Part shown: positions 1-64,000 of the stretch, piece by piece
Layout of the letters: each line of letters starts with the position of its first letter
Numbering within the stretch: the stretch's first letter is position 1
Virus record (IMG/VR): IMGVR_UViG_3300009285_002342
Coordinates: 1 to 64,000 of that record
From: a virus
Length of the DNA: 64,000 nucleotides
Direction: 5' to 3' (one strand)
Position numbers and translations under genes: made by a program
Notes under the pieces: generated by a model
The model's database searches: none
What the model was told of the DNA's origin: nothing
What the model saw: the letters and a program-made list of their open reading frames with translations, nothing else

Positions 1-131
1 GTCTATGCCTATATAGCCGGTCAGGAATTTAATACCCCCTAATATAGTTTATGAATCTCGTATAGTTTATGAATACCGTTTAGTTTGGCTTGCCTAACTT
101 TATTTTCTGAATGCTATATAGTTACCGAACG

Positions 132-272
132 AAAAATAGTTTATAAATAAAATTTAACTACTAAATGAAAAAAGGTTTATGAATACCGTTTAGTTTATAT
201 GCAAAAAATAGTTTATAAATAAAATTTAACTACTAAATGAAAAAAGGTTTATGAATACCGTTTAGTTTATAT
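132..272. repeat. Tandem direct repeat, 69 bp unit with 72 bp period, within an AT-rich repeat tract (about 45-310)
   Basis: 132-200 and 204-272 are identical; TAGTTTAT(G/A)AAT sub-units recur from about 45 to 310. Confidence 0.9.
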
Positions 273-576
273 AGATTAACTTTATTTTCTGAATCTGATT
301 TAGTTTTCCGAAAGTCAGCCTGGATACGAAAGCAGCGACCGCCGGAATAAATAGCCAAAAACTCAGCGGAATAAATCACCGGAACTATCGACCTGGATAC
401 GACGGATAAAGCCTATCTAGATCTACCGAAATATCCGGCCTGTTTAAACGACTAAATCCTGATTTTAAAGACGAAAAAGCCAAAAGAAACTCGAATTCCC
501 CGCTTATAAATTAAAAACAAGCAACCTAATAAAATATTGAAATTAAAGAATTAAAAGAAAAACAAGCAAGTAAAGT

Positions 577-655
577 GCGATTTAAGACGTGGTTAAAAAT
601 CGCCTATAGGATAGGGTTAATCATGGTTAGATCGTTTAACCTAATCGATTTTACG
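577..655 (+). repeat. Degenerate copy of the dispersed ~90 bp TIR element
   Basis: Contains TTTAAGACG...TAGATCGTTTAACCTAA.CGATT.TACG, shared with the other copies. Confidence 0.6.
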
Positions 656-878
656 GATAGGGCCGGAAAGCCTTATCCAGTAAGGATTTACGGAGCTTTC
701 CGAGTCGATAAATCGAATTCATTAAATAAATTCAAATTATTTTAGCGGCTTATAGATAAAGGCTTGTTTTTGTTATAGATATTTAAAGGGTCAATTTTAT
801 CCAATAAAATCACATAACTATAAACGCTTTAATTGTTTGATTTCATTAGCTTTTATTGCCTTGTTTTCCTTTAATCTC

Positions 879-907
879 TTGACTTGCTTTAATCCCTATA
901 TTATAAA
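879..907 (+). promoter_or_regulatory. Possible sigma70-type early promoter
   Basis: TTGACT-N17-TATAAA upstream of the first + strand gene. Confidence 0.4.
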
Positions 908-953
908 GGTATCGAAAATTGAATTTAACCACTTTCGGAAAGGGGAATTAATC

Positions 954-1133
954 ATGAATAAAAGATTTATCCTAATCGACCTGAATTCGGGATTGTTTTA
1001 CGACGGAGACGGAGACGGATTTTCCGCCTTTACCCCGTCGGGCGCGGCGAAACTGGATAGATACGATATCGTCGGAATTTTATCCGATAACCTTCGAAGC
1101 GGAAAAATCCGAGAAATCGAGGTATCGGAATAA
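954..1133 (+). CDS. Hypothetical early protein
   Basis: ATG at 954 after an AAGGGG RBS; the track's upstream extension is probably spurious. Confidence 0.7.
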   Translation: MNKRFILIDLNSGLFYDGDGDGFSAFTPSGAAKLDRYDIVGILSDNLRSGKIREIEVSE

Positions 1134-1134
1134 A

Positions 1135-1202
1135 CCCGAAATCCGGCTAACGACCGGATCTATCCGTAAACTGGATATCGGATACCGAAGAGGGGAATCC
1201 AG
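1135..1202 (+). ncRNA. Type II hammerhead ribozyme (U4C core variant)
   Basis: CCC-GAAA-[TCCGG/CCGGA]-TC-[TATCCG/CGGATA]-CCGAAGA-GGG; loop I CTGGAT pairs with 3' tail ATCCAG (pseudoknot); predicted cut after C1160. Confidence 0.8.
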
Positions 1203-1232
1203 AAAAACCACTAAGAGGGAAGGAATAAAACC

Positions 1233-1694
1233 ATGGCTAAAAAAGACAAGAAACAGGTCGTTATCGAAACCCCGGCCGCCGAAGTAAACAAAAAGCGGCC
1301 GACTTTCCGGACCGACACCGAAATCCTCGCTGCTATCCAGGAAAAGGCGGATGCTTCCTACCTGATTCAAAAACTCGGAATCACGCGCGGAACGTTAGCC
1401 GCGCGAATCGGCGCTATCCAGGCGAGAGAAAAACGATTCATCGAAGTCGCCGGTCTGTATGACTCGGAAACCCCTTCGGGCGCCGGCAAGGGCGCGTACA
1501 AAAAGAATCCGACGGTCATCCGTACGGGATACCTTTCGCTTTCACCGGCCTGGACCGAATCCTTACGAGAATCAGGAAAGATGAACGTCGGCGACGAGTA
1601 CAGCGTCACCTTTTCCGACGACGGGAGCGAAATCACCCTTCGGAGGGTAAAGTCCGGAAAGACCGAAACCCCGGCCGAAGTCCCGACGGCCTAA
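1233..1694 (+). CDS. Putative DNA-binding protein with AbrB-like C-terminal domain
   Basis: RBS present; C-terminal LSLSPAW...MNVGDEYSVTFSDDGSEITLRR resembles an AbrB swapped hairpin. Confidence 0.55.
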   Translation: MAKKDKKQVVIETPAAEVNKKRPTFRTDTEILAAIQEKADASYLIQKLGITRGTLAARIGAIQAREKRFIEVAGLYDSETPSGAGKGAYKKNPTVIRTGYLSLSPAWTESLRESGKMNVGDEYSVTFSDDGSEITLRRVKSGKTETPAEVPTA

Positions 1695-1806
1695 TCCGGT
1701 AAGGAAAGCAAAGGGGAAACCGGGTTTAGGCTCTGTTTCCTCTTTACTGTTTTTACTGGATATTTTAACCAGACAAACGATTAAAGAAAAGAAAGGAAAG
1801 CAAGCC

Positions 1807-2019
1807 ATGGTTAGAAAAAGAGACAAAGTCGCGGCCCTCCTGATTCAGAAAGGTTTCGAAGAGATTCAATCGAATAGCCGGAAATATCGTCGCTTTACCT
1901 CTAATCGTCCGGATCATTTTTTCTTTCTCGGAAAAGCCGCCGGACTTCGGTACGGTCGGAATGTATCCACTTCTCGGTCGGTCGAAACAATCAAATTTCT
2001 CGGAATAGACCTTATCTAA
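1807..2019 (+). CDS. Hypothetical basic protein
   Basis: ORF with AAAGGA RBS. Confidence 0.7.
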   Translation: MVRKRDKVAALLIQKGFEEIQSNSRKYRRFTSNRPDHFFFLGKAAGLRYGRNVSTSRSVETIKFLGIDLI

Positions 2020-2120
2020 TTTTTAGATCCATAAGCAGTTTCGAAACCCCTTAGATTTAGTTCTAAGGAGTTTCTGACTATCTGGATTAAACAACTCAAA
2101 AAAAGAAAGGAAATAAAGGC

Positions 2121-2339
2121 GTGTCTGGATACCGGATTATAACCAAGTCAGAAGCTTTAAGACTTCTCGAAAAGGAAAGGGAAAGATATTCAGGAAACAA
2201 CTTTTCTCTTCCGAAGGAAAACAATCCGATTACCCTTTATACAGGAGCGAAGCTTTTCGCCCGGAAAATCGGCTCCGTAATCAGGTACGGGGTTTATGGA
2301 TACGCTTACGACGGAAAAGATATTTCCGACCTCTTCTAG
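2121..2339 (+). CDS. Hypothetical protein
   Basis: GTG start, AAAGGA RBS. Confidence 0.65.
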   Translation: MSGYRIITKSEALRLLEKERERYSGNNFSLPKENNPITLYTGAKLFARKIGSVIRYGVYGYAYDGKDISDLF

Positions 2340-2410
2340 AATTAGATCCATCTGGTTTTCGAAACCCGGTAAATTTCGGTTTACCGGGTTTCTCTATTTA
2401 GAGAGAAACC

Positions 2411-2812
2411 TTGAAAAATAAACGATATTTAGTAGATAAACGAAATTTAGTGAATAAAAAATATTCGCCGAATTTCGCCTATTTATTAGATAAATCATAT
2501 TCAGTAAATCTTGGGAATTCAGAAAATAAATCGTATTTAGTAAATATTAGATATTTAATAGCCGAACAAAATTCAGCAAATAAATCGTATTTAGTAAATA
2601 TTAGAAATTCAGAAAATAAATCGTATTTAGTAAATAATGAAGATTTAGAAAATAAACGATATTTAGTAAATACGATTTATTCGGGGTAGAGTAGGGTGGG
2701 AGCCAGATGGACTTTGAAAAAATTCCCGATAAAAAGCCTGCTCGTACTGCGAACTTTTGAGATTTAGATTCAAATCGTACTGCAAACTTTTCGATTTTCA
2801 AATTCAAAAAGG
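2411..2812. repeat. AT-rich iteron-like array, G-rich tract and paired 15 bp motifs (module copy 1)
   Basis: Repeated AAATAAATCGTATTTAGTAAAT-like units, then GGGGTAGAGTAGGGTGG, then a ~71 bp block (about 2739-2809) nearly identical to 9646-9716. Confidence 0.85.
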
Positions 2813-2822
2813 AGGGAAGGGA

Positions 2823-3005
2823 ATGAAAATGAATTACGAAGTAAGATCCAACGATATTGAAAATTTAAAAAAATATGGATCGCTTCTTTACAAAAGTTTC
2901 AATAGCTTCTTTAAGGCTGAAAAATATTTATTGAATACAATAAAATCCGATGATTCCGCTTATATCTATGACAACAGAAATCAAAAGGTATTGGAGATAA
3001 AATAA
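2823..3005 (+). CDS. Hypothetical protein
   Basis: ATG at 2823 after GGAGGGAAGG. Confidence 0.65.
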   Translation: MKMNYEVRSNDIENLKKYGSLLYKSFNSFFKAEKYLLNTIKSDDSAYIYDNRNQKVLEIK

Positions 3006-3133
3006 TGAATGAATTAATTTCGGCATGGATAAATAGCCCTTCGCTTTGGGCGCAAATCGTCGTAGCTTCGCCGATTATCGTCTGTTTAGGGATTTTGCTA
3101 ATCGGATTATTCCGAATAGCATTCAGAAAATAA
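3005..3133 (+). CDS. Small single-pass membrane protein (42 aa)
   Basis: TAATG coupling; MNELISAWINSPSLWAQIVVASPIIVCLGILLIGLFRIAFRK is hydrophobic. Confidence 0.55.
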   Translation: MNELISAWINSPSLWAQIVVASPIIVCLGILLIGLFRIAFRK

Positions 3134-3210
3134 ATATCGTTTATGCTTGTTTTTCTTGAATTTTTTGATTAAAATTAAAACAAGTAAAAATTTAAACAGG
3201 GAGGAAAAAC

Positions 3211-3582
3211 ATGAAAAGTTATGTAGAATTTGAAAAAGGTTTTTCAGAGTCAGAGTTTCCAGTTCCTCCATATTTTAACACGGAATCAGAAAAACTTGTC
3301 AAAATTGTCTTTAAAAATCATGCCGTAATTTTAGATAATCCCTCTTCTTTCACAATTCAAAAGGAATCCCCTTCTCCTGAAACCGTTATCAATTATCTTC
3401 TGAATATCCGGAAAGTTACGGAAATCATCCCGAATAAACCGAAAAAGTGGCAAAAGACTTGGAGAAAATTCACCCGTGGAATCCCTATTCCGGGATACTT
3501 TTGGGTCAATATAAAAACCGGCTTATGCAAAAGTGGGCTGGAATTAAGTTATTCTTCAAGAATTGATTTCTTCAACGATTAA
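3211..3582 (+). CDS. Hypothetical protein
   Basis: GGAGG RBS. Confidence 0.75.
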   Translation: MKSYVEFEKGFSESEFPVPPYFNTESEKLVKIVFKNHAVILDNPSSFTIQKESPSPETVINYLLNIRKVTEIIPNKPKKWQKTWRKFTRGIPIPGYFWVNIKTGLCKSGLELSYSSRIDFFND

Positions 3583-3640
3583 ATACTTTGTATATCCCAT
3601 AAGTTAAAAATAGAGACTTACGGGATATACAAAGTGTTTA
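3580..3640 (+). other. Long intergenic stem-loop, RNase III site-like
   Basis: TAAATACTTTGTATATCCC...GGGATATACAAAGTGTTTA forms a near-perfect 19 bp stem, extendable. Confidence 0.6.
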
Positions 3641-3668
3641 ATTATCAACTACCATAAAGGAGGAAAAC

Positions 3669-3848
3669 ATGAAAACTAAAACCTATGTCTTTACGGAGAT
3701 TGAAGTATTCGCTATTCGAGATGCCTTAGTCGAAAAGTTTCATATGGACAAGGCAACTTCCCCAAATAGTCCTATTTTCATCGAAATGAAGAAAGCGACT
3801 GAAGCGTTGAAGGATCAATTCATAGACGATGCAAGAAATTGGAGGTAA
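3669..3848 (+). CDS. Hypothetical protein (59 aa, below track cutoff)
   Basis: AAGGAGG RBS; MKTKTYVFTEIEVFAIRDALV... Confidence 0.7.
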   Translation: MKTKTYVFTEIEVFAIRDALVEKFHMDKATSPNSPIFIEMKKATEALKDQFIDDARNWR

Positions 3849-3850
3849 AA

Positions 3851-4480
3851 ATGGCAAACATTCCTAAATGGACCGGGCAACTTCGCTATCCGAAAGGTAG
3901 CAATCGCCCAACGAAAAAAACGAAAACTCAAAAGGTAGAAGTTTGCGATTGCCCGCCTAAGTCCATTGAAATAGTAAGATGGACAGACGGGGAAGTAATC
4001 GCGGAAGGGGTTTCCGTTAAAGCGGCTGCCGAAAGGAAACGTAACCTTAACGGAGCAGACCTTTCGGGGACTGACTTGGATGGGGCAAATCTAAGGCAAG
4101 CCAAACTTCGAAACGCATATTTAGGAAACGTATTCGCTCCCAATATCGATTTGAGGAATTCCGATTTGAGAAATATGGATGCGAAGGGTGCGGATTTCTC
4201 AGGTGCAGATTTCGAGGGAGCAAATGCTTCCAATGCTTCTTTTAAAGAAGCGAAGCTGGAAAAAACCGATTTCCGAAATTCAAATCTTGAAAATGCGGAT
4301 TTCAGGGAATCAATTTTAACCGGGGCGAATTTCGCGGCCGCCAATATCCGTAAAGCAGACTTTCGTGGTGCGAAGGATGCTGAATTATCGGGAAGCTATG
4401 GTAAACCTTTATCCGATGATATACCGGAAGGGTTTTTTGATTCACTTTTATCGGCATTCGCAAGGAGGGAAGATGTTTAG
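3851..4480 (+). CDS. Pentapeptide repeat protein
   Basis: About 20 tandem A(D/N)(L/F)xx repeats; GGAGG RBS before ATG 3851. Confidence 0.9.
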   Translation: MANIPKWTGQLRYPKGSNRPTKKTKTQKVEVCDCPPKSIEIVRWTDGEVIAEGVSVKAAAERKRNLNGADLSGTDLDGANLRQAKLRNAYLGNVFAPNIDLRNSDLRNMDAKGADFSGADFEGANASNASFKEAKLEKTDFRNSNLENADFRESILTGANFAAANIRKADFRGAKDAELSGSYGKPLSDDIPEGFFDSLLSAFARREDV

Positions 4481-4619
4481 ACTTTCGATGAAAAGAGGAA
4501 GTCGAATAGTTGAAATCGGATTTTTCAGAAGGAAGGCAAGAGCCCTTCAGATATCTGTTCTTTTAGAATGGAATCATTCTTGGAAACCGATTATAGAAAA
4601 GATTTAAAGGAGAAACGGA

Positions 4620-4841
4620 ATGAAAAAGACATTACAACAAAAGGCGAACGCTTTAGCACGTTCAAAAGGTTACGGTATAGCAACCGAAATCGTCTTGATT
4701 GACGAAACAGAGCCAAAAATCATCCGGCATATCAAATACGGATATCGGAAAAATACGACGGACGAATATGTACCGAACGCATACCGTCAGAACTTCGGAT
4801 GGAAAAACACTTATTATCAGCCAGCAGTGACCGTCGTCTGA
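4620..4841 (+). CDS. Hypothetical protein
   Basis: AAGGAG RBS. Confidence 0.7.
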   Translation: MKKTLQQKANALARSKGYGIATEIVLIDETEPKIIRHIKYGYRKNTTDEYVPNAYRQNFGWKNTYYQPAVTVV

Positions 4842-4861
4842 TGGCCGAAAGGAGATACAGA

Positions 4862-5242
4862 ATGAAAGACTATTTATTCATAGCCCCGGACGGAGATCTT
4901 TTCGATACCAGGAAAAAGAATTGGTCAAAAAAACCTTTACGGCCGAAATTCCGATATTCTTTTTCCAATATTCGCAACGTCAATCAGTTAAAATCTACCT
5001 TACGCAATGGCGAATTCGCCTGGCCGGGTGGATATCCCATGTTTTTTCATACGTCGGATGGTGCAGCACTTCATTTCGATTGCGTACGGGAGAACCTTCG
5101 AAAGGTTATTGATTCCGTCGCGAAGAAAGATAACGACGGATGGAGAGTCGTTGGAATCGAAATCAACTATGAATCGGAACTTTATTGCGATCATTGCGGC
5201 AATCCGATCGAATCAGCATACGGAGAGGAAAAAGAAGAATGA
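4862..5242 (+). CDS. Hypothetical phage protein (WPGGYP motif, Cys pair)
   Basis: AAGGAG RBS; FAWPGGYPMFF...LYCDHCG. Confidence 0.75.
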   Translation: MKDYLFIAPDGDLFDTRKKNWSKKPLRPKFRYSFSNIRNVNQLKSTLRNGEFAWPGGYPMFFHTSDGAALHFDCVRENLRKVIDSVAKKDNDGWRVVGIEINYESELYCDHCGNPIESAYGEEKEE

Positions 5243-5546
5243 AAAAAAATCATATCATATATCAAGAGGCAAAAGGGGAAATATCCGACATTTCCATAGG
5301 TTTTAATCCATATTGTAATTCCTGTAAAGAGCGTTTCGGATTTAGAAACACTTTCGCTGCTTTACAGGCAATTGAAACGTGGCAAAATGGACACGAACTT
5401 ATTCCAATTTCTACCTGGGAGGAATGCGATTGCTGCGGAAAAACACCTCAAGGACAAAAGCAACAACTCTATATCGCACACGGCGTAGATGAAAACGACG
5501 ATTTAGTCTGTTTTTTCTGTGCGAGAAATGTAAAAATAAAATATAA
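5239..5546 (+). pseudogene. Cys-rich protein with probable frameshift in a T-run near 5510-5517
   Basis: CxxC pairs; a final CEKC and a TAA at 5544-5546 lie in another frame, just before the ribozyme. Confidence 0.5.
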
Positions 5547-5549
5547 TCA

Positions 5550-5623
5550 TGCCGAAATACGGGATATTCGCTATCCCGTATCTGACCGGAAGTGGTGCTT
5601 TCGGCGCTGAATGAGGCAAACCA
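5550..5623 (+). ncRNA. Type II hammerhead ribozyme (CUGAAUGA one-nt insertion variant)
   Basis: TGCC-GAAA-[TACGGGATA/TATCCCGTA]-TC-[stem I, loop TGGTG]-CTGAATGA-GGCA; tail ACCA pairs with loop TGGT; predicted cut after C5582. Confidence 0.8.
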
Positions 5624-5636
5624 TAAAGGAGAAACT

Positions 5637-5844
5637 ATGAGAACTATAATTACCAGACCAAATAAATACGGATTTTATGACGAAGTTGGAATGAATAACT
5701 GTTTTTTTGACTTCGGATTATAAAACGGAAAGCGGCCTGATCAAATACGGAATCCCGAAATATTTCCGAGGTAAATTGCGAATCGAAATCTATACGAGTC
5801 TTCATATGTCTAAACCGGCGAAAACTCTTTACGTCGAAAGGTAA
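5637..5844 (+). pseudogene. Small protein interrupted by a frameshift at a T7 run (5702-5708)
   Basis: AAAGGAG RBS; removing one T gives a continuous 68 aa ORF ending just before the radical SAM start. Confidence 0.55.
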
Positions 5845-5850
5845 AAACTC

Positions 5851-6609
5851 ATGTATCTTCAAATAACGACTAAATGCAACTTCCGCTGTGCGCACTGCTG
5901 TTATTCGTGTAGTATGCGCGGTAAACATGGAGAGTTTCACGTTATTTCCGAAGCTATTAATTTTGCATCAAAATACGATGACGCAACAATTTCAATAGGT
6001 GGAGGAGAGCCGACTTTACATCCGCAATTTTTCGATATTCTTCGGAAATGCCTAGATAATTTTGATTATGTATGGATGGCCACTAACGGCAGTCAAACTG
6101 AAACAATGTACCGTCTCAGGGACATTCTGGATGAAAATGATTACCCTCTGATAGATACTGCCTGCAAATGTACTGAAGAAGAAATCGAAAATGGTGAATG
6201 TACCTGTTACGATTACGATAACTCTATTTACCAAGAAAAAAAGCTCTCCGTTGCTTTATCTCAAGATTACTTCCACGATGAAATAAACCAGAAAATAGTT
6301 GACTTATGGACAACTAGAGCAAAAAATCGGCAATCCGGTTTCGAAATCCGCAACGTCACACAATCCTATTCCGGTGTAGCCACCGAAGGAAGGGCGAAGA
6401 AAACTGGAAGTGGATGGTCGGATCACTGTGTCTGTAACGATATCATAATTAAACCAGACGGCAAACTGAAGCTTTGCGGATGTGCGAAATCACCGGTTAT
6501 AGGCGATATCTGGAATGGAATAGACGAAAAGTGGGAAAAACGTATGCAAGATAAAAGATATACTGATGAACGATGTTATAAATCATTAAGAAAAGGAGGA
6601 AAGAAATGA
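5851..6609 (+). CDS. Radical SAM protein with C-terminal Cys (SPASM/Twitch-like) region
   Basis: CNFRCAHC (CxxxCxxC), GGGEP and TNG motifs; C-terminal C...IKPDG.LKLC. Confidence 0.9.
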   Translation: MYLQITTKCNFRCAHCCYSCSMRGKHGEFHVISEAINFASKYDDATISIGGGEPTLHPQFFDILRKCLDNFDYVWMATNGSQTETMYRLRDILDENDYPLIDTACKCTEEEIENGECTCYDYDNSIYQEKKLSVALSQDYFHDEINQKIVDLWTTRAKNRQSGFEIRNVTQSYSGVATEGRAKKTGSGWSDHCVCNDIIIKPDGKLKLCGCAKSPVIGDIWNGIDEKWEKRMQDKRYTDERCYKSLRKGGKK

Positions 6610-7076
6610 CAAATTTCGCAGGTTTTAAATATCCAACGACGATTTATGAACTTCCTAAACCCTTAGGGGCTTCGGGTATTCGAAAGAAAAGAGAAATCAG
6701 AAAACATTGCGGGCCTTATACAATGGAAAAACCATTACCATTACAGGAAAAACATGAAGGAGGTATGTTTTATTTAAACGACGTTTTCCAGCCCGGAAGG
6801 TACTGGAAGTACGCCGATGAAATTAATCGTCGAATTGAGCATAAAGGCTGGTTTATAGACGATTTCTGTGATGAAACTATGAAGGGAATCGTGATATACC
6901 TTCCGCACGGTAAATTTCTCGCAGGTTGGACGATGGGCGAAGGAATGATTTCGTACTATTCCGGTGATATCTATTGTGACGAAGAAGAGGCGGCTTGGGC
7001 AGCTAATGAAGAAGCAAGAATGGCAGCCGAAAAAGAACAAGTGTATAGAGAAAAGGAGGAAAGAAATGAACTATGA
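6606..7076 (+). CDS. Hypothetical protein
   Basis: ATGA overlap, AGGAGG RBS. Confidence 0.75.
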   Translation: MTNFAGFKYPTTIYELPKPLGASGIRKKREIRKHCGPYTMEKPLPLQEKHEGGMFYLNDVFQPGRYWKYADEINRRIEHKGWFIDDFCDETMKGIVIYLPHGKFLAGWTMGEGMISYYSGDIYCDEEEAAWAANEEARMAAEKEQVYREKEERNEL

Positions 7077-7707
7077 CGAAAAAACAGGAATTTTTTACGG
7101 TGTGATTTCACAGCATTCACTCAATCCAGATGCAGCCAACGATATCTTCATGGACGGGACTGACGTTAATTATGAAACAATGAAGGAGGAACTGAAAGAC
7201 TCTTTCGAGCAAGCCTTTGAACTATGGTGCGAGGATAACGATATTGATTCTAGCGATTCCAGAATTAGTTCGGCGCTAGACGATATGAAAGATGCGATTG
7301 AAGAAGTGGCCGGGGAATCATACGAAAGCGATTCTTCGAATATGGAGTATGAAAGTGATGGTTATCATATCATCACCGCACTGGATTCCGATTTAATGGT
7401 CCTAAAATCACCTTTCGTTACTTTCGCACCGCCCTGCTCGCCATGTGTCCCGGCCGCCGGAAACCTGGACGATATGGCTAGGTTATGGAAAGAATCGGAA
7501 TTCTATAAAAGCGCAATGGTTACCGGAGTAACGGCAAAAACCTTGAATTCCGGAATTTCTCCGTTTTACGGCGATTATAACATCCGGGTTACCTACTGCT
7601 TAGGCCCGGACTATTTTAACGATGAAAAAGCACCTTATCCGGTATGTCGAATCAATGATGAAGGCAATCTTTTGGAATGGACTTTTCCCGAAAGGAGAAT
7701 GCTATGA
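7066..7707 (+). CDS. Acidic hypothetical protein (CSPCVP motif)
   Basis: AGGAGG RBS before MNYDEKTG. Confidence 0.75.
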   Translation: MNYDEKTGIFYGVISQHSLNPDAANDIFMDGTDVNYETMKEELKDSFEQAFELWCEDNDIDSSDSRISSALDDMKDAIEEVAGESYESDSSNMEYESDGYHIITALDSDLMVLKSPFVTFAPPCSPCVPAAGNLDDMARLWKESEFYKSAMVTGVTAKTLNSGISPFYGDYNIRVTYCLGPDYFNDEKAPYPVCRINDEGNLLEWTFPERRML

Positions 7708-7988
7708 TGACAATTTCAGACATGAATCCGACTGTGCATTTTAGCGGATCGTTAAATTCAGGCAACATCCAAGGGTTGTTTGTGGCAATCCACGAAACAA
7801 CAGGCCTTCACTTTGGATACATGCCCAGGGAAATAGTCGGTACACAATTTATTTCCGCGATATTGACGTTGTGCGGAAAAAAGAAATTGAGCAAAATCCA
7901 TCGGCAAGTTGTCGATGCCGCTATCAGGGCGTGGGCAATCGGAATCGGATTAGGCAATCCTCGTATATCCTGGCCAAATTGTTATTAA
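7704..7988 (+). CDS. Hypothetical protein
   Basis: Coupled ORF with AAGGAG RBS. Confidence 0.65.
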   Translation: MMTISDMNPTVHFSGSLNSGNIQGLFVAIHETTGLHFGYMPREIVGTQFISAILTLCGKKKLSKIHRQVVDAAIRAWAIGIGLGNPRISWPNCY

Positions 7989-8113
7989 TCACAAACCACT
8001 CCGGAGAATGGCGGTAACTACCGTGCCCCCGGCGGAAATCCGGGGCAAACAGGAAAGCGTCTCAGGCTTAGAAGCTGGCAAGAGACGATAAAAACAGAAA
8101 AAGGAGAGGGAAA

Positions 8114-8563
8114 ATGAGCCATAGCAAATATCTAAAGTGCGTTTTTCAGCCGAAAGAAATGAAAAAAACCGTAAACAAGGTTGCGAAAAAAATAACAGAA
8201 TTAAAAGAATGCGGAATGAAAATTGAAGCAGTAGCCTTTTCCGGTAATTCCGGTGCAGGAATCGCATATCCACTTTCCTTTAAAACCGGAATTCCGTTAA
8301 TCTGTGTAAGAAAAGGTGAAAGATCTCACGGATATGAAGTGGAATCCGCTAATGCAAAAATCAACAGTTATATAATCGTTGACGACTGTGTAGCTTCTGG
8401 AAATACCGTTAAAAGGATTTTAGAAGATATAAAATATTGGGTTGATGAAAAAATAAAGTGTGTTGGAATCATCCTTTACGACAACAATGACTGTGAGGAT
8501 ATTAGATATACAAATCCTAACAATATCCCAATTTTCCGGATTCCAACAGGAGGAGAAAAATGA
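8114..8563 (+). CDS. Type I phosphoribosyltransferase family protein
   Basis: PRPP-binding motif YIIVDDCVASGNT; GIPLICVRK. Confidence 0.85.
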   Translation: MSHSKYLKCVFQPKEMKKTVNKVAKKITELKECGMKIEAVAFSGNSGAGIAYPLSFKTGIPLICVRKGERSHGYEVESANAKINSYIIVDDCVASGNTVKRILEDIKYWVDEKIKCVGIILYDNNDCEDIRYTNPNNIPIFRIPTGGEK

Positions 8564-8781
8564 TAAAAATTGGAGATAAAGTGGGAATGAGTCACAAGTG
8601 GTTAAGATCCGTCGGCTGTTTAACTGACGATATTCCCAGGGCAATCGGTATCGTTAAAGTGATAAAGATTTATAGCCCTTCGCTTTCTGTCGCAGAAGTG
8701 GAACGGGATAGCCAAGAAGCGGCCAAAAAGGTAAATGTCAAGAACCTGGCAAAAGTTGGAACTGTTGATTACATCGATTGA
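8560..8781 (+). CDS. Hypothetical SH3/KOW-like protein
   Basis: IKIGDKV start; ATGA overlap. Confidence 0.65.
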   Translation: MIKIGDKVGMSHKWLRSVGCLTDDIPRAIGIVKVIKIYSPSLSVAEVERDSQEAAKKVNVKNLAKVGTVDYID

Positions 8782-8794
8782 AAAGGAGGAAAAA

Positions 8795-9175
8795 ATGGAA
8801 CTAACATCCGAAAACGTCGAAAGAATATTTATGGATTGCCTTTTTAAGGAAGGCGAAGACACTTCAAACTACATTCCCGCCGAAGGGATCACAACAAACG
8901 TCGGCTTTCATCCCGAACGAATCGAATCCCATCGGGAAGAAATCGTGTCCATGCTTTCCGAGTTGCCGGAGCCGTTCATGGAAAAATCGGGCGGCGGCTG
9001 GACGTTCCTTAATGCCTGCAACGATAAAAACGGAAAACAATGGACTTCGTTCCGCCAACGTATGGAACAACTTTTTCAGCTCGGAATCGGAATCGAGAAG
9101 GTCGCATATCTCATGCCAAGGGATATGTAGCGAATTTTGCCGAGTGGAATGCCGTATCTGGTTGTTAAAGATTAA
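8795..9175 (+). CDS. Conserved phage protein with in-frame TAG at 9128-9130 (probable Trp codon mutated)
   Basis: SGGGWTFLNAC motif; frame continues after TAG as RILPSGMPYLVVKD up to the terminator. Confidence 0.6.
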
Positions 9176-9185
9176 TTTCCTTCGC

Positions 9186-9227
9186 AAACCGGGTTTCGCT
9201 TTCATACGGAAACCCGGTTTTCTTTTC
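9186..9227 (+). terminator. Rho-independent terminator ending the early block
   Basis: AAACCGGGTTTC/GAAACCCGGTTT stem followed by T-rich tail. Confidence 0.8.
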
Positions 9228-9399
9228 CCTGATTTCCCGTCATTTTTCCGATACCCTCTAAAACCCCGTAGAATCCTCTAGAATCGATTCATTTTTCCAA
9301 CCTATACCTAACTATTCCTTTCGAAAGAAACCCCGTTAAAAAGCCTTACGTTTCGCCTTAGATCCTATTCCGAATTCACCCCTAAACATTAAATCCTGT

Positions 9400-9718
9400 T
9401 TAGTCACTAAATTTCATTTATTCCCTTTTTATTATTTATTCAAAAAATGAATCATATTCAATAAATTTCGTTCGTTTAAAAAATGAATCGTATTTAGTAA
9501 ATCTGCACTATCCAAAAAATAAATCATATTCACTAAATTTCATTTATTCAATAAATTCGATTCATTTAATAAATCCGATTTTTTACGGGGTAGGGTAGGG
9601 TGGTAAAAAATTTTCGATCTTCGGATTTTTTTGCCCGCAAAAACGTGCTCGTACTGGCAACTTTTGAAATTTAGATTTAAATCGTACTGTCAACTTTTCG
9701 ATTTTCAAATTCAAAAGG
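9400..9718. repeat. AT-rich iteron-like array, G-rich tract and paired 15 bp motifs (module copy 2)
   Basis: Same architecture and orientation as 2411-2812. Confidence 0.85.
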
Positions 9719-9733
9719 TGGGTAGATTTTTCC

Positions 9734-9815
9734 GCTTCGCCTAATCGTTTTTAAGACGTTTTTATTTTTACCCGTAGGGTATCTATATCGTTTAACCTAA
9801 GCGATTCTACGAAGC
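9734..9815 (+). repeat. Dispersed TIR element, copy A
   Basis: GCTTCGCCTAATCGTTTTTAAG...ACCCGTAGGGT...CGTTTAACCTAAGCGATTCTACGAAGC. Confidence 0.85.
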
Positions 9816-9977
9816 CTAGAGAGGCAAATAATTATAAACTCCAACCTCTATATCCATTTCTTCTTCCTGCTTCTTCTAGTAAGCGCCTTTCTTCCCTTCT
9901 TCGTTTTCTTTTCATTATCCGTTTCAGAAATTTCTTATAACCTTTAGACTTTTCACCTTTACAAATCTGTTCAATAT

Positions 9978-10352
9978 TCATTTCTCGTTTCTTTTCCGTT
10001 TTTCCTTAGCGGTTTTGACCCTATGGTGAGAAAAACAGAGGGATTGTAAATTGTTTTCGTCCCAAAAATCCCCACCATCTTTTACTTCTATAATATGGTC
10101 CACGGTTTCCGCAGCTTCCGTAACATCGAATTTTAAACATTCTACGCAAAGTGGCTCTTTGCACAAATGTCTGTTTCTTAACCGTTGCCATCTCGCAGTA
10201 TGATATCTAGGATCGCTACGATAATCGGAATCCCTCGTTTCGTATTTCGGTTTAACTGCCTTTTCGTAAAGATTATGTTTTTTACAATACTTCCCTTGAA
10301 CTATGATTTCCGGACAAGACGGATAGGCACACGCTTTACCTAAAGTTGGCAT
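9978..10352 (-). CDS. HNH endonuclease, terminase-associated (HK97 gp74-like)
   Basis: CAYPSC..YCKKH, RWQRLR, PLCVEC, VDHI..KDGGDFWDENNLQSLCFSHH. Confidence 0.9.
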   Translation of the reverse strand: MPTLGKACAYPSCPEIIVQGKYCKKHNLYEKAVKPKYETRDSDYRSDPRYHTARWQRLRNRHLCKEPLCVECLKFDVTEAAETVDHIIEVKDGGDFWDENNLQSLCFSHHRVKTAKEKRKRNEK

Positions 10353-10355
10353 TAT

Positions 10356-10523
10356 TTATCCTTTCTTAACCAACTTAAAATCATTAAACCGGGACTTCCC
10401 GCATCTTGGACAAGGATAGTTTTCTTTGGCATATACCTTTTCAATAACGGAAATTAAATAACCGCATTCAGGACAAGCCCAAATGTTTTTCTTAACCAAC
10501 TTAAAATTAATTAACTTTCCCAT
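10356..10523 (-). CDS. Small zinc-ribbon protein (55 aa)
   Basis: CPEC and CPRC; a 19 bp direct repeat encodes FKLVKK at both ends. Confidence 0.6.
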   Translation of the reverse strand: MGKLINFKLVKKNIWACPECGYLISVIEKVYAKENYPCPRCGKSRFNDFKLVKKG

Positions 10524-10525
10524 TT

Positions 10526-10894
10526 TTATGTGCTTAACCCAAAATGTTTAGCGATACGGGCCTTAGCTTGTTTAAGACAAATATGAACCCTTGGTTGCCG
10601 AATATTAAGACATTCAGCAATTTCGCATTGAGTCATCTTACGCCAATAGAAGTACCATAAACACTGAGTTTGCCGAGTTGTAAGTTGAACTTGCGATAGT
10701 AGGTTCCATTCTTTTTTACCTAACCTAAAACAGTCCATCTCCATTTCTTGTAACGTTAGATAATTCTTAGCAGCTAAACCCTCCGTTCCGTAGATACTTT
10801 CCATGTATTCCGGCGGTAAACAGACTTCACCTTCCTCTTCCCTTCCCTTTATCCGATCCCTTGTCCAGCACACCTTCTCCCGTTTTCTTTCCAT
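10526..10894 (-). CDS. Sigma-70 region 4-like HTH transcription regulator
   Basis: LTTRQTQCL..FYW.KMTQCEIAECLNIRQPRV. Confidence 0.8.
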   Translation of the reverse strand: MERKREKVCWTRDRIKGREEEGEVCLPPEYMESIYGTEGLAAKNYLTLQEMEMDCFRLGKKEWNLLSQVQLTTRQTQCLWYFYWRKMTQCEIAECLNIRQPRVHICLKQAKARIAKHFGLST

Positions 10895-10966
10895 ACCTCG
10901 GAATTCTCCCTTCTATTAAGATTTTTTGAAGGGCCGTCCGGAGTATGGGTGGGCCGGTAAACGTAA

Positions 10967-11245
10967 TTACCCTCTAAGGTAAAACAAAGTCCCGCCAGGT
11001 TTACAAACTTCTACTTTTTTTAGTTTACAATCCGCACCAATATGCAGAAAAATCCACGGATGCTTAGTTTGAAATCTTCCGCCGGCAAAGGATGGATGCA
11101 ATTTAAAGCCGGAAGATTCTTTTTTAGCGAATCTTAAAATATCTTCGCAATCGTGAATATCTATACCTAAATCAATAGCCATCATATCCATTTTAAGATC
11201 CTGAACAATTTGATGTGAAGTCCAAGTTTTGCCTTCCCATGTCAT
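10967..11245 (-). CDS. Hypothetical protein
   Basis: ATGA-coupled ORF. Confidence 0.65.
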   Translation of the reverse strand: MTWEGKTWTSHQIVQDLKMDMMAIDLGIDIHDCEDILRFAKKESSGFKLHPSFAGGRFQTKHPWIFLHIGADCKLKKVEVCKPGGTLFYLRG

Positions 11246-12150
11246 AGCGAATACCTATATTTCTCCATTGCTTTTTCGAATTTGCCTCTTTCTGGTTGCT
11301 CAATTAGATTTAGTACCGCATTCCTATTTACCGATTTAGATTTAAAATCGTAGATATCTCGGATATGCTTTTCGGTAAGATCGTTCCATTTTAATCCAGT
11401 ATAATTTTCTTCGGCACACGCAACATAAAATTCAGGAATTTGAACAAAATGATCATACCGAACTCTCCAACAATCCCCATCTTTATTATCGAAAAATAAA
11501 TCGCCGGCATCCATTAAACAACGCCAAGTCTGCGCAGCTCTAGTAGCAGGTGAATAAAATTGCCATTGTCCCCTAAGATATTTCGGAATATAAAGCGGCG
11601 CTTCATTATCGGCAAATTCTATCGGTTTATAATCATCCGCAAACCACCCTCTTCCTAAAGACGAAGCAACTACATCTATTCCGTCCCTAACTACATGAAC
11701 AAAATGACAATTCGGAAAAATTCGATTAAAAATTTCAAAATAATTCTGTGATTCATTTGTTTTAATTATAATCCAGGGTTTAACGGTTTCAAACCATTCT
11801 AAAGCGAAATCTCTAGTCGAAATATTTGGGCGGTTTTCATAATAATTTCCCCAATATGACCAGTCCTTTTCATTATTGTTTAGGCTTCTGCCTTGCACTA
11901 TCGGAAGAATATAATCTTCAAAAAGCGTACCTAAAAAAATACTCTTTTGTAATGTTTCATAGTAAAAACTGTTTACTCTACTTCCCCATAGCATCGGAGC
12001 ATATTTCATAATCGCCGGTTCGAAAAGATAAATAGCAGGTTCCATACTTCCAATTAATTTCCCAAAGATTGTAGTACCGCTACGACCTACACCGGAAATA
12101 ATAATCGTTCTATCCGTAAAATACTTTTCGTAATCTATCGCTGTTTTCAT
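11242..12150 (-). CDS. Sulfotransferase
   Basis: 5'-PSB loop GVGRSGTT, HVVRDG.DVVAS and VRYD motifs. Confidence 0.9.
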   Translation of the reverse strand: MKTAIDYEKYFTDRTIIISGVGRSGTTIFGKLIGSMEPAIYLFEPAIMKYAPMLWGSRVNSFYYETLQKSIFLGTLFEDYILPIVQGRSLNNNEKDWSYWGNYYENRPNISTRDFALEWFETVKPWIIIKTNESQNYFEIFNRIFPNCHFVHVVRDGIDVVASSLGRGWFADDYKPIEFADNEAPLYIPKYLRGQWQFYSPATRAAQTWRCLMDAGDLFFDNKDGDCWRVRYDHFVQIPEFYVACAEENYTGLKWNDLTEKHIRDIYDFKSKSVNRNAVLNLIEQPERGKFEKAMEKYRYSL

Positions 12151-12152
12151 TT

Positions 12153-13073
12153 TTACTCCTTTAAAAAATTACGGCTATTTAGCATTGTTCCCAGGTTATA
12201 AGATTCTTCACCACCGTAAACCTTCCAGTATGTTTCACTATTAATTTCAATTAAAATATCCGGAATGTAAAATTTATAATCATCTGGATATCTTTCCGCT
12301 TTCGTATTTCCTAGGCCTCCCATTCTTTTCGGATTTTCCGATTCTTCCCATAATTCAACGGTAAAATTACCTAATATCTGCTCATAATACGGAATACCGC
12401 GAAAAACATGCCCGGCCTTACTACAGGCAATTTCGCCTTTAAACAGTTTTTGCCCGCTTTCCTCTAATTCTTTTTTGCATTTATCCAATGTGGACCAATC
12501 CTGAAAAATATGAGCACCATGAAAAAATATTCTTTTCGCCCTGATTTCTTCAATACATAGAAAATTTACTACTTGATGCAAATTTAAAATTACTTGCGGT
12601 ACGCGCTTCCCGCTATTCATATAATAAAAATACGAAACATCGGGATCTGCAATTGTTTCTCCGAATTCCCTTACAATACATTTAAAATTAATGTATTGTT
12701 TTGCACAATTAACCATTTCTTGTATTGTAGACTTCCAATTTAAAAGATGTGGAAATAAAGACTGCATCGTTACGACATCATATTTTTCCTTTGGTCTATC
12801 CTTCGGGAATTCACCTTTTATAAAGTAGATATCGGGATATTTTTTTAGTCCATAATTCAAGCAATTCTCATCAATATCCATTACGGTCCCGTGAATTTTA
12901 GCAACTTTCCTATTAATAAATTCAATAAAATTTCCCGCCGCGCCACCGATATCCAGAATAGACCAACCCGTTTGAATCGATCCGCTATTGACAAAAAACA
13001 TACATTCAAACCCCGAAAAGGTTTTTTCGGATGGTTCTTCGTTTGCGTAAATTTCAAAATTCAAATTTCTCAT
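12153..13073 (-). CDS. Class I SAM-dependent methyltransferase
   Basis: SILDIGGAAG, MDID and YDVV..QSLFPH motifs. Confidence 0.85.
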   Translation of the reverse strand: MRNLNFEIYANEEPSEKTFSGFECMFFVNSGSIQTGWSILDIGGAAGNFIEFINRKVAKIHGTVMDIDENCLNYGLKKYPDIYFIKGEFPKDRPKEKYDVVTMQSLFPHLLNWKSTIQEMVNCAKQYINFKCIVREFGETIADPDVSYFYYMNSGKRVPQVILNLHQVVNFLCIEEIRAKRIFFHGAHIFQDWSTLDKCKKELEESGQKLFKGEIACSKAGHVFRGIPYYEQILGNFTVELWEESENPKRMGGLGNTKAERYPDDYKFYIPDILIEINSETYWKVYGGEESYNLGTMLNSRNFLKE

Positions 13074-13075
13074 TT

Positions 13076-13297
13076 TTATTCCTTATCGTAAAGAAAAGAA
13101 AGGGATAGAATAACAACATTATCAGGATCTATTTCTAATTTATTAGCAGTATAATTTCTAATTTTTCGATAATTTTCCCCTACCGTAAAATCATCATTAG
13201 AAGAAAATATTCCGTCTAAATATTGGATACTTAAAGCCCCGTATTCACTTTGTATATATCTTGCTACACAATAATGATAAACTCTCATTTTCTCCAT
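13076..13297 (-). CDS. Hypothetical protein
   Basis: GGAGG RBS, coupled. Confidence 0.65.
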   Translation of the reverse strand: MEKMRVYHYCVARYIQSEYGALSIQYLDGIFSSNDDFTVGENYRKIRNYTANKLEIDPDNVVILSLSFLYDKE

Positions 13298-13460
13298 TCC
13301 TCCGCTAGTTTTAAAGTAACGAAATGTTTTAACGGATCAAATTGCTCATGTGAATACAAAAACTTTGTGTATTTAAGAATTTCAATAAACATTATGCTAT
13401 ACGCAACCGATCTCGTAAGATCGGACACCGTATAATCGAATTTAGGAGTTAATTTAACGT

Positions 13461-14237
13461 TCATCTGCAAAACTCCTTCAATCTTAAATATCCATGGCAT
13501 GAATTACAATATACGCCATCGAAACTATTCTTTGTATAATATCCTAGACATATATCGCATCTTTCCCAATTCTTCCGTCTTTCTTCAGAAAACATCTGTA
13601 CCGTAGGCAAACCACCTTTGTGCCTTACTTCATCTTTCTTATACTTATAGGCACCGGAATATCCATATCCAGCATAATTTTCTATCCCCCGATTCGAAAA
13701 CCAGCAATTGTTCTTCCACTCGCCGTGCTGGCTATTAAACATATTAATATCGCCTCTAGAATTCATAAAAATAAGTTTTGACGAATTATAATAACAATAT
13801 TCTTGTAAAGTAGCGATAATTGTTTCATTATACAAAAAACCTTTCGGAAGTTTTTGTAGTATTTCTTCGTTAAATCTCTGTGTATCGCTTTTCCCGTCAT
13901 TCCTTCCTTCGCCAAAATATGAGGAAAACTCAAAGAAATTGCCGTTATGAATAAAAGCAAGATCGGGATTGACGAAGTGGGGATGACAAAATTCTTGTCC
14001 TATACCGGAAGCGGAAGCTGTACGGAAGTGGATAACTAAGGAAGAATCAGGAAATTCCCTGCGTACTAAGTTATATTGAGATACGAAGAAATTCCAATCC
14101 CAATGTCCCTTTAGGGAAAAAAGTTCGTTATTAGTTGCCCAAAGTATTCCGCAACCATCCGGATTAGCAATATATCCATCGTACAAACGTGTCGCAGAGA
14201 CTTCTTGTTTTTTCGGTATATAAATTCCTAAGCACAT
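13461..14237 (-). CDS. Class II (Ntn) glutamine amidotransferase, YafJ-like
   Basis: Start MCLGI gives an N-terminal Cys; NPDGCG, HFRTAS, HPH, HNG and SDT motifs. Confidence 0.88.
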   Translation of the reverse strand: MCLGIYIPKKQEVSATRLYDGYIANPDGCGILWATNNELFSLKGHWDWNFFVSQYNLVRREFPDSSLVIHFRTASASGIGQEFCHPHFVNPDLAFIHNGNFFEFSSYFGEGRNDGKSDTQRFNEEILQKLPKGFLYNETIIATLQEYCYYNSSKLIFMNSRGDINMFNSQHGEWKNNCWFSNRGIENYAGYGYSGAYKYKKDEVRHKGGLPTVQMFSEERRKNWERCDICLGYYTKNSFDGVYCNSCHGYLRLKEFCR

Positions 14238-14242
14238 TGGCG

Positions 14243-14476
14243 TTATCCCGTACTGCAAACTTTTGATGTTTCGTGTTGTATTTGATATATAGTTACTTTA
14301 TTTGTAAAGTAAAATCTTCTGCCGCAATTTGGACAACCGCCAGTAGTCTCGCGATATATAGAAATTACATTATCCCAATACTCAAATGTTCTATCACAAA
14401 CACATTTAAGTAAAGGAAGTGATTCGCCGTCAATTCCACCGAAAACAACCTTATCTGTTACGTCAAGATCTATCAT
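14243..14476 (-). CDS. Small zinc-ribbon protein
   Basis: CVC and CPNC. Confidence 0.6.
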   Translation of the reverse strand: MIDLDVTDKVVFGGIDGESLPLLKCVCDRTFEYWDNVISIYRETTGGCPNCGRRFYFTNKVTIYQIQHETSKVCSTG

Positions 14477-14687
14477 TTCGCCCCGTACTGCAAACTTTTA
14501 AAGTTGAATTTAAAAATTCTTGAAGATCTAATCCCGCCGCTAATCTCCGCTTCCTATCAAAGAAAAGCCTTGTGTCCCTACAGTAACTGCAGGAATGATG
14601 ATTTGTTCAAGAATAATCAAAAGCTTTGCTTCCTCTATAAGGCTTTCTCCAGTCTTTACGATTCGGATATTGATGTCGGAAGCTCAT
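14463..14687 (-). CDS. Candidate selenoprotein (74 aa, in-frame TGA at 14607-14609, U-x2-H-x2-C-x2-C)
   Basis: GAGGA RBS; MSFRHQYPNRKDWRKPYRGSKAFDYS-U-TNHHSCSYCRDTRL...; hairpin 11 nt after the UGA; read-through ORF overlaps the next gene's start. Confidence 0.6.
14575..14595 (-). promoter_or_regulatory. Bacterial SECIS-like hairpin
   Basis: TTCCTGCAG-TTA-CTGTAGGGA begins exactly 11 nt 3' of the UGA. Confidence 0.55.
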
Positions 14688-14826
14688 TTGTTTTATCCTC
14701 TATCTTTTTTATTTTAAAAAGTCTATACGAGATTCTCCATCCTTCGCATAAACCTCCAATAATATCTTCTTCGGTTAAATCAGACCAAATTTCCGGATAT
14801 TCAATTTCGAATATGATAGTTTTCAT
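14656..14826 (-). CDS. Hypothetical protein (56 aa)
   Basis: ATGA overlap with the amidotransferase stop. Confidence 0.55.
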   Translation of the reverse strand: MKTIIFEIEYPEIWSDLTEEDIIGGLCEGWRISYRLFKIKKIEDKTNELPTSISES

Positions 14827-15899
14827 TTTACTTCCTCATTGAATATCCAAGGTCTAGCAGGATCGCCGGATCTTTTTAGTAAATCCCGATTAGCGAAACT
14901 ATCCAAGACATATAAAAAATCTTGTTTCCCCATTTCAAAATAATCTAAGTAGCAATCCAAATATTCTAACGGAAAGGCTCCATCTAGTTCGTTAATGATT
15001 TTCACGCCTTCTTCTCGGTTTAATCTTCCTCTGCGAATTTCAATACTTACATCAGCTTGGCACCGACCTATACCAAATTTTAGGTAACACAAAAACATAT
15101 GAAGATCCTGTCCAATATCCCCAAGTTGTGCGTAGTTAGTAAAAGTCCCAATTTCCCCACCTACCGGCATTTCTAAACCGTATTTATGGACCGCTACCTT
15201 CGCATGTCTTTCCGGGTCCCAATCCCAAAAATAAGAACCCCAAGTAACAAAAATATCCTTTAAGTCTTCATCCGTAGGAATTCTCCACCACGGCCCGTAC
15301 TGTTCTTGGTCTTCTTGCCCTTCGTAATAACAATTTACCAAAAAATCCCTTGTGAATCTTTGTAGGTAATCGGATTTGCCCCCGTATTCAGCTTCGCCAT
15401 TTTCGGCGTACATCAAAAGTTTAATTCCTTTTTCTTTCGCCGTCTGGATAATCGCGGTAGATATACCGGTTACGAAAGGTTGTCTAGGCATTCCCTTTCG
15501 AATTAGCCAATCTTTCGCATATTTCCTGTACGCTTTAGAATCGGGAGTTATAAGAATGTTATCAAATCCAGTATTTACGAAGTTTCTCCAGTTCCGCCAA
15601 TCTAAACCGGAAGGAATCTGCGGTGCGAAAGAAACCGTTAAAGGGTGCATACCCAATTGCAATAAAACATCCGCTATGTAGGTAGAATCTTTACCTCCGG
15701 ATGCGGGTACAATACAATTCCAATATCCATCTTCCCTACGATAACTATTACATATAGTCATGAGTTTATTAAATTGATCGTCCCAATTTATTTCTTTTTG
15801 TTTCTTCTCATGCCACTGACAAGCATTGCAAACACCTTCTTCGTTAAAGGTCATTCTTGGTCTTGATTCTGGCATTAAACATCTTAAGCATCTTTTCAT
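14823..15899 (-). CDS. N-acetyl sugar amidotransferase (PseA/WbpG/WbuX family)
   Basis: MKRCLRCLMPESRP..FNEEGVCNAC; PP-loop SGGKDS; YAENGEAEYGG; YLKFGIGR. Confidence 0.92.
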   Translation of the reverse strand: MKRCLRCLMPESRPRMTFNEEGVCNACQWHEKKQKEINWDDQFNKLMTICNSYRREDGYWNCIVPASGGKDSTYIADVLLQLGMHPLTVSFAPQIPSGLDWRNWRNFVNTGFDNILITPDSKAYRKYAKDWLIRKGMPRQPFVTGISTAIIQTAKEKGIKLLMYAENGEAEYGGKSDYLQRFTRDFLVNCYYEGQEDQEQYGPWWRIPTDEDLKDIFVTWGSYFWDWDPERHAKVAVHKYGLEMPVGGEIGTFTNYAQLGDIGQDLHMFLCYLKFGIGRCQADVSIEIRRGRLNREEGVKIINELDGAFPLEYLDCYLDYFEMGKQDFLYVLDSFANRDLLKRSGDPARPWIFNEEVK

Positions 15900-16288
15900 T
15901 TTATTTCCTCTATTTCCGGAAGATCTTTTTCTACAGGATTTACAACTACTCCAAAAGATACGCACTTTGCCGTTTTAATGTTCCTTACAAGGTTTTCATT
16001 ATCTAAATCTTCCAAAGAATGTTTTTCAACAATGTAAGACGGAACTATTCTTACTTGACTATTTATCGGTATTTCTTTCATTGTTTCAAATTCGACCAAT
16101 AATTTATCATCTTGAACTTTAGCAAAAATAATTTCCCCAATCTTTTTTCTTTGATCAAAATTTATAAAAACTGGGCAACCAACTGCGGTATCAGCAAGAC
16201 TTTGAAGTGCTTTTACTAAAAATTTAGAATAACCATTAAAATTTTCAGTAACCTTATTTGCTGTCAGACTTACAGCTTTATATTTCAT
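15896..16288 (-). CDS. Hypothetical protein
   Basis: ATGA-coupled on both sides. Confidence 0.65.
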   Translation of the reverse strand: MKYKAVSLTANKVTENFNGYSKFLVKALQSLADTAVGCPVFINFDQRKKIGEIIFAKVQDDKLLVEFETMKEIPINSQVRIVPSYIVEKHSLEDLDNENLVRNIKTAKCVSFGVVVNPVEKDLPEIEEIK

Positions 16289-17025
16289 ATCGCCTTCTCC
16301 ACATTTCTAATCATCCTAATCATTTCAGCAAAAGTCTCCGGTTCCATAGACGCTTTATGATCAGGGCCTTCCTGATTTTTATTCATAGTTAAATGTACCT
16401 CTATTACCGTAGCACCCATCGCTACCGCTGCTACCGGAATTTCAGGTAACCCAGAATGATCTGAAAGACCTATCCTCCTTTTAACGTATCCCTCTCCGAT
16501 ACGCCAATTCTCTAATCGTTTCAATTCCAAAAGCCGAGATTCACTAGGCTTTGTAGGATATGCAGAAACACAATGAAAAAAAGTAGCGTCTGTACATATG
16601 GCTTTCCACGAAATTAATTCAATTTCTGCATCCGAAGAAATACCGGTAGAAATAAACAATTTTCCTCTTTTTTGATATGCTTTTTCTATTATCGCATCTA
16701 TCATATCCAGATTCTTTACTACAGCCCGATTAGACGGAATCTTAAAAATCTTTACCCCTAAAGAATCCACAAATTTTAAAGATTCCATATCGAAAGCAGT
16801 ACAAAACCATTCTAAACCGAAAGATTCAGCATGAAGTTTTGTTATTTCTATCTCTTTTTCGTTTAAACGAAGATCGGAAATAGCTAGAAATTGATCTTTC
16901 CCCCAAAGTTGAAATTTTACAGCATCCACACCAGCCTTCTTCGCTTCTTCTATAAGTTGGATCGCTTCGCTGTATTCTCCGTTGTGATTGACTCCGATCT
17001 CAGCTACGATTGTTACTTTATTCAT
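16285..17025 (-). CDS. neuB: Nonulosonic acid synthase (NeuB family), short, lacking the C-terminal AFP/SAF domain
   Basis: AEIGVNHNG, GVDAVKFQ, KIPS, HCVSAYPT, GLSDHS, IEVHLT and GPDHKAS motifs. Confidence 0.93.
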   Translation of the reverse strand: MNKVTIVAEIGVNHNGEYSEAIQLIEEAKKAGVDAVKFQLWGKDQFLAISDLRLNEKEIEITKLHAESFGLEWFCTAFDMESLKFVDSLGVKIFKIPSNRAVVKNLDMIDAIIEKAYQKRGKLFISTGISSDAEIELISWKAICTDATFFHCVSAYPTKPSESRLLELKRLENWRIGEGYVKRRIGLSDHSGLPEIPVAAVAMGATVIEVHLTMNKNQEGPDHKASMEPETFAEMIRMIRNVEKAI

Positions 17026-17028
17026 TTT

Positions 17029-17241
17029 TTACTCCTTTTGTTCTAGAACTTTAAATTTAACACCTTCAGCAATTATTACTTGAACTTCTTGTATCCCTAC
17101 CTTTTCTAAAACACCTTCGATTGTTTTTCTAAATCTATCAATTATTTCTGCGTTCAGATAACGGTCTGACTCTACAATTAAAATATTCCCTTTTTTCAAT
17201 TCCAATTTCGATATAGTTTTGATCAAATCTAAATCGGTCAT
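17029..17241 (-). CDS. Hypothetical protein
   Basis: GGAGG RBS. Confidence 0.65.
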   Translation of the reverse strand: MTDLDLIKTISKLELKKGNILIVESDRYLNAEIIDRFRKTIEGVLEKVGIQEVQVIIAEGVKFKVLEQKE

Positions 17242-17274
17242 ATTTTCCTCCTAATCGTTCTCTAGTATTCTTCA

Positions 17275-17493
17275 TTAACTGCAAATTATTTTATATCCAC
17301 ATTGAGGGCATCTAACAAACTTAAAAATATTTCTTCCAATTGGTGAATTGCTTATATTTACCCTCATAATATCCCAAGAAGGTTTTGCGAATTGGCAACT
17401 ACATTCTTTACAAGAATATTTTTTCCAATCTTTTGGAATTTTTCCGGGTTTAAGAATAATTACGTCGTCCTGTTTTCCTATATATCTGTCCAT
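17275..17493 (-). CDS. Small zinc-ribbon protein
   Basis: CKEC and CPQC. Confidence 0.65.
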   Translation of the reverse strand: MDRYIGKQDDVIILKPGKIPKDWKKYSCKECSCQFAKPSWDIMRVNISNSPIGRNIFKFVRCPQCGYKIICS

Positions 17494-17501
17494 ATTTTTC
17501 C

Positions 17502-17588
17502 CCTAATCGTTTTTAAGGCGTTTTTATTTTTACCCGTAGGGTATTTTATAGGCTAAGGGATAGATCGTTTAACCTAAGCGATTCTACG
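17502..17588 (+). repeat. Dispersed TIR element, copy B
   Basis: Same conserved blocks as copy A; supplies the TAG stop of the upstream - strand gene. Confidence 0.85.
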
Positions 17589-17886
17589 GCGTTTCGGAAG
17601 GTATTTTATCGGTATCGCCTTCCGCCTTTTTATTACAGAACTTATAAAGCTCCTGTATCGCCTCAACTAAAGGTTTATATTGATCTTCTGGGAAACCTAA
17701 CACAATCGAAGATTCTTCACATCTTCCAATAAATTTGTCAAAAATATCTTTAGGATAATCTTTTAAGTGTATTCCGAGCAAAAATATAACTGATTGCCAT
17801 AAAATATCAACTATTGCATCACTTCGAATCACTTTTGGTTTTTTAAGGTCTTCTATATTAACAATATTCGATTTATCTTTTTTCAT
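17584..17886 (-). CDS. Hypothetical protein
   Basis: ATGA-coupled to the dehydratase. Confidence 0.65.
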   Translation of the reverse strand: MKKDKSNIVNIEDLKKPKVIRSDAIVDILWQSVIFLLGIHLKDYPKDIFDKFIGRCEESSIVLGFPEDQYKPLVEAIQELYKFCNKKAEGDTDKIPSETP

Positions 17887-18794
17887 CCTAATGCCTCCTC
17901 ACTCGTATAAGCAAAATTATCAGGAACCGATTTCCCGTATCCCTTCCTTCCATCCGGAAACGTAATATATCCACCGTCCTTCTCAAACGTTCTAGATGCA
18001 TAAACAGAAGAAATTAATTCTTCGTGCATTTTTTCACCCGGCCGTATCCCGATAATTCTTATTTCCGCTTCTGGATATATTTCTTTCCCCACGTCTACTA
18101 TTCTACGGGAAATCATCTTAGGGGTAAAGATTTCCCCACCACTCATTGTTTCTAAAGCTAAAATTACCCTTTCCGCAGCCTCGTCTAAAGTAATAAAAAA
18201 CCGAGTCATTTTTTTATCCGTTATCGGAATATACCCTGTTTGTTTTTTAGCTAAGTCAATAAACAACGGAACCACGCTACCCGAAGAACCCCAAAAATTT
18301 CCGAATCGTATTACGGAAAACTTTGTAGTTTTAGGACTGTAGGCGTTACCGGCGAGAAACATATGATCTGAGGCTAACTTCGAAGCCCCGTAAAGATTAC
18401 ATGGATTAACGGCTTTATCGGAAGAAATCGCCAAAACTCTTTGTACCTTTCTGTCGATAGCCGCATCTATTACATTTTGCGCTCCGTTAACGTTAGTTTG
18501 TACCGCTTCGAACGGATCATATTCGCACTTGTCTACATGCTTAACCGCAGCACAATGAATTACTGCGTTTACATCGTCCAAAGCCCGATAAAGTCTGTCT
18601 CTATCCCTTACGTCCCCCAGCATATATCTTACAGGATATACAGACTTGGGGAATTTTCTTTCCATTTCGACTTGGTTAAACTCGTTGCGAGAATATACAA
18701 TAACTTTCTCCACCCCTCTCGCAACGAGTTTCGGAAGAATCGCTTGCGCTAGACTTCCTGTACCGCCAGTAATAAGAACGGTAGAAAATTTCAT
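17883..18794 (-). CDS. pseB: UDP-GlcNAc 4,6-dehydratase, PseB/FlaA1-like
   Basis: GGTGS, GDVRD, HCAAVKHV..CEYDP, SSDKAVNP.NLYGASK, RFGNF.GS.GSVVP, MTRFFITL, GIRPGEKMHE. Confidence 0.85.
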   Translation of the reverse strand: MKFSTVLITGGTGSLAQAILPKLVARGVEKVIVYSRNEFNQVEMERKFPKSVYPVRYMLGDVRDRDRLYRALDDVNAVIHCAAVKHVDKCEYDPFEAVQTNVNGAQNVIDAAIDRKVQRVLAISSDKAVNPCNLYGASKLASDHMFLAGNAYSPKTTKFSVIRFGNFWGSSGSVVPLFIDLAKKQTGYIPITDKKMTRFFITLDEAAERVILALETMSGGEIFTPKMISRRIVDVGKEIYPEAEIRIIGIRPGEKMHEELISSVYASRTFEKDGGYITFPDGRKGYGKSVPDNFAYTSEEALG

Positions 18795-19084
18795 TCTTCT
18801 ACCGCCTCGTAGGTAGCGTCAAAAATATCAGGTTTACACGGATAAAATTCTCCTTTAATACCTTTTATGACCCAATCACCTGGGCTAACCGATAATTCCC
18901 CTTCTAAAGTCGAAATAAGAAAATCGTAACCTCCATCTTCTAGTCTACCGCAATAAGTCGCAATTTCCATTTCCCCTTCTTTTATTCCTCCGTTAATCCA
19001 ATCGCATAATTCGTTAGCAGAATTTCTAGTTCCACTCCATTTCCTTGCTTCAATAACTACCGGTTTTTTTCTGAATTTTAGCAT
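18791..19084 (-). CDS. Conserved phage protein (RKKPVVIEA...TLEG...GEFYPCKPDIF family)
   Basis: Characteristic widespread phage motif set. Confidence 0.75.
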   Translation of the reverse strand: MLKFRKKPVVIEARKWSGTRNSANELCDWINGGIKEGEMEIATYCGRLEDGGYDFLISTLEGELSVSPGDWVIKGIKGEFYPCKPDIFDATYEAVEE

Positions 19085-19206
19085 TTTTTACCCTTTCATT
19101 GATAGTTGTTTCATCTGTAAAATAAATCTTCTTTCTCTGCGAACCTGAATTTTTCTTGTGTTAATTGACTTCCTTTTCCGATAATCTTTCTCTTCCTTTT
19201 CGTTCT

Positions 19207-19437
19207 TCATAGCAACCTCCTCCGTAAACTCTTAGCGTATTGTGCTAACCAACCATTCGTAAAGAACCAAGGTATACGTTTAAGTTGTTTATCTTCAATT
19301 GAACTTACTATTTCCTCAAGTTTTCCTGGTAATATTTCATCGCGCATTAAAGTATAAAGAAGAACAATAATTTTATCTTCGGTAATTATATTTCCAGATT
19401 CTTCCCTCATTCTTTTATTTTTATCTTGTTTTTTCAT
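19207..19437 (-). CDS. Hypothetical protein
   Basis: ATGA overlap, GGAGG RBS. Confidence 0.65.
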   Translation of the reverse strand: MKKQDKNKRMREESGNIITEDKIIVLLYTLMRDEILPGKLEEIVSSIEDKQLKRIPWFFTNGWLAQYAKSLRRRLL

Positions 19438-20525
19438 AGTAACCTCCTGATTGTACTGCAAACTTTTGAAGTTTCACTGTCAGTCATTAACGTAGAACAA
19501 GGCAAACAAATCCCTCTTCGAAAGATCATTTCTGCGACTGGATAACTTTCCCTATCAATGAAGGCTGGGCTTTCATTGAGCGGTCGAAATACGCGCCGGG
19601 TAGGGATGCCCTCGGCTTGAAGTTGTGATTGAAACGTAGGAACATGCCGCCCTTCGGGCAATAAGGCCGCTGTATACCACCAGTTAGGAAAGGTGCCTTT
19701 GGTTGCCTTTTGGAATTGCAATATATCCGAAAGTTCGGTTTCATAGATTGCGTGAATTCTTCGTTTTCTTTCCAGAAAATAAGGGAGTCTGTGAAGCTGT
19801 GAGAGTCCAAGGGCGGCGTTAAGTCCTGGCATTCGGTAATTATATCCAACGTAAGAGTGCAGTTCGTCATAACCACTTCCGTAATATCTCCGACCTTGAC
19901 ACGACAATCCCCTAAGATAATTAATTGGGTTTTCTGGACCAACGATTAAACCTCCTCCTCCGGTAGTGATTATTTTATTCCCGTTGAAAGAAAAACATGA
20001 AAAATCCTCTACCCCTGTTCTAGTTAAATAATTCTTCCTATGTATAGAACCTAAAGACTCCGAACTATCCGCTATAACGAAAATTCTATATTTTTCTATT
20101 TTATCGAGGATTTCTATACCGTTGACAGGTACACCATAAAGATCAACATAAACAACACCGATAAGACGGTCGTTCATTAATCTATCTATTTCGTTAGGAT
20201 TAATATCCCAAGTATCTTCGTCTACATCGCAAAATTTTATCTTCGCCCCTATATATTTAACAGCATTCGCAGTAGCAGCAAAAGTTAAAACTGGTAATAT
20301 TACTTCGTCTTCCGGTTTTACGCGGCAACCTAAAAGAGCAAGATGCAAAGCGGAAGTCCCACTGTTTACCACTAAGACATTTCCCGGTTTTACATTCAAA
20401 TATTCAGCTATCACTTTTTCGAAATCGCCTACTATCGGCGAAGACGTAGAAACACCTGCCAATATCGCTTTTTCTAAAGATTTATAATCATCGGAATTAA
20501 GATTTTGAAAGTCTAAAGAAATCAT
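19434..20525 (-). CDS. DegT/DnrJ family PLP sugar aminotransferase (LegC-like)
   Basis: NSGTSALHLAL, TFAATANA, DSSESLGS, FSFNGNKIITTGGGG and GYNYRM motifs. Confidence 0.93.
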   Translation of the reverse strand: MISLDFQNLNSDDYKSLEKAILAGVSTSSPIVGDFEKVIAEYLNVKPGNVLVVNSGTSALHLALLGCRVKPEDEVILPVLTFAATANAVKYIGAKIKFCDVDEDTWDINPNEIDRLMNDRLIGVVYVDLYGVPVNGIEILDKIEKYRIFVIADSSESLGSIHRKNYLTRTGVEDFSCFSFNGNKIITTGGGGLIVGPENPINYLRGLSCQGRRYYGSGYDELHSYVGYNYRMPGLNAALGLSQLHRLPYFLERKRRIHAIYETELSDILQFQKATKGTFPNWWYTAALLPEGRHVPTFQSQLQAEGIPTRRVFRPLNESPAFIDRESYPVAEMIFRRGICLPCSTLMTDSETSKVCSTIRRLL

Positions 20526-20676
20526 TGTATTCTTCCCGTTATCTCTAAGGCAAAAAGAAACATTGAAAGAACAAAAGATAAAGAAAATCCAATACTACCA
20601 AGTATCTGATTACTCTTAGTGGATTGAGCAATCCCGCATACCGAAATCAAAAGCATAGAAAGTATAAATACCGTTT

Positions 20677-21702
20677 TCATATCTTTTCCTTTAAAATATT
20701 TACAATCCTTCCCACTACGTTCCCGCCTTGATACGGAATATAACTAAAATCATAATTCTTTGCCTCCAATCTTTTAAAGGCGTACTCAATATCTTCCAAT
20801 TCGCATCGGCAATCAATTACAGAAGAAGCCCTTTCCCTACCTTTTTGTCTACTACCTATGTTAATCGTAGGAACCCCTAAAGCCGGCGCTTCAATAATCC
20901 CGCAAGATGAATTTCCTACTATTGCCTTAGCCATAGAAAGAACCTCTAAAAATTTAGATCTTTCGCTATGTTCTAAAACTAAGCTTGCAGACAGAGAATG
21001 TTCTGCAAGCCTATCTATCGCTTTATTTATTTCGTATCCACCGGGATCGCTATTGGCGGTAATAAAAATCTTAGATTCCGGCCGTTTTTGTAAAAAATAA
21101 AGAACTTCCCCGAAATTTTCTTTTTCTAAAGTATTAGGATGATAAATAATAAGAAGATAACCAAGATCCTTTTCCCTAGGCTTTAATCCTTCGCATCCTA
21201 ATGCACCTACGCAAAATACATTTTTTCTACCTAAAGATTCTAAACGGTATTTTGCGTTTTCGGTAGCGGGGAAATGCAGATAAGACATTCGGGAAATACA
21301 ATCACGCCAAACATCATCAGTATTTCCGCTTACTTCGCCACCGTGAAGATGCGCTATTTTTATTCCTAAAGTATAGGCGACTTGTGCCGCTGCGAAGATT
21401 TCTTGTCTATCCCCTAAGACCAAAACCATATCCGAATTCAAATTAAACAGAATTTCAGAAATTGATATACAGGCTAAACCTAAAGACTTACAGGCACCTA
21501 ACGCAGTATCGGAAGAAAGAAGGATCTCAGTTTTTAGACATTCAACGTCAATATCCTTAACAGTGTAGCCATGTTGCGGAGAAAGATGACTTCCCGTAGC
21601 TAAAACGGAAAGATTGAAGAATGAATCGCACTTTAGTTTATTTACTAAAGGTTTTAGTAATCCCCAATCAGCACGATTAGAAGTAATTATCGTTATTTTC
21701 AT
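20677..21702 (-). CDS. neuC: Hydrolysing NDP-N-acetylhexosamine 2-epimerase (NeuC/LegG)
   Basis: TSNRADWG, TGSHLS, LGDRQE, HLHGGEVSG, GNSSCGIIEAP and GSRQKGR motifs. Confidence 0.92.
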   Translation of the reverse strand: MKITIITSNRADWGLLKPLVNKLKCDSFFNLSVLATGSHLSPQHGYTVKDIDVECLKTEILLSSDTALGACKSLGLACISISEILFNLNSDMVLVLGDRQEIFAAAQVAYTLGIKIAHLHGGEVSGNTDDVWRDCISRMSYLHFPATENAKYRLESLGRKNVFCVGALGCEGLKPREKDLGYLLIIYHPNTLEKENFGEVLYFLQKRPESKIFITANSDPGGYEINKAIDRLAEHSLSASLVLEHSERSKFLEVLSMAKAIVGNSSCGIIEAPALGVPTINIGSRQKGRERASSVIDCRCELEDIEYAFKRLEAKNYDFSYIPYQGGNVVGRIVNILKEKI

Positions 21703-21703
21703 A

Positions 21704-22057
21704 TTAACTTTTAAAACCTTGGAATTTTTTGATTAACTTTTCCCTAACCTTAAAAACATTATCTATCAATATTCTGACCCAATCATCTTCAGAAACCCAA
21801 TATCCGTTCAAAATCTGATCTACAATTTTAAGACTCGTCGTATGATATAATTGTGGATTTTTTAAAACATCATAAATGCAGTTTATATGAACTCTTAAAA
21901 TATCTACCCCGTCGTTAAAATGATAATGTCTAAGAACCTTAACATTGACTTCGTCAAACTTATGGCAAATAACACAAGTATTTTCTTGAACAAGTCTTTC
22001 GTTTTTTCTTTCTTTATTTTTCGATCTCCACCTTTCCCATTTATCAATAAAATTCAT
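21704..22057 (-). CDS. Hypothetical protein
   Basis: Coupled ORF with AAGGA RBS. Confidence 0.6.
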   Translation of the reverse strand: MNFIDKWERWRSKNKERKNERLVQENTCVICHKFDEVNVKVLRHYHFNDGVDILRVHINCIYDVLKNPQLYHTTSLKIVDQILNGYWVSEDDWVRILIDNVFKVREKLIKKFQGFKS

Positions 22058-22267
22058 TTCTAAATCCTTTCTATTAATTTATAACTATATTCCTATTAAC
22101 GGAAAACATCATAAAAAGAAATAAAATCACGAATAACTGAACGACCGTAATACTAATTAATTCTAGTATTTTATCCGGCGTTTTAAAACACAAAAATATA
22201 ATAGCTAAAAGCCAGCAAATCCCGGTTATCTTTAAAAAAGTAGATCCTATTACAAGTTCTTGTATTT

Positions 22268-22477
22268 TTATTTATCCTCTATCGGCGCAAATAAAACATA
22301 TCCCGGAAGGTCTATTTTTCTGTAAATCAATCCCAATTCTTCTAACTTCCGGCATTCATTAAAAATTCTCGTATTATTCGAATCACGAAAAGGATAACCA
22401 TGAAGCCCCTTTCCTGTAATTGCAAATTTACCTTCGCCTCTAATCAAAGACAATAATTCTTGTAAACAGTCATCCAT
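22268..22477 (-). CDS. Hypothetical protein
   Basis: Coupled ORF. Confidence 0.6.
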   Translation of the reverse strand: MDDCLQELLSLIRGEGKFAITGKGLHGYPFRDSNNTRIFNECRKLEELGLIYRKIDLPGYVLFAPIEDK

Positions 22478-22479
22478 TT

Positions 22480-23103
22480 TTAAATTCTCCCTGTTATCCC
22501 GCCGTCTACGATTAGATTTTGCCCAGTAATGTACGATGATTCTTCGCTGATTAGGAACTTACAAGCCTTCGCAACATCTTCCGGAGTAGCCATTCTTCCC
22601 ATAGGCGTCTTCGAAACATACCTTCCTACAAAAAGATCGTCCTGATTATCGAAAACACCGCCCGGGCTTACGCAATTAATTCGGATCTTCGGAGCGTACC
22701 TTACCGCTAAACACCGGGAATAAGCAATAATAGCAGCCTTCGCAGCAGTGTACCAAGACGGCATCCCCATTCCCGTTCCATCGTATAAAGAATCGTCAGG
22801 CCCGATTATTCCGTAAATCGAAGCAAGATTAACAATACTTCCTTCCTTCATTCTTTCAGCGAATTCGGAAGTCACGTTCATAAAGAAAGAACAATGTGGT
22901 TCAAAAGCTCTAGGATACGCGCAATTCACTAAACCGACAATATCGTGCAATTCAAAAAGGGTATTTAAAATATATCTTTCGGAAAGATTCCAATATAGAG
23001 AAAGTCTTGGGTCGGAAGGCACAACATTATAATTATACCGCAAACTTTCGACTATCGCTTTCCCTATTAATCCTTCGCTTCCTGCTATAACTATGGTTTT
23101 CAT
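22480..23103 (-). CDS. SDR oxidoreductase (PtmA/ElaC-like)
   Basis: GSEGLIG, NCAYPR, ASIYG, YTAAK, NCVSPGG and GQNLIVDGG motifs. Confidence 0.9.
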   Translation of the reverse strand: MKTIVIAGSEGLIGKAIVESLRYNYNVVPSDPRLSLYWNLSERYILNTLFELHDIVGLVNCAYPRAFEPHCSFFMNVTSEFAERMKEGSIVNLASIYGIIGPDDSLYDGTGMGMPSWYTAAKAAIIAYSRCLAVRYAPKIRINCVSPGGVFDNQDDLFVGRYVSKTPMGRMATPEDVAKACKFLISEESSYITGQNLIVDGGITGRI

Positions 23104-23105
23104 TA

Positions 23106-23468
23106 TTAACTTTCTATTGAATGTTTGCTAAAAAATCGAATAATCGCTTCTGTATCTTGGATATTTGCTTTCGCTCTTAATAAAAAAATAAACTCTTTCA
23201 TTGTTTTAGTTTCTACAGTCGGATCAGTAATAATAATATCTCCGTTAATTATCATCTTTACTTTCCAGCCAGTCTTTGTCTTAATATTGACTAATTCCGC
23301 AAACAATAAAATTTCATCTTTTGTCCAATTTTTAGGTGATTCAACCAAAATAGTCCGAATTGTAGAACCCCTATTCCAGATATTTGCACTTGATGTATCA
23401 GAATAACTCATATTATCATGATAACAAGTATTTGAAGAACTACTAGAATACCTCCAATATTCAAACAT
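23106..23468 (-). CDS. Hypothetical protein
   Basis: AGGAG RBS. Confidence 0.6.
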   Translation of the reverse strand: MFEYWRYSSSSSNTCYHDNMSYSDTSSANIWNRGSTIRTILVESPKNWTKDEILLFAELVNIKTKTGWKVKMIINGDIIITDPTVETKTMKEFIFLLRAKANIQDTEAIIRFFSKHSIES

Positions 23469-23477
23469 TTTTATCTC

Positions 23478-23672
23478 CTATGCTGCGCATTCCCAGCAAA
23501 GATAAACCATTTCGCCTTTGCTATTCGCCGTATATTTCGAAGTACAAAATTTTCCACAGCAATCACATTTATGCGTAACCTTACATTCTGTCTCAAAACA
23601 GAAAGGCCCTTCTTCGCCGGAATGTTTACTATGAAATTCACAATTAGATTCATAACATTCTATAGCCATCAT
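23478..23672 (-). CDS. Small Cys-rich protein
   Basis: Multiple Cys pairs; TAATG coupling. Confidence 0.6.
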   Translation of the reverse strand: MMAIECYESNCEFHSKHSGEEGPFCFETECKVTHKCDCCGKFCTSKYTANSKGEMVYLCWECAA

Positions 23673-24019
23673 TATTCCCCTTTCACTACCTTATAGGCTT
23701 TTATGAAAGATCCATCAGGAATTACGGCACCGGGAAGTATTAAACAATAAGCTCCGATGCGGACGCTGCTACCTATCGTAATTTTCCCTTCTGTTTCGTT
23801 AATCGTATTTCGACTAAGAATACAACAATACGGGCCGATTTGAGTTCCTTCTCCTATTTCTACGCCTTTTTGTGCATTAATCAAAACACCGTGCGCTATA
23901 TCGGTATATTTACCTAATTTTAAATTACCTGGATGCAACACCGTCCACCCATACTCGGTAGGAATGCTATGTTCAATCTTAGGCATTTTCCAATTCGGAA
24001 ATCTTTCTCTGTTTGTCAT
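23672..24019 (-). CDS. Left-handed beta-helix acetyltransferase
   Basis: Hexapeptide repeats: LKLGKY, VEIGEG, TQIGPY, ITIGSS, VRIGAY, ILPGAV. Confidence 0.85.
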   Translation of the reverse strand: MTNRERFPNWKMPKIEHSIPTEYGWTVLHPGNLKLGKYTDIAHGVLINAQKGVEIGEGTQIGPYCCILSRNTINETEGKITIGSSVRIGAYCLILPGAVIPDGSFIKAYKVVKGE

Positions 24020-24393
24020 CCTTCAACCTCGTCTAAAGCAGTTTCGGCCAAATACGCTATTTCTAAAGCGTATTTCTTTCTCGCATCTTCGTCATCGGCA
24101 CAATTCCAAAGATTAAAAATACTAAGTTGACAAACTTCCGTTTCTTCGTCAATATCTTCGGGAAATTCAAAGTCTCCTTTATCTATCGGCCATTTTACTA
24201 AACAATCACCACAAAGAAGTCTATTGTTTTCTGAATATTGGCATAATACACAATTCGAAACCCAATCTTTACTTTTTACGTAAGAAGATTTACATTCGGA
24301 ACCATTTTCCGCTAAACAGTTCCACATTTCCATACATTCTTCTAAGGCTTCTATTTTACTTAGCATAATATCCCATAGACATAATAACGACAA
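24016..24393 (-). CDS. Hypothetical Cys-containing protein
   Basis: CVLCQY and CGDC; coupled. Confidence 0.65.
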   Translation of the reverse strand: MSLLCLWDIMLSKIEALEECMEMWNCLAENGSECKSSYVKSKDWVSNCVLCQYSENNRLLCGDCLVKWPIDKGDFEFPEDIDEETEVCQLSIFNLWNCADDEDARKKYALEIAYLAETALDEVEG

Positions 24394-24513
24394 TCACCCA
24401 TCCAATTAATCCTAAATACTCTGGCCAAGTCACATTAGCGCCGAATTTCTTTAGCTCAATAAGTTGTACCAGATAAAAGGCAACAATAAAAAGAGAAAGA
24501 AAAATTAAAAATA

Positions 24514-25224
24514 TCATAATCCCTCCAAGATATGTTTTCGAAACAAAAACTCGGCAATATCGAAATCATTTTGTGTATCTATGTCTGTAGCTTGCCAGTC
24601 TTCCATTAGGTAAATTTCTGAACGATAGGAAATCGGAGAGTCTAATTTATAATCCGACCATCCCCTATCGTAGATATAAATCGAAGCGTTTAGATCGTAG
24701 TAAGGCCAAGAATGATTATAACCAGACGGTTGTACACATCTTTGATCATTACCGATAAAACCAGACACAACTTGATTAAACCATGGAAGTCTTCTAGCCT
24801 TTGTAACAGAAAACAATGTAGGTGGCTTCTTTTCCTTAAAAAGTTTTAAGGCGTTAGCAATATCATCAGGTTTTCTTAAAGGGGAAGTAACGTCCAGATC
24901 GATTACTGCATCGTATTTGATTTTATAATGCTCTTCCGCCTTCTCTGTAGCATATCGAATTACGGCTAATTTTGGAACTTTGTCCCCGTTTAATTCTTCA
25001 GGACGACCTAAGATATACCGCCCCCAACATATTTTCAAAAGAAGTTCTTTGTCAATATCAGAACAAATCACAGTATCTACTGTATCGGATAGACGATAAT
25101 CAACAAAATCTTCCGCCTGTTCTAAAGTCCATCTCATTAACGGTTTCTCGCAAAAATTCTTAATATTTTTACCGGGAAGACGTTTACTGCCCTTGCGGGC
25201 TACGATAGTGATTAGAATATTCAA
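24514..25224 (-). CDS. neuA: CMP-nonulosonic acid synthetase (acylneuraminate cytidylyltransferase)
   Basis: ARKGSKRLPGKNIK, RPEEL..D, LDVTSPLR, NASIY and DIDT..DF motifs; TTG start overlaps upstream TGA. Confidence 0.93.
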   Translation of the reverse strand: MNILITIVARKGSKRLPGKNIKNFCEKPLMRWTLEQAEDFVDYRLSDTVDTVICSDIDKELLLKICWGRYILGRPEELNGDKVPKLAVIRYATEKAEEHYKIKYDAVIDLDVTSPLRKPDDIANALKLFKEKKPPTLFSVTKARRLPWFNQVVSGFIGNDQRCVQPSGYNHSWPYYDLNASIYIYDRGWSDYKLDSPISYRSEIYLMEDWQATDIDTQNDFDIAEFLFRKHILEGL

Positions 25225-25418
25225 TGTTGTATCCTCTTCTTCGCTGCTTTCTTCCAAGCTTTAAGGCCCATAGACCAAGCCAAAACGGCGTCTTCCGGAG
25301 TCATAGCGTTATCGAAAGTTTCCTCATCAATAAGTTCATGAAGCTTTAGCCATGCTTCGTCGAATTGAACTTCCCCGTAATGACTGGTAATATAGTTATC
25401 AAGATCGTTTTTGTTCAT
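25221..25418 (-). CDS. Hypothetical protein
   Basis: Coupled on both sides. Confidence 0.65.
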   Translation of the reverse strand: MNKNDLDNYITSHYGEVQFDEAWLKLHELIDEETFDNAMTPEDAVLAWSMGLKAWKKAAKKRIQH

Positions 25419-26254
25419 CCCCGTATCCTCATAATTTTTCGGAAAAGTTCTGAAGCGGAAAACAGGTTATTTTCTAAAACTGGATTGCCAATATTACGGA
25501 AGAAATAACGAAGTTGATTTTCATACATTTCTTCTGTAGCGGAATAATGAAGAATTTTATTTTCGGAAGGTTCTACCCATTCTACAAAACGGACTTCTTC
25601 TTTTGAGTCTATATCAAGAATTATATCACACTCAAAATCATCTTCAAAAACCGCAGTAAGTTCCGAACCATGTTCAATATTATTTTTCCAATCCCTAGGC
25701 CAACCTTTCAATTGTTCTATCGGTCCAAAAAGAAATTCTGCTAAGTCTATTTCGTGACTTAACTCAAGCAACACACCTCCCCCTTTCTCTTTTTCAAAAG
25801 AATAAGACGCCTTACCCCATTTATTTATATCCGTAGTGCAGACAATTCCCGCCCATACTGCGTTCTTTATTTTTTTCCTTACGGAGAGAAGTCCGGAATG
25901 AAACCTAAACGGATAGGCTACGTAGGCAGTAAGATTCTTCCTTCCTACGATGTATTGTAAATCATCTAATCCATCTAAAGAAGCGGAAATAGGTTTTTCA
26001 ATAAAAAGATGCATTCCGCGTTTAGCGCACTCTATCGCGTTCGGAAGGTGTAGATAGGTAGGGGAAGTGATAAAGGCTACATCGGGAAAAATAAAATCTA
26101 CTTCTTCCCATGAATGTAAGTCTGTAATGAACGGAAAGGAATTTTTCGAATTGCCAGAACGTAGAGCGAATAGTTCATAATCGGGAAAAATGGAATGGAT
26201 TAATCGGAGGTGTTTTTGCCCTATTGAACCTAAACCAGTAAATAATATTTTCAT
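25415..26254 (-). CDS. Gfo/Idh/MocA oxidoreductase (PtmF/ElaA-like)
   Basis: GLGSIGQKH, FIEKP, AYPFRFH and GGGVLLELSHEID motifs. Confidence 0.92.
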   Translation of the reverse strand: MKILFTGLGSIGQKHLRLIHSIFPDYELFALRSGNSKNSFPFITDLHSWEEVDFIFPDVAFITSPTYLHLPNAIECAKRGMHLFIEKPISASLDGLDDLQYIVGRKNLTAYVAYPFRFHSGLLSVRKKIKNAVWAGIVCTTDINKWGKASYSFEKEKGGGVLLELSHEIDLAEFLFGPIEQLKGWPRDWKNNIEHGSELTAVFEDDFECDIILDIDSKEEVRFVEWVEPSENKILHYSATEEMYENQLRYFFRNIGNPVLENNLFSASELFRKIMRIRG

Positions 26255-26365
26255 TTCTTTTTCTCCGTTCCTACGTAAGGGTATGGAAATAATTTCTAAC
26301 GGAAGTTGCTTACATTTTGTTTTCCTCCTTTCGTATATGGTTTACTGTATTTCCTTATACGTCTT

Positions 26366-26394
26366 ATTATATCCGTAAAAAATTATTTTTTAAA
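26366..26394 (-). promoter_or_regulatory. Promoter TTTAAA-N17-TATAAT driving the sugar cluster
   Basis: Same motif and spacing at four sites. Confidence 0.75.
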
Positions 26395-26600
26395 GGAAAA
26401 ATCTATGTCCGGAAAAAATATTTTTAAAAAATTAGCCGCGATTTTCACAGAAAATCGTCTTTTATTTCCGAAGTTAAGGTTCTGTCTGGTCGAAGGATAC
26501 GAAGTATCATAAGACACAAGCCTTAGCGAAGGAAATAAACGGAACTATATCCCTACCGGGACGAAGGGACGTTTAAGGATTTTCCAGAAGGTATGATCGT

Positions 26601-27812
26601 TCAAACTTTAAAATCAAGCAACTTTTTCCGATTTTCTTTTGTATCTTTTAAAAAATAAAGAACTTTCTTTTTCCATCTATTACCACGTTGAAATCTAACC
26701 TCTGTTCCTATAGAATAATAAAGAACCTTGCCTTGCCCTTTTTCTCCTATCCGAATAACAAAACCATTTTTTTCAATAGCGTTCAAATATCTGTAAACCC
26801 ATTGATGAGAAATTTGTAAATTTTTAGCAATTCTCTTTATATCGGGTTTAATTATAAATGGAATCTTTCTGTCCCCGTTTAATTCAACATAAAAAATTGG
26901 TTCTTTTGGTATATGGCGTTCGCTTAAAGACAATTCGTTCATAATTGGCAAAAATAACTTACATCCTTCACTTTGAAGATGATTATAAATTCTTTTTACC
27001 CTATTTATCCATAGTCGTTGCGAAAAATCCGTTCCTATTTTGTTTAGAGTATCTTCTTTACCATCATGGATTCTTTTATGACAATTTTTACAAACCACTA
27101 ATAATTTATCAAGGTGTTTTAATTCTTCTCCTAGTATATAATATTTTTTATGATGGACTTGTAAATCATCGGCGGATAAACACAATTCACATTTGTTCCC
27201 AACTAATTTTTTCTTATATTGCGAAATTGCCGACCAATACGGGCTTTTTAGAAATTCGGAGTAAGAAATATTTTTCAGGATAGCAATGGATTCCGGATTA
27301 TCTATATGTTTTTTAATTTCTTCTATCTTTTCTTCTATATTATCACTTACCTTCCATATATTTTTCCCAAAAATATACTTTTTAATATCTTCCCCTTTTT
27401 GGGTAGAAAAAGACAATTTTTCAATTCTAGCCTTACTAAGAACTATAGAGAGTTTTTCATCTTCTTTTGTAATATTTTCTTTTTTTGAACAAATCGGGCA
27501 TTTTAAGTTTTGCCGTTTAACAATATAAGATATAAATTCCTTTCTGTTAAAAAAAGAAACAAATAGACTTGAGCAATCTTCGCATTCTTGTTGAATCGCA
27601 AATCCCCTATTTTTAAAATTAGTATCTTTATGCGGTATTTGAGATATGATAAGTTCAAATATGGACAATTTGAACTGGCTAACCAACGCCCGCATTTTTT
27701 CAATGTCTTCTATTGTATAAAGAAAAGAATTGGATAACCCGGCAGGAAAAATAAAACAAGGAGAATCTGCGACATTTTTTAGTGTGAATTTCGAACCTTC
27801 ATAATCAAACAT
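26601..27812 (-). CDS. Multidomain protein: Zn finger, HNH and C-terminal winged HTH
   Basis: CEDC/CPIC; CELC..LQVHH..Y...VVCKNCH; IKRIAKNLQISHQWVYRYLNAIEKNG. Confidence 0.75.
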   Translation of the reverse strand: MFDYEGSKFTLKNVADSPCFIFPAGLSNSFLYTIEDIEKMRALVSQFKLSIFELIISQIPHKDTNFKNRGFAIQQECEDCSSLFVSFFNRKEFISYIVKRQNLKCPICSKKENITKEDEKLSIVLSKARIEKLSFSTQKGEDIKKYIFGKNIWKVSDNIEEKIEEIKKHIDNPESIAILKNISYSEFLKSPYWSAISQYKKKLVGNKCELCLSADDLQVHHKKYYILGEELKHLDKLLVVCKNCHKRIHDGKEDTLNKIGTDFSQRLWINRVKRIYNHLQSEGCKLFLPIMNELSLSERHIPKEPIFYVELNGDRKIPFIIKPDIKRIAKNLQISHQWVYRYLNAIEKNGFVIRIGEKGQGKVLYYSIGTEVRFQRGNRWKKKVLYFLKDTKENRKKLLDFKV

Positions 27813-27858
27813 CTTTTCTAATATCCTCCACCAAGAATTCCCTCTTTTTCTAGTTTAT

Positions 27859-28058
27859 CGGGGAAAATAGGTAGAGGGCGGAATACTTATCTTATCGGTC
27901 TGCAGAACCTATCCCCGATTTTTAAAAACCACACTCATAAACTAAAAGGGAAAAATAATACCGGAAGGCAAAAAGAAAGGAAAGAACTTTCGGGGAAAAC
28001 GGCTCAACGGAGGGAAGTTTCGTTAAGCTGCCTTATCGGTGCTGACACACCTATCCCC
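27859..28058 (-). promoter_or_regulatory. Two tandem copies of a structured RNA motif in the leader
   Basis: GGGGATAGGT..(C/T)(G/C)CAG(C)ACCGATAAG...TTTTCCCCG at 27859-27917 and 27991-28058. Confidence 0.55.
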
Positions 28059-28073
28059 AAAAGTGCGTTAATT

Positions 28074-28451
28074 TCAAGGCAAAGTATCGTTTAGCATTAC
28101 AATTTCCCTAGCCAGTCCATTCCGATACCACACTAAAATCACCATACCAAAAGGCGCACCGGCTAACGGAGGCATCCATAGAATATCCATAACTACTTCA
28201 ACCTCATTCCCCACGCCGCCTATATGCCGATATCCGGTCCCCAAAATATCAGCCCTAGAAAGAAAAGGTAAACGGGCGGAACCAGTTCTCATAAGGTAAT
28301 ATTGATCTGTAGATAGATAAGCAGTTATATAGCATCCATCTACCCCTTGCGTAGAAACTTGCTGATTCGCCTCATTCCATTTTTCCGGAAGGCCGAATTG
28401 CGCAAAAGCATTTCCAGAAAGCAAAAGTAGAATAACAATGATTTTTTTCAT
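28074..28451 (-). CDS. Secreted or periplasmic hypothetical protein
   Basis: Signal peptide MKKIIVILLLLSGNAFA. Confidence 0.7.
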   Translation of the reverse strand: MKKIIVILLLLSGNAFAQFGLPEKWNEANQQVSTQGVDGCYITAYLSTDQYYLMRTGSARLPFLSRADILGTGYRHIGGVGNEVEVVMDILWMPPLAGAPFGMVILVWYRNGLAREIVMLNDTLP

Positions 28452-28567
28452 TTCCCTTTCTCCTTAGTTTTTACGCGCCGGGCAAAATCGGAATTAAAAA
28501 CTTACAACCCTCGCAAGGCTATCGTCTTTTCATTCAGCAAAACAATTCCGCCCAGCGCGCAAATCTG

Positions 28568-30061
28568 TTACTCCACTTCTATCATTCTTCCTTTATCGTC
28601 TTTCGGAATCGGAAGTTTCGAAGTAACTCCGATATGTCTTCGAAATTTCCCATTAGAAAGAAGGCGAATCAAATACATTCCAGGATCGGAACACCGTATA
28701 TCCACCAAGCCATTTTCGTTAAATTCAATTCTTAACCCTAACTCTTTCCAATTTACCTTATCCGGTTCGTTTCTTTTCGCAAATCCTTTTCGAATTAACC
28801 AATTCGGCCAGCATTCTCCTTGTTCTTCGGCGAAGGTCATCAGCTCTTCGAAATCATAAGGTCCGTAACCGAATTTGTTCAAAACCTTGATTAGATCGTT
28901 TTGAATAACATTCTGTTCAATCAAGGCGGCCGCGGTGATCGGTTTGAGTTGTACGTAATTCATCGTTTTTTCTCCTTCCGTTATGATTTCTAAATCCTCG
29001 TTTTTAAACCAAGAAATACCTTTCCCGCTATAATCTTCCTTATCGTATCGACAATTAGCGGAATTATCTTCTGTATCAATCTCTAAAACTTCCATCGGCC
29101 TTCCGATTAACCAGGCATATTTCGATTGACTCCAGCCCTTCTTCTCGCTCGCGGATAGAGAAATAAGTTTAACCTTATCGCCGGGCTTAAAGGTTTTCTC
29201 TCCTTCCGTTATGATTTCAAAGTCTTCAGCCGCAAACCAATCTATGTTTTCGTCGCCTTCTTCGTCTGAATACTCGCAATAGACAGTATTATCTTTTGGA
29301 TCAAATCCCTTTACCGTCATTACCTTCCCGATTAGGTAATCGTCGGAATCTTCCGCCCAATTACCCTCCTCGGATTTTTCTAGCGAAACCAACTTAACCT
29401 TATCACCGACTTTAAAGGCTTTCTTTTTGTTAGGAATTTCTTCCGTTTTAGCCGGGCGAAGTTCTAATGGGTTCCATGCCCACATTCCTTTAGCCGGAAG
29501 ACCGGTGCAGATATATTCGCATATACTTCTAACCTTAATCGCCTTCCCGATAAGTGCATCCATAAGCCCATCTAAATTCCAACCGGGTATTCCTGTCTTC
29601 CTTCCGGTAGGAACTACCCAATCGTCCTTTTTGAATTCGTGCGAAACTTGCTCTAGATCGGATGGATGAAAATTCCAAGTACCGCCCCCTTCTATGTAAA
29701 CACGAATTCCGGTTTCGTTTTTGATTACTTCGCCGGTCTTACCTAGGCATTCATCCATACTATTTGTCCACAACAAGACGGATTTTTCGGTAGCTTCCTT
29801 GCTGACGATCTTTACTTTATCGCCTACGTAGAATTGTTTTTCCGGTATTTCTTCGAAAATAATCTTCGGTTTTCGCAGAAAAAGAGTTGGGCCTTCATCG
29901 TCAGAAACTAATCTGCCGTCCGCCGTAAACGAATCTACTTTACTCTCTTTGAATTCGACGGTAACGGGATATTCCCTTTCGCTGATTTCGGTAATTTTTC
30001 CCTCGCCCAAATTCAGTGAATAAACCGTAGTTCCTACCGCGCACTTCGTAAAATCTTTCAT
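28568..30061 (-). CDS. Protein with tandem SH3/KOW-like (FKVGDKVK) repeats
   Basis: FYVGDKVK, FKKDDWV, FKVGDKVK, FKPGDKVK; EIITEGEKT repeated. Confidence 0.75.
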   Translation of the reverse strand: MKDFTKCAVGTTVYSLNLGEGKITEISEREYPVTVEFKESKVDSFTADGRLVSDDEGPTLFLRKPKIIFEEIPEKQFYVGDKVKIVSKEATEKSVLLWTNSMDECLGKTGEVIKNETGIRVYIEGGGTWNFHPSDLEQVSHEFKKDDWVVPTGRKTGIPGWNLDGLMDALIGKAIKVRSICEYICTGLPAKGMWAWNPLELRPAKTEEIPNKKKAFKVGDKVKLVSLEKSEEGNWAEDSDDYLIGKVMTVKGFDPKDNTVYCEYSDEEGDENIDWFAAEDFEIITEGEKTFKPGDKVKLISLSASEKKGWSQSKYAWLIGRPMEVLEIDTEDNSANCRYDKEDYSGKGISWFKNEDLEIITEGEKTMNYVQLKPITAAALIEQNVIQNDLIKVLNKFGYGPYDFEELMTFAEEQGECWPNWLIRKGFAKRNEPDKVNWKELGLRIEFNENGLVDIRCSDPGMYLIRLLSNGKFRRHIGVTSKLPIPKDDKGRMIEVE

Positions 30062-30074
30062 TTTCCTTCCCTCC

Positions 30075-30923
30075 TTATTTCCACGTTCTTACCACAAAAC
30101 GTTTCCTTGGATTCGGTTTCTTTTCTATGGTTTTAGGCATTCGGGAAACAATGTCGGATATCGCCTGTTTTGCTTCGGGAAGGCTAGATAGACTCACTAA
30201 GCCAAATTCCCATCCTCCAAAAAACTTTTCCCCCTTTCCCTGCGCATACCGATCTATATAAAACGTTCCGGACGCTACGGAATAAAGCGGGGATTCAACC
30301 CATAAAATTTCTTTACACTTATTCAAGACAACGGTGGGCATCGGTTCATCCGATTGAATACCTACCAAAACGTTTGCTGTCCCTACTACCATAAACGCCT
30401 TGATTCCGTCGTATTCCGCTTCCCTTACGATTCTTTCAATATTCAACTTTTCCGGCGGGATAACGATTTCGTAACGACCGGTATGAATTTCTTTTTCGAA
30501 GGAAAGAACTCCTTTTGGAGGATCGCAACCTTTACCTTCTATATAAGACGCCCTTTCTTCAGAAAGAATAGCGTCACAAATCGGTTCCTGTTCGTTCTTT
30601 TTGTTTTCCGGAGTAGTTTTTGAAAACATTTGTTTCATAAATTCCTTTCCTTCTTCGGAAACCATCCATTTGATAATCTTATCGGATTCCCGTTCCCGTT
30701 TTTCTCTTACCGTTCGCTTCGTAGCGTCTTCTTCATTCAGCATTATATCCTCGAATGTAATCGGATTCCTAAGTTTTTTCGGTAGAAAAATCTTTTCCGT
30801 TTCTTCCACCTTAAACTTCCCCGAAGCGTTACCGGATTTAATCCATCCGGCACCGTATCTCTTCATAAAATTCCCCAATCCCTTCGGAACACTTACCGTA
30901 ACTTTTACTTCCGATTTTTTCAT
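30075..30923 (-). CDS. Hypothetical protein
   Basis: Long coupled ORF. Confidence 0.7.
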   Translation of the reverse strand: MKKSEVKVTVSVPKGLGNFMKRYGAGWIKSGNASGKFKVEETEKIFLPKKLRNPITFEDIMLNEEDATKRTVREKRERESDKIIKWMVSEEGKEFMKQMFSKTTPENKKNEQEPICDAILSEERASYIEGKGCDPPKGVLSFEKEIHTGRYEIVIPPEKLNIERIVREAEYDGIKAFMVVGTANVLVGIQSDEPMPTVVLNKCKEILWVESPLYSVASGTFYIDRYAQGKGEKFFGGWEFGLVSLSSLPEAKQAISDIVSRMPKTIEKKPNPRKRFVVRTWK

Positions 30924-31234
30924 ATTTCCCCCTCTTTTTCTAAAATAATCGTTTCGTCCATATCTAACCAGGAAAATCCTAGTTTTTTTACAACTTTTCC
31001 GTGTCCATTTTTAGCAAAATCAACCCATCTAATATGCCCCTTTTCTGCATCTTCTTTTGTTCCGTATCTTTCAACGGGATGAATACCGTTTTTATCTAAA
31101 AGTGCGGTTTCGAAACCTTCATCCGAAGTATAGGCAGTAGATACGCCAATACCGTTATTATCTTCCGGTTCTACCCTTCCGATTCTTCTTAAATCATACG
31201 TTCCGATATCTTGAATGAAATCAAATATACCCAT
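30920..31234 (-). CDS. Hypothetical phage protein
   Basis: VSTA..FET..ERY.TKEDAEKGH. Confidence 0.7.
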   Translation of the reverse strand: MGIFDFIQDIGTYDLRRIGRVEPEDNNGIGVSTAYTSDEGFETALLDKNGIHPVERYGTKEDAEKGHIRWVDFAKNGHGKVVKKLGFSWLDMDETIILEKEGEI

Positions 31235-31252
31235 GAATTTCCCCCTTCTCGG

Positions 31253-31441
31253 TTAATTTTTTCTTCTATTTTTCTTTCTACAAAGTTTTGCTGTTTTATT
31301 TTTCTTTTTTCTACCTAAATTATCAACTTTATGTTTAGCTTTACGTCGTTCCGCCTTTTTAGCCATCCTCTTTTTCTCAATAATATTTTCTAGATCCCTT
31401 TGTTGTTTTAAAAAAGAATAAAAATCATCCGCAGAAGTCAT
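31253..31441 (-). CDS. Small basic protein
   Basis: First gene after the promoter at 31474-31502. Confidence 0.55.
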   Translation of the reverse strand: MTSADDFYSFLKQQRDLENIIEKKRMAKKAERRKAKHKVDNLGRKKKNKTAKLCRKKNRRKN

Positions 31442-31473
31442 TTTCTTATTTCCCTGTTTAATTTTTCTAAAAC

Positions 31474-31502
31474 ATTATAACCAAAATTTTAAAATTTTTA
31501 AA
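31474..31502 (-). promoter_or_regulatory. Promoter TTTAAA-N17-TATAAT
   Basis: Conserved motif copy. Confidence 0.75.
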
Positions 31503-31526
31503 GAAAATAAATCAATATCTTTCTAC

Positions 31527-31619
31527 GCTTCGCCTAATCGTTTTTAAGACGTTTTTATTTTTACCCGTAGGGTATATCGGAAAAATCTAGATCGTTTAAC
31601 CTAGACGATTCTACGAAGC
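31527..31619 (+). repeat. Dispersed TIR element, copy C
   Basis: GCTTCG...CGAAGC ends and conserved internal blocks. Confidence 0.85.
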
Positions 31620-31620
31620 C

Positions 31621-31971
31621 CTACATATAAAAATCCATATAGTTATAATCCCGGTCTTCTTTTTCCGACCGTATCGCAGCCATTAAATCGCCCCATCCAC
31701 GATAGGAAAAAGTCGCTACGGTATTATCTTCAAAAAGCGGAACGCCGGTTTTTGATTGTTGATGATCTTGACCGGTAAACCAAATATCGTTTTCTAAAAT
31801 GCTTTCCCGTATCGCTTCCAAATACAATTTAGACTCATCGATAAATATATTAACATAATCTTTCCAGCGCATCCCCGATTGATTAAAATTAAAAAATCCG
31901 CCTAAACCGCCACAAGGCGCGGAAGGATAGTCTCTCGCTTCATCATAAGAAATCCATTTCTTTACTTTCAT
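31621..31971 (-). CDS. Hypothetical phage protein
   Basis: FSYRGWGDLMA...YMDFYM. Confidence 0.7.
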   Translation of the reverse strand: MKVKKWISYDEARDYPSAPCGGLGGFFNFNQSGMRWKDYVNIFIDESKLYLEAIRESILENDIWFTGQDHQQSKTGVPLFEDNTVATFSYRGWGDLMAAIRSEKEDRDYNYMDFYM

Positions 31972-32606
31972 TTCCTTACCTCTATGTATGTTCGTAGATA
32001 TCCTACTTCCGGATCGAATTTTTTAGTAAAGAAGAATACGGAATCTGCCGCTTCGATTTGATCCTGGATATGACTAACCATAATGATTTGTAAGCCTAAT
32101 TGTGAGCTAATTTCTTTTATCATCGCCATATTCCTTTCAGGTATATCGCCGCCTTTAGCAAAATGTCCCGGCTCATCTAGGAACATAGACATACGCGGTT
32201 TCGGCCTACGAAGATAAAACATAGCGAACTGAAGACCGGAAGCAGCTACACCTACTTCCCCGCCACCACCGCTAAAAGTTAAATCCTTAGCCCTTTTCCC
32301 GTTCGCTTTTTCCCAGATTAAATCACATTCCGTTTTTCCTCTTCTCGGTACAAATTCCAAAATAAGATTCCATGGATCGTCGAACACTGAAGCCATAGCC
32401 AAAGAGACTAATTCGGAAACATGAAACTCTAATTGTTTCTGGGTTTCACTAGCTACAATTTGCGCTACTGATTGTGCTTCTTCGGAAGATAGAAGAGAAG
32501 ATTTCGTATTGGCGATATTATTTTTCGCTTCCGCTATTCGCCTTTCCGTAAGGGATAATTCGCCTTTTTTCCTTTCAATAGCGGAACGGTATTCTTTAAT
32601 GTTCAT
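31968..32606 (-). CDS. SbcC/Rad50-like ATPase, C-terminal half
   Basis: Coiled coil, signature SGGGGE, Walker B FLDEP, IIMVSH. Confidence 0.85.
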   Translation of the reverse strand: MNIKEYRSAIERKKGELSLTERRIAEAKNNIANTKSSLLSSEEAQSVAQIVASETQKQLEFHVSELVSLAMASVFDDPWNLILEFVPRRGKTECDLIWEKANGKRAKDLTFSGGGGEVGVAASGLQFAMFYLRRPKPRMSMFLDEPGHFAKGGDIPERNMAMIKEISSQLGLQIIMVSHIQDQIEAADSVFFFTKKFDPEVGYLRTYIEVRK

Positions 32607-32812
32607 TTATCCACCGCATCCCTTATCGCCCTGATTGTATCCGCACAAACCCGTACGAACTCCTGCCCCCTAAGTTTCTGTAACTCAGATTCAAGGTCTT
32701 GTTCGTCAACATTATCCATAAGAATATTTCCCTGCCCAGCCAAACAACCATTCCATCCTCTTAAAATTACCCACTTTTTGCCGTCTCCTTGTGAGCAGAT
32801 TGCATAAAACAT
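32603..32812 (-). CDS. Hypothetical protein
   Basis: GGAGG RBS. Confidence 0.6.
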   Translation of the reverse strand: MFYAICSQGDGKKWVILRGWNGCLAGQGNILMDNVDEQDLESELQKLRGQEFVRVCADTIRAIRDAVDK

Positions 32813-32872
32813 ATTCTCTACCTCCCTTCATCTCTTTACGCTCCTTTCAACAACCACCCGATAGATATGACG

Positions 32873-33118
32873 TTAATTCCATTCATAAGACTTTTCCAAA
32901 TTCGATAATCCTTCGTCGAATTCAGTTTCTAACCGTTTCAATTCTCCATCTAAACGGTCTAGTTCTGTTTGTCCTTTTTCTTTTGAATCGCAACCATACT
33001 GTTTAAGTTGCAAAAAAAGATTTTCTTTCGTCCCTTCTAGGCGGTCCTTTTTACTTTTAGCAGCATCTATAACCGCTTTAATCTTTGTCAATTTAGCTAC
33101 CTTTTCTTCGTTAGTCAT
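32873..33118 (-). CDS. Short coiled-coil protein, possible SbcC middle segment
   Basis: Heptad-rich; lies between SbcD and SbcC-C. Confidence 0.6.
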   Translation of the reverse strand: MTNEEKVAKLTKIKAVIDAAKSKKDRLEGTKENLFLQLKQYGCDSKEKGQTELDRLDGELKRLETEFDEGLSNLEKSYEWN

Positions 33119-33330
33119 AATCCCATATTCTCCGTATGTTTTTTAATTTCATTTATAGAAGGAATTTTATATTTCCCTTCTTCAGTATTCTTAGCACCTA
33201 TAGCGGACATTATACAAAAGGTTCTAGTTCTTCCGTTAAATGCCTGCATTTCATCTAATGCTTCCCACATTATGTTTACTAAATTCCGCTTAGGTAACTT
33301 TAATAGTAGTTCGTAAAGATTATCGTTCAT
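33115..33330 (-). CDS. Hypothetical protein
   Basis: Coupled. Confidence 0.6.
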   Translation of the reverse strand: MNDNLYELLLKLPKRNLVNIMWEALDEMQAFNGRTRTFCIMSAIGAKNTEEGKYKIPSINEIKKHTENMGL

Positions 33331-33535
33331 TTCTTTTCTTCCCTAAGCGTTTAAAAATTTCTAAAGCTAATTTTTCAGCTTCTTCAAGAGAAAGGTTAAT
33401 ATAAGTAGAGGTATCCCCCCCGGGATGAAGCGAAAGAGTTTTCGATATAGAAATATAACTAGACGAAACATAATGCTTGAATGGAGTATTATGTTTCCCT
33501 GCTCTATGTTTAGTTACCTTAATCCCAGGTTTCAT
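33320..33535 (-). CDS. Hypothetical protein
   Basis: ATGA-coupled to SbcD. Confidence 0.55.
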   Translation of the reverse strand: MKPGIKVTKHRAGKHNTPFKHYVSSSYISISKTLSLHPGGDTSTYINLSLEEAEKLALEIFKRLGKKRNER

Positions 33536-34479
33536 TTTTTCGCCTTCTCTATCCATTCAAAAAGTTTATCAGATATTTCTTTCGCTGTTTTATTCCCCGC
33601 TAAATATTTTTTACAATTACTTTCGTAGTCTAAACCTAATTCAATTTCGCCTTTTAATTTCTCAATATAGGCAAAAACCGCTTCCCGTCTTTCTTCTTTA
33701 ACTTCGGCTTCTTCGATATGCGTAGTATCTATTACACCTTCTTCTATCGGAAGATAAACAGGCTCTACCCGATTACTTTCGGCATAATACAGATAAACCC
33801 TTGGTTTGTGTTCAATTTGATCCGATTTAAGTCTTAGGATACTACCTGGATTTACCAGTAGTCTTCCGTCATACGCTACCGTAAATGGTTTATGATTATC
33901 GCCGGAAAGAATAACATCGTATTGCGAAAATTTTTCTAATAACGCTTCAGCAGAAACCCCCTTCTCTGATTCCCATCCCGCACCTTCGCCTTCTAAAACA
34001 AGTTGATGAGTCATAGCGATATTCCTACTCCCCAAGACTGCTTCGATTGGTTCGGAAATAGGTACGCCGTAAGAAAAAGGAAAAACAGAAATTCCGTTAA
34101 AATTGTACACTTTCGTAAAAGGATTAATACGAATAGCCCCAGCTTCGTGAAGTACACCGATACCGCAATTAGACCATTCCGCAACTATATGGTTTTGTAG
34201 ATCATGTTGCCCAGGAATTGCTACGATATCGGTTCCGTTTACCCTCCGAATGAATTCCGCTAAAAGCCAATTAAGCCATTGCGCTTTATCCCCTACGTCG
34301 CCAGAAATTAAAACAGGGATTTTACCGTATTTATTAGACAGGTTGATAATAAAATCCACCTTCCGCCACATCGTCGCTACAAAATCATCAGTACGACAAA
34401 GCGGGACGGCAGACCTTATATGCCAATCTGAACTAAAGATTAAGGCTGGTCTTTCTATGTTGCCTCTTGTACGTTTCAT
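33532..34479 (-). CDS. SbcD/Mre11-like metallophosphoesterase nuclease
   Basis: SDWH, GDVGD, PGQHD, GDNH and NPGS motifs. Confidence 0.9.
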   Translation of the reverse strand: MKRTRGNIERPALIFSSDWHIRSAVPLCRTDDFVATMWRKVDFIINLSNKYGKIPVLISGDVGDKAQWLNWLLAEFIRRVNGTDIVAIPGQHDLQNHIVAEWSNCGIGVLHEAGAIRINPFTKVYNFNGISVFPFSYGVPISEPIEAVLGSRNIAMTHQLVLEGEGAGWESEKGVSAEALLEKFSQYDVILSGDNHKPFTVAYDGRLLVNPGSILRLKSDQIEHKPRVYLYYAESNRVEPVYLPIEEGVIDTTHIEEAEVKEERREAVFAYIEKLKGEIELGLDYESNCKKYLAGNKTAKEISDKLFEWIEKAKK

Positions 34480-34796
34480 AGATTCTCGGCTTTTTCTAAA
34501 GCGATTTTAACGTATTTTGCCCGTTCCGTTAGAATTTCCAACTGTCTTTTCTTCCGAAAAATAAAAGATAGTATCGCTTCTTCCTTCGTCTTACAAGCAA
34601 ACTGATTTTTTGCATTATCTCTTACTATCCGATATTTTCCAGATATATCTATTTTGGTTCCTTTCGGAGTTTTCTTGATTATCGGATATTCCCTTAGTTC
34701 GACTTTTAAGGTAGGCGGATTGGGCGGATTTTCCCCATAGGAATCTTCCGAACCATACAAAATATCTTCGTATCGATACAAAAATTCTTTTTTCAT
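34476..34796 (-). CDS. Hypothetical phage protein
   Basis: KKTPKG; KEEAILSF..RK motif. Confidence 0.7.
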   Translation of the reverse strand: MKKEFLYRYEDILYGSEDSYGENPPNPPTLKVELREYPIIKKTPKGTKIDISGKYRIVRDNAKNQFACKTKEEAILSFIFRKKRQLEILTERAKYVKIALEKAENL

Positions 34797-34962
34797 ATCT
34801 TTTCTCCTGCTAAAATTTTAATTCCTAAGACTTCGGTAGGTGTCATTCCACATTTTAAAAACGCTCTTCCTGTTTCTCCGCGTCGAATAAAACCTTCCGC
34901 CCATTGAATTTCAAAATCCGTCTCGGGTTCAATTAGCAAACCATCTTCTAAAATTTTTATTC

Positions 34963-35490
34963 TCATATTCTCCTCTTCGCTGTTATCGTTCGTAGATTAA
35001 TACAAATAGTTTCGACAATATCTACCGGAATAGAATATTGTCGAACGTCTATCCCGAATTCTTTAGCTTGGTCAAACCAGAATTTGTCCCTTTCGGGATT
35101 TTCGGATTCATAAGCATATTCGTAAACGATTTCGATTATACCGGCAGATTTAATCCGCTTTAAACACGGATAACACGGAAACAACGTACAATATATCGTA
35201 GCGCCGATAGTGTTTTTCCCGGCGTAATCTATAGCATTCGCCTCTGCATGTACCGCCGGGCAATAGTTATGCTTTTCCGATTCGGGCAATTCTAAATTCC
35301 TTCGAAAACAGTATTTATCGCCTTTATCGGTACATTGCGGAAAACCTGCTACCGTGCCGTTATAGCCAACGCCAACTATCCGTTTGTTTTTAACAATTAA
35401 AGCTCCATTAGGCCGACTGTTGCACCCACTTCTCATAGCGGCCGTTTTTACCAATGCCATAAAATATGAATCCCATGATAATCTGCTCAT
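34963..35490 (-). CDS. dCMP deaminase
   Basis: WDSYFM, RSGC, GYNG, HAEANAI and PCYPC motifs. Confidence 0.93.
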   Translation of the reverse strand: MSRLSWDSYFMALVKTAAMRSGCNSRPNGALIVKNKRIVGVGYNGTVAGFPQCTDKGDKYCFRRNLELPESEKHNYCPAVHAEANAIDYAGKNTIGATIYCTLFPCYPCLKRIKSAGIIEIVYEYAYESENPERDKFWFDQAKEFGIDVRQYSIPVDIVETICINLRTITAKRRI

Positions 35491-36029
35491 ATATGCGCCC
35501 ATGCTTTCTTTCTTATCACCGAATGTATATTTTGGACGGATACATTAAATTTTTTAGACAATTCCCTCATAGATACATTTTTCTTATACAAATCCCTAAT
35601 ATTTAAAACATCTTCTTCTGATAATTTAGAATGGGCATTTGCGATCCCTCTTGAATTTGCCAACCCGACCCTATGGGCATGTCTTGTATTTTCTAAAGCT
35701 GTCATCCATTCTAAATTATGAATATTGTTGTTTAACTTATTCCCGTCTTTATGGTTGCACTGATGTTTAGGGGACGGTCTTTTAGAACAAAAACATTCTA
35801 GTACTAAATGATGAACTCTAACTATTTGATGTTCGCCTACTTCGTTACATAAAGTAACAGAATAATAATTATTAATAAATTGGAATTTTAAAATCCTTCC
35901 TTTTTGTATTCTGTTTTTACCGTTTTTATCTTTTACAAATCTTGTTTTAGATTTTACTCTGCCGAAATTAGAAACAAAATAACCGCAATAATTTTCTATT
36001 GATCTCCAAATTTCCTTATCGTTTCCCAT
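35487..36029 (-). CDS. NUMOD4-HNH homing endonuclease with C-terminal HTH
   Basis: EIWRSI..Y.VSNFGRVKS; VHHLV; NHKDGNKLNN...NLEW...EN. Confidence 0.93.
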   Translation of the reverse strand: MGNDKEIWRSIENYCGYFVSNFGRVKSKTRFVKDKNGKNRIQKGRILKFQFINNYYSVTLCNEVGEHQIVRVHHLVLECFCSKRPSPKHQCNHKDGNKLNNNIHNLEWMTALENTRHAHRVGLANSRGIANAHSKLSEEDVLNIRDLYKKNVSMRELSKKFNVSVQNIHSVIRKKAWAHI

Positions 36030-36034
36030 AAAAA

Positions 36035-36166
36035 TTATCCCTTAGTAGTTCCAATGATCCGTTTGTTTTTAACAATTAAAGACCCGTTAGGACGACTATT
36101 ACAGCCGCTTCTCATAACCGCTAGTTTCGTTAGGGACATAAAATATGAATCCCAATCAATTCTCAT
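36035..36166 (-). pseudogene. Truncated N-terminal copy of dCMP deaminase (43 aa)
   Basis: MRIDWDSYFMSLTKLAVMRSGCNSRPNGSLIVKNKRIIGT, nearly identical to the full gene's N-terminus, then stop. Confidence 0.9.
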
Positions 36167-36310
36167 ATTCTTCCTCTCTTAATATCTCCCCATTCTATTG
36201 AAAAAGTCCAAAACAAAAGATCGATCTCGATAGAATTTCTCCAATTCCAATTTACTGTAACCCCTACAGAAATACATTGCCTATTTGTAAATCTTCTAAT
36301 TCTCATATTT

Positions 36311-37087
36311 TTAATCCTCAATATGAAGTATCGCTTTTAGCGGAAGTATCTGATGATCGTAGCAGTGAAGCCCTTGCGAAGCGAAAGTAATAGGACCGGG
36401 CGAAATTCCTAATTCTTCCGCGATATATTCGTTAAGCAAAGTCATTCCACCTATGTTTTCACCAAATGCACCGTATAAGTCCCAACTCCGGAAGACTACC
36501 CCTAAGATAAGTTGATTGTCTTTTATCTTTAGATCAATACCTTGTAAGCACGGCGTAGTTCTTCGTTCGGTTTCGTTCGTAAAATGAATATCGTAATTGA
36601 AACAAGATTCAGGATTTCCAACTTTAATATAACAATGGTTATTTCCGAATCCTTTTTCCTTGAAGTGCCTAATACACCACTCAAGTTGCGATTCCCAAAA
36701 AATTTCTACGCTAGTTATTGAATAACTAAGCGACGAAGGTTTTCTTATAAATCCTCTTTTTGCCCAATTATCCATATGTCCGTTAATCCATTGAGAATAA
36801 CGGTATTCTTCGTTCCGATTTAAGTTAGGGTCCATCAAATAATTCGCAAAATATTCCGAAATGGCTTCATCCGTAGTTACCGGTGGAACACCTTCCGGAA
36901 AAATAGGCGCTAAAGGACGGACGTGCGGATACTGAATAACCCCGGCAGCGAACATAAATTCTAAACGATTAGATCCGGCATGGCTTCCTGTATCTACCGG
37001 AGTTTTAATTCCGTCACGCCAAAGATTTGACAAAAGTGTAAAATAAGCATCCCCTATCGTCGTCGCTTCTATTAAGCAAGGCCGCAT
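36311..37087 (-). CDS. thyA: Thymidylate synthase
   Basis: PCLQ catalytic Cys; FRSWDLY...EN with the dUMP-specifying Asn; LHCY. Confidence 0.85.
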   Translation of the reverse strand: MRPCLIEATTIGDAYFTLLSNLWRDGIKTPVDTGSHAGSNRLEFMFAAGVIQYPHVRPLAPIFPEGVPPVTTDEAISEYFANYLMDPNLNRNEEYRYSQWINGHMDNWAKRGFIRKPSSLSYSITSVEIFWESQLEWCIRHFKEKGFGNNHCYIKVGNPESCFNYDIHFTNETERRTTPCLQGIDLKIKDNQLILGVVFRSWDLYGAFGENIGGMTLLNEYIAEELGISPGPITFASQGLHCYDHQILPLKAILHIED

Positions 37088-37386
37088 AGATCGTTTCCTT
37101 TCTTACTTTCTTCAAAATCTTTTTTAAAGTTGCTAACTACAAATTTATTTATCGCTTCTTGCATCTTATTCAAGCAAGAAGAGCAGATTTGAAAATGCGT
37201 ACCGGGAATTTTAATTGCCGTAGGAACAAAATCATCACAAAAATGACAAGGATATTCCATACTAAAATCGTTAGGTTCTGTACGATGATTACGAAAAATT
37301 GTAAATCCTTCATTTGAACCGACATTTTCAGCACCCATTACTATTTTCCCCATCCACTTCCCATCATAAAAATTTTTATCTTTCAT
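37072..37386 (-). CDS. Hypothetical Zn-binding protein
   Basis: CHFC and CSSC. Confidence 0.6.
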   Translation of the reverse strand: MKDKNFYDGKWMGKIVMGAENVGSNEGFTIFRNHRTEPNDFSMEYPCHFCDDFVPTAIKIPGTHFQICSSCLNKMQEAINKFVVSNFKKDFEESKKGNDLCGLA

Positions 37387-37387
37387 A

Positions 37388-37660
37388 CTAACTCCTTCCT
37401 AATACGTAATTTAACATCCTCTCTTTTTCTCTTTCGTCTTTAAGGATAATCTCATATCCTAAATCTTCAAAATATTTTTTTACAATCTCTAAATCTGACC
37501 ATTGAAAAAACGAAGTATAAAGAAAACCTTTCGCTCCTTCTATAGATTTTAACAAAGGTTCTACGATAACCGGCATATCTTCTTTAGATCCTACAGGAAG
37601 TTGAACACAAAGATCAAATGGTTTATAAAGACCTCTAATAAAATTAACAGTCTTTTTCAT
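37388..37660 (-). CDS. Hypothetical protein
   Basis: Coupled. Confidence 0.6.
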   Translation of the reverse strand: MKKTVNFIRGLYKPFDLCVQLPVGSKEDMPVIVEPLLKSIEGAKGFLYTSFFQWSDLEIVKKYFEDLGYEIILKDEREKERMLNYVLGRS

Positions 37661-37914
37661 ATTAACCTATCTATAGCGAAAGTTTTTTCGTGTCTTGATT
37701 CTTTTATTTCTTTATCAAGTTGAATTGAATAATCGGTCATTTTCTTTTCTTTCCAAGGATATTGCGATTTTGAATAAGCATAGGCTTTACGTCCATAAAC
37801 ATATCTAGCTGGATAATGAACAAACCCACATTTAGGGCAACCATCTTCAAAGGTTTTCTCATTTTCCTTAAAAATCCATTCACAAGAAGCGCAAACTCGC
37901 AATTTTGCTTTCAT
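37657..37914 (-). CDS. Zinc-ribbon protein
   Basis: CASC and CPKC. Confidence 0.65.
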   Translation of the reverse strand: MKAKLRVCASCEWIFKENEKTFEDGCPKCGFVHYPARYVYGRKAYAYSKSQYPWKEKKMTDYSIQLDKEIKESRHEKTFAIDRLI

Positions 37915-37915
37915 T

Positions 37916-39136
37916 CTACCATGTTACCTCCTTTCCACAAAGCGGACAATAATCACCCATCAATTCATCAAATTTTTTTTGCCCAGTTTTATATTCATTA
38001 TCTGCTTTTGCCATTTCGACGGAAGTTTCATATATTCTTTTTAGAACTTCGGAAATTCCGCTACGAAGTTTTTTCAATTCGGACATTTCGCTTAGTCGTA
38101 CTGCCAACTTTTCAACTTCAGAAGCATATTTCGTAACCACTTCGGTTTTTTGTAATTCAACTTCCGTAGCGTCTATCCCGTCTAAAATTTTCGCTACGGA
38201 ATTCCACCGTTCATTCCCCTTAGCGATTAACGTAGACAGCGTAGTTAAACGATCCGCTTCCGAAGCATACCTAACTATGGATTCCGCTTCCGATAGCTCG
38301 GAAAGGCAAATGCTAACGTTTTTTAATAGTTTGTCTAAATTGTCCGCCTTATTGACGATTTCATCAGCTTCCGTGTTTAGTTTAAATAACCTTTCGGTTT
38401 CGTCGGAATATTTAACAATTTCGGAAGTTTTATTTAACTCATATTCCGTTTCTTCTATTTTTGCTAAAATATCAAAAATCGCAGTTCGTTTTTTTATTCC
38501 TTCTACCTTCTCGTTTTCAATATTTTCTAACTTCGCAATATCTTTTTCTGCATCCTTTAACCAATCATATTCCTTTATTTTTTCTTCGTTCTCTTTTAAC
38601 TCTATTTCGAAACGATTCAGTTCCGCTTTTTCATTTCGAATTTCGGAAGCAGCTATAGAAAGAACTTCGTCAATAATGTCCAAGTGCGCTACGCGATTAA
38701 GATAACGGGCTACTTCGCCGGAATTGTTAGAAATTAGAAAAGCGGGATCTAATTGTTGCTGAAAATTAACTTCTGAAAGATTTAATAGGTCCAAAACTTT
38801 TTGCGGTGGCGAGCCGTTACCGAAATTCCTTAGACGATTCTTTTCCGTGTCTTCTTGTATATAATAATAATCGTCAGTTTTGGTTTTCTTTCCGTAAATA
38901 CGTTTTCTTCCGATTAATAAACCTTCTTTGGTTGCGATTTCTACTTGCGGATTTCCGCCCCACCAGGATCGGTATTCTTCCCCGGTAGGGCGGTTATTGA
39001 AAAGCCATCCTAAAGCCTTAAAGACTGCAGACTTCCCTTGCCCGGTAGCGCCGATTAAAGCGTTCACACCTTCGGATAAAGGAATCACGGTTTCTTTATG
39101 GCCTAGGAAGTTGTATATACAAAATTCAGTAAACAT
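37916..39136 (-). CDS. SbcC/Rad50-like ATPase, N-terminal half
   Basis: NFLGH, Walker A GATGQGKS, Q-loop QQLD, long coiled coil, terminal Zn-hook CPLC. Confidence 0.9.
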   Translation of the reverse strand: MFTEFCIYNFLGHKETVIPLSEGVNALIGATGQGKSAVFKALGWLFNNRPTGEEYRSWWGGNPQVEIATKEGLLIGRKRIYGKKTKTDDYYYIQEDTEKNRLRNFGNGSPPQKVLDLLNLSEVNFQQQLDPAFLISNNSGEVARYLNRVAHLDIIDEVLSIAASEIRNEKAELNRFEIELKENEEKIKEYDWLKDAEKDIAKLENIENEKVEGIKKRTAIFDILAKIEETEYELNKTSEIVKYSDETERLFKLNTEADEIVNKADNLDKLLKNVSICLSELSEAESIVRYASEADRLTTLSTLIAKGNERWNSVAKILDGIDATEVELQKTEVVTKYASEVEKLAVRLSEMSELKKLRSGISEVLKRIYETSVEMAKADNEYKTGQKKFDELMGDYCPLCGKEVTW

Positions 39137-39517
39137 TTACTTAATTTTTCCTAAAAGTTCGATTAGGGCTTGAAGTGCGTAGTATTCAGGATTAAAAACG
39201 GCTTGAAAAGAAACTAGAAAACAAAAAGAAGTAGCAAGGAAAAGAAATCCTAATATCCCTATACCTGCGACATAAAAGGGTTCATGATCTTCTCTAGAAA
39301 TTGAATATCCTTTTCTTTCGAAGTCCCAATATTTCACAGTAAAAATACAAAGCGGAATAAGCAAAATTCCGATAATCAAAGACCATACGAAAGTATAGAT
39401 CGCTGTGACATATTGTTCCCTAATTAACCAGGGCCAAATCTGCTCGCCGGTTGCTCCGATTTTCGCCCCGATTACATCTAATTTTTCCAGAATCATTCCT
39501 ACAGTTTTTTCGTCCAT
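39137..39517 (-). CDS. Membrane protein (2 TM)
   Basis: Two hydrophobic segments; NPEYYAL. Confidence 0.7.
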   Translation of the reverse strand: MDEKTVGMILEKLDVIGAKIGATGEQIWPWLIREQYVTAIYTFVWSLIIGILLIPLCIFTVKYWDFERKGYSISREDHEPFYVAGIGILGFLFLATSFCFLVSFQAVFNPEYYALQALIELLGKIK

Positions 39518-39530
39518 TTCCTTTTTCTCC

Positions 39531-39794
39531 TTAATCTACTCTGATAGTTGAAGCCTTAATAAAATCACCGCAAACCACACCTTCGATATTTTTCCCACTA
39601 GGCCCTACGGCGGTGAAACCTGTACGGAAAACATCATCTTGCCCGCAACCGAAAAACCGAAATCCAGTTATTTTAATATTTGTATAACCAGATTGTTCAA
39701 GAACTCTCTGTGCATTTTCAGGAGATGTACAAGAAACAAAAAACAAGACAAAAAATATAAATAATAATCTTTTCATTATGATAACTCCTTTCAT
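39531..39794 (-). CDS. Lipoprotein
   Basis: Lipobox FVSC; GY..I..TG..FFGC..DD. Confidence 0.7.
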   Translation of the reverse strand: MKGVIIMKRLLFIFFVLFFVSCTSPENAQRVLEQSGYTNIKITGFRFFGCGQDDVFRTGFTAVGPSGKNIEGVVCGDFIKASTIRVD

Positions 39795-40171
39795 ATTTTA
39801 GGTTCTTCTAACCACAAACTAGCCAGATAAGCAATAGCCACCTCTTTATGCTCATGCTTCGGTTCGAAAGACCTAAGAATAGCACCTAAATGCCTAAGTG
39901 CCATCAAACAATCTATCCCTTCTTTTGCCGATGGAATTTCTTCTTCAGATAAACCTTTAAAGAACCATTTTGCAACCCATTTAGCATATGGACTTTGACT
40001 ATTACGATTTCTAAATTCTTTGGGAATTTCTTCATACTCCGGCATTAGATATTTAATGCTACACGGAAAAGCCATAGTCACGTCGTCAATTTCGCTTGGT
40101 TTTTCGAACATTTTAATTTCTCCTTTCGATTTATTGTAAATAACGAATTCTTTTTTCTTCACCGTCAACAA
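39791..40171 (-). CDS. Conserved phage protein (SFEPKHEHK motif)
   Basis: Recognisable motif; start probably at the internal MFEKP. Confidence 0.7.
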   Translation of the reverse strand: MLTVKKKEFVIYNKSKGEIKMFEKPSEIDDVTMAFPCSIKYLMPEYEEIPKEFRNRNSQSPYAKWVAKWFFKGLSEEEIPSAKEGIDCLMALRHLGAILRSFEPKHEHKEVAIAYLASLWLEEPKI

Positions 40172-40394
40172 AAATAAATTTCAAAGTAAGTCCTTCAAAT
40201 TCCCAATTAAAATAGATTGGATAACCAAGGAACGTATACTGATTAAATGTCCCAGAAACAGAAGAACGATAACATAAAACTTGCCCATTAGCGTCTTGAA
40301 GGCGACGAATTTCATTCATCAAACCTTCGGCGCATTCCCAAACTATCTTTGGCTTTTGAGCATAGAAAAAATCAATAATTTTTTCTGATTTCAT
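40131..40394 (-). CDS. Hypothetical protein
   Basis: AAGGAG RBS. Confidence 0.6.
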   Translation of the reverse strand: MKSEKIIDFFYAQKPKIVWECAEGLMNEIRRLQDANGQVLCYRSSVSGTFNQYTFLGYPIYFNWEFEGLTLKFIFVDGEEKRIRYLQ

Positions 40395-40409
40395 TATCGC
40401 AATCTCCTT

Positions 40410-41249
40410 TTACCTAAGATTCATAAAAACTGAAATCTGCCCTAACCAATCGTCAAACTTCTTCAATCCGAATTCACGAAAAATCTTCGTAAACTTTTCC
40501 CTTCTCAGCTCTATCGGATTTAGTTCGAAACGAGGCCAGTCATTTGGAAACGGCAGAGATACTAACGGAAAGTTTCTTTTTACTACCGATAACCATCCGT
40601 CTGCTATTGCTCGAAACTTTGCGCTATCTGCCTTTAATTCACCTTTTATATACTTAATAGCAGTCTTTTCCGCTACGCCGGGTATCCCTTCTACGGTATC
40701 CGAAGAACAACCGGCTATCGCCTTTACCGTAGGCCATGATTCCGGCGCTATCCCCCATTCTTCGTAGAAATCGAAATTAGTATAAAGTTTTTTCTTAGTC
40801 GGTTGATAAATAACAACTTCGTTTGCGAATAGTAATTGATAAAGATCGTTATCGGAAGAAATAATAACGATTTCTTCATAGCCCATTTCCGTTACCCATG
40901 CTATTAAATCATCCGCTTCATATCCTTCCTTCTCGTAAATCCTTCCGTCGAAACCAAGGAAAGGCAATACGGAAGATTTTAACTCTTCGAATTGAGCATA
41001 AATAGAAAGCCAATCTTTCCCGTCGTCCTTCTTTTCCCTTCGCTTATAGTTCGGATAGATTTCCCTACGAAGGGATTTTTTAGAATCCCAGGTAAACACA
41101 AATTCGCAAGGCCCATAATCCTTAGCGAAATTAAAAATCTGGTTAAGGAAACCAAAAACGATTCCGGAAGGTTTACCTTTATAGGTAAGATCGCCGGTAG
41201 TATGAGCTGCGATATAGGCAAGGTTGTTACAATCAACTATTGCTATCAT
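40410..41249 (-). CDS. 5'-3' exonuclease / flap endonuclease (PolA N-domain-like)
   Basis: VDCNN, WDS, YPNYK, EADD, SSDNDLYQL, SD..GIPGVAEKTA. Confidence 0.93.
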   Translation of the reverse strand: MIAIVDCNNLAYIAAHTTGDLTYKGKPSGIVFGFLNQIFNFAKDYGPCEFVFTWDSKKSLRREIYPNYKRREKKDDGKDWLSIYAQFEELKSSVLPFLGFDGRIYEKEGYEADDLIAWVTEMGYEEIVIISSDNDLYQLLFANEVVIYQPTKKKLYTNFDFYEEWGIAPESWPTVKAIAGCSSDTVEGIPGVAEKTAIKYIKGELKADSAKFRAIADGWLSVVKRNFPLVSLPFPNDWPRFELNPIELRREKFTKIFREFGLKKFDDWLGQISVFMNLR

Positions 41250-41494
41250 TCTATCGCTTTCAATTCAAAATCGTATTCTTTGCCTTCGGAATTTTCTATC
41301 GGACCTTCATACACCAATTGAACCTTTTCGGTTACTTCGCCCCAACATATATCTTCTACGCTATCGTTCCATCCATCCGTTTCCGCTAAATCTTCTTCAT
41401 CTTTAAAGGAAGCTATAGCAGCGTTTTTCGCTTCTTCGGCTGTATCGTGAAATCGAAAACCGAATCCTTCCGGATCGTAGCTAAAGTATTTCAT
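41246..41494 (-). CDS. Hypothetical acidic phage protein
   Basis: YFSYDPE..F..H.TAEEA; ICWGEV. Confidence 0.7.
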   Translation of the reverse strand: MKYFSYDPEGFGFRFHDTAEEAKNAAIASFKDEEDLAETDGWNDSVEDICWGEVTEKVQLVYEGPIENSEGKEYDFELKAIE

Positions 41495-41509
41495 ATTTCC
41501 CTCTTCTCC

Positions 41510-41602
41510 GCTTCGTAGAATCGCTTAGGTTAAACAATCTATTCCGTATCCATATCTGACTATGCCTTAAAGAGAAAAACGCCTTAAAAACGATTCTAAA
41601 GC
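41510..41602 (-). repeat. Dispersed TIR element, copy D (inverted)
   Basis: GCTTCGTAGAATCGCTTAGGTTAAAC...CGCCTTAAAAACGATT. Confidence 0.8.
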
Positions 41603-41605
41603 GTT

Positions 41606-41865
41606 GCCGGTCTACCAGATTTTTTCTCAGGCAGACCGGCTTTATTACCTTCAACAAATCTCAAAGTTTTTTAATCTAAACCGATGCAATAGATTATGGG
41701 CTATCGCTCCCTAAAGCTACACAAATCTCCAACGCCCAGGTTCCGAAATTTTCCTAAAGAACGGAGGAGAACGAGGGCATTTAGGCGACGCCCGTATCCG
41801 TCAAAGTTACGGTCCTACGACGAAAAGTTATGGTAGGAAAAGGAGGCAGACGGAATACGGGGAGG
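41606..41865 (-). ncRNA. Candidate structured ncRNA or leader
   Basis: GC-rich multi-hairpin intergenic segment directly downstream of a promoter. Confidence 0.45.
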
Positions 41866-41909
41866 TAAATTAGAATCATTTTATGTTTTCCTGTTTTTTA
41901 TTTTTATAT

Positions 41910-41938
41910 ATTATAACCAAGAAAACAAAATTTTTAAA
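41910..41938 (-). promoter_or_regulatory. Promoter TTTAAA-N17-TATAAT
   Basis: Conserved motif copy. Confidence 0.75.
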
Positions 41939-41956
41939 GAAAATAAATAAAAATTT

Positions 41957-42463
41957 TTAGCGGTTTTTTTTGGAAACAAAATCAAGATATTTCGCGTAAA
42001 GATTGAAAAAAGCGTCTGCATCCATTACAACAACTTCTTTACCTCTACTCCGCTTCATAAACAGAAGCCAATCTGTATCCGGAAGTTGATTTTTCTTCGC
42101 TTGTTCTATCCAAGCAGGTACGGACCAAGATTCCTGACACTTGCACTCCACGGAGAACGGGAACATCTTCTTCGCTATACCGACGAGCTTCACGTCCGTG
42201 CCGCTTTGTCCCATTTCTCGGGACTGCACCAACTCATCTTTACCGCAAGGTATCCCCGTAATTTCGGAAATCTTACGTTCGGCGTAATGTTGTAGATTTC
42301 TGCCTTTCGATTTAGCGGAAGAAACTTGGATTCGAGGTTTAGTCCAGTATTGACACGCCTTCGCTTCTTTACGATTATCATAAGGACAAACTGGAATCGT
42401 CCGTACCTTACAGGTCAATCCTTCTTGATTTTTACAAAATTTTTTCTTCTTTCCCCTTATCAC
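41957..42463 (-). CDS. PD-(D/E)xK Holliday junction resolvase-like nuclease
   Basis: KSKGR, SREMGQSGTDV, FPFSVECK, WIEQA. Confidence 0.8.
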   Translation of the reverse strand: MIRGKKKKFCKNQEGLTCKVRTIPVCPYDNRKEAKACQYWTKPRIQVSSAKSKGRNLQHYAERKISEITGIPCGKDELVQSREMGQSGTDVKLVGIAKKMFPFSVECKCQESWSVPAWIEQAKKNQLPDTDWLLFMKRSRGKEVVVMDADAFFNLYAKYLDFVSKKNR

Positions 42464-42464
42464 T

Positions 42465-42662
42465 TTAATTCACCGTAAAAGGTTTTGGTTCTTTTTTCGC
42501 CAATTCTTCTTCCATCTTCGCCATCATCTTTCTTAACGAAACTAAACTTTGCGCTGCATGTAGAATCGCATAAATTTCATCATCGTTAAAGTCAGTCGAA
42601 GTAAGTTTTTCTAAAACTTCTCCGGCAGCCTTCCCTATTTCTATAAATCGTAGTATTTTCAT
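42465..42662 (-). CDS. Hypothetical protein
   Basis: Coupled, GGAGG RBS. Confidence 0.6.
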   Translation of the reverse strand: MKILRFIEIGKAAGEVLEKLTSTDFNDDEIYAILHAAQSLVSLRKMMAKMEEELAKKEPKPFTVN

Positions 42663-42982
42663 TTAAACCTCCAACACCTTACGCAGTTTTCTTCTTTAAT
42701 GTATCTCGTCGTAAACCGCTTTCCGTTCATTCTATCCGGTCGGCAAGCCTGTAAAATTCTAGCTTGAACCTTACGGCAATCTTCCCCGTTGGTATATATA
42801 GAAAAAGAATTACCAATTTCCATTTCATCGAACGGATAGATGTAAACATGTGGTCTGCCAAATTTCTTATCCGGAATAGGAAATCCGTATTCTATTTTTG
42901 GTTTCTTTGCCATTTTTATTATTCTCTCGCTTTCTTCAATCTTTCCCATGTCTGATTTGTCGGGTTCTTTTCCTCTACCCAT
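42659..42982 (-). CDS. Putative small DNA-binding protein
   Basis: YPFDEMEIGNSF...RFTTR...VRCWR; start probably at MAKKPK. Confidence 0.6.
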   Translation of the reverse strand: MGRGKEPDKSDMGKIEESERIIKMAKKPKIEYGFPIPDKKFGRPHVYIYPFDEMEIGNSFSIYTNGEDCRKVQARILQACRPDRMNGKRFTTRYIKEENCVRCWRFK

Positions 42983-43212
42983 TGCCCATCCCGGAAATCG
43001 ATCTTTCCTGCGTATACTTCCCCGGACTTTTCATAAGAAACGACTTCGCCTGGGCAGTCAGTCGTCAACCCTCCTTCGTAAGATTTACAAACCTTACAGA
43101 TTGTAAGTCCGCCATCACAAACGCTCCCTAAAAGAGGATGCTCTTCAACTTCAATTCCTCTTGCCCTAGCATCGGAAACAATATCTTCGAAAGTCCAATA
43201 TTGATGTTCCAT
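42919..43212 (-). CDS. Hypothetical protein
   Basis: CKVC..EGGLTTDCPG. Confidence 0.6.
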   Translation of the reverse strand: MEHQYWTFEDIVSDARARGIEVEEHPLLGSVCDGGLTICKVCKSYEGGLTTDCPGEVVSYEKSGEVYAGKIDFRDGQWVEEKNPTNQTWERLKKARE

Positions 43213-43217
43213 TTTTG

Positions 43218-44312
43218 TTATTCCTCAAATCTTGGGCTACGGAAAACTTTAGTGTTTTGCTCAATTTCGTTCCAATACGCTTCAACTGTATCCACTAACA
43301 ATTCGTAGATTTCATCGTTTTCATCTGCTTCGGAGATAAGTTCTTCACGAGTAACCCTACGGCCGAAAGTATCTTTAAACGCCTTCTGAATTCTTTCGGC
43401 AGACAAAAAGTCTACCATCCCCCCTATATCGTCTATTCCGTAATCAAAAAGAATATTAAATTCCACTTCACGAAATGGTAAAGCGGTCTTATTTCGTTTA
43501 AATCTCGCTTTAACTTTTACGCCATAAGCCCTGCTTTTTTCCTCGTACTTATTCGAAAGTTTACCGATTTGTGCTAACCAAGGGACTTGATGGGTGTAGA
43601 AGTCTAAAGCCTTTCCGCCACTTCGATAGTATTTCTCTCCGAAAGCCATGGCATCAATTTTTTCCCTTACTTGCGAAATCAAAATCAAAGTAGCGTCTTT
43701 ATCTTGCATTTCTAAGCAAAGTCTTGTAAAAAAAGAAGCGGAAAGAAACTTTGCTTTACCTGTACCATAAGAACCATCTAATGGTTTATCGGTTCTTATG
43801 GACTTTTCTAATCTTTCCTTTCCTTCTTCGGAATCCATAGAGTCAAGACTATCAGCTACGCCTATGAAAAATTCTCCCGGTCTTAAAGCTGAAACACTTC
43901 GTAGAACATCTCTCCCCCATTGTTCCACTGTTTCGCACTTATCGCTCCACTCTACGGCGTCTACGAATTTTTGTTTGTACATCGCCTCTAAAGGGAAATC
44001 CATAACGATTTCCCGATTCCAGTATTTAAATATTCTAGTTTCCGGTTTTTTAAAAATAGTAGATTCAAGAGTAGGATGATAATAGGCTTGCGCTAATGCT
44101 TCGATTGCTGAAAGGCTTTTGCCTGAACTTCCGTCCCCAACGATATTAATAATTCTACCTCTAGCCCAACCTCCATTTCTCGCTTTTTGCGAAGCTGCTA
44201 GATTGAGAAGAATGGAACCAGTGTTAAGAAAATCCACCCTTTCTTTTTCGATTACTGTTTCGGATCTTCTACGGACTTGTTCTGATATTTTTTCTTCGCG
44301 GATAAAACTCAT
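43218..44312 (-). CDS. recA: RecA/UvsX-like recombinase
   Basis: TGS..LN, Walker A GDGSSGKS, DSL, ISQVREKI, SGGKALDFY, KRNK, YGID. Confidence 0.9.
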   Translation of the reverse strand: MSFIREEKISEQVRRRSETVIEKERVDFLNTGSILLNLAASQKARNGGWARGRIINIVGDGSSGKSLSAIEALAQAYYHPTLESTIFKKPETRIFKYWNREIVMDFPLEAMYKQKFVDAVEWSDKCETVEQWGRDVLRSVSALRPGEFFIGVADSLDSMDSEEGKERLEKSIRTDKPLDGSYGTGKAKFLSASFFTRLCLEMQDKDATLILISQVREKIDAMAFGEKYYRSGGKALDFYTHQVPWLAQIGKLSNKYEEKSRAYGVKVKARFKRNKTALPFREVEFNILFDYGIDDIGGMVDFLSAERIQKAFKDTFGRRVTREELISEADENDEIYELLVDTVEAYWNEIEQNTKVFRSPRFEE

Positions 44313-44545
44313 TCTGTTTCTTCCTCCATTATCTCTTTAATAAATTTAACTAGTTTTTCCCTGTCTACACCCCACCTTCCCCCGATCCTCTTCCCCAAAC
44401 CGTATTTTTCGATCCAGGTATAGACGGTCTGTATCGATCTTTCGATTCCGCTTTCTAGAATAAGATCGTGCGCTTCTTGCGGAGTAATATATTTAGATGG
44501 TTCAGGAATTTTCTTTACACTATTTTCTGACTTCAAGATCAACAT
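44309..44545 (-). CDS. Excisionase/MerR-like HTH DNA-binding protein
   Basis: YITPQEA...SIQTVYTWI...KRIGGRW. Confidence 0.7.
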   Translation of the reverse strand: MLILKSENSVKKIPEPSKYITPQEAHDLILESGIERSIQTVYTWIEKYGLGKRIGGRWGVDREKLVKFIKEIMEEETE

Positions 44546-44573
44546 TTTATTTATCCTCTCTGTATTTTTTGAT

Positions 44574-44697
44574 TGGGCAAAGGGCAGGATTGATTACCTG
44601 CACGTTGAGGGTTGAGTATATGGGCTGTTCCGGGCTCCGTTATCTCCTAACTCAACAAGGACCGGCATCCCATGCGTCTAATTCCGCCACCTTGCCC
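44574..44697 (-). ncRNA. tRNA-like RNA with greatly extended anticodon arm
   Basis: Acceptor GGGCAAGG/CTTTGCCC-A; Leu-type D arm TGGCGGAATTAGACGC; T arm GCAGG/CCTGC; ~52 nt central hairpin. Confidence 0.6.
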
Positions 44698-44708
44698 GTA
44701 GAAAGTTG

Positions 44709-44981
44709 TCAAATTAATGCTTGCCGGAGTTGACATACCGATTCTTCGATTCTATCTGCAAAAGTAGATAGAAAACCTGGCAATTCGTTAAGAAACTTTT
44801 CTAACGGAATCGTCGATGTTCCTGCAACTTCAACTCCTTTAACCGCTTCAATCGTAGAACCAACTTTTACCTCTTCCACAAGAGACTGAAGAAGGCAAAT
44901 TCTTCTTTCGAGATTATCTAAAGAATATAAGGCTTCCGATACCTTCGTCTGTTTTTTAACTATTGCTTGCTCTTGTAACAT
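44709..44981 (-). CDS. Hypothetical protein
   Basis: AAGGAG RBS. Confidence 0.6.
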   Translation of the reverse strand: MLQEQAIVKKQTKVSEALYSLDNLERRICLLQSLVEEVKVGSTIEAVKGVEVAGTSTIPLEKFLNELPGFLSTFADRIEESVCQLRQALI

Positions 44982-45102
44982 TTTATAAATCTCCTTTCTT
45001 ATTGATTGAGCCGGGGCACAAACCGGTTCCTAATATCGTAATCGATAAGTGGATAATGTGCGTATTCGGTCGGCAATTTTCTTGCCCACCGGCCCATATA
45101 AG

Positions 45103-45174
45103 TTGTCCCGAATGGATTTGAACCATCGATCTTCGGATTATCGATCCGCTGCTCTACCGCTGAGCTACGGGACA
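45103..45174 (-). tRNA. tRNA-Ile(GAU), with C33
   Basis: TGTCCCG acceptor, TAGCTCAGCGGTAGAGC D arm, loop TC-GAT-AA, GGTTCAAATCC T arm. Confidence 0.85.
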
Positions 45175-45182
45175 ATTTGAAT

Positions 45183-46367
45183 TTACCGCCTTCGAGTCCT
45201 ACCGGAAGAAGTTTCGGTAGTTTTCATTTCTTCCGGTTTCGATCTAATCCGACTTTCCGATTTTACTTCCGAAGTTCCGGTATCCTGCGCCAATTCCCTT
45301 TTTCCTTGCGAAGCCTTTAGGCACGCTTCGTAAACTTTCTGGTTACAAGCCTCATCCTTACAAGCCTGAATCTGGTTACAGTCCTTTCCGAAAGTTCCTC
45401 CTGCCGGGCACTGTCCCCATTCCCCATCTTTATCGAAAGGAGGAGCATCCGGCGGCGGTCCTTCGCTTCTTCCTCGACTTCTTGAAGGCGGCTCTTCAAC
45501 CTTTTCCTTTTCCGATTCGGTAGACCTTCCCCTACTTCGAACTTCGGAAGGTGAAGATTTTCTTTCTTCGGAAACAGGCGCTGCACAAGATGCCGTTTCT
45601 TCTTTTCCGCCGAAATACGCTTCGTGAATATCTTCGTAGGAAGAAATAATCAATGCTGCATCTAAGGATGGAATTTGATCCAGAACGTCTTCTTTATAAG
45701 GATCGCGATTCACAAATTCAATATCGCCGTGCAATTCCTTATAAGTGGCTTTATCGCTACCGGCTACCGCTTCTTCCCGCATCTTAAATTCCAACGTAAA
45801 GCCTTCAGCTAAATCCCAAAAAATCTTCATTTCCTGATAAATCTGTTCTAGAAGATATTTCTCGAAATTCGCATAGGCCATATTCCAAAGCTGAAATCCC
45901 TTTTCCGCATCGTAATAATCGTAGATTATATACGCATTACGCCAGGAAGTCTGTAAGTCGCGAGCTTTCTTTTCGTTAAAATTAGAACCCGGAACCTTCC
46001 GCTTGCCCCACTCCGCAAACATCTCTTCGCAAATCGAATCGTTCGCCCTTCCGAAGGCTTCCCTAGGACAAAGGAACCGCCCTGCGCGGATCTTATGTAC
46101 CGGATACTCAAGTTTATAATCGCGCATCCCTACTTCCAGATTCGTACATTCCCCGGCCCTGGTTCGTAAAGTAGGATACCAGCTTTGCGTCACACGATAG
46201 GGCATAATATCTATCGCATTCTTTTCCCTACCTGTCTTAGGGGTCCATTCCGGAAGATTGATTTTCGAAAGATCCAAAGCTGTTTGCCTACTACCTCCCA
46301 GGTTCCGCGCTTCGCGGTTATCGGCAGCCCTTCTAACCCTATTCTTTAAAGCTTCTTTCCAGTCCAT
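45183..46367 (-). CDS. Putative single-stranded DNA-binding protein (gp32-like)
   Basis: Position among replication genes; CP...ICE core; low-complexity charged tail. Confidence 0.6.
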   Translation of the reverse strand: MDWKEALKNRVRRAADNREARNLGGSRQTALDLSKINLPEWTPKTGREKNAIDIMPYRVTQSWYPTLRTRAGECTNLEVGMRDYKLEYPVHKIRAGRFLCPREAFGRANDSICEEMFAEWGKRKVPGSNFNEKKARDLQTSWRNAYIIYDYYDAEKGFQLWNMAYANFEKYLLEQIYQEMKIFWDLAEGFTLEFKMREEAVAGSDKATYKELHGDIEFVNRDPYKEDVLDQIPSLDAALIISSYEDIHEAYFGGKEETASCAAPVSEERKSSPSEVRSRGRSTESEKEKVEEPPSRSRGRSEGPPPDAPPFDKDGEWGQCPAGGTFGKDCNQIQACKDEACNQKVYEACLKASQGKRELAQDTGTSEVKSESRIRSKPEEMKTTETSSGRTRRR

Positions 46368-46940
46368 TTATTCCCCTCTCTTTCTTTTATTTCCTTCTTC
46401 ACGAAGTCTAGCGGAAACTTCCCCCAACCTTTCGTTCTCTACAGGATACACTTTAGCGTTTAGGTCTTTAAGTTGAAAGTATCCACGCGCCCAAAGTAAC
46501 GCCTCGTTCTCTAAAGACTTCGAACGCTGATCCCCGATAGCTTTTAAGGCATGATGTGCCATACCTACTTCGTAATCAGCGTCGATCAATTTCTTTTCCA
46601 ATTCAAATAATCTCGAACCTGCCTTTAGGCAACCTTCGTCTTTCTTAGACCAAATTAAAGAAACTGCAGAATACCATGATTCTTTTAGATCAGGTTCCCC
46701 GCTTTTCTTCAAAGGAGGATTATATTTTTCGGGATGTTCACGGATATCGTTTTCCAACTTCGCCTTCGCTATTGCTAAGTCTTCCTTCGCTACCGCGATT
46801 TTTTCCTTTAGGATATCCCTTTCCTTTTCCAGACCCTTCGCGACCTTCGCGTAATCCATATAAAGTTGCGGTTGTCGTTGAAATTCTATATGGAGGCAGT
46901 TAAGATCTGGATTCATATCTTTTTCGTAATCTATCGCCAT
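46368..46940 (-). CDS. Helical protein, possible UvsY-like recombination mediator
   Basis: Coiled-coil; adjacent to the SSB candidate. Confidence 0.45.
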   Translation of the reverse strand: MAIDYEKDMNPDLNCLHIEFQRQPQLYMDYAKVAKGLEKERDILKEKIAVAKEDLAIAKAKLENDIREHPEKYNPPLKKSGEPDLKESWYSAVSLIWSKKDEGCLKAGSRLFELEKKLIDADYEVGMAHHALKAIGDQRSKSLENEALLWARGYFQLKDLNAKVYPVENERLGEVSARLREEGNKRKRGE

Positions 46941-47143
46941 TATTTCTCCTTCCAGTCATTTTCAACAATTAAATCCGTATCGTCGCTAAGGTAGGCAATT
47001 CCCATAGGTTCATCAATTATTTCCTGCGGATCGATATCGTTTTCCTTAGCTATAGCCATTTTCCACTTACTACAAGCTTCGCCGTAATCTTTAGCGATAA
47101 CGTAAGCTGGACGTTCGTTATCTTGAACATGAAAAAGCGGCAT
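46940..47143 (-). CDS. Hypothetical protein
   Basis: Coupled. Confidence 0.6.
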   Translation of the reverse strand: MPLFHVQDNERPAYVIAKDYGEACSKWKMAIAKENDIDPQEIIDEPMGIAYLSDDTDLIVENDWKEK

Positions 47144-47413
47144 TTAAAACCTCCTACTTCTTGTTCTGGATTCGGGGAAAACTTCCTTCTTTCCATAAAG
47201 ATCGTCCGGCTTACTTCTTACCCTTTCCCCTTCGGCGATAACGTCCGCTATAACTTTCCGCATAATTTCTAAGCGAATTTCGTCCCGATTATCTCCCGGC
47301 ACTACCGTTCTGCTTTCGCCGGAAGAAATCTTCACGTTCTCATAGTTACCTAAGTTTATCGTCGCTTCCGCCCCTGCCCAGACTTTATCTTCATTATTCA
47401 ATTTGTTAACCAT
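47144..47413 (-). CDS. Conserved phage protein (TINLGNYEN motif)
   Basis: First gene after a promoter. Confidence 0.7.
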   Translation of the reverse strand: MVNKLNNEDKVWAGAEATINLGNYENVKISSGESRTVVPGDNRDEIRLEIMRKVIADVIAEGERVRSKPDDLYGKKEVFPESRTRSRRF

Positions 47414-47436
47414 ATTTTTTATTCCTTTCTTATTTA

Positions 47437-47465
47437 ATTATAACCAAAAAATTAAATATTTTAAA
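47437..47465 (-). promoter_or_regulatory. Promoter TTTAAA-N17-TATAAT
   Basis: Conserved motif copy. Confidence 0.75.
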
Positions 47466-47475
47466 GAAAAAAAGT

Positions 47476-48411
47476 TTACGCCGATAATTCAAGAAAAGCA
47501 CGGTAAACCGCAAAAATAAAACCAGATTTTCGATTATTAAAAAAAGGTTCCTTAAAGCAATCGTAGATTAGCATCGCGGAAGCGTCTTCCCCTTTCATCA
47601 TCTTCGAAGCTGCCAATCCGATTATCCCGCACCGGATACTTTCGTGATTCGAAAGATCCATAGCAGAAAGGATTTTTACTATCCCTTTCCAACTTTCCTT
47701 TTTTGTTAAAGCGTCAAATAGATCCGCTGTATCTTTATTTTCTTTCGTTACTAAACCGAAGATAGCAGATTTCATATCTTCCGGTTCCATATCAATAATC
47801 TTATCCAAAATTTCCAAAGCGGTCCTAGGATGACCTTCCGCTGCGTCTATAATTTCCGTCATTACGTCTTTCGGAGGCCAATATTTTTCTTCTATCTTTT
47901 CCGATCTTAGAATTGATTCTATCAATCCTTTCATATCTTTATCGGTTAAAGGTTTTACTTCAAATTTAGTAAGGCGACTAAAAAGGGCAGAATCTAATTT
48001 ATCGGGTCTTGTAGTACAAAAGATAAAATAGGCGTGCTTCGGACACCCTTCTTCTAACGTCGTAAGAATAGAATTTTGAAAGGCATCGGTGGTCTTGTGC
48101 GCTTCTTCGATTAAATAAACCCTTGCCTTTCCTTTCGGTTTAAACTTCATTCCTTCCATTACCATTCGCGCCGTAGCGATTCCGTTATCATTCGCTGCAT
48201 TAATTTCCAAAAAATCTTTTCCTACCGGTCCTAGAAAATTAGCGACTATTTTAGCCAAAGTCGTTTTTCCTGATCCGAAAGCCCCATAGAAGCACCAAGC
48301 GTGCGGAAAGTCTGACTCACGATTAAAAATTGATTTGATGCTTTTTACTAAACCATCTTGCCCGATAACTTCATCCAAGGTCTTCGGCCTATAATCAATC
48401 GCTAATGTCAT
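47476..48411 (-). CDS. dnaX: Clamp loader AAA+ (DNA pol III gamma/tau-like)
   Basis: YRPKTLDEVIGQ, GAFGSGKTT, EINAA, IEEAH, LEE, SR. Confidence 0.9.
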   Translation of the reverse strand: MTLAIDYRPKTLDEVIGQDGLVKSIKSIFNRESDFPHAWCFYGAFGSGKTTLAKIVANFLGPVGKDFLEINAANDNGIATARMVMEGMKFKPKGKARVYLIEEAHKTTDAFQNSILTTLEEGCPKHAYFIFCTTRPDKLDSALFSRLTKFEVKPLTDKDMKGLIESILRSEKIEEKYWPPKDVMTEIIDAAEGHPRTALEILDKIIDMEPEDMKSAIFGLVTKENKDTADLFDALTKKESWKGIVKILSAMDLSNHESIRCGIIGLAASKMMKGEDASAMLIYDCFKEPFFNNRKSGFIFAVYRAFLELSA

Positions 48412-48596
48412 TATACACTCCTTCCGTTTTTTAATGTTTCGTTAAGAAGATTAAGAACTCTTTGTTCGTTATATTCCTTGCCTTCTTTTATTAGAAACTT
48501 CCAATGTTTACTACCGCAACAACAATCGCCGAATAAGAAAACACAACCGCAATCCATACACTTTTTTAGATCGGTAACTTTAGGCTTTTTTGCCAT
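48411..48596 (-). CDS. Small Cys-rich protein
   Basis: Coupled. Confidence 0.55.
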   Translation of the reverse strand: MAKKPKVTDLKKCMDCGCVFLFGDCCCGSKHWKFLIKEGKEYNEQRVLNLLNETLKNGRSV

Positions 48597-48597
48597 C

Positions 48598-48804
48598 CTA
48601 AATCCCCTTTTCTTCTATAAGCCAAGTTGGGATAGAAACAGTTATATCGTCGCCTTTCTCATAATCCATATCTTCATAGTTAATTTGTGATTTCGGAAGC
48701 CATATCGCATCATCCTCATCCCAATCTACCGGAAGGAAGAGAATTGCTTTTTCGGTTTTGTGTAGAAAATAACCGGAAAATTCTTCTGTTTCTTGTTCTC
48801 TCAT
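48598..48804 (-). CDS. Conserved phage protein (TEKA..WLPKSQI..IP.W)
   Basis: Recognisable motif. Confidence 0.7.
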   Translation of the reverse strand: MREQETEEFSGYFLHKTEKAILFLPVDWDEDDAIWLPKSQINYEDMDYEKGDDITVSIPTWLIEEKGI

Positions 48805-48819
48805 TTCGTATTCTCCTCT

Positions 48820-49023
48820 TTATAATTTTGGTTCCATAATCCCTTCTTCATGCATTTTTTCGAAAAACTTAAAAAGATTTAACAAAAATTTATCATTATC
48901 GTTAACTTTTATATCCCATTGATTAAACAGAAAATCCAACAAATTTGATTCTGGATTTCCAAATTCACCAGATTCCATATAATCAAAACAACTTCCGTAT
49001 TTTTCTTCATATTTAAAACACAT
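48820..49023 (-). CDS. Hypothetical protein
   Basis: TAATG-coupled to DnaE. Confidence 0.55.
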   Translation of the reverse strand: MCFKYEEKYGSCFDYMESGEFGNPESNLLDFLFNQWDIKVNDNDKFLLNLFKFFEKMHEEGIMEPKL

Positions 49024-52000
49024 TATTTCGCATTCTCCTTAAATATTTTAGCGAAAATCGCTATCCCCGTTCGAAACTTTTCTAAATTCTCATTCCGATT
49101 CCGCAAGACCCAAGAAGGATGCCCGCACCAGACTACGTGAGCATTTACCTTTTCTACAAATTCAACTTCCCCTATTAATTTCGTTATTCCTTTTTCCCTG
49201 CCGGTTAGAGCGTAAAGGGCTACGCCGCCGGTAGCTAAAATCAACTTACAATTCATACTACGGATAAACGGAATTACCCATTTATTGAAACAGATATCGG
49301 TTTCTTCGCGGGAAGGAGTTCGGGTTTTCGACGGAAAGCACATAGCGCAATTAGCAACATGCACCTGTCTTCTCGTTATTCCGTGTATCGCTAATTCATC
49401 CCAAAGTAGATTACCGGAATCTCCTACATAACCGACGCCTTGTTCATTTTCGGTAGAATTGTGAACAAAAATACCGTTAACTGCAAAATTATGATATTTT
49501 TCAACTTCCATATCGTAAACATCTTCAACTCCTATACATTCAACAGCAACAATCTTATGATTATCGTCTATAGGTATTTCTTCATCCGGAAATCTTTTTT
49601 TAAACAATTCCTTTATTCTTTCATCCGTAATATTGAAAAAGGAACTATTTTTTCTTCCCATTAAATAATTCCAATAATAATTAGGATCTGTTTGAAATTT
49701 TTTCTTTAAAGTTTTGGCCATTTTCTTTTTACTTTTAGAAATTTGCTCAAGCCTTTCTGCATATATCTTTGGGTCTTTAAGCACTTGGCTCATTTTGCGA
49801 CTCAGCTTTCTTCTGTAATTTAAAGAAGTCATAATTTTAGAATGTTTTTCTCTATGTTTTTCATTAAACATAGGATTATTCAAGATTATATGATATTTTG
49901 CGTGATCGGCTACAGAAAGTGACTCTAAATTGTCAAAACTATCGTTATATCTATTCTCATCTATATGATGACAATCTTCTTTATCTTCTAATTTTCTCCC
50001 TAATTTTTGTTCTAATAAAAATCGAGATTCTATAAACATTTCAGTATTAAATGCGCCAATATCATTATATCGATAACTATGGCGATGAAAAGGTTGCAAA
50101 CTATGCCCAATAGTTAACCCGTCCTTTATAGACAAATAATCAACAGTTTCTTGTTTTCCTTTAAACGGATCTTTTTTATTAATAGAATATCTTAATAGAA
50201 ATGGATGATTTTCTGTAACGTTTATCGAACTGGTTTTTCTGATTCTTTCTTTTCCATTAGCAAAATACCATTCATAAGTAACTTTATATACTTTTTTCCT
50301 ACCTGTTTTCCAAACCCTATTGACTTTTCCTAAAACTAATTTTTTGTTTTCTGTATCAAGCGAATAAACATAAAAATCTTTTTGCCCAACTAAATCTTTA
50401 ATAGGAATCCCCGTTAAAGATTTGGATTTATCTCTAAACGCTGTATCTATCAAAGAATCCCCGGTAATACACCCCGGTGCCTCCGCAAGGATCAAAGCGT
50501 TATAGTTTCCGATAGACGGAAGTACAACTCTTGTCGCTTGTTTTCTTAAACCGCAAAGTTCACATTCTTTCGCTTCCGGAACTATTCCGATTTTCTTTAT
50601 GACCGGCAATTTTATTGATTTTCGAGAAACAGAAAATTGAAAATACTTGTTCCAATCCTCCGGTCCTGATTCCGGAATCGTATCGAACGCTTTTATTTCT
50701 TCCATTAACTGCTCTATCTTAGTGGTTCCTACGGCTTGCCTTTTAAAGAAACCTTTCGCTAATCTTTTTGGTTTCATTAATGCACATTTAGCGGCGGCAG
50801 TTTCCCCTATTCCTTTGATTTCAGAAAATGGCGCATAAAGATCGTTTCCTTTTATTTTCCATTTCTTCGTATCGGATATTCCTATCTTAGGCGATACAAT
50901 ACGGAAGCCTTTCTTTTCCGCTTCCGATATCGTCGCGTCTTTATCTTCGCCATAGGTTAAAGTAGCGCAAAGAAATTCTTTCGGATGATTACATTTAAGA
51001 TAGGCGGTTTGATATGCTAATAAGCCGTAACTCGTAGCGTGCGCTGCATTAAATCCGTACATAGCCCATCCCAAAAGATCTTGCCAAAACTTTTCGGCCT
51101 GTCTTTCATTTAAAGTTTTTAACTTCTTACAGCCTTCAAAAAAGGAAATTCTATATGGTTCAAATTCTTTCGGATCGCGCTTCTTGCCGATAACCTTTAA
51201 AACATTATAACCATCGGTAGCAGAAAAACCCGCTAAGTCAATCATAGACCGCATCATTTGTTCCTGATAGGCCATTACGCCATAGGTTGATTTTGTAATT
51301 TCTTCGTACTTCGGATGTAGCGGAATCCATTCCTCGCCATGTTTTCGCTTAACATATAAATCGGCCATTCCCGATTCTAACGGCCCGGGCCTAGCTAAAG
51401 CGCCGATAGCTACAATATCGTTAAATTCATCGGGTTTCATTTCTTTACATAATTTTTTACAGGCATAACCAGACATTTGAAATATTCCGGCGGTATCGCC
51501 TTCCGAAAGCATTTTATAAACCTTCGGATCGTCTAACGGAATATTCTCAATATCCAAATTATCTATTATCTTAACCGCTTCGTCTATAACGACTACGGTA
51601 CTTAGTTTTAAAACGTCAATTTTTACCAGTCCCGCGTGTTCATCGCAATCCACCATATCCCAGTTTATTACAATATTATCGCTACGGCGAACTAAATTGC
51701 CCCTCGTCCCGTCCCTTAGATCTTCTCCGGAAATTATCAATCCTGCTGGATGTCTTCCACTCGAACGGCATTGTCCTTCTAATTCGCAAGCTAAACGGAG
51801 TTGATCTGGATATCGTACTGCAAACTTTCGCCCCTCTCTTGTACTCTCTGCTGCCGCTTTTATAAGTCCGGTAGCATGTCCTTTCCCCTCTATGTTTTTA
51901 GCAAATTCGTCTATATCATTTTCATCTAACTCAAAGACACGGCCTACGTCTCTAACAGAAGAACGACTTTTCATCCTCATAAACGTACTAATTCCTACGA

Positions 52001-53276
52001 CATTATATTCCCCATATTCTTCTACAAGATGTTGTTGTATTTTATCGGTTTGAGTATTATCAAAATCAAGATCAATATCCGGAAGTGATTTTCTATCTTC
52101 GGAAATAAAACGCTCAAATAAAAGATTATATTTTATCGGGTCTATCACTCTTGTTATTCCGGCGAGCATCGAAGTAAGTGAACCTGCAACCGATCCTCTT
52201 CCAGGCCCAACAGGTATCTTCGCTTCCTTACAGTATTGAATCAATTCATAGATAATAAGAAAATAACGAGAAAAGTTTTTATGCTGAATAACTTGCATTT
52301 CCCTCTTGTATCTTTCTCTATATCCTTCGGGCCATCTTTTTCCGAAAATCTCTTCGCCGCCTTTTTCGCATATTTCAGCTAAAATATCTTCGGCGGTTAA
52401 ATCCGGATTCGCCTTTTCGTATCGGGTAAGCGGAAGGGAAGGAATCATTTTAGGAACTCTAAAATCCCAACACTTCTCCGCTATTTCTACTGTTTTCGTT
52501 AAGGCTTCGTAATACTGTTTTCGATTTAAGATATTTTGTGCTTTAAATTCAGAGACCATTTCGTCTGCGGTTCTTAGATGTAAACCTTTAAAACCGAATT
52601 TCCACCTATCCGGATCTTTCCATTTCGCTTGTCTTTGCACAGCTAAAAGAACTTCTTGAGCTTCCCATTGATTTTCGTACACGTAATGGCAGTCGTTCGT
52701 CGCTATAAGCGGAATATTGTATTTTTCTGAAAGTTGTAGACAAAGGTTATTTATCTTAACTTGTGAGGCAATTTGATGTGGCATTACCTCTAAGTATATT
52801 TCTGTTTTTTCGATTAGATCTTTAAAAAGTTCTTCGCCATTAGGCAGATTAAGAAACGAAGACGAACATCCCGTAAGTAAAATTAAACCGGAAAGATCGG
52901 CGCTTCTTAGCAAGGGAAAATCTATTCTCGGTCTACGGTTAAAACCTTCTAAGTTCGCTACGGTTAGCATCCGATTAAGTTCTTGCCAGCCTTGTAGATT
53001 TTTTACTAAAACAGTAATATGTCCCCTAGATTCTTTTCCAGTAGACTTCATATCGGGTACACAATATAGCTCAGTCCCGAGAATTGGCTTTATTCCTACT
53101 TTATCGAAAGCTTTCTGCCATTTTATATGTGTATCTATATTGGAATGATCAGTGATAGCACAGGCTTTAAACCCTAATTCTACATTTCTTTTTGCGTATT
53201 GTTCCGGTTTGCCGATCCCGTCAAGGAGGCTGTATTCCCCGTGCACGTGCAAATGTATAAAATCGGAATTATTCAT
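49023..53276 (-). CDS. dnaE: DNA polymerase III alpha fused to a C-terminal family-4 uracil-DNA glycosylase domain, intein-containing
   Basis: PHP HLHVH..YSLLDG, GPGRGS, FERF, PDIDLD, YGFNAAHA; UDG CELCGL, AEAPG, HPS. Confidence 0.93.
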   Translation of the reverse strand: MNNSDFIHLHVHGEYSLLDGIGKPEQYAKRNVELGFKACAITDHSNIDTHIKWQKAFDKVGIKPILGTELYCVPDMKSTGKESRGHITVLVKNLQGWQELNRMLTVANLEGFNRRPRIDFPLLRSADLSGLILLTGCSSSFLNLPNGEELFKDLIEKTEIYLEVMPHQIASQVKINNLCLQLSEKYNIPLIATNDCHYVYENQWEAQEVLLAVQRQAKWKDPDRWKFGFKGLHLRTADEMVSEFKAQNILNRKQYYEALTKTVEIAEKCWDFRVPKMIPSLPLTRYEKANPDLTAEDILAEICEKGGEEIFGKRWPEGYRERYKREMQVIQHKNFSRYFLIIYELIQYCKEAKIPVGPGRGSVAGSLTSMLAGITRVIDPIKYNLLFERFISEDRKSLPDIDLDFDNTQTDKIQQHLVEEYGEYNVVGISTFMRMKSRSSVRDVGRVFELDENDIDEFAKNIEGKGHATGLIKAAAESTREGRKFAVRYPDQLRLACELEGQCRSSGRHPAGLIISGEDLRDGTRGNLVRRSDNIVINWDMVDCDEHAGLVKIDVLKLSTVVVIDEAVKIIDNLDIENIPLDDPKVYKMLSEGDTAGIFQMSGYACKKLCKEMKPDEFNDIVAIGALARPGPLESGMADLYVKRKHGEEWIPLHPKYEEITKSTYGVMAYQEQMMRSMIDLAGFSATDGYNVLKVIGKKRDPKEFEPYRISFFEGCKKLKTLNERQAEKFWQDLLGWAMYGFNAAHATSYGLLAYQTAYLKCNHPKEFLCATLTYGEDKDATISEAEKKGFRIVSPKIGISDTKKWKIKGNDLYAPFSEIKGIGETAAAKCALMKPKRLAKGFFKRQAVGTTKIEQLMEEIKAFDTIPESGPEDWNKYFQFSVSRKSIKLPVIKKIGIVPEAKECELCGLRKQATRVVLPSIGNYNALILAEAPGCITGDSLIDTAFRDKSKSLTGIPIKDLVGQKDFYVYSLDTENKKLVLGKVNRVWKTGRKKVYKVTYEWYFANGKERIRKTSSINVTENHPFLLRYSINKKDPFKGKQETVDYLSIKDGLTIGHSLQPFHRHSYRYNDIGAFNTEMFIESRFLLEQKLGRKLEDKEDCHHIDENRYNDSFDNLESLSVADHAKYHIILNNPMFNEKHREKHSKIMTSLNYRRKLSRKMSQVLKDPKIYAERLEQISKSKKKMAKTLKKKFQTDPNYYWNYLMGRKNSSFFNITDERIKELFKKRFPDEEIPIDDNHKIVAVECIGVEDVYDMEVEKYHNFAVNGIFVHNSTENEQGVGYVGDSGNLLWDELAIHGITRRQVHVANCAMCFPSKTRTPSREETDICFNKWVIPFIRSMNCKLILATGGVALYALTGREKGITKLIGEVEFVEKVNAHVVWCGHPSWVLRNRNENLEKFRTGIAIFAKIFKENAK
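49458..50471 (-). mobile_element. Intein (338 aa) with HNH endonuclease
   Basis: C1 CITGDSLI, block B VTENHPF, HHIDEN..ND..DNL, block F VYDMEV, terminal HN followed by S+1. Confidence 0.92.
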
Positions 53277-54071
53277 TATCGGAAAAATCCTTTGGCTGGT
53301 ATTTTATGATTTTTAATTCTTTCAGAAGCCTTTTTGTACATCTCTTCGTCTTTTTCGATTAGGATATAGTTTCTTTTTGTATTAAGACAAGCAATACCGC
53401 TAGTACCGCTTCCTGCGCAGTTATCAAGAACCAAATCACCTTCAATCGTATATGTTTTAATTAGATATTCAAATAACGGTACTGGTTTTTGGGTAGGGTG
53501 AATGCCTCTTTCCCTAGGATATAATAAAATACTTTCTGGATATTTTGTATCGTATGTTTTTTTTAAAATCTTCTTTTCTACTATTTCCGCTAAATTTAGC
53601 ACTTTCCGAAGAACATTTGTTTGCCCCGTTTTTAATTTTTTTATATCTCGGTATCATTTTTGGAAAATAATTTATGCTCCCAAAACAAAAAACCAAAACA
53701 TCCTCGTGAACTTTCATAGGAGCGTATTTAGCAGTAACAAAATTCCCTGCAAATTTCTTATTCCAAACCCAAGAATGTTTGTAATTGTTAATATTACTCA
53801 TTACTAGCGCTGAAGTAAAAGGTTGAGATGACGTAAGGATTATCGCACCATTATCTTTAATAATTCTCCTATACTGTTTCCATAACGATTCAAAAGGAAT
53901 AATCACATCCCATTTACAGGCGGTAGTGCCGTAAGGTGGATCGCACAAAACCATATCAATACTCTTATCTTCAATATATTTCATCGCTTGAAGACAATCG
54001 GCATTAATAAGGCTGTTTACTGGCAATCGCCCTACGGATATAACCTCTTTAATATTATTAAAAATATTCAT
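53276..54071 (-). pseudogene. N6A/N4C DNA methyltransferase (beta class), frameshifted at an A8 run (53557-53564)
   Basis: N-part has DPPY; C-part has HPTQKP and DNCAGSG; deleting one A joins the frames. Confidence 0.85.
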
Positions 54072-54678
54072 TAATTTTCGCTTTTATCAGTTCCCATTCA
54101 CTTTGATTAATATCTACTTTTGTTCTATTTTCTAACCATGAGACAAATTGTAAATTATCTAATAATAACGCCCCTCCGTTACACTTTGCTTTTATATGAT
54201 CTAAAGACGGTTTAATCCATTTATCTCTCGAAACTCGCCATTTTTCTAAAAGGGTATTAAATTTTTTGTCATTATAAAACTTTTCAATAAACTGCTTATA
54301 TATTTCCGTTGTAAATCCGTTACAATCTCGTTTTCTAGAAAGTGAACGATTAAGATATTTTAATTTTTCAATATCTTCAAAACTATTAAGCCATTCAAGC
54401 GATACATCATATTTTAAATGAGATTTCATATTTTTTAATTTAAAATCCCTTGTCATTTTTTTACCCTTTGACCACGCTTCTCTCCCTTTACAAGCTCTAC
54501 TAATATTGTTTTTATGTTCCTGCGTAAATTCTTTAAGAGTGTTCCTTCTTGTTATTTTAATCCCTTCTTTTTCTAATTTTCTTCTAATTAAATGATGATT
54601 TGTATTAAACTTCTCCGCTATCATCCTTAACGTCCATCTTTCTATTTCGTATAATCGAATTATCTCTTTGGTATTCAT
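54058..54678 (-). CDS. NUMOD3-HNH-type homing endonuclease
   Basis: N-terminal HTH, TQEHKNNISRACKG, PSLDHI..KCNGG...DNLQFVSWLEN..K. Confidence 0.8.
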   Translation of the reverse strand: MNTKEIIRLYEIERWTLRMIAEKFNTNHHLIRRKLEKEGIKITRRNTLKEFTQEHKNNISRACKGREAWSKGKKMTRDFKLKNMKSHLKYDVSLEWLNSFEDIEKLKYLNRSLSRKRDCNGFTTEIYKQFIEKFYNDKKFNTLLEKWRVSRDKWIKPSLDHIKAKCNGGALLLDNLQFVSWLENRTKVDINQSEWELIKAKINEYF

Positions 54679-54720
54679 AATAATTATTCCCCCTATTAAT
54701 ATAATATCCGTACCTTATAA

Positions 54721-54825
54721 CTAAAATAGAAAGTTATATGGCAGATCACAAAGGATCATATCAATAGTCCGGTCAGGAATATTATCCATAAGTTTTAGGC
54801 AATCACCTAACCAAAATTCACTCAA
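54721..54825 (-). pseudogene. Truncated N-terminal copy of the DNA methyltransferase (34 aa)
   Basis: MSEFWLGDCLKLMDNIPDRTIDMILCDLPY-NFLF-stop; TTG start overlaps the upstream TGA. Confidence 0.85.
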
Positions 54826-55355
54826 AATTCATTTCTCCAAATTTCCTGAAATCTACCGATAAACATGTTATTCGCTTCTTTCGAAGGAACTCCGAAATTC
54901 CAACTTAACCTTAATCTTGCTCCGCTAATATTCCAAGGCGCAGGTGGTTTCAGCATTAAAGCGTCCATTTCATTTCCTAAGATAACCGTATCCGCAAATT
55001 TTACTTCTTCGGAAAACGGATAGGTAATACCGAACCGATTAGCAATAACGATATTTAACTTTTCTTCAATCTTAGCGTATCCCTTTAGAAAATGTTTAAT
55101 CGGCTTAGGTACATCCAAAAGATACGCTTCCGAGGCATCGTGCAAAAGTCCTTGTAAAGCATATCTTTCGGGAACGTGAAAGGAGACTAAGACAGAATGC
55201 TCAGCGACCGAATAAAACTTACGGCAATGCCCATTATACCTACACTGATTCGACAAGGACCAAGCGATATCCAAAATATCTATTTCTTCTGAACTAGGAT
55301 CTAAAGGGTAGAATTGCTTGCCTGTATAAGTTTGAATCCAGTCGCCTTTTCTCAT
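54822..55355 (-). CDS. HD-domain 5'-deoxynucleotidase (YfbR/YfdR-like)
   Basis: IQTYTG, DIA.SL...CRYNGH, YSVAEH, LLHDASEAY..D. Confidence 0.9.
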   Translation of the reverse strand: MRKGDWIQTYTGKQFYPLDPSSEEIDILDIAWSLSNQCRYNGHCRKFYSVAEHSVLVSFHVPERYALQGLLHDASEAYLLDVPKPIKHFLKGYAKIEEKLNIVIANRFGITYPFSEEVKFADTVILGNEMDALMLKPPAPWNISGARLRLSWNFGVPSKEANNMFIGRFQEIWRNEF

Positions 55356-55843
55356 TTTCGTCTCTCCAAATACATAGAATGGGTTGAGCGAAATTCGCCG
55401 GATTCTATGCTTTCTTTAACAGATTTTTGAAACTTTCTTATTGCGTCCATATTACTCTCGCAATTAATGGTTAATTTCGGTTCTACAATATTATTCCAAT
55501 AAAGCCACCAAGTTGGAGATATATACCAAGAATACTTATCCGCCTTATATAGCATACGCAAACCACAATATCCAGAATGTGAACAATGAGCGGCTGTAAA
55601 AATATAAGCTTTTCTTCCAAAAAACCGACCTGCTACTTTAGCTCCTAATTCCCAATGCTTTTTCTTTTGTTCATAATCGCTTAAATAATCTTTACCTATA
55701 TGCCCGATATCGTGGAGAAAGATACAGATAATTTGCCAAAATTTAGGCCAACTCCCGTAAAGTTTTCTCCACGATATTAGGACTAGGAAAGAATGGAAAA
55801 CAGAATGGCATCCAATTAGGATACTTACCGTTCCTTCCTTCAC
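55352..55843 (-). CDS. HD-domain protein
   Basis: H..H, LHDIGH, H, ADK. Confidence 0.7.
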   Translation of the reverse strand: MKEGTVSILIGCHSVFHSFLVLISWRKLYGSWPKFWQIICIFLHDIGHIGKDYLSDYEQKKKHWELGAKVAGRFFGRKAYIFTAAHCSHSGYCGLRMLYKADKYSWYISPTWWLYWNNIVEPKLTINCESNMDAIRKFQKSVKESIESGEFRSTHSMYLERRK

Positions 55844-55847
55844 GATC

Positions 55848-56918
55848 TTATCCCCTTCCCCTTTTCTTCGGTTCGGGTTTTACTTCGGTTTCCACGGGTT
55901 CTTCGGTCGTCGGAGCTTCTTCCTCGTCTGCAATAAGACAGACGGCGTGTCTGAAATTGTCCCCTTCGAAAAGCAAAGCACCGTCAGATACCGTCGCTTT
56001 ATTCGCCTTCGGAATAATCGAAGAGAGATGTTCAGGGGAAGCGACAAATTCAATCTTTTTCCCTTTGTACTTTATCGGGACCGGTTCTATAGCTTTTCCT
56101 TTTATGTTTTCGCACTTCGCAATGATTTCCCAGTTATCTACCGTAATCGTTACCCGCTTCAACTTATTCGATTCTTCGGCTAAAACCTGTACCCTGGACA
56201 AGGCTGCACAAAGTTCTACCGGAAAATCAATCTTCTTTCCTTCTACGTTCAGATATTCGTCTACGTCTTCAAAGTTATCGTCTATCAGCGTATGCGCAAA
56301 GATAGCCCCGTCGTGATTTCGGTAGACGGCTTGCGAATCCGTAATCAGAATTTCCTTTAGCCCGAAGGTAGAAAGAAAGTGTGCGATTTTTGAGGGAATA
56401 AGAATCGGTTTTTCTAAATCGATTTCTTCGGAAAGAATCCTTTCGGTAATACGGAAGTTATCGGAAGACAAAATCCTTTTTCCATCTACGGAAAGACATG
56501 TTAAAACGCCCATAGACGCTTGATCACTCGCGGAGAAGGTACAAAAACCTAATGCTTCGTCGAAATCCTCCGGTAACGGTCGCCAATCCTCCTCTTCAAA
56601 ATCGAAAGAAGGTATATCTTTCGCTTCTACCATCTTCAACCATACTTCCGTCTTTCCTGCCTTAACGTGTAACTCCTTTTCGTCCGCGTCAATTTCCATG
56701 TCTTCCTGGCTGAATTTGTTAAGCAATCTCGTAAATTCATCCGCAGGAATCACCGCCTTTAGATCGGTATCCAAAGGTACGCAAATCGTGATTTCTTCGC
56801 CAGCTCCGATAAGTTTATCATTATCGAAGATTAGCATTCCTGAAAGTTCGGAAATTTTACCGTCGCTTAAAGCCGGTTTTACCTTTTCAATCGCACTTAA
56901 AAGTTCTTTTCGTTTCAT
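55848..56918 (-). CDS. dnaN: Sliding clamp (DNA pol III beta-like)
   Basis: RKELLSAIEKV, three-domain size, SSDNFRI, acidic composition; matches DnaE and DnaX in the window. Confidence 0.8.
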   Translation of the reverse strand: MKRKELLSAIEKVKPALSDGKISELSGMLIFDNDKLIGAGEEITICVPLDTDLKAVIPADEFTRLLNKFSQEDMEIDADEKELHVKAGKTEVWLKMVEAKDIPSFDFEEEDWRPLPEDFDEALGFCTFSASDQASMGVLTCLSVDGKRILSSDNFRITERILSEEIDLEKPILIPSKIAHFLSTFGLKEILITDSQAVYRNHDGAIFAHTLIDDNFEDVDEYLNVEGKKIDFPVELCAALSRVQVLAEESNKLKRVTITVDNWEIIAKCENIKGKAIEPVPIKYKGKKIEFVASPEHLSSIIPKANKATVSDGALLFEGDNFRHAVCLIADEEEAPTTEEPVETEVKPEPKKRGRG

Positions 56919-57643
56919 TCTTTCTCCTTCCGTTTAAGTTTTCTCTCCTTTAGTGGTCTTACTGGAATTATTCCGAATCCTAGATTTATTTGTTTTACTT
57001 TAGTCAAATCTTCATATCTCTTAGATTCACCTTTAGGATAATGTAAAATCGGAAATCTAAGATGTTTCCTTGCTTCCTTTGCCCATCTTTTATCGCCATG
57101 AAAATAAATATATCTATGTTTAGGTTTTTGAGGAATTCTTTCTTCTATTTTTCCTTCGTATCTTTCACCGCGAATTTTTCCAGTACAAGATCTTCGATGA
57201 ATTATTTTCCCTTCAGTAGTAAGATATTTCCCTTCGTTAAAAGATCCTTCTCCGGTATAAATCCAATTTAGAGCTTGATAAACATAACCTACATGCCCTT
57301 GATTTTGGTCTGCGTAACTCACAAGGATAAGAGGTTTAGGTAGCAATTTTATTGCATTAGCAGCAAAAAAGGTGGCAAGATTTTTTCTTTCTGAATAATC
57401 AATACAAAGCCGGTTAAATTCTAAAACAGTATCTTTATAATCTTTTCCGCAAACAGAAGCCCCTAAATTCCTATTAGGGCAATATCCAAAAGTCGCTACA
57501 CCTATCGTTCTATTTTTTTCTTTTTCGACCAACGCAAATCCATAAATATTCACTGTAGGCGCTCTACCTGCATAATGCTTTTTTAAAAGCCATTCTTTTG
57601 CTGCCAAACATGGAATCGAAACTATCCGGAATTTATCTTTCAT
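56915..57643 (-). CDS. mom: Mom-family adenine modification enzyme (GNAT fold)
   Basis: KHY, GVATFG, LEFNRLC, VSYAD..QGHVGYVYQA.NW.YTG, KHRYIYF, YPK. Confidence 0.88.
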   Translation of the reverse strand: MKDKFRIVSIPCLAAKEWLLKKHYAGRAPTVNIYGFALVEKEKNRTIGVATFGYCPNRNLGASVCGKDYKDTVLEFNRLCIDYSERKNLATFFAANAIKLLPKPLILVSYADQNQGHVGYVYQALNWIYTGEGSFNEGKYLTTEGKIIHRRSCTGKIRGERYEGKIEERIPQKPKHRYIYFHGDKRWAKEARKHLRFPILHYPKGESKRYEDLTKVKQINLGFGIIPVRPLKERKLKRKEKE

Positions 57644-57654
57644 ATCCTTCCTAC

Positions 57655-57748
57655 GCTTCGTAGAATCGCTTAGGTTAAACGATCTATCGCTAACCCATAA
57701 TACCCTACGGGTAAAATATTTGAACGCCTTAAAAACGATTAAGCGAAG
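57655..57748 (-). repeat. Dispersed TIR element, copy E (inverted)
   Basis: All conserved blocks present in reverse complement. Confidence 0.85.
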
Positions 57749-57773
57749 AATCCGCTTCGTTTCCCTTTTTTCT

Positions 57774-58001
57774 TCAATTCTGACATTTGGTAAGTTTTCC
57801 TTGACAACCTTTAGCACCGCATACATTAGGCAAGACCCAACGAAACTTTTTATTTTTCGCTACCCAAAAACCTTGCTTCGAACCGCATATTTCACATTCA
57901 TACCAAGTAGTCTGTTTCTTCTCTTCTTCAGTTTCTTCGTCCCTACACATTTGCATTTTTAACTCCTTTACATACCCCAATATGCCGGCGAAGTCACGCA
58001 C
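57774..58001 (-). CDS. Small zinc-ribbon protein
   Basis: CEIC and C...C. Confidence 0.55.
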   Translation of the reverse strand: MRDFAGILGYVKELKMQMCRDEETEEEKKQTTWYECEICGSKQGFWVAKNKKFRWVLPNVCGAKGCQGKLTKCQN

Positions 58002-58089
58002 ATATCAGCTATTCCGGAAGGTAGGGATTTTAAGACATCTATATTGTGCCCTAAATATATTTTAGAATCACCGAATTCACGATAAGGTT

Positions 58090-58851
58090 TCATATTTTTG
58101 ATCTTACCTTCCGAATAGCAATAGGATTCATTTTTTTCTTAAACGCACGTAAAGACTCGTTCCCTAAATCCCCACAATCATTTACGTATTTTCCGTTTCC
58201 GTATTCTGCCACTTCCCGATAAAACAGCAACCTCATATATTCAGCTAAGTACGGTTCCGCTAAACAAATTGAATAGCGGAAAATTAGATATTTGAAATTC
58301 TCATCCCAAACATTTAAGCCGACAACTTTCTTCCTCTCCATGTCTATCAGAACTTTTCGATTTTTACCGTTTAGACAAAAATCTAACAATACTTCCGCAT
58401 CTTCAATTTGTCTAAAACGCAAAGTCCATTCCGTTAGAAGATCGATAATCGGCGTTACAGGATGCCCCACTACGGCACGAAGATAAGTTAATTTCGGATT
58501 TCGGGCAACGAACTTCCGACTATTTTTACGAAACACTGCCCACTCCCCTCCTTTCATAGTGAGAAAATCGGCAGGATCGTAAATATACTCATAGTCAAGA
58601 AATTCGTTGCCCAACGGGCATTCCGGAAAGTCAGCCCAAAAAGGAGAGTCTTTCCAAAGTGGATTGCCCATTTTTCGGATAACCGGAAACAGTATTTGTT
58701 TTCCCTTATCTTCAACCCAAACTTCGCTTCCGGTATCGTAAACACGAAATTCGGCCCTATCGAAATATTCCTCCGAGCACCAGCAATTCGGCGTTATTCC
58801 GTTAAGGCGAAGAATTTCTAAATATTCTTTCGGACTAATCAGTTTTTTCAT
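58090..58851 (-). CDS. DUF2156 / PG-lysyltransferase C-terminal-like (aminoacyl-tRNA-dependent GNAT) protein
   Basis: DYEYIYD..DF..MKG..W..FRKN..KF; YVND.GDLG.ESLR.FK..M.P. Confidence 0.7.
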   Translation of the reverse strand: MKKLISPKEYLEILRLNGITPNCWCSEEYFDRAEFRVYDTGSEVWVEDKGKQILFPVIRKMGNPLWKDSPFWADFPECPLGNEFLDYEYIYDPADFLTMKGGEWAVFRKNSRKFVARNPKLTYLRAVVGHPVTPIIDLLTEWTLRFRQIEDAEVLLDFCLNGKNRKVLIDMERKKVVGLNVWDENFKYLIFRYSICLAEPYLAEYMRLLFYREVAEYGNGKYVNDCGDLGNESLRAFKKKMNPIAIRKVRSKI

Positions 58852-59699
58852 TATCTTCGAAGAAACCCCGTTCCTTTTTGCCTTTTAACGGTTTCTTTTC
58901 TTTCTTCGCCTTCTCTGCTATCAGCCGTTGAATCAGCTTCTTCGACACCCCGCCCGATTTCCTCGATTTCCCGCCCATTTTCTTCCTCCTGTATTGATTC
59001 TAAGAAACATCCTTCGTCATACAGACAACCCGCGACAATTCCTTTCATTCCAAACTTATCCCCTTCGATTACTGCAAAATCATTCTTCTTACCGAAGAAA
59101 AACTTTACAGTATTCGAAAATGTAAAAAGGGCTAAAAGATCGGCGGTCCTTAATCCTATCGGCCCGAAGTCTTCTTTTATCGTCTTCCCCCATGATACCC
59201 CGAAACCCTCTTTCACTTGCGTTAATTCTACGGTAGAACCGGAATAGATGTCCCTTTGTAGAAGAAGCGGTTTCCGATTCTTAGCTGAAACCTCAATATG
59301 ACTAAGGCTTTCTTCTAAAAGAGAAAGAACTTCGGTATGCAAATCCAAACGGTTATCGCCTTTTTTCTTATAAAGTTTCCGAAAAGAATCATCTATTTCG
59401 TCAAAAGTCCGCTTAGAAGTAGCACAAGATTTTTTTCTTACGAAACCAGCGGCGTTTTGCGTAAATACAATTTTCCCGTCTATTAACTTAAAATCCGGCG
59501 AATCGTACTGATTAGATTCCATACCGATCTTTTCAGGAAATTCTTCTTTCGAATCAAAATGCAGAATAACTGTATTGTCGAAGTTGGCTATGTAGATAGA
59601 CTTATTTCCTAAGAAGACTTCGTTTCTTAAATGCCCATTTTGAGTTAAGACTACTGCTATAGAAAGTATTTTTTCGGTCATTTGATTAATCATAAACAA
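58851..59699 (-). CDS. Hypothetical protein, possible second clamp-like fold
   Basis: Alternating helix/strand pattern, ~230 aa core plus charged tail. Confidence 0.5.
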   Translation of the reverse strand: MFMINQMTEKILSIAVVLTQNGHLRNEVFLGNKSIYIANFDNTVILHFDSKEEFPEKIGMESNQYDSPDFKLIDGKIVFTQNAAGFVRKKSCATSKRTFDEIDDSFRKLYKKKGDNRLDLHTEVLSLLEESLSHIEVSAKNRKPLLLQRDIYSGSTVELTQVKEGFGVSWGKTIKEDFGPIGLRTADLLALFTFSNTVKFFFGKKNDFAVIEGDKFGMKGIVAGCLYDEGCFLESIQEEENGREIEEIGRGVEEADSTADSREGEERKETVKRQKGTGFLRR

Positions 59700-61099
59700 T
59701 CCTCCAAAATTCTTATTCTAAAATCGTCTTCCTTTTCATATTTCCAGATTATCCTTCCTTCGGAATCATTCCCCACCGGTACTATCCCCCTTCCCCAATC
59801 CAGCGAATAAGAAGGATTTCCGCTAAGGTTCCACAATCCAAAAAATTCCTGCTTAAGATTTTCAGAAAGGAAACCCCCGTTTTCTTCTACATACTTTTCG
59901 TATTCATCCCAAGTTACCGCCCGTCCTTTCTGGTTTTTTATGTACCAGATCGCAGACACAGAACTTCCGCGATTAAATTTTGAATCCGGAAAGAAATCCC
60001 CCACTTCGCAACATATCTCGTTTCCGTTTTCCGCTACATTCCCTAAGTCGAAAGTAGAACAACGGAATCCCTTTTCTCTAAAAAGGTCCATAAACTTTCC
60101 TAGAAGAAGGGAACCAAGGGCTTGACTATCGGAAGTAAGCAGATACATCCGGTTAAAATCATATCCTAAATTCGTAAAGTTATTACGGATACCTGGATTG
60201 TTGGCGGAATAGGAATATGTATCGAAGGTAATGTGTCGAACGCCGGCCGCATAAACTTCTTCAATATATTTTTCGACGAATTCCTTTTCGTCATTTATGA
60301 AAACCATCCACGGCTCTATCCTAGCCACAACCCTTATCCCAGCAGAAGATAAAATGCGCATCGCCTCTAACCGCTTTTTGTAAGAAGGCGCTCCCGGCTC
60401 TATCGCTTTTAAGATCCGGTTGTCTGCGGAAATCAAAGTAACGTGTACTGCAGCTTTAGAAGGATTATCCGCTAAAGCGGAAAGGTAAGGTTCTTCGGCA
60501 GGTAAATCCGATTTAGTATTTATCATTATCGGATAATTTCTGTCTTTTAGATGATTCAAAAACGCTAACGCTATTCCGTTCTTCCTTTCTGCGTAAATAA
60601 AATCTTCGAATCGAATTCCTAACCGAATCGGAATACGGTTTTTTATCGCTCTTTGAATATCGGAAGCATTTAACGGAAGTCCCTTAGCGACAACCTCAAA
60701 ATGCCTATCCAGTTCCGCACGAAAATAATCAGGCGGGCAAGATCGTATTCCCATTTCCTCAGTTCTATCCCAAAAGGAAGTGTACAATGTCGCTTTTAGT
60801 ATATCCGCGAAGCAATATTGGCAACGGAAAGGGCACGCCTTTGCGTCATAGCAATCCGCATTGAGGGGCATCGGGCAAGCGGCTGCCCGAAGACTAACCT
60901 CAATAAAATGTTTAATCCTTTCCGTGTTAAATATCTTCTCTTTGTTTTGCCACTTTTGCCTTATCAGATTAAATTCATGATAATTTGTTTTTCTGCCTTT
61001 AATCTTAACTTCGGATTTCAATTTGTCTTTAACGGAAGTTAGAATCTTCTGTCTGGGAATCAGTTTAGAAACTAAAGATCGCAATTCGTAATAATTCAT
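59690..61099 (-). CDS. Radical SAM protein, spore-photoproduct-lyase-like
   Basis: CPFRCQYC, INTKS, IEPGAPS..KRL, VVARIEP. Confidence 0.88.
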   Translation of the reverse strand: MNYYELRSLVSKLIPRQKILTSVKDKLKSEVKIKGRKTNYHEFNLIRQKWQNKEKIFNTERIKHFIEVSLRAAACPMPLNADCYDAKACPFRCQYCFADILKATLYTSFWDRTEEMGIRSCPPDYFRAELDRHFEVVAKGLPLNASDIQRAIKNRIPIRLGIRFEDFIYAERKNGIALAFLNHLKDRNYPIMINTKSDLPAEEPYLSALADNPSKAAVHVTLISADNRILKAIEPGAPSYKKRLEAMRILSSAGIRVVARIEPWMVFINDEKEFVEKYIEEVYAAGVRHITFDTYSYSANNPGIRNNFTNLGYDFNRMYLLTSDSQALGSLLLGKFMDLFREKGFRCSTFDLGNVAENGNEICCEVGDFFPDSKFNRGSSVSAIWYIKNQKGRAVTWDEYEKYVEENGGFLSENLKQEFFGLWNLSGNPSYSLDWGRGIVPVGNDSEGRIIWKYEKEDDFRIRILEDCL

Positions 61100-62079
61100 A
61101 ATGGATAGTTACTTTCTATTTCGGCAATTTCGTCATCGGCAAGTTCTATTTTTACGGATTTAAGATTGTCTTTTAGATGCTCTAAATTATTTGTAGCTGG
61201 AATTGGAAGGACACCTTTCTTGCTTAAAAGCCAAGATAATGCAATTTGTGGCGATTTGCCTCCCTTTGATTTTGCTATTTTGTCTAAAATTGGTTTGTGT
61301 AATTTCTTATATGATTGCCCCAAAGGGCTATAGGCAATAACCAATATCCCCCTTTCTTGACAATACGGCAATAAAAATTCTTCTATACGCCTATCAATAA
61401 GCGAATAACTGACTTGAACGGAACGTATAACGTCACCAGAAAAATCAGAAAGAAATCTTTGCATTGATTCAATCATATCTACCGAACAATTACTAAGACC
61501 TATAGAAAGAATCTTGCCCTTTTTACGCAATCCAACTAAAGTTTTACCTAAAACCTCGTCCGAATACTTATCGTTAGGAAAGTGAATTTGCAAATGGCTA
61601 ACCCTTCCTAACTTTTCTAAAGATCTTGAAACGGTAGAAGTAAGTGCAGAAGATGACATATGATCCCTTCGAACTTTTGTAGCTACGGGAATTGAAATGT
61701 TTTTTAGTGCTTTCCCCAATTCTGTTTCTACCTTACCGTATCCGTATCCTTCTGCGGTATCTATCAATACAGCGCCGAAATTTACCGCTTCTTCTATAAG
61801 ACTATAATCATATTTCCAACCATATGTCCCGAAACCAATACCGCATTTACATTCGATTTCCATTGGTTTAAAAGAAATATCCTGGTGGTCTAAAAGTTTT
61901 TCTAAACGCCTAACCGAATATTGAAGTAATTCTTTTCTTTTAATCAAAAGCGCAGAAGATAAAGACATATAGCGTAGATTAAGTCCCCACATCGATCCGT
62001 GCAAAACATCTGAAGCCCCTGCGCTTAATTTCTTATCAAAAGAAAAGTTTTTTATTTCGTCAAGTATTTTTAACCACAC
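61096..62079 (-). CDS. Aldo/keto reductase
   Basis: GFGTY, IDTAEGYG, ATK, QIHFP, IGLSN, IAYSPLG, QIALSW, PIP. Confidence 0.93.
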   Translation of the reverse strand: MWLKILDEIKNFSFDKKLSAGASDVLHGSMWGLNLRYMSLSSALLIKRKELLQYSVRRLEKLLDHQDISFKPMEIECKCGIGFGTYGWKYDYSLIEEAVNFGAVLIDTAEGYGYGKVETELGKALKNISIPVATKVRRDHMSSSALTSTVSRSLEKLGRVSHLQIHFPNDKYSDEVLGKTLVGLRKKGKILSIGLSNCSVDMIESMQRFLSDFSGDVIRSVQVSYSLIDRRIEEFLLPYCQERGILVIAYSPLGQSYKKLHKPILDKIAKSKGGKSPQIALSWLLSKKGVLPIPATNNLEHLKDNLKSVKIELADDEIAEIESNYPL

Positions 62080-62789
62080 AATCCAAAACCTTTCAATTTT
62101 GCTTTCTTTGGTTTGAATTCTTCATGCCCCCTAGAAACAAACAAATCGGAAGGTTGAATATGCGTAATCTTTCCTTTTTCATTTCCATACAAAACCATAG
62201 CGGCATTCATAAAAGCGGAAACAGCTATGAGATTTTTCCCAACAATCGGTTTTGTTTCCTTAGCCAACAATTCGTAGTATTCCTCTTCGGTTTTAACGCC
62301 ATAATGACGGAGATTCCCGAACTTAAAACCAAAACAAGTGCTATCGGCTATTATAACCCATTTTGCTGTTTTCGCTACTCTTGACAATACTTCGCTATGT
62401 CCAGGCAACTTACGCAAAGTAAAGGCGTCAAAATCCAAAATTAGAATGTCCGATTCCGGCGGCGTCCAAGAATAAACATCGTTATTCAATACAGTGTGGT
62501 TTGGAAAATTACTTTTCAAAAAACCACAACAATTTTCGTCCTTATCGTTAATAATCAATTCACAATCAGTCCATCTTGTTAACGAAACAGCGCACCAAAA
62601 ACCAGATCTAGCTATAGCGTCTACGATTTTTGGTTTCTTTCCACAATTTATTACAGACAAAACTGCATCAAGCGTTCTACAAGTTTCCGCTACATCACGG
62701 TACGGAACAACTTGGCTAGGTGTCCTTATCTTTCTTTCTGTCCCTGATTCGGGAATGTCAAGTTTTATTTTTCCTACGGAATAAATCAT
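62070..62789 (-). CDS. Rossmann-fold methyltransferase-like protein
   Basis: IVDAIARSG, INDKD, NNDVY, DILILDF (degenerate). Confidence 0.5.
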   Translation of the reverse strand: MIYSVGKIKLDIPESGTERKIRTPSQVVPYRDVAETCRTLDAVLSVINCGKKPKIVDAIARSGFWCAVSLTRWTDCELIINDKDENCCGFLKSNFPNHTVLNNDVYSWTPPESDILILDFDAFTLRKLPGHSEVLSRVAKTAKWVIIADSTCFGFKFGNLRHYGVKTEEEYYELLAKETKPIVGKNLIAVSAFMNAAMVLYGNEKGKITHIQPSDLFVSRGHEEFKPKKAKLKGFGLCG

Positions 62790-63856
62790 AGCCCACTATC
62801 CTTCATTGTGTAATGATTTTTTGATTTACCGCACATAATCAATTCTGCGTTTTTTAAATCTTCTTTTGTCCCAATTCCTTCCCAGGTAGTTTCTAAAATA
62901 GTTTTTCTATCTAAACCTTCTTGCAGCAATTTTCTCCAATTGTGAGTGTTAAATTTGAAAGCATTTTTTATGTCTATTCCGCAACAAGTGTTAAGATTAG
63001 ATACCCAATTTTTCGGAAGGTTGACAAAATCCGGACATCCAAGATTTATATTTTCCTTGTCTGCAATTTCGCACAATTCCTTCTGAACAGGTTTCCATTT
63101 TTTATCCTGATTAGCGTCCCATATTTTTTCAATATCTAAACCTATATCCAAAAGACGTTTTGCAGTATAAGGATTCAAATGTAAATTGTAGATATTGTAA
63201 GACATAAAACCATAAGACTTGATAAGTTTAAGAATATCTTTAAATTGCGAAACAGTATGATACCCAGGAATAAAAGGTTCCCCCCTTATTCCAACATTTA
63301 ACCCCAATCTCAACCATTCTTTTCCTATCATTAAACGATCTTTAATCGGAGAGGTTCTTTTCCTTTCGAATATTTCCCAATCAGATTCACAGCCAGCAGT
63401 TATTTCGATTAAAAAACAGAAGCAATCTTTTTTTGTCTTAACAAATAAACCCGTATCCCTTAAAGCATTAGAAATGTATCTTGAACAAATTACGAAAGGC
63501 CAAGATAAATCTATCAGAACCTTAACGCTGTTTCTAGTTACTTTGTGCTGATTTTCTATCGATTGATAAGGATCAGCTTTCCTTCCTAAAAATATTGCCT
63601 TTTTCTTTTTTAACGCAATAGCTAAGGGAGATTTTGGATCTTTTGATCTTTGAGAATCTGTTAATTTTTTACAGATTTGTTCTGGATTTGCTATCCGTTG
63701 TTCTTCGCCCCAAATCTTGTTAAGGTTTCTGCCTAAGCAGTGAAAACAATCTGCTTCACAAGCCCAATAAGATTCAAGAGTCAACGGAAGTGGACAATTT
63801 AGATGGGTTTTTCTAATACAGAAAGGATTTTTATATTCTTTCAAGTTATTCACCAA
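62786..63856 (-). CDS. Radical SAM protein, spore-photoproduct-lyase-like
   Basis: CEADCFHC, ADPYQ.IE, RGEPFIPG. Confidence 0.88.
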   Translation of the reverse strand: MVNNLKEYKNPFCIRKTHLNCPLPLTLESYWACEADCFHCLGRNLNKIWGEEQRIANPEQICKKLTDSQRSKDPKSPLAIALKKKKAIFLGRKADPYQSIENQHKVTRNSVKVLIDLSWPFVICSRYISNALRDTGLFVKTKKDCFCFLIEITAGCESDWEIFERKRTSPIKDRLMIGKEWLRLGLNVGIRGEPFIPGYHTVSQFKDILKLIKSYGFMSYNIYNLHLNPYTAKRLLDIGLDIEKIWDANQDKKWKPVQKELCEIADKENINLGCPDFVNLPKNWVSNLNTCCGIDIKNAFKFNTHNWRKLLQEGLDRKTILETTWEGIGTKEDLKNAELIMCGKSKNHYTMKDSGL

Positions 63857-63861
63857 GAATT

Positions 63862-63896
63862 AATTAGGGACTCGGTGAATTTTCCGAGTCCCTAAT
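63862..63896. terminator. Strong intergenic hairpin
   Basis: AATTAGGGACTCGG...CCGAGTCCCTAATT 14 bp stem. Confidence 0.6.
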
Positions 63897-64000
63897 TTCA
63901 GAAGGGATTTGTTAGACAGGGGCTACAGTCTTGGGATCAATCTTGGATACCTTACCGAATCCTATTGCACAAGGCATCATTACATCGACAAGATGTTTCG

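Follow-up and report, generated by a model that had tools for sequence, protein, structure and literature searches.

The analysed window covers positions 1-64,000 of an IMG/VR phage record of 115 kb (IMGVR_UViG_3300009285_002342), whose source phage is uncultivated and at least 115 kb in size. A block on the + strand (1-9.2 kb) contains small genes and also encodes a pentapeptide-repeat protein and a radical SAM protein, and the − strand carries a DNA polymerase, an exonuclease and similar genes. Two hammerhead-family elements, at 5550-5624 and at approximately 1135-1204, are located within the + strand block at a distance of 4.4 kb. The element at 5550-5624 lies at an intercistronic junction in a + strand early or accessory operon of the phage, with the following features:

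5239-5610, + strand: upstream ORF encoding a Cys-rich protein of 123 aa, ending at the UGA inside the core CUGA
5550-5553, + strand: 5'-proximal strand of stem II (UGCC), pairing with 5615-5618 (4 bp), with C5553 as C11.1
5554-5557, + strand: GAAA (G12 A13 A14 A15.1), invariant in the family alignment
5557-5581, + strand: stem III hairpin of 10 Watson-Crick pairs (5557-5566 with 5572-5581) with the loop UUCGC, closed by A15.1-U16.1 (A5557-U5581)
5582, + strand: C17 of the AUC site, with the predicted cut between 5582 and 5583
5583-5606, + strand: stem I hairpin of 8 bp (5583-5584 with 5605-5606 and 5586-5591 with 5599-5604), A5585 being bulged
5592-5598, + strand: loop I, GUGGUGC, capping stem I
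5607-5614, + strand: core box CUGA-A-UGA (CUGAAUGA), read as C3 U4 G5 A6, an extra A (5610 or 5611), U7 G8 A9
5615-5618, + strand: 3'-proximal strand of stem II (GGCA), with G5615 as G10.1
5620-5624, + strand: pseudoknot tail ACCA(U), in which A5620-A5623 pair with U5593-U5596 (UGGU) of loop I, plus G5592
5625-5639, + strand: Shine-Dalgarno (SD) sequence AAAGGAG (5625-5631, GGAG at 5628-5631) and ATG (5637) of the downstream cistron
5637-5844, + strand: downstream small gene, split into 5637-5723 (28 aa) and 5707-5844 (45 aa) at a T7 run at approximately 5699-5705
approximately 1135-1204, + strand: the other hammerhead-family element, with the core CCGAAGA (U4 changed to C)

Elsewhere in the window, at 2359-2400 (+), directly after ORF 2121-2339 and between the two hammerheads, a GC-rich hairpin precedes a run of U residues; it looks like an intrinsic terminator inside the early block. 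At 3572-3647, a near-perfect long hairpin of approximately 30 bp is positioned between ORFs 3211-3582 and 3669-3848; it surfaced solely via weak microRNA-like matches on the − strand. The DNA polymerase ORF (49023-53276, −, 1417 aa) includes an HNH endonuclease-like stretch at approximately residues 1061-1150, which may be an inserted homing element.

All parts of a type II hammerhead are present at 5550-5624 on the + strand, and its 22 pairs were verified by script. The initial annotation, made from the sequence, had given correct coordinates for the element, and the type II topology that it stated holds. Three helices surround the core: stems I and III end in loops, stem II is open, and the G10.1-C11.1 closing pair is present. 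Its AUC site, with a cut after 5582, was recovered as well, C17 being placed at 5582 by the covariance model alignments, and position 17 is thus a non-G nucleotide, as the type II hammerhead demands. The proposed TGGT/ACCA pseudoknot (5593-5596 with 5620-5623) passed the script check, with at least 4 bp and a duplex energy of approximately −5.7 kcal/mol, and the ribosome-binding site lies directly 3' of the element, as had been noted, with the SD sequence and the ATG 11 and 22 nt past the hammerhead core.

The conserved core nucleotides C3 U4 G5 A6 (N7) G8 A9 were found in order at 5607-5614, and the seven-nucleotide CUGANGA box is interrupted there by one extra A after A6, which is the inserted core nucleotide of the initial annotation. 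An uninterrupted CUGANGA box is typical of the type II hammerhead without strictly defining it, natural cleaving exceptions having been published. The centroid fold of 5550-5624 agrees with the three-helix hammerhead structure. Energetically, the hammerhead fold reached −22.2 kcal/mol before the pseudoknot was added, versus −26.6 kcal/mol for an alternative fold, which is consequently better by 4.4 kcal/mol with the pseudoknot left uncounted.

In Rfam, Hammerhead_II (RF02276) aligned end to end with the element at 18.3 bits versus a cut-off of 37, and this only in a scan of 181 nt; neither the whole-window Rfam scans nor a whole-genome search with RF02276 listed 5550-5624. Standard Rfam annotation misses members such as this one. 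The frequency of chance matches was determined with a relaxed descriptor of our own, which permits one change in the core box. When the 115-kb genome was shuffled 300 times by dinucleotides, 5 of the shuffles (1.7%, approximately 2% per genome) yielded an equally good candidate, and about three weaker candidates arose per shuffle. Taken by itself, the motif evidence for 5550-5624 is only weakly beyond chance, and because the chance matches of the descriptor nearly always have a variant core, the motif alone is insufficient to settle the case. Other descriptor matches in the window were rejected: those at 34741-34807, 58705-58822 and 28255-28316 are in coding sequence and at chance level, and the one at 2359-2415 is the terminator-like hairpin.

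Stronger evidence came from the comparison with phage hammerheads. A 20-base pattern taken from stem I, the loop and the core of the window element (CCGGNNGTGGTGC..CGGNNCTGA..GA) retrieved 25 IMG/VR loci versus approximately 1 expected, and about 23 of these proved to be type II hammerheads of the canonical form; in them, GAAA, stem III, GUC and stem II fall outside the pattern. To avoid circularity, 64 more loci were fetched by the family-consensus pattern GGTGGTG..CTGATGA..ARCCA, which the window does not match; the 83 phage hammerheads collected within these independently fetched loci served to build the covariance model R3. Run unfiltered on the window, R3 placed 5552-5626 on top at 33.5 bits (E ~8e-7, by a rough calibration), followed by 1136-1204 at 26.7 bits (E ~6e-5). 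The terminator hairpin scored 18.2 bits, all other window sites scored at most 12.5 bits, and the rest of the 115-kb genome contained no further R3 match. An earlier model, R1, had given 32.8 bits for 5550-5624, a value that is partly circular, and model R2, whose MAFFT alignment lacked the pairs of stems II and III, gave a poor, misaligned match (14.2 bits, E 0.09) and was replaced by R3.

The family structure itself is well determined, with 97% of the alignment cells paired and compensatory changes on both sides in 18 of the 20 pairs; none of the shuffle and slid controls came close. The window element fits this structure using its own stem sequences. Moreover, its loop hexamer, tail and stem I sequence resemble those of the family more closely than the fold would demand: GUGGUG is the commonest loop (43 of 74 distinct members), the family tail (G/A)CCA stands at the same place as ACCA in the window, and the AUC site is present in other members, too. 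Across the family, the variable pseudoknot pair is U-G, U-A (the window type) or C-G. Two members, L062:4038-4111 and L070:3782-3855, have divergent but mutually complementary loop I and tail sequences (AUGCU/AGCAU and UUGAGC/GCUCAA, respectively), which in the aligned sequences is clean covariation for the pseudoknot.

Based on the R3 score, the loop and tail hallmarks and the family structure, we assign 5550-5624 by sequence homology to the family as a member by descent, divergent and low-scoring, and to the subgroup with a GUGGUG loop I and a (G/A)CCA 3' tail pseudoknot. Most relatives score 33-88 bits, with a dozen weak matches at 23-31 bits. The divergence is visible in three indels relative to the family consensus, namely the extra A in CUGAUGA, the bulged A5585 after position 1.2 and one extra loop nucleotide. 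Furthermore, stem II has 4 bp versus the usual 2-3, and stem III, with 10 bp, is AU-rich and has U-A at 15.2-16.2 versus C-G in nearly all relatives, which makes the site AUC rather than GUC. The core box is exact in approximately 106 of 108 distinct relatives.

None of the hammerhead-bearing loci fetched came from a phage related to the source phage. A search of viral and metagenome contigs with the 123-aa protein, leaving out records very near the window, yielded no match, nor did a 4-kb blastn against GenBank phages, and a search with the radical SAM neighbour led to a single locus (L001), whose upstream genes differ and in which there is no hammerhead. In several phage contigs (L018, 8262-10768; L047, L060, L045, L061 and L037), arrays of 6-11 type II hammerheads were observed that are spaced a few hundred bases apart, with a single small gene each, a shared GUGGUG loop and differing stems. 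At L012:4996-5055, stem I, the core and the tail are kept, and the half with GAAA and stem III is lost; this locus is an example of a decayed hammerhead.

The second R3 match corresponds to the other element of the phage, and the initial annotation's view that the two elements are of the same kind with unrelated stem sequences is borne out: both are among the R3 matches, and their stems are unrelated. The element at approximately 1135-1204 has a 6-bp loop/tail pseudoknot (CUGGAU/AUCCAG) and the family layout, with the upstream TAA (1131-1133) adjoining. Both hammerheads of the source phage deviate in the core box, by U4C at 1136-1204 and by the insertion after A6 ('A6a') at 5550-5624.

Regarding gene layout, 21 of 24 relatives have the upstream stop codon at a distance of 2-7 nt from the ribozyme, and an SD sequence and start codon follow the ribozyme in 20 of 24, with the start 16-22 nt past the core in 8 of 24. 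The SD/ATG spacing in the window fits this layout; the read-through of the upstream ORF does not. The overlap noted in the initial annotation, where the element was described as hidden inside the upstream ORF, is real, the ORF ending at 5610 in the core UGA; the accompanying proposal that the C-terminal tail is a frameshift artefact was not upheld. Three protein records from different assemblies (JGI, ENA and Logan), with 93-98% identity, have the same 123-aa frame running through the ribozyme. The most divergent of these, P0003, is found on the same 958-nt contigs as an intact 67-aa downstream protein (P0004), and its tail differs only by P113L. As judged from the protein record, this exchange is most simply explained by C5576U, after which the pairing with G5562 would persist as G-U. 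The 123-aa protein matched neither a Pfam nor a PHROG family.

Read-through is, on these sequence records, most likely a real state of this lineage. It is probably a secondary change and not the ancestral state, since the stop codon adjoins the ribozyme in 21 of 24 relatives and since out-of-frame TAA triplets are present here at 5537-5539 and 5544-5546 (−6 and −13), in the two frames other than that of the upstream ORF. With a one-base shift in the A-rich run, the upstream side would again have the family layout. The downstream gene is intact in the 93%-identical strain (P0004), and its split in the window reflects a genuine frameshift or else an error in the homopolymer.

Taking the data together, we favour, with moderate confidence, the interpretation that 5550-5624 is a working but slow type II hammerhead ribozyme, whose self-cutting after C5582 most likely serves to process the polycistronic early transcript. 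After transcription, stems III and I would fold first, and stem II and the pseudoknot would then close the three-way junction. The RNA would cut itself 3' of C5582, leaving a 2',3'-cyclic phosphate and a 5'-OH, and the message of the 123-aa gene would be parted from the next cistron. The predicted downstream product has a 5'-OH end and begins with the stem I hairpin, 45 nt ahead of its SD sequence, and the predicted upstream product ends in the 10-bp stem III hairpin, without the last 8 sense codons and the stop codon.

In favour of a ribozyme, the element has every conserved core nucleotide, all three helices, H17 and the pseudoknot; the tail is immediately followed by the SD sequence and start codon, and another family member is found 4.4 kb upstream in the same operon. 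Against it, an insertion after A6 should interfere with the U4 contact, translation of the upstream ORF across the whole motif must compete with folding, and the score is below the Rfam cut-off and below those of most relatives. Slow cleavage is suggested by the additional A that follows A6, by the bulge at A5585 and by the lengthened stem II. According to the description of natural variants in Perreault et al. (2011; PMC3088659), an A6a hammerhead cleaves at a low rate, which is attributed there to the contact of U4 with the A6/N7 phosphate, and pseudoknot-region changes and longer stems cut activity by orders of magnitude. Together with the competing fold described above, these reports are the grounds on which a slow rate is assumed for the window element.

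A possible, though less probable, explanation is that the element descends from a hammerhead and no longer cleaves at a useful rate. Such an inactive relic or exapted structure might persist as the tail of the upstream ORF, or its hairpins might serve transcript stability or the spacing before the ribosome-binding site. This would agree with the low score and the three indels, with the alteration of the CUGAUGA box in both elements of the phage versus an exact box in nearly all relatives, with an ORF that has run into the motif and a downstream gene that is itself broken in the source genome, and with the occurrence of decayed copies, as exemplified by L012. However, every helix and the pseudoknots of both elements are intact, in sequences of their own, which free decay would not keep, all catalytic nucleotides are retained, and a natural A6a variant still cleaves, as described in PMC3088659.

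The combination of perfect helices and a pseudoknot with one core-box change in each element would also fit, as an unlikely variant, two hammerheads that are deliberately attenuated or conditional and not decaying, acting as slow timers or as factor- or ion-dependent switches of early expression. If so, a cut within the upstream ORF would create a non-stop mRNA, by which the synthesis of its protein would be shut off and the next cistron released. Two core-variant hammerheads in one early operon are a simple test case for a possible tuning of ribozyme speed by phages, and so is a ribozyme inside the end of an ORF.

It is very improbable that the structure has a translational or regulatory role apart from cleavage, such as that of a riboswitch-like pseudoknot controlling the adjacent ribosome-binding site. 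The pseudoknot tail does end 1 nt short of the SD region, and a weak preQ1-II-like match (5527-5639) was obtained, driven by the AAAGGAGAAA..AUG stretch; with 20.3 bits versus a cut-off of 47, this match is far under the threshold and poorly aligned. The SD sequence is unpaired in both the hammerhead fold and the MFE fold, and hammerhead homology accounts for every element. A chance look-alike, that is, a hairpin-rich gene 3' end fitting the relaxed descriptor, is suggested by the 1.7% of shuffled genomes with an equal candidate, the accidental appearance of the weaker coding-region matches at 34741-34807 and 58705-58822 and the Rfam score below threshold, but hardly deserves credence given a loop hexamer, tail and stem I that agree with the family beyond the needs of the fold, the roughly calibrated R3 E value and a second R3 match that is another hammerhead of the same operon.

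Compared with known systems, the core insertion of the window element corresponds, by sequence, to the A6a variant known since 2011 and hence is not new. The published example (Perreault et al. 2011, Figure 5), compared here by its description, shares the insertion directly after A6 and otherwise has a consensus core; it was assayed and had low activity. Within IMG/VR, the A6a box was found in one other true hammerhead versus 64 loci with the normal box in the same pattern, so that, judged from these sequences, the variant is rare and sporadic, at approximately 1-2% of members. A metagenome scan for A6a variants with the stem I of the window returned just 3 chance matches in coding DNA, a viral scan with a near-exact pattern, leaving out records very near the window, returned zero matches, and the candidate L030 was dismissed as a coding chance match.

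The other A6a hammerhead (IMGVR_UViG_3300045051_000780, L022:3197-3277:-) has the same CUGAAUGA box and belongs to the GUGGUG/GCCA subfamily. Unlike the window element, it is GC-rich, has a 2-bp stem II, an unbulged stem I and a stop codon adjoining the ribozyme, and scores 66 bits. Its insertion looks recent, since its near relatives L013 and L024 have a normal box. Next to L022, the window element thereby gives the type II hammerhead family of phages a second natural member carrying the rare A6a insertion.

With type II hammerheads as represented by RF02276 and described in PMC3088659, the window element shares GAAA, C17 after U16.1, the G10.1-C11.1 pair, the pseudoknot between loop I and the tail and the intergenic phage position, as well as the GUGGUG loop, the (G/A)CCA tail and the occurrence of multiple copies per phage. 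It differs from typical RF02276 members in the read-through of the upstream ORF and in a score under the gathering threshold. For hammerheads located at gene junctions of phages, 5550-5624 leaves the established picture as it was.

Follow-up and report, generated by a model that had tools for sequence, protein, structure and literature searches.

A small gene on the minus strand of an uncultured phage carries an in-frame TGA exactly where all of the relatives examined encode an invariant cysteine. This TGA is probably a one-base change in a member of a Cys-invariant protein family, and it may be a recent null allele, an error, or a variant in the population that the assembler picked up. The DNA analyzed (the window) comprises the opening 64 kb of an IMG/VR virus record of 115,125 bp, which is estimated to be 84% complete and has a G+C content of 39%. 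The earlier note on this DNA had proposed that the UGA is read as selenocysteine (Sec) by the host machinery, and the evidence bearing on both readings is given below.

The read-through gene and its protein family

The features of the region are as follows.

14656..14826, minus strand: upstream gene, 56 aa, with a 32-nt overlap between its end and the beginning of the read-through ORF
14696..14700, minus strand: Shine-Dalgarno-like GAGGA, read directly, with an 8-nt spacer to the ATG
14687-14685, minus strand: ATG of the read-through ORF
14463..14687, minus strand: read-through ORF, 74 codons plus a terminal TGA, a member of the C-x2-H-x2-C-x2-C family
14610..14687, minus strand: 26-codon N-terminal part, the sole product under standard decoding
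14607..14609, minus strand: in-frame TGA at the invariant Cys27 column of the family
14463..14606, minus strand: 47 open codons past the UGA, then the terminal TGA (14465-14463)
14575..14595, minus strand: 9-bp hairpin 11 nt after the UGA, the minimum-energy structure
14243..14476, minus strand: next gene, 77 aa, with CxC...CxxC motifs

The 26 codons before the in-frame TGA end in ...RKPYRGSKAFDYS, and TNHHSCSYCRDTRL follows directly after it on the minus strand. The frame ends in an overlap of 14 nt with the ATG of the next gene (14476). The GAGGA ribosome-binding site, the in-frame TGA, the 47 further codons and the overlap with the next start, all of which the earlier note had described, are present in the sequence. 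Shine-Dalgarno-like motifs precede 63 of the 109 long ORFs of this genome (58%) versus 11.5% of random positions, and this strong usage is the one hint to the host that was obtained. The 77-aa neighbor (14243-14476, minus strand) gave weak zinc-finger matches (zf-C2HC_2, E = 0.003, below the cut-off) and, given its CxC...CxxC motifs, two small Cys-rich genes adjoin inside a sugar-pathway operon. A 112-aa ORF on the plus strand (14504-14842) lies antisense to the entire small-gene region; as the genes of this array run along the minus strand, the ORF is probably spurious.

The read-through ORF is a member of a family of small phage proteins that is very large and as yet unnamed. These proteins are basic and have a C-x2-H-x2-C-x2-C core and the consensus MS[FL][DE]K..., KPYRGSKAFDxSCRNHGSCxYCxxNR. 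When 1.84 billion cluster representatives were searched with the family profile, 1720 clusters (50% identity) matched at E<=0.001, of which 992 scored E<=1e-10. In the searches that assign the ORF to this family, the E-value was 1.9e-15 for P0001 and about 1e-15 for IMG/VR loci. P0001 and P0002 are 57% and 48% identical to the read-through ORF, respectively, and both have Cys at the UGA column. Further matches were found in 28 IMG/VR loci and four phage records, and pattern scans enlarged the DNA-level set to 73 distinct sequences.

In an alignment of 45 sequences, residues M1, K11, Y17, C27, C33, and C36 were invariant and R14, K15, D24, R28, N29, H30, and R40 were nearly so. The window ORF, which is 31-57% identical to 44 aligned members, retains M1, K11, R14, K15, Y17, and D24 before the UGA. 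In the codons that follow it, N29, H30, C33, C36, and R40 are retained, together with the basic helix found at the C-terminus of family members. Its departures are the TGA at Cys27, T at the near-invariant R28 (as in P0002), and H at the usual G31, and hence all family-invariant residues are kept except Cys27. Under table 11 the window gene is a truncated family member.

The codon at the UGA column was TGT or TGC in all 73 distinct homologous DNA loci, and the residue was Cys in all 150 of the cluster representatives listed, of the 1720 clusters (141 were read by pattern and 10 by eye). Relatives examined at this column come to about 220 sequences, every one of which has Cys. The widespread small phage family with Cys at the UGA position, which had been mentioned in the earlier note, is therefore real, and the coincidence of the UGA with an invariant Cys column certainly exceeds chance. 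Core identity to P0001 was 10 of 13 residues after the UGA versus 19 of 26 before it, and by this measure conservation after the UGA appears equal to that before. The post-UGA part also carries the helix pattern of the subfamily of L120, L055, and L128, and no second lesion was found in the 47 codons past the UGA.

Two other family members were found to have lost an invariant cysteine. Contig Ga0126371_10098573 (L196:2809-2907, plus strand) has an in-frame TGA at the invariant Cys36 (...CRVHGCCGW-TGA-GSNREHS); neither a hairpin nor the downstream frame can be judged there, because the contig stops 26 nt after its TGA. A second damaged family copy, on metagenome contig L209, has Tyr at the invariant Cys33 (...SCRNHGSYGWC...).

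Searches of Pfam and PHROG models with the protein and all 45 aligned members returned no family, and a PDB profile search gave only a weak match, to the HNH domain of ZRANB3 (E = 0.14). In the ESM Atlas the family falls in viral 'hypothetical protein' clusters. At the His column of the core the representatives have H in 132 cases, G in 6, and N in 3. An AlphaFold2 model built with the alignment had a mean pLDDT of 72 and was confident only for a long helix (34-72), the knuckle region being of low confidence. C33 and C36, the second ligand pair, lie at the N-terminus of this predicted helix. The predicted helix, the position of the ligands, and the high K/R content suggest that the family protein probably binds nucleic acid and consists of a compact metal knuckle (ligands C27, H30, C33, and C36) with a basic helix behind it. 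Of the metal or redox motif put forward in the earlier note, the metal part is favored and the redox part is not: judged from the alignment and the AlphaFold2 model, the motif resembles a metal knuckle with a structural role rather than a redox site.

The family also occurs in other arrangements. In IMGVR_UViG_3300003465_000055 (L097:10571-11893, plus strand) the family domain forms the N-terminus of a 441-aa fused protein that also has a DGHHR motif and a sub-threshold VapB-like Pfam match (E = 6.2e-5, 23.5 bits versus a cut-off of 27). In P0003 (2887 aa), 28 separate stretches match positions 13-34 of the family profile; this may be a repeat protein of Cys/His cores or an unrelated Cys-rich repeat. 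IMGVR_UViG_3300042868_010844 (L057) has two copies of the motif on the plus strand (8495-8533 and 10056-10094), 1.5 kb apart, whereas the window genome has a single copy, the read-through ORF being the sole family copy in the 115-kb record.

The hairpin after the UGA

The selenocysteine reading holds that host SelB and tRNA-Sec recode the UGA, that the hairpin at 14595-14575 is an intragenic SECIS, and that selenium replaces the sulfur of the first ligand to give U-x2-H-x2-C-x2-C. We consider this reading unlikely, although it is the leading alternative to a lesion and several of its elements are found in the sequence. The UGA sits exactly on the invariant Cys column with conserved flanks on both sides, and the 47-codon open frame reaches the natural end of the gene. 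The 9-bp hairpin with a TTA loop, reported in the earlier note to start 11 nt after the UGA, was confirmed, and its spacing matches that of the minimal fdhF SECIS. The arms of the hairpin (14595-14587 and 14583-14575) enclose a UUA loop (14586-14584) and include two G-U pairs among the 9 bp. It is made of codons H31 to D38, the C-x2-C codons included, and among these AGT, AGG, TAC, and GAC are minor codons. At 20-21 nt from the UGA there is a G-U dinucleotide, which we take to be at the spot occupied by G23/U24 of the fdhF loop.

The hairpin was compared with several backgrounds. A 30-nt segment at the same offset folds at -9.1 kcal/mol or better after 30 of the 2765 genomic TGA triplets (1.1%), and when the same peptide was recoded synonymously with the codon usage of the genome, only 2.7% of the recodings folded as well. 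In the bSECISearch consensus, the apical loop lies about 16-37 nt after the UGA and has a G in its first two positions. Our filter for SECIS-like geometry required at least 8 contiguous pairs and a loop of 3-14 nt that starts 16-37 nt after the codon and has a G in its first two positions. The window hairpin passes only in the form in which the closing G-C pair is opened, giving an 8-bp stem and the 5-nt loop GUUAC; 4.8% of the TGA triplets of the genome also pass. The hairpin statistics give a likelihood ratio of roughly 5-20 in favor of selenocysteine.

However, the relevant control for the hairpin is the same site in the Cys-encoding relatives. There, 7 of 69 homologues fold as well by energy and 8 of 69 pass the geometry filter. 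The hairpin is therefore only moderately unusual, 10-12% of Cys-encoding relatives having a comparable one at the same site, and it exceeds chance only weakly. Relatives share such hairpins because C-x2-C gives two TG(C/T) codons three codons apart and TGCA is self-complementary. Both Cys codons of the window gene precede an A, and thus the hairpin is largely a by-product of the S-C-x-Y-C-R-D codons. The 61-nt fold had a shuffle z-score of only -1.08. A loop G and a bulged U are features of the fdhF SECIS, whereas the minimum-energy UUA loop of the window hairpin has no G and its stem has no bulged U. A scan of 14300-14800 against Rfam (E<=10, SECIS models included) gave only snoRNA-type noise.

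The chemistry of the site also argues against selenocysteine. The cysteine is most likely a structural metal ligand, as judged from the alignment and the predicted structure, and we know of no natural Sec substitution at a metal site of this kind.

Other UGA-bearing members, decoding of the UGA and the origin of the codon

Conservation of the UGA in other family members was sought with degenerate DNA patterns. The narrow pattern, K-A-F-D-x-x-TGA-x-N-H-x-x-C, had no matches in IMG/VR, where its TGY version found 63 contigs, and none in 241 million JGI metagenome records. Its one match in the GTDB genomes, in Flavobacterium (L240), was rejected as chance, being antisense within a TetR-like regulator gene. 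The broader pattern, K-x-F-D-x-x-TGA-x-x-H-x-x-C-x-x-C, gave one IMG/VR match (L241), which was also rejected as chance because it is antisense to two plus-strand genes; its hhalign probability of 93.8% is inflated, since the pattern itself had fixed the matching residues. Near relatives were also sought with a pattern that admits any TGN codon, and it had no matches. The UGA at the Cys27 column is thus a singleton in IMG/VR, the JGI metagenome contigs and the GTDB genomes, as searched with patterns that cover part of the family, and of the further UGA-plus-hairpin homologues that the selenocysteine proposal would lead one to expect, these collections gave no real case.

For a family of at least 1720 clusters, the lack of a second UGA-bearing member in these three collections weighs against selenocysteine. 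As the UGA is not conserved independently, the reading goes without the criterion that usually decides such cases. Note that singleton status is weaker evidence than the counts suggest, because the patterns cover part of the family, near-identical records may be missing from the collections as searched, and the phage is without close relatives in them. The DnaE of the phage is about 32% identical to those of cultured phages and 50% identical to that of the nearest IMG/VR contig, and a search for syntenic or close relatives by way of the neighboring amidotransferase and DnaE found none closer than 50%. Judged by these protein identities, the phage appears isolated in the collections searched. 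If the UGA does encode selenocysteine, the Sec form would be lineage-specific, a recent Cys-to-Sec switch with a SECIS carved from the C-x2-C codons, a scenario that we regard as doubtful.

Components of Sec decoding (tRNA-Sec, SelA, SelB-wing, and SelD) were sought in the 84%-complete phage record and none were found. An RF01852 match of 34 bits, below the cut-off of 47, was rejected as a phage tRNA-Sec; it is the tRNA-Tyr. The machinery could come from the host, because 21.5% of sequenced bacteria use Sec (PMC5029168) and a Sec-competent host is thus possible. On the other side, we found no phage selenoprotein in the literature searched, and a review of viral recoding names only two selenoproteins, both of poxviruses (PMC8310308). 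With a unique UGA, hairpins in 10-12% of ordinary relatives, and a phage record in which no Sec genes were found, the claim that host machinery reads this UGA as Sec is not supported.

TGA is an ordinary stop codon in this genome. It terminates 54 of the 139 ORFs of at least 100 aa in the phage record, and when the record was screened for pairs of ORFs separated by just one TGA, judged by eye, no other pair resembled one gene. Stop-codon usage and this screen led us to reject TGA as a sense codon. That TGA is a sense codon here, through an alternative code (4 or 25) or through a UGA suppressor carried by the phage, is accordingly very improbable, the stop usage coming close to refuting it; reading TGA as sense appears to merge no other homologous gene halves. 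The four tRNAs found by ARAGORN are those for Ile, Gln, Tyr, and Met. The genes for tRNA-Gln, tRNA-Tyr, and tRNA-Met form a cluster (G000:C1:114152-114936) outside the window and within 200 nt of the record end. As the 84%-complete record stops inside this cluster, further tRNAs could sit past its end, and this is what can be said in favor of a suppressor.

UGA is the leakiest bacterial stop codon, and a third alternative is read-through of a few percent by a near-cognate tRNA (Trp, possibly Cys). The allele would then be attenuated rather than null, owing to a low dose of the full-length protein. The intact downstream frame is consistent with such leakage, and the overlap with the start of the next gene would preserve translational coupling. 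However, a protein with Trp in place of the invariant Cys would very probably lack activity, no signal that promotes read-through was identified, and the 84%-complete record contains no suppressor tRNA. As nothing sets a leaky stop apart from a plain recent null allele, we think it improbable.

We therefore favor a one-base lesion or assembly error, and we infer that the codon is not decoded as sense. In this explanation, a single third-position change would have made the codon of the first ligand TGA in place of TGT or TGC, and standard decoding would halt translation after 26 residues. The allele would be null, since a 26-residue product is without the entire Cys/His core. The TGA could have arisen as a recent nonsense mutation, as a minority variant fixed in the assembly, or as a base-call or assembly error, and the intactness of the remaining frame suggests that the change is either recent or not real. 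The damaged copies L196 and L209 elsewhere in the family support a lesion.

Several observations count against the lesion. The sequences before and after the UGA are equally conserved, the 47 codons hold no second lesion, and the frame ends in a normal overlap. The hairpin adds its minor codons, its rarity among synonymous recodings and genomic TGA triplets, and its G-U at 20-21 nt. Moreover, the gene is the only copy in this genome of one that is widely kept, and the force of the uniqueness of the UGA is weakened by the isolation of the phage.

Significance and comparison with known systems

Were the UGA read as Sec, the gene would encode a selenoprotein of a bacterial virus, of which the literature searched gave no described example. 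It would tie an uncultured phage to a selenium-using host and would place Sec in an apparent structural metal site, an unusual setting in chemical terms. On present evidence the gene is of more use as a calibration case: one base change can yield a UGA on an invariant Cys column together with conserved flanks and a well-spaced hairpin. As C-x2-C codons are intrinsically self-complementary, what decides such a case is still whether independent lineages conserve the UGA. The family itself, which counts 1720 clusters or more and for which there is no Pfam or PHROG model, merits a name and a functional assignment.

The window gene resembles bacterial selenoprotein genes, in which SelB reads an intragenic SECIS and of which E. 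coli fdhF is the prototype, in having an in-frame UGA at a Cys of its homologues and conserved coding on both sides. The likeness to fdhF extends to the 11-nt distance from the UGA to the hairpin, to a UGCA element in the stem, and to the G-U at 20-21 nt, whereas the window hairpin is without the bulged U and its predicted UUA loop is closed by a G-C pair. In contrast to bacterial selenoprotein genes, no second Sec-containing homologue of the window gene was found in the collections searched, its hairpin is not distinctive against those of Cys-encoding relatives, and the residue in question is a probable structural metal ligand rather than a redox catalytic residue.

The known viral selenoproteins are the glutathione peroxidases of molluscum contagiosum virus and fowlpox virus, the fowlpox SECIS being inside the coding region, and among viruses no precedent for UGA as Sec other than these two would be available (PMC8310308). 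These are captured cellular selenoenzymes of eukaryotic viruses with eukaryotic SECIS elements, whereas the window gene is specific to phages, with no ancestor among cellular selenoproteins. With ordinary phage nonsense alleles and pseudogenes, the window gene shares a single-base change of a Cys codon to TGA, its occurrence in one record only, and damaged copies elsewhere in the family (L196 and L209); it differs from them in a hairpin and codon choices that are somewhat better than chance, at about 3-5%.

Follow-up and report, generated by a model that had tools for sequence, protein, structure and literature searches.

A tailed-phage lineage carries a conserved, slimmed-down legionaminic-type gene set with a pseudaminic-type first enzyme

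Bacterial clusters for CMP-legionaminic acid are exemplified by the locus of Chryseobacterium aahli (L125), in which a block of PtmE, PtmB, PtmF and PtmA genes provides a PtmE-like nucleotidyltransferase, a cytidylyltransferase, a Gfo/Idh/MocA oxidoreductase and an SDR next to a 395-aa dehydratase, LegC, a NeuD-type acetyltransferase, NeuB, NeuC and a WbuX-family protein. Campylobacter, a producer of plain legionaminic acid, has PtmF/PtmA-like pairs as well, and therefore the presence of such a pair does not predict 8-epimerisation. In these pathways, LegC acts on a D-xylo sugar, and C5 of the precursor hexose becomes C8 of the nonulosonate. The 8-epi-legionaminic clusters of Escherichia coli O108 (L168) and Acinetobacter baumannii KL49 (lgaA-F with elaABC) have the trio of oxidoreductase, cytidylyltransferase and SDR beside LegC, NeuC and NeuB (PMC13656337), and the same trio order is found in the phage locus described here. 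Epimerisation by ElaA/ElaC, through C8 oxidation and reduction of CMP-legionaminic acid, is so far a proposal without enzymatic demonstration (PMC13656337).

The locus under study lies in IMGVR_UViG_3300009285_002342, a record of 115,125 bp (∼84% complete) whose first 64,000 nucleotides form the window, i.e. the whole stretch of DNA initially analysed. The replicon is an uncultured tailed phage, a point overlooked by the preliminary description: capsid, portal, TerL and tape measure genes are all present. The phage has replication genes of the lytic type, and an integrase did not turn up among the phage proteins scanned. Five further IMG/VR phage contigs contain the module: L003 and L004 have all of it with the genes in the same order, and L005, L007 and L032 have part of it. 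The module's proteins are 29-57% identical between the phage and these five relatives, while portal, capsid and TerL of the related phages are 33-47% identical. At least six related phages share a conserved, slimmed-down gene set for a legionaminic-type sugar, a nine-carbon sugar resembling sialic acid, with a pseudaminic-type first enzyme.

The module is encoded on the minus strand. The preliminary description had assigned it to positions 16285-26254 and had named a PseB-like dehydratase, a LegC-like aminotransferase, NeuC, an oxidoreductase, a cytidylyltransferase and an SDR; profile searches recovered all of them at their places, but the pathway runs on to position 11242 with four further genes. 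Around 12 small ORFs without family matches are scattered through the module, and several of its enzymes score under their equivalog cut-offs. The PtmF/ElaA-like Gfo/Idh/MocA oxidoreductase (25415-26254, 279 aa; PF01408, 52.7 bits) has homologues in L003 and L004. It is followed by a PtmB/ElaB/LegF-like CMP-nonulosonate cytidylyltransferase (24514-25257, 247 aa; PF02348, 42.7 bits) and by a short classical SDR of PtmA/ElaC type (22480-23103, 207 aa; adh_short_C2, 94.5 bits; PRK09186, 143 bits; PtmA, 80 bits). This order, already likened to elaABC, indeed matches that of E. coli O108, but in the phage an acyltransferase and small ORFs are interposed. Identities to the O108 proteins are just 28-31% (28% for the oxidoreductase and 31% for both the cytidylyltransferase and the SDR), and the O108 cluster has a 404-aa dehydratase and a nucleotidyltransferase, unlike the phage. 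The interposed acyltransferase (23672-24019; PF00132, 46.6 bits) is a minimal hexapeptide-repeat protein of 115 aa and a candidate 4-N-acetyltransferase. It scores 24.7 bits against the NeuD family model (cut-off 160.8) and is kept at the same position in L003 and L004.

Compared with bacterial CMP-legionaminic clusters such as that of C. aahli, the phage module covers the same steps with mostly the same families (LegC, NeuC, NeuB/LegI, cytidylyltransferase, oxidoreductase, SDR and WbuX). However, its first enzyme is PseB-derived rather than of the LegB or 395-aa type, the PtmE-like nucleotidyltransferase is missing, the synthase has no SAF domain and the acetyltransferase is down to 115 aa. 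Moreover, every phage enzyme is shorter, by 5-30%, the module has an additional sulfotransferase and its carrier is a phage. The absence of PseG and of a GDP-sugar nucleotidyltransferase, reported before for the window, extends to the 115-kb record: no TIGR03590 (PseG) match and no NTP_transferase/PtmE-like sugar-1-phosphate nucleotidyltransferase gene was found in its 115,125 bp (∼84% of the genome).

The dehydratase (17883-18794, 303 aa; Polysacc_synt_2) is a PseB-derived UDP-GlcNAc 4,6-dehydratase by its best model, TIGR03589 (PseB), with 356 bits for a cut-off of 408; the LegB model gives 61 bits for a cut-off of 475. Among PDB chains, it is clearly closer to the inverting FlaA1 (259 bits, ∼55% identity over the aligned region) than to PglF (116 bits), which speaks against a legionaminic product. 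Like canonical PseB and FlaA1, it keeps the catalytic residues D126, K127, Y135 and K139 (D-K...Y-x3-K). In phylogeny, it falls within the PseB superclade, in agreement with its description as PseB-type, but the phage dehydratases form a clade of their own (SH-aLRT 97) outside canonical PseB. They also differ at a conserved motif, which reads R-F-G-N-F-W in the phage enzyme versus R-Y-G-N-V in PseB/FlaA1. The tyrosine of R-Y-G-N is present in 84/84 canonical PseB-clade rows as well as in FlaA1, CapE and FnlA, whereas the phage clade has F, S or P (mostly Phe), with L032 as the one member retaining Tyr. Phe occupies this position in the retaining PglF and also in Pen. This Tyr/Phe correlation is drawn from five solved enzymes and context labels, and we found no published mechanistic basis for it in the literature. 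The residues responsible for 5-epimerisation were still unknown according to a 2022 review, and the [ST]DK...Yx3K fingerprint is also carried by the 5,6-dehydratase Pen (PMC8987622).

In contrast to canonical PseB, the phage dehydratase is never found with PseC, PseG or PseI; it is always found with LegC-like and NeuB genes, and with NeuC wherever the phage locus extends far enough. Conversely, a PseB-type dehydratase is absent within 10 kb in 78 of 80 bacterial NeuC loci, and the other two also have their own LegB; wherever inspected in this set, the dehydratase of the NeuC pathway is LegB or the 395-aa type. Among the loci examined, a PseB-type dehydratase in a NeuC pathway is thus restricted to the phage lineage.

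The partner enzymes point to the legionaminic side. For the DegT-family sugar 4-aminotransferase (19434-20525, 363 aa), LegC is the best model (264 bits, cut-off 420) ahead of PseC (197 bits). The phage aminotransferases form a clade (99) that groups with the LegC of two loci (L090 and L101), both adjoining a true LegB, and on this placement the phage enzyme descends from LegC. The hydrolysing NDP-sugar 2-epimerase of the NeuC/LegG type (20677-21702, 341 aa) passes the TIGR03568 cut-off (308 versus 236 bits), with the GDP/UDP-N,N'-diacetylbacillosamine 2-epimerase 5xvs as best PDB match (189 bits). The synthase (16285-17025, 246 aa) scores higher with the NeuB model (197 bits) than with PseI (145 bits). 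As noticed initially, it is reduced to the TIM barrel (PF03102, 172 bits), and no SAF domain was found anywhere in the 115,125-bp record (∼84% complete). Its histidine motifs SDHS and EVH align with those of the nearest solved chain, the sialic acid synthetase of Leptospira borgpetersenii (PDB 6ncs; 96.6 bits, low identity), which at 290 residues is a natural short NeuB likewise devoid of the C-terminal SAF/AFP domain. NeuB copies of all six phages measure 237-296 aa and form a clade on the LegI/NeuB side, sister to bacterial LegI-like enzymes and apart from PseI.

A divergent pseudaminic acid pathway might be evoked by the PseB-like dehydratase and by the cytidylyltransferase, whose best NCBIfam model is PseF (72 bits, under its cut-off). 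This is contradicted by the gene content: PseG is absent, NeuC is above its cut-off, the aminotransferase and the synthase prefer LegC and NeuB models and both fall outside the Pse-context enzymes (PseC and PseI groups) in the trees, and the acyltransferase is a hexapeptide-repeat protein while PseH is a GNAT. We consider such a pathway highly improbable.

The analysis establishes the identity of the genes, their synteny, their position in phylogenies and their residue patterns, and every catalytic step, the stereochemistry and the acceptor are inferred from these. We favour, with a probability of roughly 55%, a phage-encoded miniaturised pathway toward a CMP-activated 5,7-diamino-3,5,7,9-tetradeoxynon-2-ulosonic acid of the legionaminic (D-galacto core) family. 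Host UDP-GlcNAc would feed the pathway directly and be converted into a 4-keto-6-deoxy sugar by the PseB-derived 4,6-dehydratase, which would have displaced two enzymes of the bacterial clusters, the LegB/395-aa dehydratase and the PtmE nucleotidyltransferase. The LegC-derived aminotransferase and the minimal hexapeptide acyltransferase would then yield a 2,4-diacetamido sugar nucleotide. NeuC would remove the nucleotide and invert C2, the SAF-less NeuB/LegI-type synthase would perform the condensation with PEP and the cytidylyltransferase would activate the sugar. The phage dehydratase most likely supplies, in effect, a D-xylo (retaining) 4-keto sugar, and the core would therefore be legionaminic. 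Finally, the Gfo/Idh/MocA and SDR pair may turn CMP-legionaminic acid into its 8-epimer, as proposed for ElaA/ElaC. For the core, plain legionaminic acid is the foremost candidate at slightly less than even odds, its 8-epimer by either route comes somewhat behind, and acinetaminic acid or another isomer is a clearly less probable product.

The hybrid gene set had been taken as a sign of an unusual stereoisomer, with C5 inversion by the dehydratase followed by 2-epimerisation. The hybrid itself is real, unusual and conserved, and the chemical bookkeeping is correct: the two inversions would yield 8-epi-legionaminic acid, or acinetaminic acid with a PseC-like C4 amination, in line with the definitions of both sugars (PMC5595891). 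However, an unusual stereoisomer does not follow from the gene mix, and this inference is not supported as it was stated. The premise that PseB-type motifs imply C5 inversion fails because the motif does not decide whether C5 is inverted (PMC8987622), because the phage dehydratase sits in a separate clade under the PseB equivalog cut-off, because this clade has swapped the R-Y-G-N tyrosine that is invariant in inverting enzymes and because the aminotransferase clusters with genuine LegC enzymes that have LegB as their partner. In addition, the 8-epimer has a known route through an ElaA/ElaC-like pair, which is present here. Ordinary legionaminic acid, or its 8-epimer via the ElaA/ElaC-type route, is at least as likely as the reading first put forward.

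It is nevertheless conceivable, if rather unlikely, that the dehydratase inverts C5 like PseB and that the LegC-like aminotransferase and NeuC use an L-configured intermediate. The synthase would then turn 2,4-diacetamido-2,4,6-trideoxy-L-gulose straight into 8-epi-legionaminic acid; with PseC-like amination of C4, the product would be acinetaminic acid. The position of the dehydratase in the PseB superclade with its full catalytic set is consistent with this scheme, and the PseB/NeuC pairing, which the phage lineage maintains and none of the 80 bacterial loci shows, is not an accident. Against it stand the lost tyrosine and the D-xylo preference expected of a LegC descendant, and the ElaA/ElaC-like pair would be redundant. 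Moreover, PseB itself reportedly gives, slowly, the D-xylo sugar used by PglE-type enzymes (Schoenhofen et al. 2006).

The genes extending the module to position 11242 would serve as tailoring functions. A WbuX-family N-acetyl sugar amidotransferase (14823-15965; TIGR03573, 266 bits, cut-off 203) has copies with 30-54% identity in all five related phage loci. Members of this family, which includes PseA and PtmG, make acetamidino groups. At lower coordinates, a 265-aa protein (13461-14258) shows a weak class-II glutamine amidotransferase similarity (PF13230, E 0.0016, under its cut-off) and is a possible ammonia donor for WbuX; its homologue directly adjoins WbuX in L007. A SAM-dependent methyltransferase of 306 aa (12153-13073; Methyltransf_23 and Methyltransf_25, 28-29 bits) has no homologue in the related phage loci. 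Finally, a PAPS-type sulfotransferase of 302 aa (11242-12150; PF13469, 37.6 bits, cut-off 27) is the last module gene in all six phages, with invariant GRSGTT (5'-PSB) and R-x7-S (3'-PB) motifs.

Regarding the destination of the sugar, a 320-aa protein encoded among head and tail genes (genome positions 98791-99753) has the Campylobacter GT42 sialyltransferases Cst-II and Cst-I as best sequence matches, at a marginal E of 0.04 in profile search. Its structural model (pLDDT 84) returns the same two enzymes as top Foldseek matches (E 2e-4, probability 1.0, TM 0.3-0.44). It appears to share with Cst-II/Cst-I and the Maf flagellin nonulosonate transferases the fold and the collinear motifs G-x-x-P-S ... 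N-Q-x-Y (N-terminal) and G-[VI]-D ... Y-x-F-[ED], but has a long C-terminal helix, and no equivalent of the Cst-II catalytic histidine (His188) was identified in it. The protein is 59-61% identical over matched stretches in three related phages; its distant homologues have nonulosonate genes within 10 kb in just 5/32 loci (loci of at least 12 kb). The location of a GT42 sialyltransferase-fold gene in this region suggests that the virion is glycosylated, and the sugar would probably be moved onto a virion protein by this GT42/Maf-fold enzyme.

Alternatively, the CMP-nonulosonate could flood the cell for host transferases to decorate flagellin, LPS or capsule, resulting in a superinfection block or receptor change, or the pathway could mainly drain UDP-GlcNAc. 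In agreement with such a role, profile searches found no classical glycosyltransferase (no GT2 match, and just 13 bits for Maf PF01973), and the module of this phage lies beside the early region and well away from the genes for structural proteins. In addition, prophage genes can alter capsule nonulosonates (PMC12053666). However, the module lies directly beside the portal gene in four related loci, with TerL on one side and portal on the other in L004, a conserved GT42-fold protein is encoded within the head and tail block, and the replication genes are of lytic type with no integrase seen among the proteins scanned. A purpose other than the virion is judged unlikely.

To conclude, the direct inverting route to 8-epi-legionaminic or acinetaminic acid, if true, would be one undescribed in bacteria. 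In its boldest and distinctly doubtful form, this tailed-phage lineage would make a sulfated and amidinated nonulosonic acid by combining an inverting PseB-derived dehydratase with LegC-, NeuC- and LegI-type enzymes to reach either sugar directly, and its GT42-fold transferase would put the product on the phage's own particle. Should this be the case, these phages would build such a nonulosonate by a route that is unknown in cells.

The record IMGVR_UViG_3300009285_002342 (115,125 bp, estimated to be ~84% complete, with the window as its first 64 kb) belongs to a tailed phage encoding an HK97-type major capsid protein, a portal, a large terminase, a head-tail adaptor, major tail proteins and a 1640-aa tape measure protein, together with replication-type genes (DnaE-like polymerase, clamp, UvsX and exonuclease) and four tRNAs. 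Genome positions 92833-94308 (minus strand) hold two neighbouring, paralogous major tail proteins (247 and 239 aa), and a tail or fibre protein is encoded at genome 96664-98391. Homing-endonuclease traffic is visible in a NUMOD3 gene that immediately follows the major capsid gene (genome 100949-102046, minus strand), and the DnaE-like polymerase (window 49023-53276, minus strand) carries an HNH segment at residues ~1061-1150. A second small metabolic cluster (window 59690-63856, minus strand) encodes a 469-aa radical SAM protein, a 327-aa aldo/keto reductase and a 356-aa protein, the first and the last of which both match phrog_13321.

The sugar module runs on the minus strand from 26254 to 11242. 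In transcription order, it encodes a Gfo/Idh/MocA oxidoreductase, a cytidylyltransferase, a hexapeptide acyltransferase (115 aa), an SDR (207 aa), NeuC, a DegT aminotransferase, a Polysacc_synt_2 dehydratase (303 aa), NeuB (246 aa), a 130-aa ORF overlapping the NeuB stop codon (15896-16288), a WbuX amidotransferase, a GATase-like protein of weak similarity, a methyltransferase and a sulfotransferase, with about 12 small ORFs without family match scattered among them. Profile scores and whole-record searches bear out everything that the preliminary description had stated on gene content. The dehydratase keeps the PseB-type motifs (D126, K127, Y135 and K139) and, at 356 bits, falls short of the PseB equivalog cut-off of 408, with a LegB score of 61 bits; among solved structures, H. 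pylori FlaA1 is the nearest (259 bits), with PglF at 116 bits. The aminotransferase is LegC-like, with LegC as top model (264 bits vs 197 for PseC) and PDB 7B0M as best match, for which a literature search returned nothing. The NeuC-type enzyme reaches 308 bits for a curated cut-off of 236, and the short NeuB consists of the TIM barrel alone. Searches of the whole record, at ~84% completeness, returned no PseG, no SAF domain (the C-terminal synthase domain) and, for a sugar nucleotidyltransferase, no NTP_transferase match. The order oxidoreductase, cytidylyltransferase, SDR is identical in the E. coli O108 O-antigen cluster, and 8-epi-legionaminic acid (as 8eLeg5Ac7Ac) is a constituent of that antigen (PMC7685785). 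The 130-aa ORF was considered as a split-off SAF domain and ruled out: its predicted fold is that of a Peptidase_S78-like prohead protease (Atlas model pLDDT 0.83, TM ~0.8) and the record holds no SAF match. It lies far from the head genes and no homologue was found in the related phages.

Phylogeny places the origin of this mixed enzyme set in a single gene. The dehydratase tree joins the window enzyme, the five phage homologues and the nearest metagenomic proteins P0002-P0018 and P0021 in a separate clade (FastTree 96; IQ-TREE SH-aLRT 97), which is placed next to or inside the group of canonical PseB; PglF-like and 395-aa-type enzymes are distant from it. The phage synthases form a clade (95) that is sister to 77 bacterial NeuC-linked synthases and separate from the synthases of viral loci of the pseudaminic acid (Pse) type, and the phage aminotransferases (99) join the LegC proteins of two loci, L090 and L101, where LegC lies next to a true LegB. 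Taken together, these placements indicate that the hybrid is one PseB-derived gene inserted in an otherwise legionaminic acid (Leg)-type pathway. No such arrangement was found in bacteria, as a PseB-type dehydratase serves the NeuC pathway in none of the 80 bacterial loci whose NeuC comes closest to the phage protein; 18 of them have a dehydratase of ~395 aa, and the four examined in detail have a true LegB (496-537 bits, cut-off 475) adjoining LegC. A PseB gene within 10 kb made the Lysinibacillus and Metasolibacillus loci candidate bacterial hybrids. They were discarded, since each has its own LegB next to LegC and the nearby PseB is therefore assigned to a neighbouring cluster. A typical bacterial cluster, that of Chryseobacterium aahli (L125), combines a 395-aa dehydratase, LegC (539 bits), a NeuD-type acetyltransferase, a 336-aa NeuB and NeuC with a PtmE-like nucleotidyltransferase, cytidylyltransferase, oxidoreductase, SDR and WbuX. 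Compared with it, the phage module has its first enzyme swapped and the nucleotidyltransferase dropped, and all its proteins are shorter. It is plausible that a PseB-type enzyme would give the phage access to the abundant UDP-GlcNAc pool without a separate sugar nucleotide.

The PseB-type motifs had also been taken to imply inversion at C5, and this step does not hold. An identical TDK...Yx3K fingerprint is carried by Pen, a 5,6-dehydratase, and the residues responsible for 5-epimerisation were not yet identified according to a 2022 JBC review (PMC8987622); the fingerprint thus marks the family and not the stereochemical outcome. Besides, only residues 164 and 167 consistently differ between the phage clade and 84 canonical PseB-clade rows, the context being R-F-G-N-F-W in the former and R-Y-G-N-V in the latter (codon 164 at window ~18303-18305). 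The R-x-G-N residue is a tyrosine in all 84 canonical rows, in the 95 top database homologues that fall outside the short clade and in the solved inverting or 5-epimerising enzymes FlaA1, CapE and FnlA, and a phenylalanine in the retaining PglF, in Pen and in the 395-aa dehydratases of Leg clusters. Among the 24 rows of the phage clade, it is Phe in 21, with Ser, Pro and Tyr once each. Tyrosine is therefore absolutely constrained in inverting enzymes and varies in the NeuC-linked clade. This pattern, a correlation without a published mechanism, argues against assuming C5 inversion outright and makes Tyr versus Phe at R-Y-G-N a candidate marker, or determinant, of that inversion. Schoenhofen et al. 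are said to have found in 2006 that PseB slowly yields also the D-xylo sugar, a substrate of PglE-type aminotransferases, so that even an inverting enzyme could supply a Leg route.

With functions deduced throughout from sequence, the pathway would start with conversion of UDP-GlcNAc to a 4-keto-6-deoxy sugar, which the LegC-derived enzyme would aminate before N-acylation. NeuC would then hydrolyse and 2-epimerise the acylated intermediate, and the LegI-type synthase would condense the resulting sugar with PEP ahead of CMP activation. A D-configured intermediate should lead to Leg, and an L-configured one to 8-epi-legionaminic or acinetaminic acid as originally proposed, a stereochemical bookkeeping that is correct against the definitions in PMC5595891. 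An unusual nonulosonate stereoisomer is in this sense a possible product. By analogy, an 8-epimer could alternatively arise in the phage through the mechanism proposed for ElaA/ElaC, which would act at the CMP-sugar level (PMC13656337). The phage oxidoreductase and SDR share only 28-31% identity with the E. coli O108 proteins. ElaA/ElaC-like pairs are also present in Leg-producing Campylobacter, and no structure of ElaA or ElaC was recognisable in the PDB. Finally, WbuX (266 bits, above the cut-off of 203) points to an acetamidino group on the sugar, and the methyltransferase and sulfotransferase point to additional tailoring.

A profile built from the nearest dehydratases retrieved 556 PseB-like genes in IMG/VR. 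Among the 80 of these loci that we examined, pathway homologues (29-57% identity) occur on five contigs, with the full set in unchanged order in L003 and L004 and partial sets in L005, L007 and L032; a sixth locus, L080, gives weak NeuC and aminotransferase matches. The window phage and its relatives have in common the portal, capsid, a protease-like protein and TerL (33-47% identity). The module directly adjoins the portal gene in four relatives (L004, L005, L007 and L032), lying between TerL and portal in L004, whereas in the window phage, where 16 kb or more separate it from TerL, its neighbour is the divergent early region. The shared structural genes and the position at the portal in the relatives indicate that the pathway has been passed down with this phage group and was not recently acquired. 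The synthases of all six phages are short (237-296 aa), implying that loss of SAF is old and tolerated; the nearest solved chain, 6ncs, is likewise short (290 residues). Each of the six also encodes the sulfotransferase, in which the GRSGTT and R-x7-S motifs do not vary. Neither a megablast comparison of the region with GenBank phages nor a single-protein scan of IMG/VR with NeuC gave a match, and NeuB homologues in GenBank phages are limited to three distant records (27% identity).

How the sugar is used was approached through its possible transferase. Searches for classical glycosyltransferases returned no GT2 and a sole Maf (PF01973) match of 13 bits, and none emerged when another 20 large proteins were scanned with Pfam. 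The Maf match falls in a 320-aa ORF (genome 98791-99753, minus strand; L165:14791-15753) flanked by the capsid block on one side and a tail-fibre-like gene on the other, with copies in three related phages (59-61% identity over matched stretches). Nine of its 11 PDB profile matches, including the seven best, are the GT42 sialyltransferases Cst-II, Cst-I and a Pasteurella enzyme (E 0.04-0.5), with which two collinear motifs align. In the same vein, the folds closest to its AlphaFold model (pLDDT 84) are those of Cst-II and Cst-I (E 2e-4, probability 1.0), ahead of other sialyltransferases and Maf. A 590-aa homologue in one related phage (L171:286-2058) is apparently split by an intein-like insert after GVDMATDSEY, and the location of this insert inside the conserved G-V-D-M-A-x-D motif suggests that the active site lies there. 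The 320-aa protein is a candidate CMP-nonulosonate transferase. This link is suggestive only, as close relatives within the GT42-fold family occur near nonulosonate genes and distant members mostly do not. The modelled GT42 fold, together with the position of the module at TerL and portal in the relatives, favours glycosylation of the virion rather than remodelling of the host surface.

Nonulosonic acids are bacterial surface sugars of flagellin, capsule and LPS, and their recognition by phages, antibodies and lectins depends on their stereochemistry. In the searchable literature, we found neither a complete phage-encoded nonulosonate pathway, only prophage epaAB and O-acetyltransferases, nor a description of phages coating their particles with these sugars; prophage genes modifying host nonulosonates have been described (PMC12053666). 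What sets this module apart is that a PseB-type enzyme has displaced LegB, that the sulfotransferase is conserved and that the synthase lacks SAF. The pathway would have its own means of tapping UDP-GlcNAc, plus the extra sulfotransferase, and its SAF-less synthases and 115-aa acyltransferase are minimal forms of enzymes of biotechnological interest. The PseB-derived dehydratase clade also offers a natural experiment on which residues make a UDP-GlcNAc 4,6-dehydratase invert C5. Finding the pathway complete, conserved and strongly streamlined in a lineage of phages suggests that phages may coat their own virions with sugars of this kind.

Follow-up and report, generated by a model that had tools for sequence, protein, structure and literature searches.

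A free-standing HNH gene between a truncated and a complete 5' end of a phage dCMP deaminase gene: a putative invasion with a replacement gene start

Introduction

How can a conserved phage gene remain whole when a nuclease gene appears to have landed within its reading frame? The question is raised by a locus of an uncultured phage represented by a single metagenome contig (IMG/VR record IMGVR_UViG_3300009285_002342, 115 kb), of which the first 64 kb, hereafter the window, were studied. In this locus, a 43-codon ORF resembling the start of a dCMP deaminase gene lies before a NUMOD4-HNH gene, which is followed in turn by a complete dCMP deaminase gene (Table 1). A first-pass annotation had read this arrangement as an intron-less homing element that inserts at a conserved site and brings with it a replacement, recoded N-terminus. 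From comparisons of the locus, its relatives and the relatives of the HNH gene, we consider it quite probable that a free-standing I-HmuI-like HNH gene invaded the deaminase ORF just 5' of its GYNG codons, welded to a foreign 5' end of that gene, and that the short ORF is the stub left behind.

Table 1. Parts of the deaminase locus, in order of transcription
Feature	Positions	Strand	Remarks
Thymidylate-synthase-like (TS-like) gene, 258 aa	36311..37087	-	Pfam Thymidylat_synt 5.5e-5, 22.9 bits, below curated cut-off; upstream synteny anchor
144-nt spacer, TS-like gene to stub	36167..36310	-	Contains the stub's ribosome-binding site GAGAGGAAG
Stub ORF, 43 codons + TAA	36035..36166	-	First 40 codons of the putative resident deaminase, then foreign T-K-G
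Stub part homologous to the deaminase family, codons 5-40	36047..36154	-	Relic copy of direct repeat D4
Left junction and HNH leader, ACTAAGGGATAATTTTT	36030..36046	-	AAGGGA ribosome-binding site 8 nt before the HNH ATG; stub stop codon included
5-nt spacer TTTTT between stub and HNH gene	36034-36030	-	
NUMOD4-HNH gene, 180 aa, GC 0.31	35487..36029	-	Pfam NUMOD4 + HNH_3 + weak C-terminal HTH
Putative replacement deaminase 5' end, codons 1-41	35368..35490	-	Joined to HNH gene; ATGA start/stop overlap
Complete dCMP deaminase, 175 aa	34963..35490	-	Pfam PF00383 1.4e-19

Results

All parts of the locus lie on the minus strand. Homology of the stub to the deaminase family ends at Thr40 (ACT, 36049-36047). 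Thr is the residue before GYNG in most of the family, and the GYNG codons, which would be expected next, are located at 35367-35356 in the full deaminase copy. Past codon 40, the stub reads T-K-G-stop through the HNH gene's own ribosome-binding site, and alignment with family members revealed no homology to deaminases at the left junction. None of the catalytic motifs of dCMP deaminase was found in the stub. The break exactly before GYNG, the HNH start 5 nt past the stub's stop (ATG at 36029) and the overlap of the HNH stop with the start of the complete deaminase (ATGA at 35490) were thus borne out as the first-pass annotation had described them, and so was its description of the first ~40 deaminase codons as a diverged copy of the stub. 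An alternative ATG at 35502 would lengthen the deaminase to 179 aa, with a 16-nt overlap with the HNH gene. In the full copy, HAE (35250-35242) and PCYPC (35178-35164) are intact, and end-to-end alignment with 18 homologues showed every invariant residue to be kept. The spacer upstream of the stub contained no terminator-like site and no promoter signal above chance.

The HNH ORF stands out by a dip in GC content (0.31 vs 0.40-0.41 in its neighbours). In Pfam it matched NUMOD4 (1.4e-10) and HNH_3 (1.1e-8), together with a C-terminal HTH_38 match (1.4e-4) that lies below the cut-off. Its sole PDB relative by sequence was I-HmuI (1U3E, E 9.6e-6), the strand-specific nicking homing endonuclease encoded by the DNA polymerase intron of Bacillus phage SPO1. 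An AlphaFold model of the HNH protein (pLDDT 85) gave the same entry as its only significant fold match (E 5.6e-7, 186 columns). The motif NHKDGNK..NN..NLEW aligns to I-HmuI and is invariant in 10 relatives of the HNH protein; the match extends over the full length, and in both proteins an N-terminal beta domain precedes the HNH core, with a helix-turn-helix at the C-terminus. Judged by sequence and predicted fold, the protein is I-HmuI-like. In contrast to I-HmuI, which is intron-encoded and a proven nickase, the protein described here is free-standing, ~24% identical and a putative endonuclease. Its gene has its own ribosome-binding site, ATG and stop, and is out of frame with the stub.

The record being a metagenome contig, an assembly chimera of two strains might be suspected, and the inteins that relatives carry in the deaminase and the TS-like gene could point to a hidden intron or intein that requires splicing. 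Against a chimera, a join at the sole long word shared by the two copies (25 nt) would connect the stub with the deaminase body and not with the HNH leader, the arrangement of starts, stops and ribosome-binding sites is tidy, and the same layout occurs in independent assemblies, as described below. Against splicing, no Rfam match to a group I intron was obtained at E<=1 within 33000-39000, Pfam detected no Hint or intein domain in the HNH ORF, and this ORF does not share the frame of the stub. We hold both of these explanations to be exceedingly improbable. With the HNH gene in an ORF of its own and a complete deaminase ORF downstream, no splicing is needed, which supports the first-pass view of an intron-less element with the gene restored without splicing. 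Among the relatives, L130, L131 and L137 likewise gave no Rfam match to a group I intron.

Stub codons 5-38 and deaminase codons 6-39 align without gaps, with 80 of 102 nt and 28 of 34 aa identical, and the homology of the stub extends over deaminase codons 6-41 at 78% nt identity. The same pair was found by an independent repeat search (D4, 35372-35475 vs 36051-36154, 79%). Such a likeness is evidently not due to chance, because an all-against-all ORF search of the 115-kb genome found the stub/deaminase pair to be the sole coding duplicate of its kind, and tblastn of stub against full copy gave E = 1.6e-19. Self-similarities at 2.4 kb and 9.4 kb were considered as further stubs and ruled out, being non-coding 18-nt tandem arrays and promoter-like repeats.

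A direct repeat flanking the HNH gene is also what would be expected if the deaminase 5' end had been duplicated in place, perhaps under stimulation by the nuclease, and the upstream copy had then decayed; segmental amplification driven by an endonuclease is reported for T-even SegB (PMC13096335). The differences between the two copies argue against decay. They amount to 13.7 synonymous differences per 22.2 sites and 8.3 nonsynonymous differences per 79.8 sites (pS 0.62, pN 0.10, pN/pS ~0.17, dN/dS ~0.09; Fisher p = 8e-7), with neither indels nor stops over 36 codons, and a model with one copy drifting neutrally, under which many more amino-acid replacements would have accumulated, was rejected (p = 4e-12). 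Differences that are mostly synonymous argue that both copies diverged inside working genes; judged by this codon pattern, the stub and the full 5' end would be working alleles from different genomes, and duplication followed by decay in place is scarcely credible. Of the first-pass claim of a replacement, recoded N-terminus, the replacement agrees well with this allele-type divergence, whereas recoding in the sense of design was not upheld, the differences being those of ordinary allelic divergence.

The stub and the full copy are mutual nearest relatives (78% nt identity, vs 52-70% to others), and share the derived residues Asn in RPNG, Leu in LIV and Gly before Thr/Val. Because the two copies remain each other's closest relatives, the donor was probably a moderately related phage. 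Distances to the sampled relatives are about equal (58-65% nt identity for the stub, 52-70% for the full copy), with no close relative in the collections searched. We also attempted to assign the resident copy by similarity, which was rejected, as the relatives do not discriminate the stub from the full copy. A 25-nt identical run before the break is only marginally unusual (P = 0.02-0.04), and shared ancestry, gene conversion or a conserved recognition site might account for it; 5 of the 12 nt adjoining the break differ between the copies. Before GYNG, where Thr is usual, the full copy has Val. This substitution is a weak candidate for a self-immunity change, as Val is present in 12 of 111 homologues (11%).

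We next turned to the relatives of the locus. No cultured phage was similar to the region at the DNA level, and a protein search of 5.8 billion sequences gave ~50% identity for the nearest deaminase and 46-50% for the nearest HNH protein. Relatives of the TS-like protein (40-61% identical) were found on 50+ contigs, and 55 TS-anchored loci were examined. In eight HNH-free lineages (L082, L083, L088, L089, L090, L097, L129 and L130), all of them distant relatives whose TS-like proteins are 45-61% identical to the one here, a single intact deaminase lies 8 to about 800 nt downstream of the TS-like gene, with neither HNH gene nor stub; the stub, which the first-pass annotation had tied to the insertion, is thus seen in 0 of the 8. 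Because these lineages have the deaminase there after the TS-like gene, the stub occupies the normal place of the deaminase start.

These same loci bear on another history, in which two tandem deaminase paralogues were present and insertion of the HNH gene deleted most of the first. Such a pair would account for two diverged 5' ends that were both shaped by purifying selection. However, no relative has two deaminase genes: each of the 55 TS-anchored loci contains one or none, and each of the best 80 deaminase loci shows a single N-terminal match. We regard this history as highly improbable. A second stub-HNH-deaminase arrangement was not found in the best 80 IMG/VR deaminase loci or in the 55 TS-anchored loci.

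Several relatives carry insertions of other kinds in the TS-like/deaminase pair. In L131 (IMGVR_UViG_3300001580_000014, L131:3998-7362), a true intein (PF14890, 1e-16) that encloses an HNH-like segment interrupts the deaminase ahead of the CxxxHxE codons, and the TS-like gene of the same locus has an in-frame insert of ~1 kb with a LAGLIDADG_3 domain. Insertions in this pair were also noted in L130/L132 and L137/L138; in L137 and L138 the TS-like gene is interrupted by 2.2 kb. Selfish elements have targeted this gene pair repeatedly, and we refer to its neighbourhood as a hot spot because the same pair carries inteins in relatives. The TS-like gene with a small zinc-finger protein upstream is a conserved pairing in many uncultured phages, and the TS-like protein, rather than being an ordinary thymidylate synthase, may be a divergent enzyme of pyrimidine modification.

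We then asked whether relatives of the HNH gene lie in similar surroundings. For the best 80 IMG/VR loci with HNH relatives, the 900 nt upstream were compared with the 1300 nt downstream by same-orientation protein similarity. Plus-strand similarity between the flanks was detected in 11 of the 80 loci, as against 1 of 238 mismatched upstream/downstream controls. Nine of the 11 proved to be duplicated host-gene ends; of the other two, L185 has a tandem HNH gene and L164 a near-identical DNA repeat. L158, in which the HNH gene is antisense to the host gene, was a tenth case. The layout of relic, HNH gene and replacement end is thus present in 10 of 80 loci and in eight different host genes, three times at the 5' end and seven times at the 3' end.

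The three 5'-type loci have the order seen at the deaminase, with a relic 5' end, the HNH gene and a complete gene starting at the HNH stop. Their host genes encode a SNF2/ResIII-type helicase (L206:228-2160), with the stub breaking off immediately ahead of the Walker A codons, a ParB_N protein (L171:1800-3302) and a RecA-dependent nuclease (L215:2413-3306). In the 3'-type loci, a complete gene with a new end is followed by the HNH gene and a relic 3' end; these are L155 and L189 (phage metallopeptidase), L161 (DNA methylase), L186 (PD-(D/E)XK nuclease), L157, L174 and L158. The two copies are strongly diverged in all ten loci (49-70% nt identity). Between L155 (L155:974-1773) and L189, the new metallopeptidase 3' end and the HNH gene are 84-96% identical, whereas the flanks, including the relic, are 73-80% identical; this block reads as the signature of a co-transfer more recent than the divergence of the genomes.

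The layout was seen in none of 10 sampled GenBank (cultured) phages with HNH relatives. Clostridium phage vB_CpeP_PMQ04 (L231, MZ995505.1 27210-29277) has a large terminase annotated as two CDS around a NUMOD4-HNH gene. As an example of the stub layout it was rejected, being a split or intron-containing terminase.

These surveys also bear on whether the locus is a one-off scar. The donor HNH gene would then have been intergenic, upstream of a deaminase, and would have cut a recipient in which a single illegitimate join at microhomology left the stub, with no onward movement of the unit. A possible 3-nt ACT/ACT microhomology at the junction, the single deaminase instance in the two collections of loci, and the 70 of 80 HNH-relative loci without flanking repeats would all fit such an accident. 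It does not readily explain a layout found in eight host genes with breaks adjoining conserved motifs, nor the L155/L189 pair, in which HNH gene and replacement end appear to have travelled together. We therefore find an isolated scar unlikely as the whole explanation. It is likely, however, that such a scar is the origin of a propagating cassette, so that scar and cassette would be stages of one process.

Discussion

Our results are best explained by invasion of the deaminase ORF by an HNH gene joined to a foreign gene start. The HNH gene would have arrived with a foreign deaminase 5' end comprising at least codons 1-41, and possibly with the whole gene. With the new 5' end starting on the HNH stop codon, the deaminase would be made as one polypeptide, with no intron or intein, and the resident promoter-proximal 40 codons would have been left as an enzymatically dead stub. 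We propose that deaminase alleles lacking the HNH gene are nicked or cut by the enzyme around codons 38-44, that the downstream broken end may then invade a donor deaminase, and that synthesis may copy the donor codons 1-41 together with the HNH gene. At the initial invasion, the far end would have been joined illegitimately to the broken resident 5' end, possibly with the help of the ACT/ACT microhomology. Thereafter, the stub would serve as the left homology arm at the cut, and the unit could home whatever gene lies upstream. As to expression, the stub probably keeps its native ribosome-binding site, and its translation may deliver ribosomes to the HNH start 5 nt on; the HNH stop may likewise be coupled to the deaminase start through the ATGA overlap. 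A reference on nick-initiated gene conversion is among those listed in PMC2988022.

Events in which an endonuclease gene brings a replacement gene end are already known from fungal mitochondria. The mORF hybrids of Allomyces macrogynus atp6 and of Glomus sp. atp6, atp9, cox2 and nad3 have duplicated gene ends that are 64-81% identical at the nucleotide level, and biochemical work showed that mobility is driven by the Allomyces endonuclease (PMC3630166). In Endoconidiophora, too, endonuclease ORFs are accompanied by partial C-terminal duplications (PMC6279837). As in the mORF hybrids, the deaminase locus has an endonuclease ORF within a conserved gene, accompanied by a diverged and putatively foreign end (64-81% nt there, 78% here), the presumed native end stays as an untranslated or useless relic, and there is no intron or intein. 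In the fungal cases, however, it is the 3' end that is replaced, by LAGLIDADG or GIY-YIG elements that are often fused in frame, in a mitochondrial genome, whereas here the 5' end with its start codon appears to be replaced, by an HNH enzyme in a tailed phage. The 3' type of the fungal hybrids is also that of 7 of the 10 related phage loci, and both orientations occur in phages.

Among phage elements, the T4-type free-standing homing endonucleases SegB, SegF, SegG and MobE are known for intronless homing (PMC2988022, PMC2790892, PMC2330249). Like these, the HNH gene is a stand-alone ORF wedged into a polycistronic unit beside a conserved nucleotide-metabolism gene, is sporadic in relatives, and is presumed to cut HNH-free alleles with co-conversion of the flanks. 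In contrast, the classical T4-type cases are intergenic or gene-splitting (mobE in Aeh1 nrdA, seg in gene 43), and none is described with a duplicated, truncated gene start (PMC2988022). The MobA element of T4-like phages, a cassette of mobA and the gene 60 bypass (bioRxiv 10.1101/2022.08.31.505936), is similar in that an HNH gene lies within an ORF and brings its own diverged version (HomR, 67-81% nt) of the host segment that surrounds its cleavage site. MobA, however, deletes a host segment and leaves no stub; the topoisomerase is divided between two polypeptides and a translational bypass of 50 nt is required, whereas at the deaminase locus the gene is in one piece and no recoding is needed. 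A full-text literature search found no phage report of a stub, an endonuclease and a restarted gene, which does not prove absence; what appears to be new is the phage, 5'-end, HNH form.

The locus is a natural footprint, to the codon, of what is most likely a homing-endonuclease cut in a conserved nucleotide-metabolism gene, and it illustrates how a gene may survive invasion without splicing. Should the frequency in our sample (10 of 80) hold for phages at large, selfish nucleases would be replacing stretches of core genes with foreign alleles in a way that has been overlooked. The resulting mosaicism of core genes would matter for phage phylogeny and for gene calling, in which stubs are annotated as small hypothetical proteins. 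The breakpoints may serve as ready predictions of target sites for new sequence-specific nickases, and in the TS-like/deaminase neighbourhood three invasion strategies can be compared on one target. More tentatively, we suggest that homing endonucleases might have, in the carriage of a spare gene end, a third general means of settling in phage coding sequence, in addition to introns and inteins. The relic would then be a homology arm that makes the unit portable between gene orders, used by about one eighth of the NUMOD4-HNH clade at both 5' and 3' ends, with breaks next to conserved motifs (GYNG here, Walker A in L206). This wider idea is a possibility to which we give distinctly less credence than to the invasion of the deaminase gene itself.

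Elsewhere in the window, a second, unrelated HNH gene (9978-10352, minus strand; PF01844, 124 aa) adjoins non-coding repeats, and a duplicated host-gene end was not found around it. In a 1417-aa ORF (49023-53276, minus strand), DNA polymerase III alpha (PHP, NTPase and finger domains) is combined with a C-terminal domain of the uracil-DNA-glycosylase superfamily. Residues about 957-1273 of this ORF are an intein that weakly matches HNH_3; judging from these matches, the ORF would encode a DnaE-intein-UDG fusion, which is unusual. Tandem units of 18 nt form two arrays (2409-2718 and 9402-9585) 6.9 kb apart, and a 47-nt element is present in three copies at 96-100% identity (9736-9782, 17498-17544 and 31529-31575), near other promoter-like repeats. 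The tandem arrays and the 47-nt repeats are probably regulatory or origin-like sequences.
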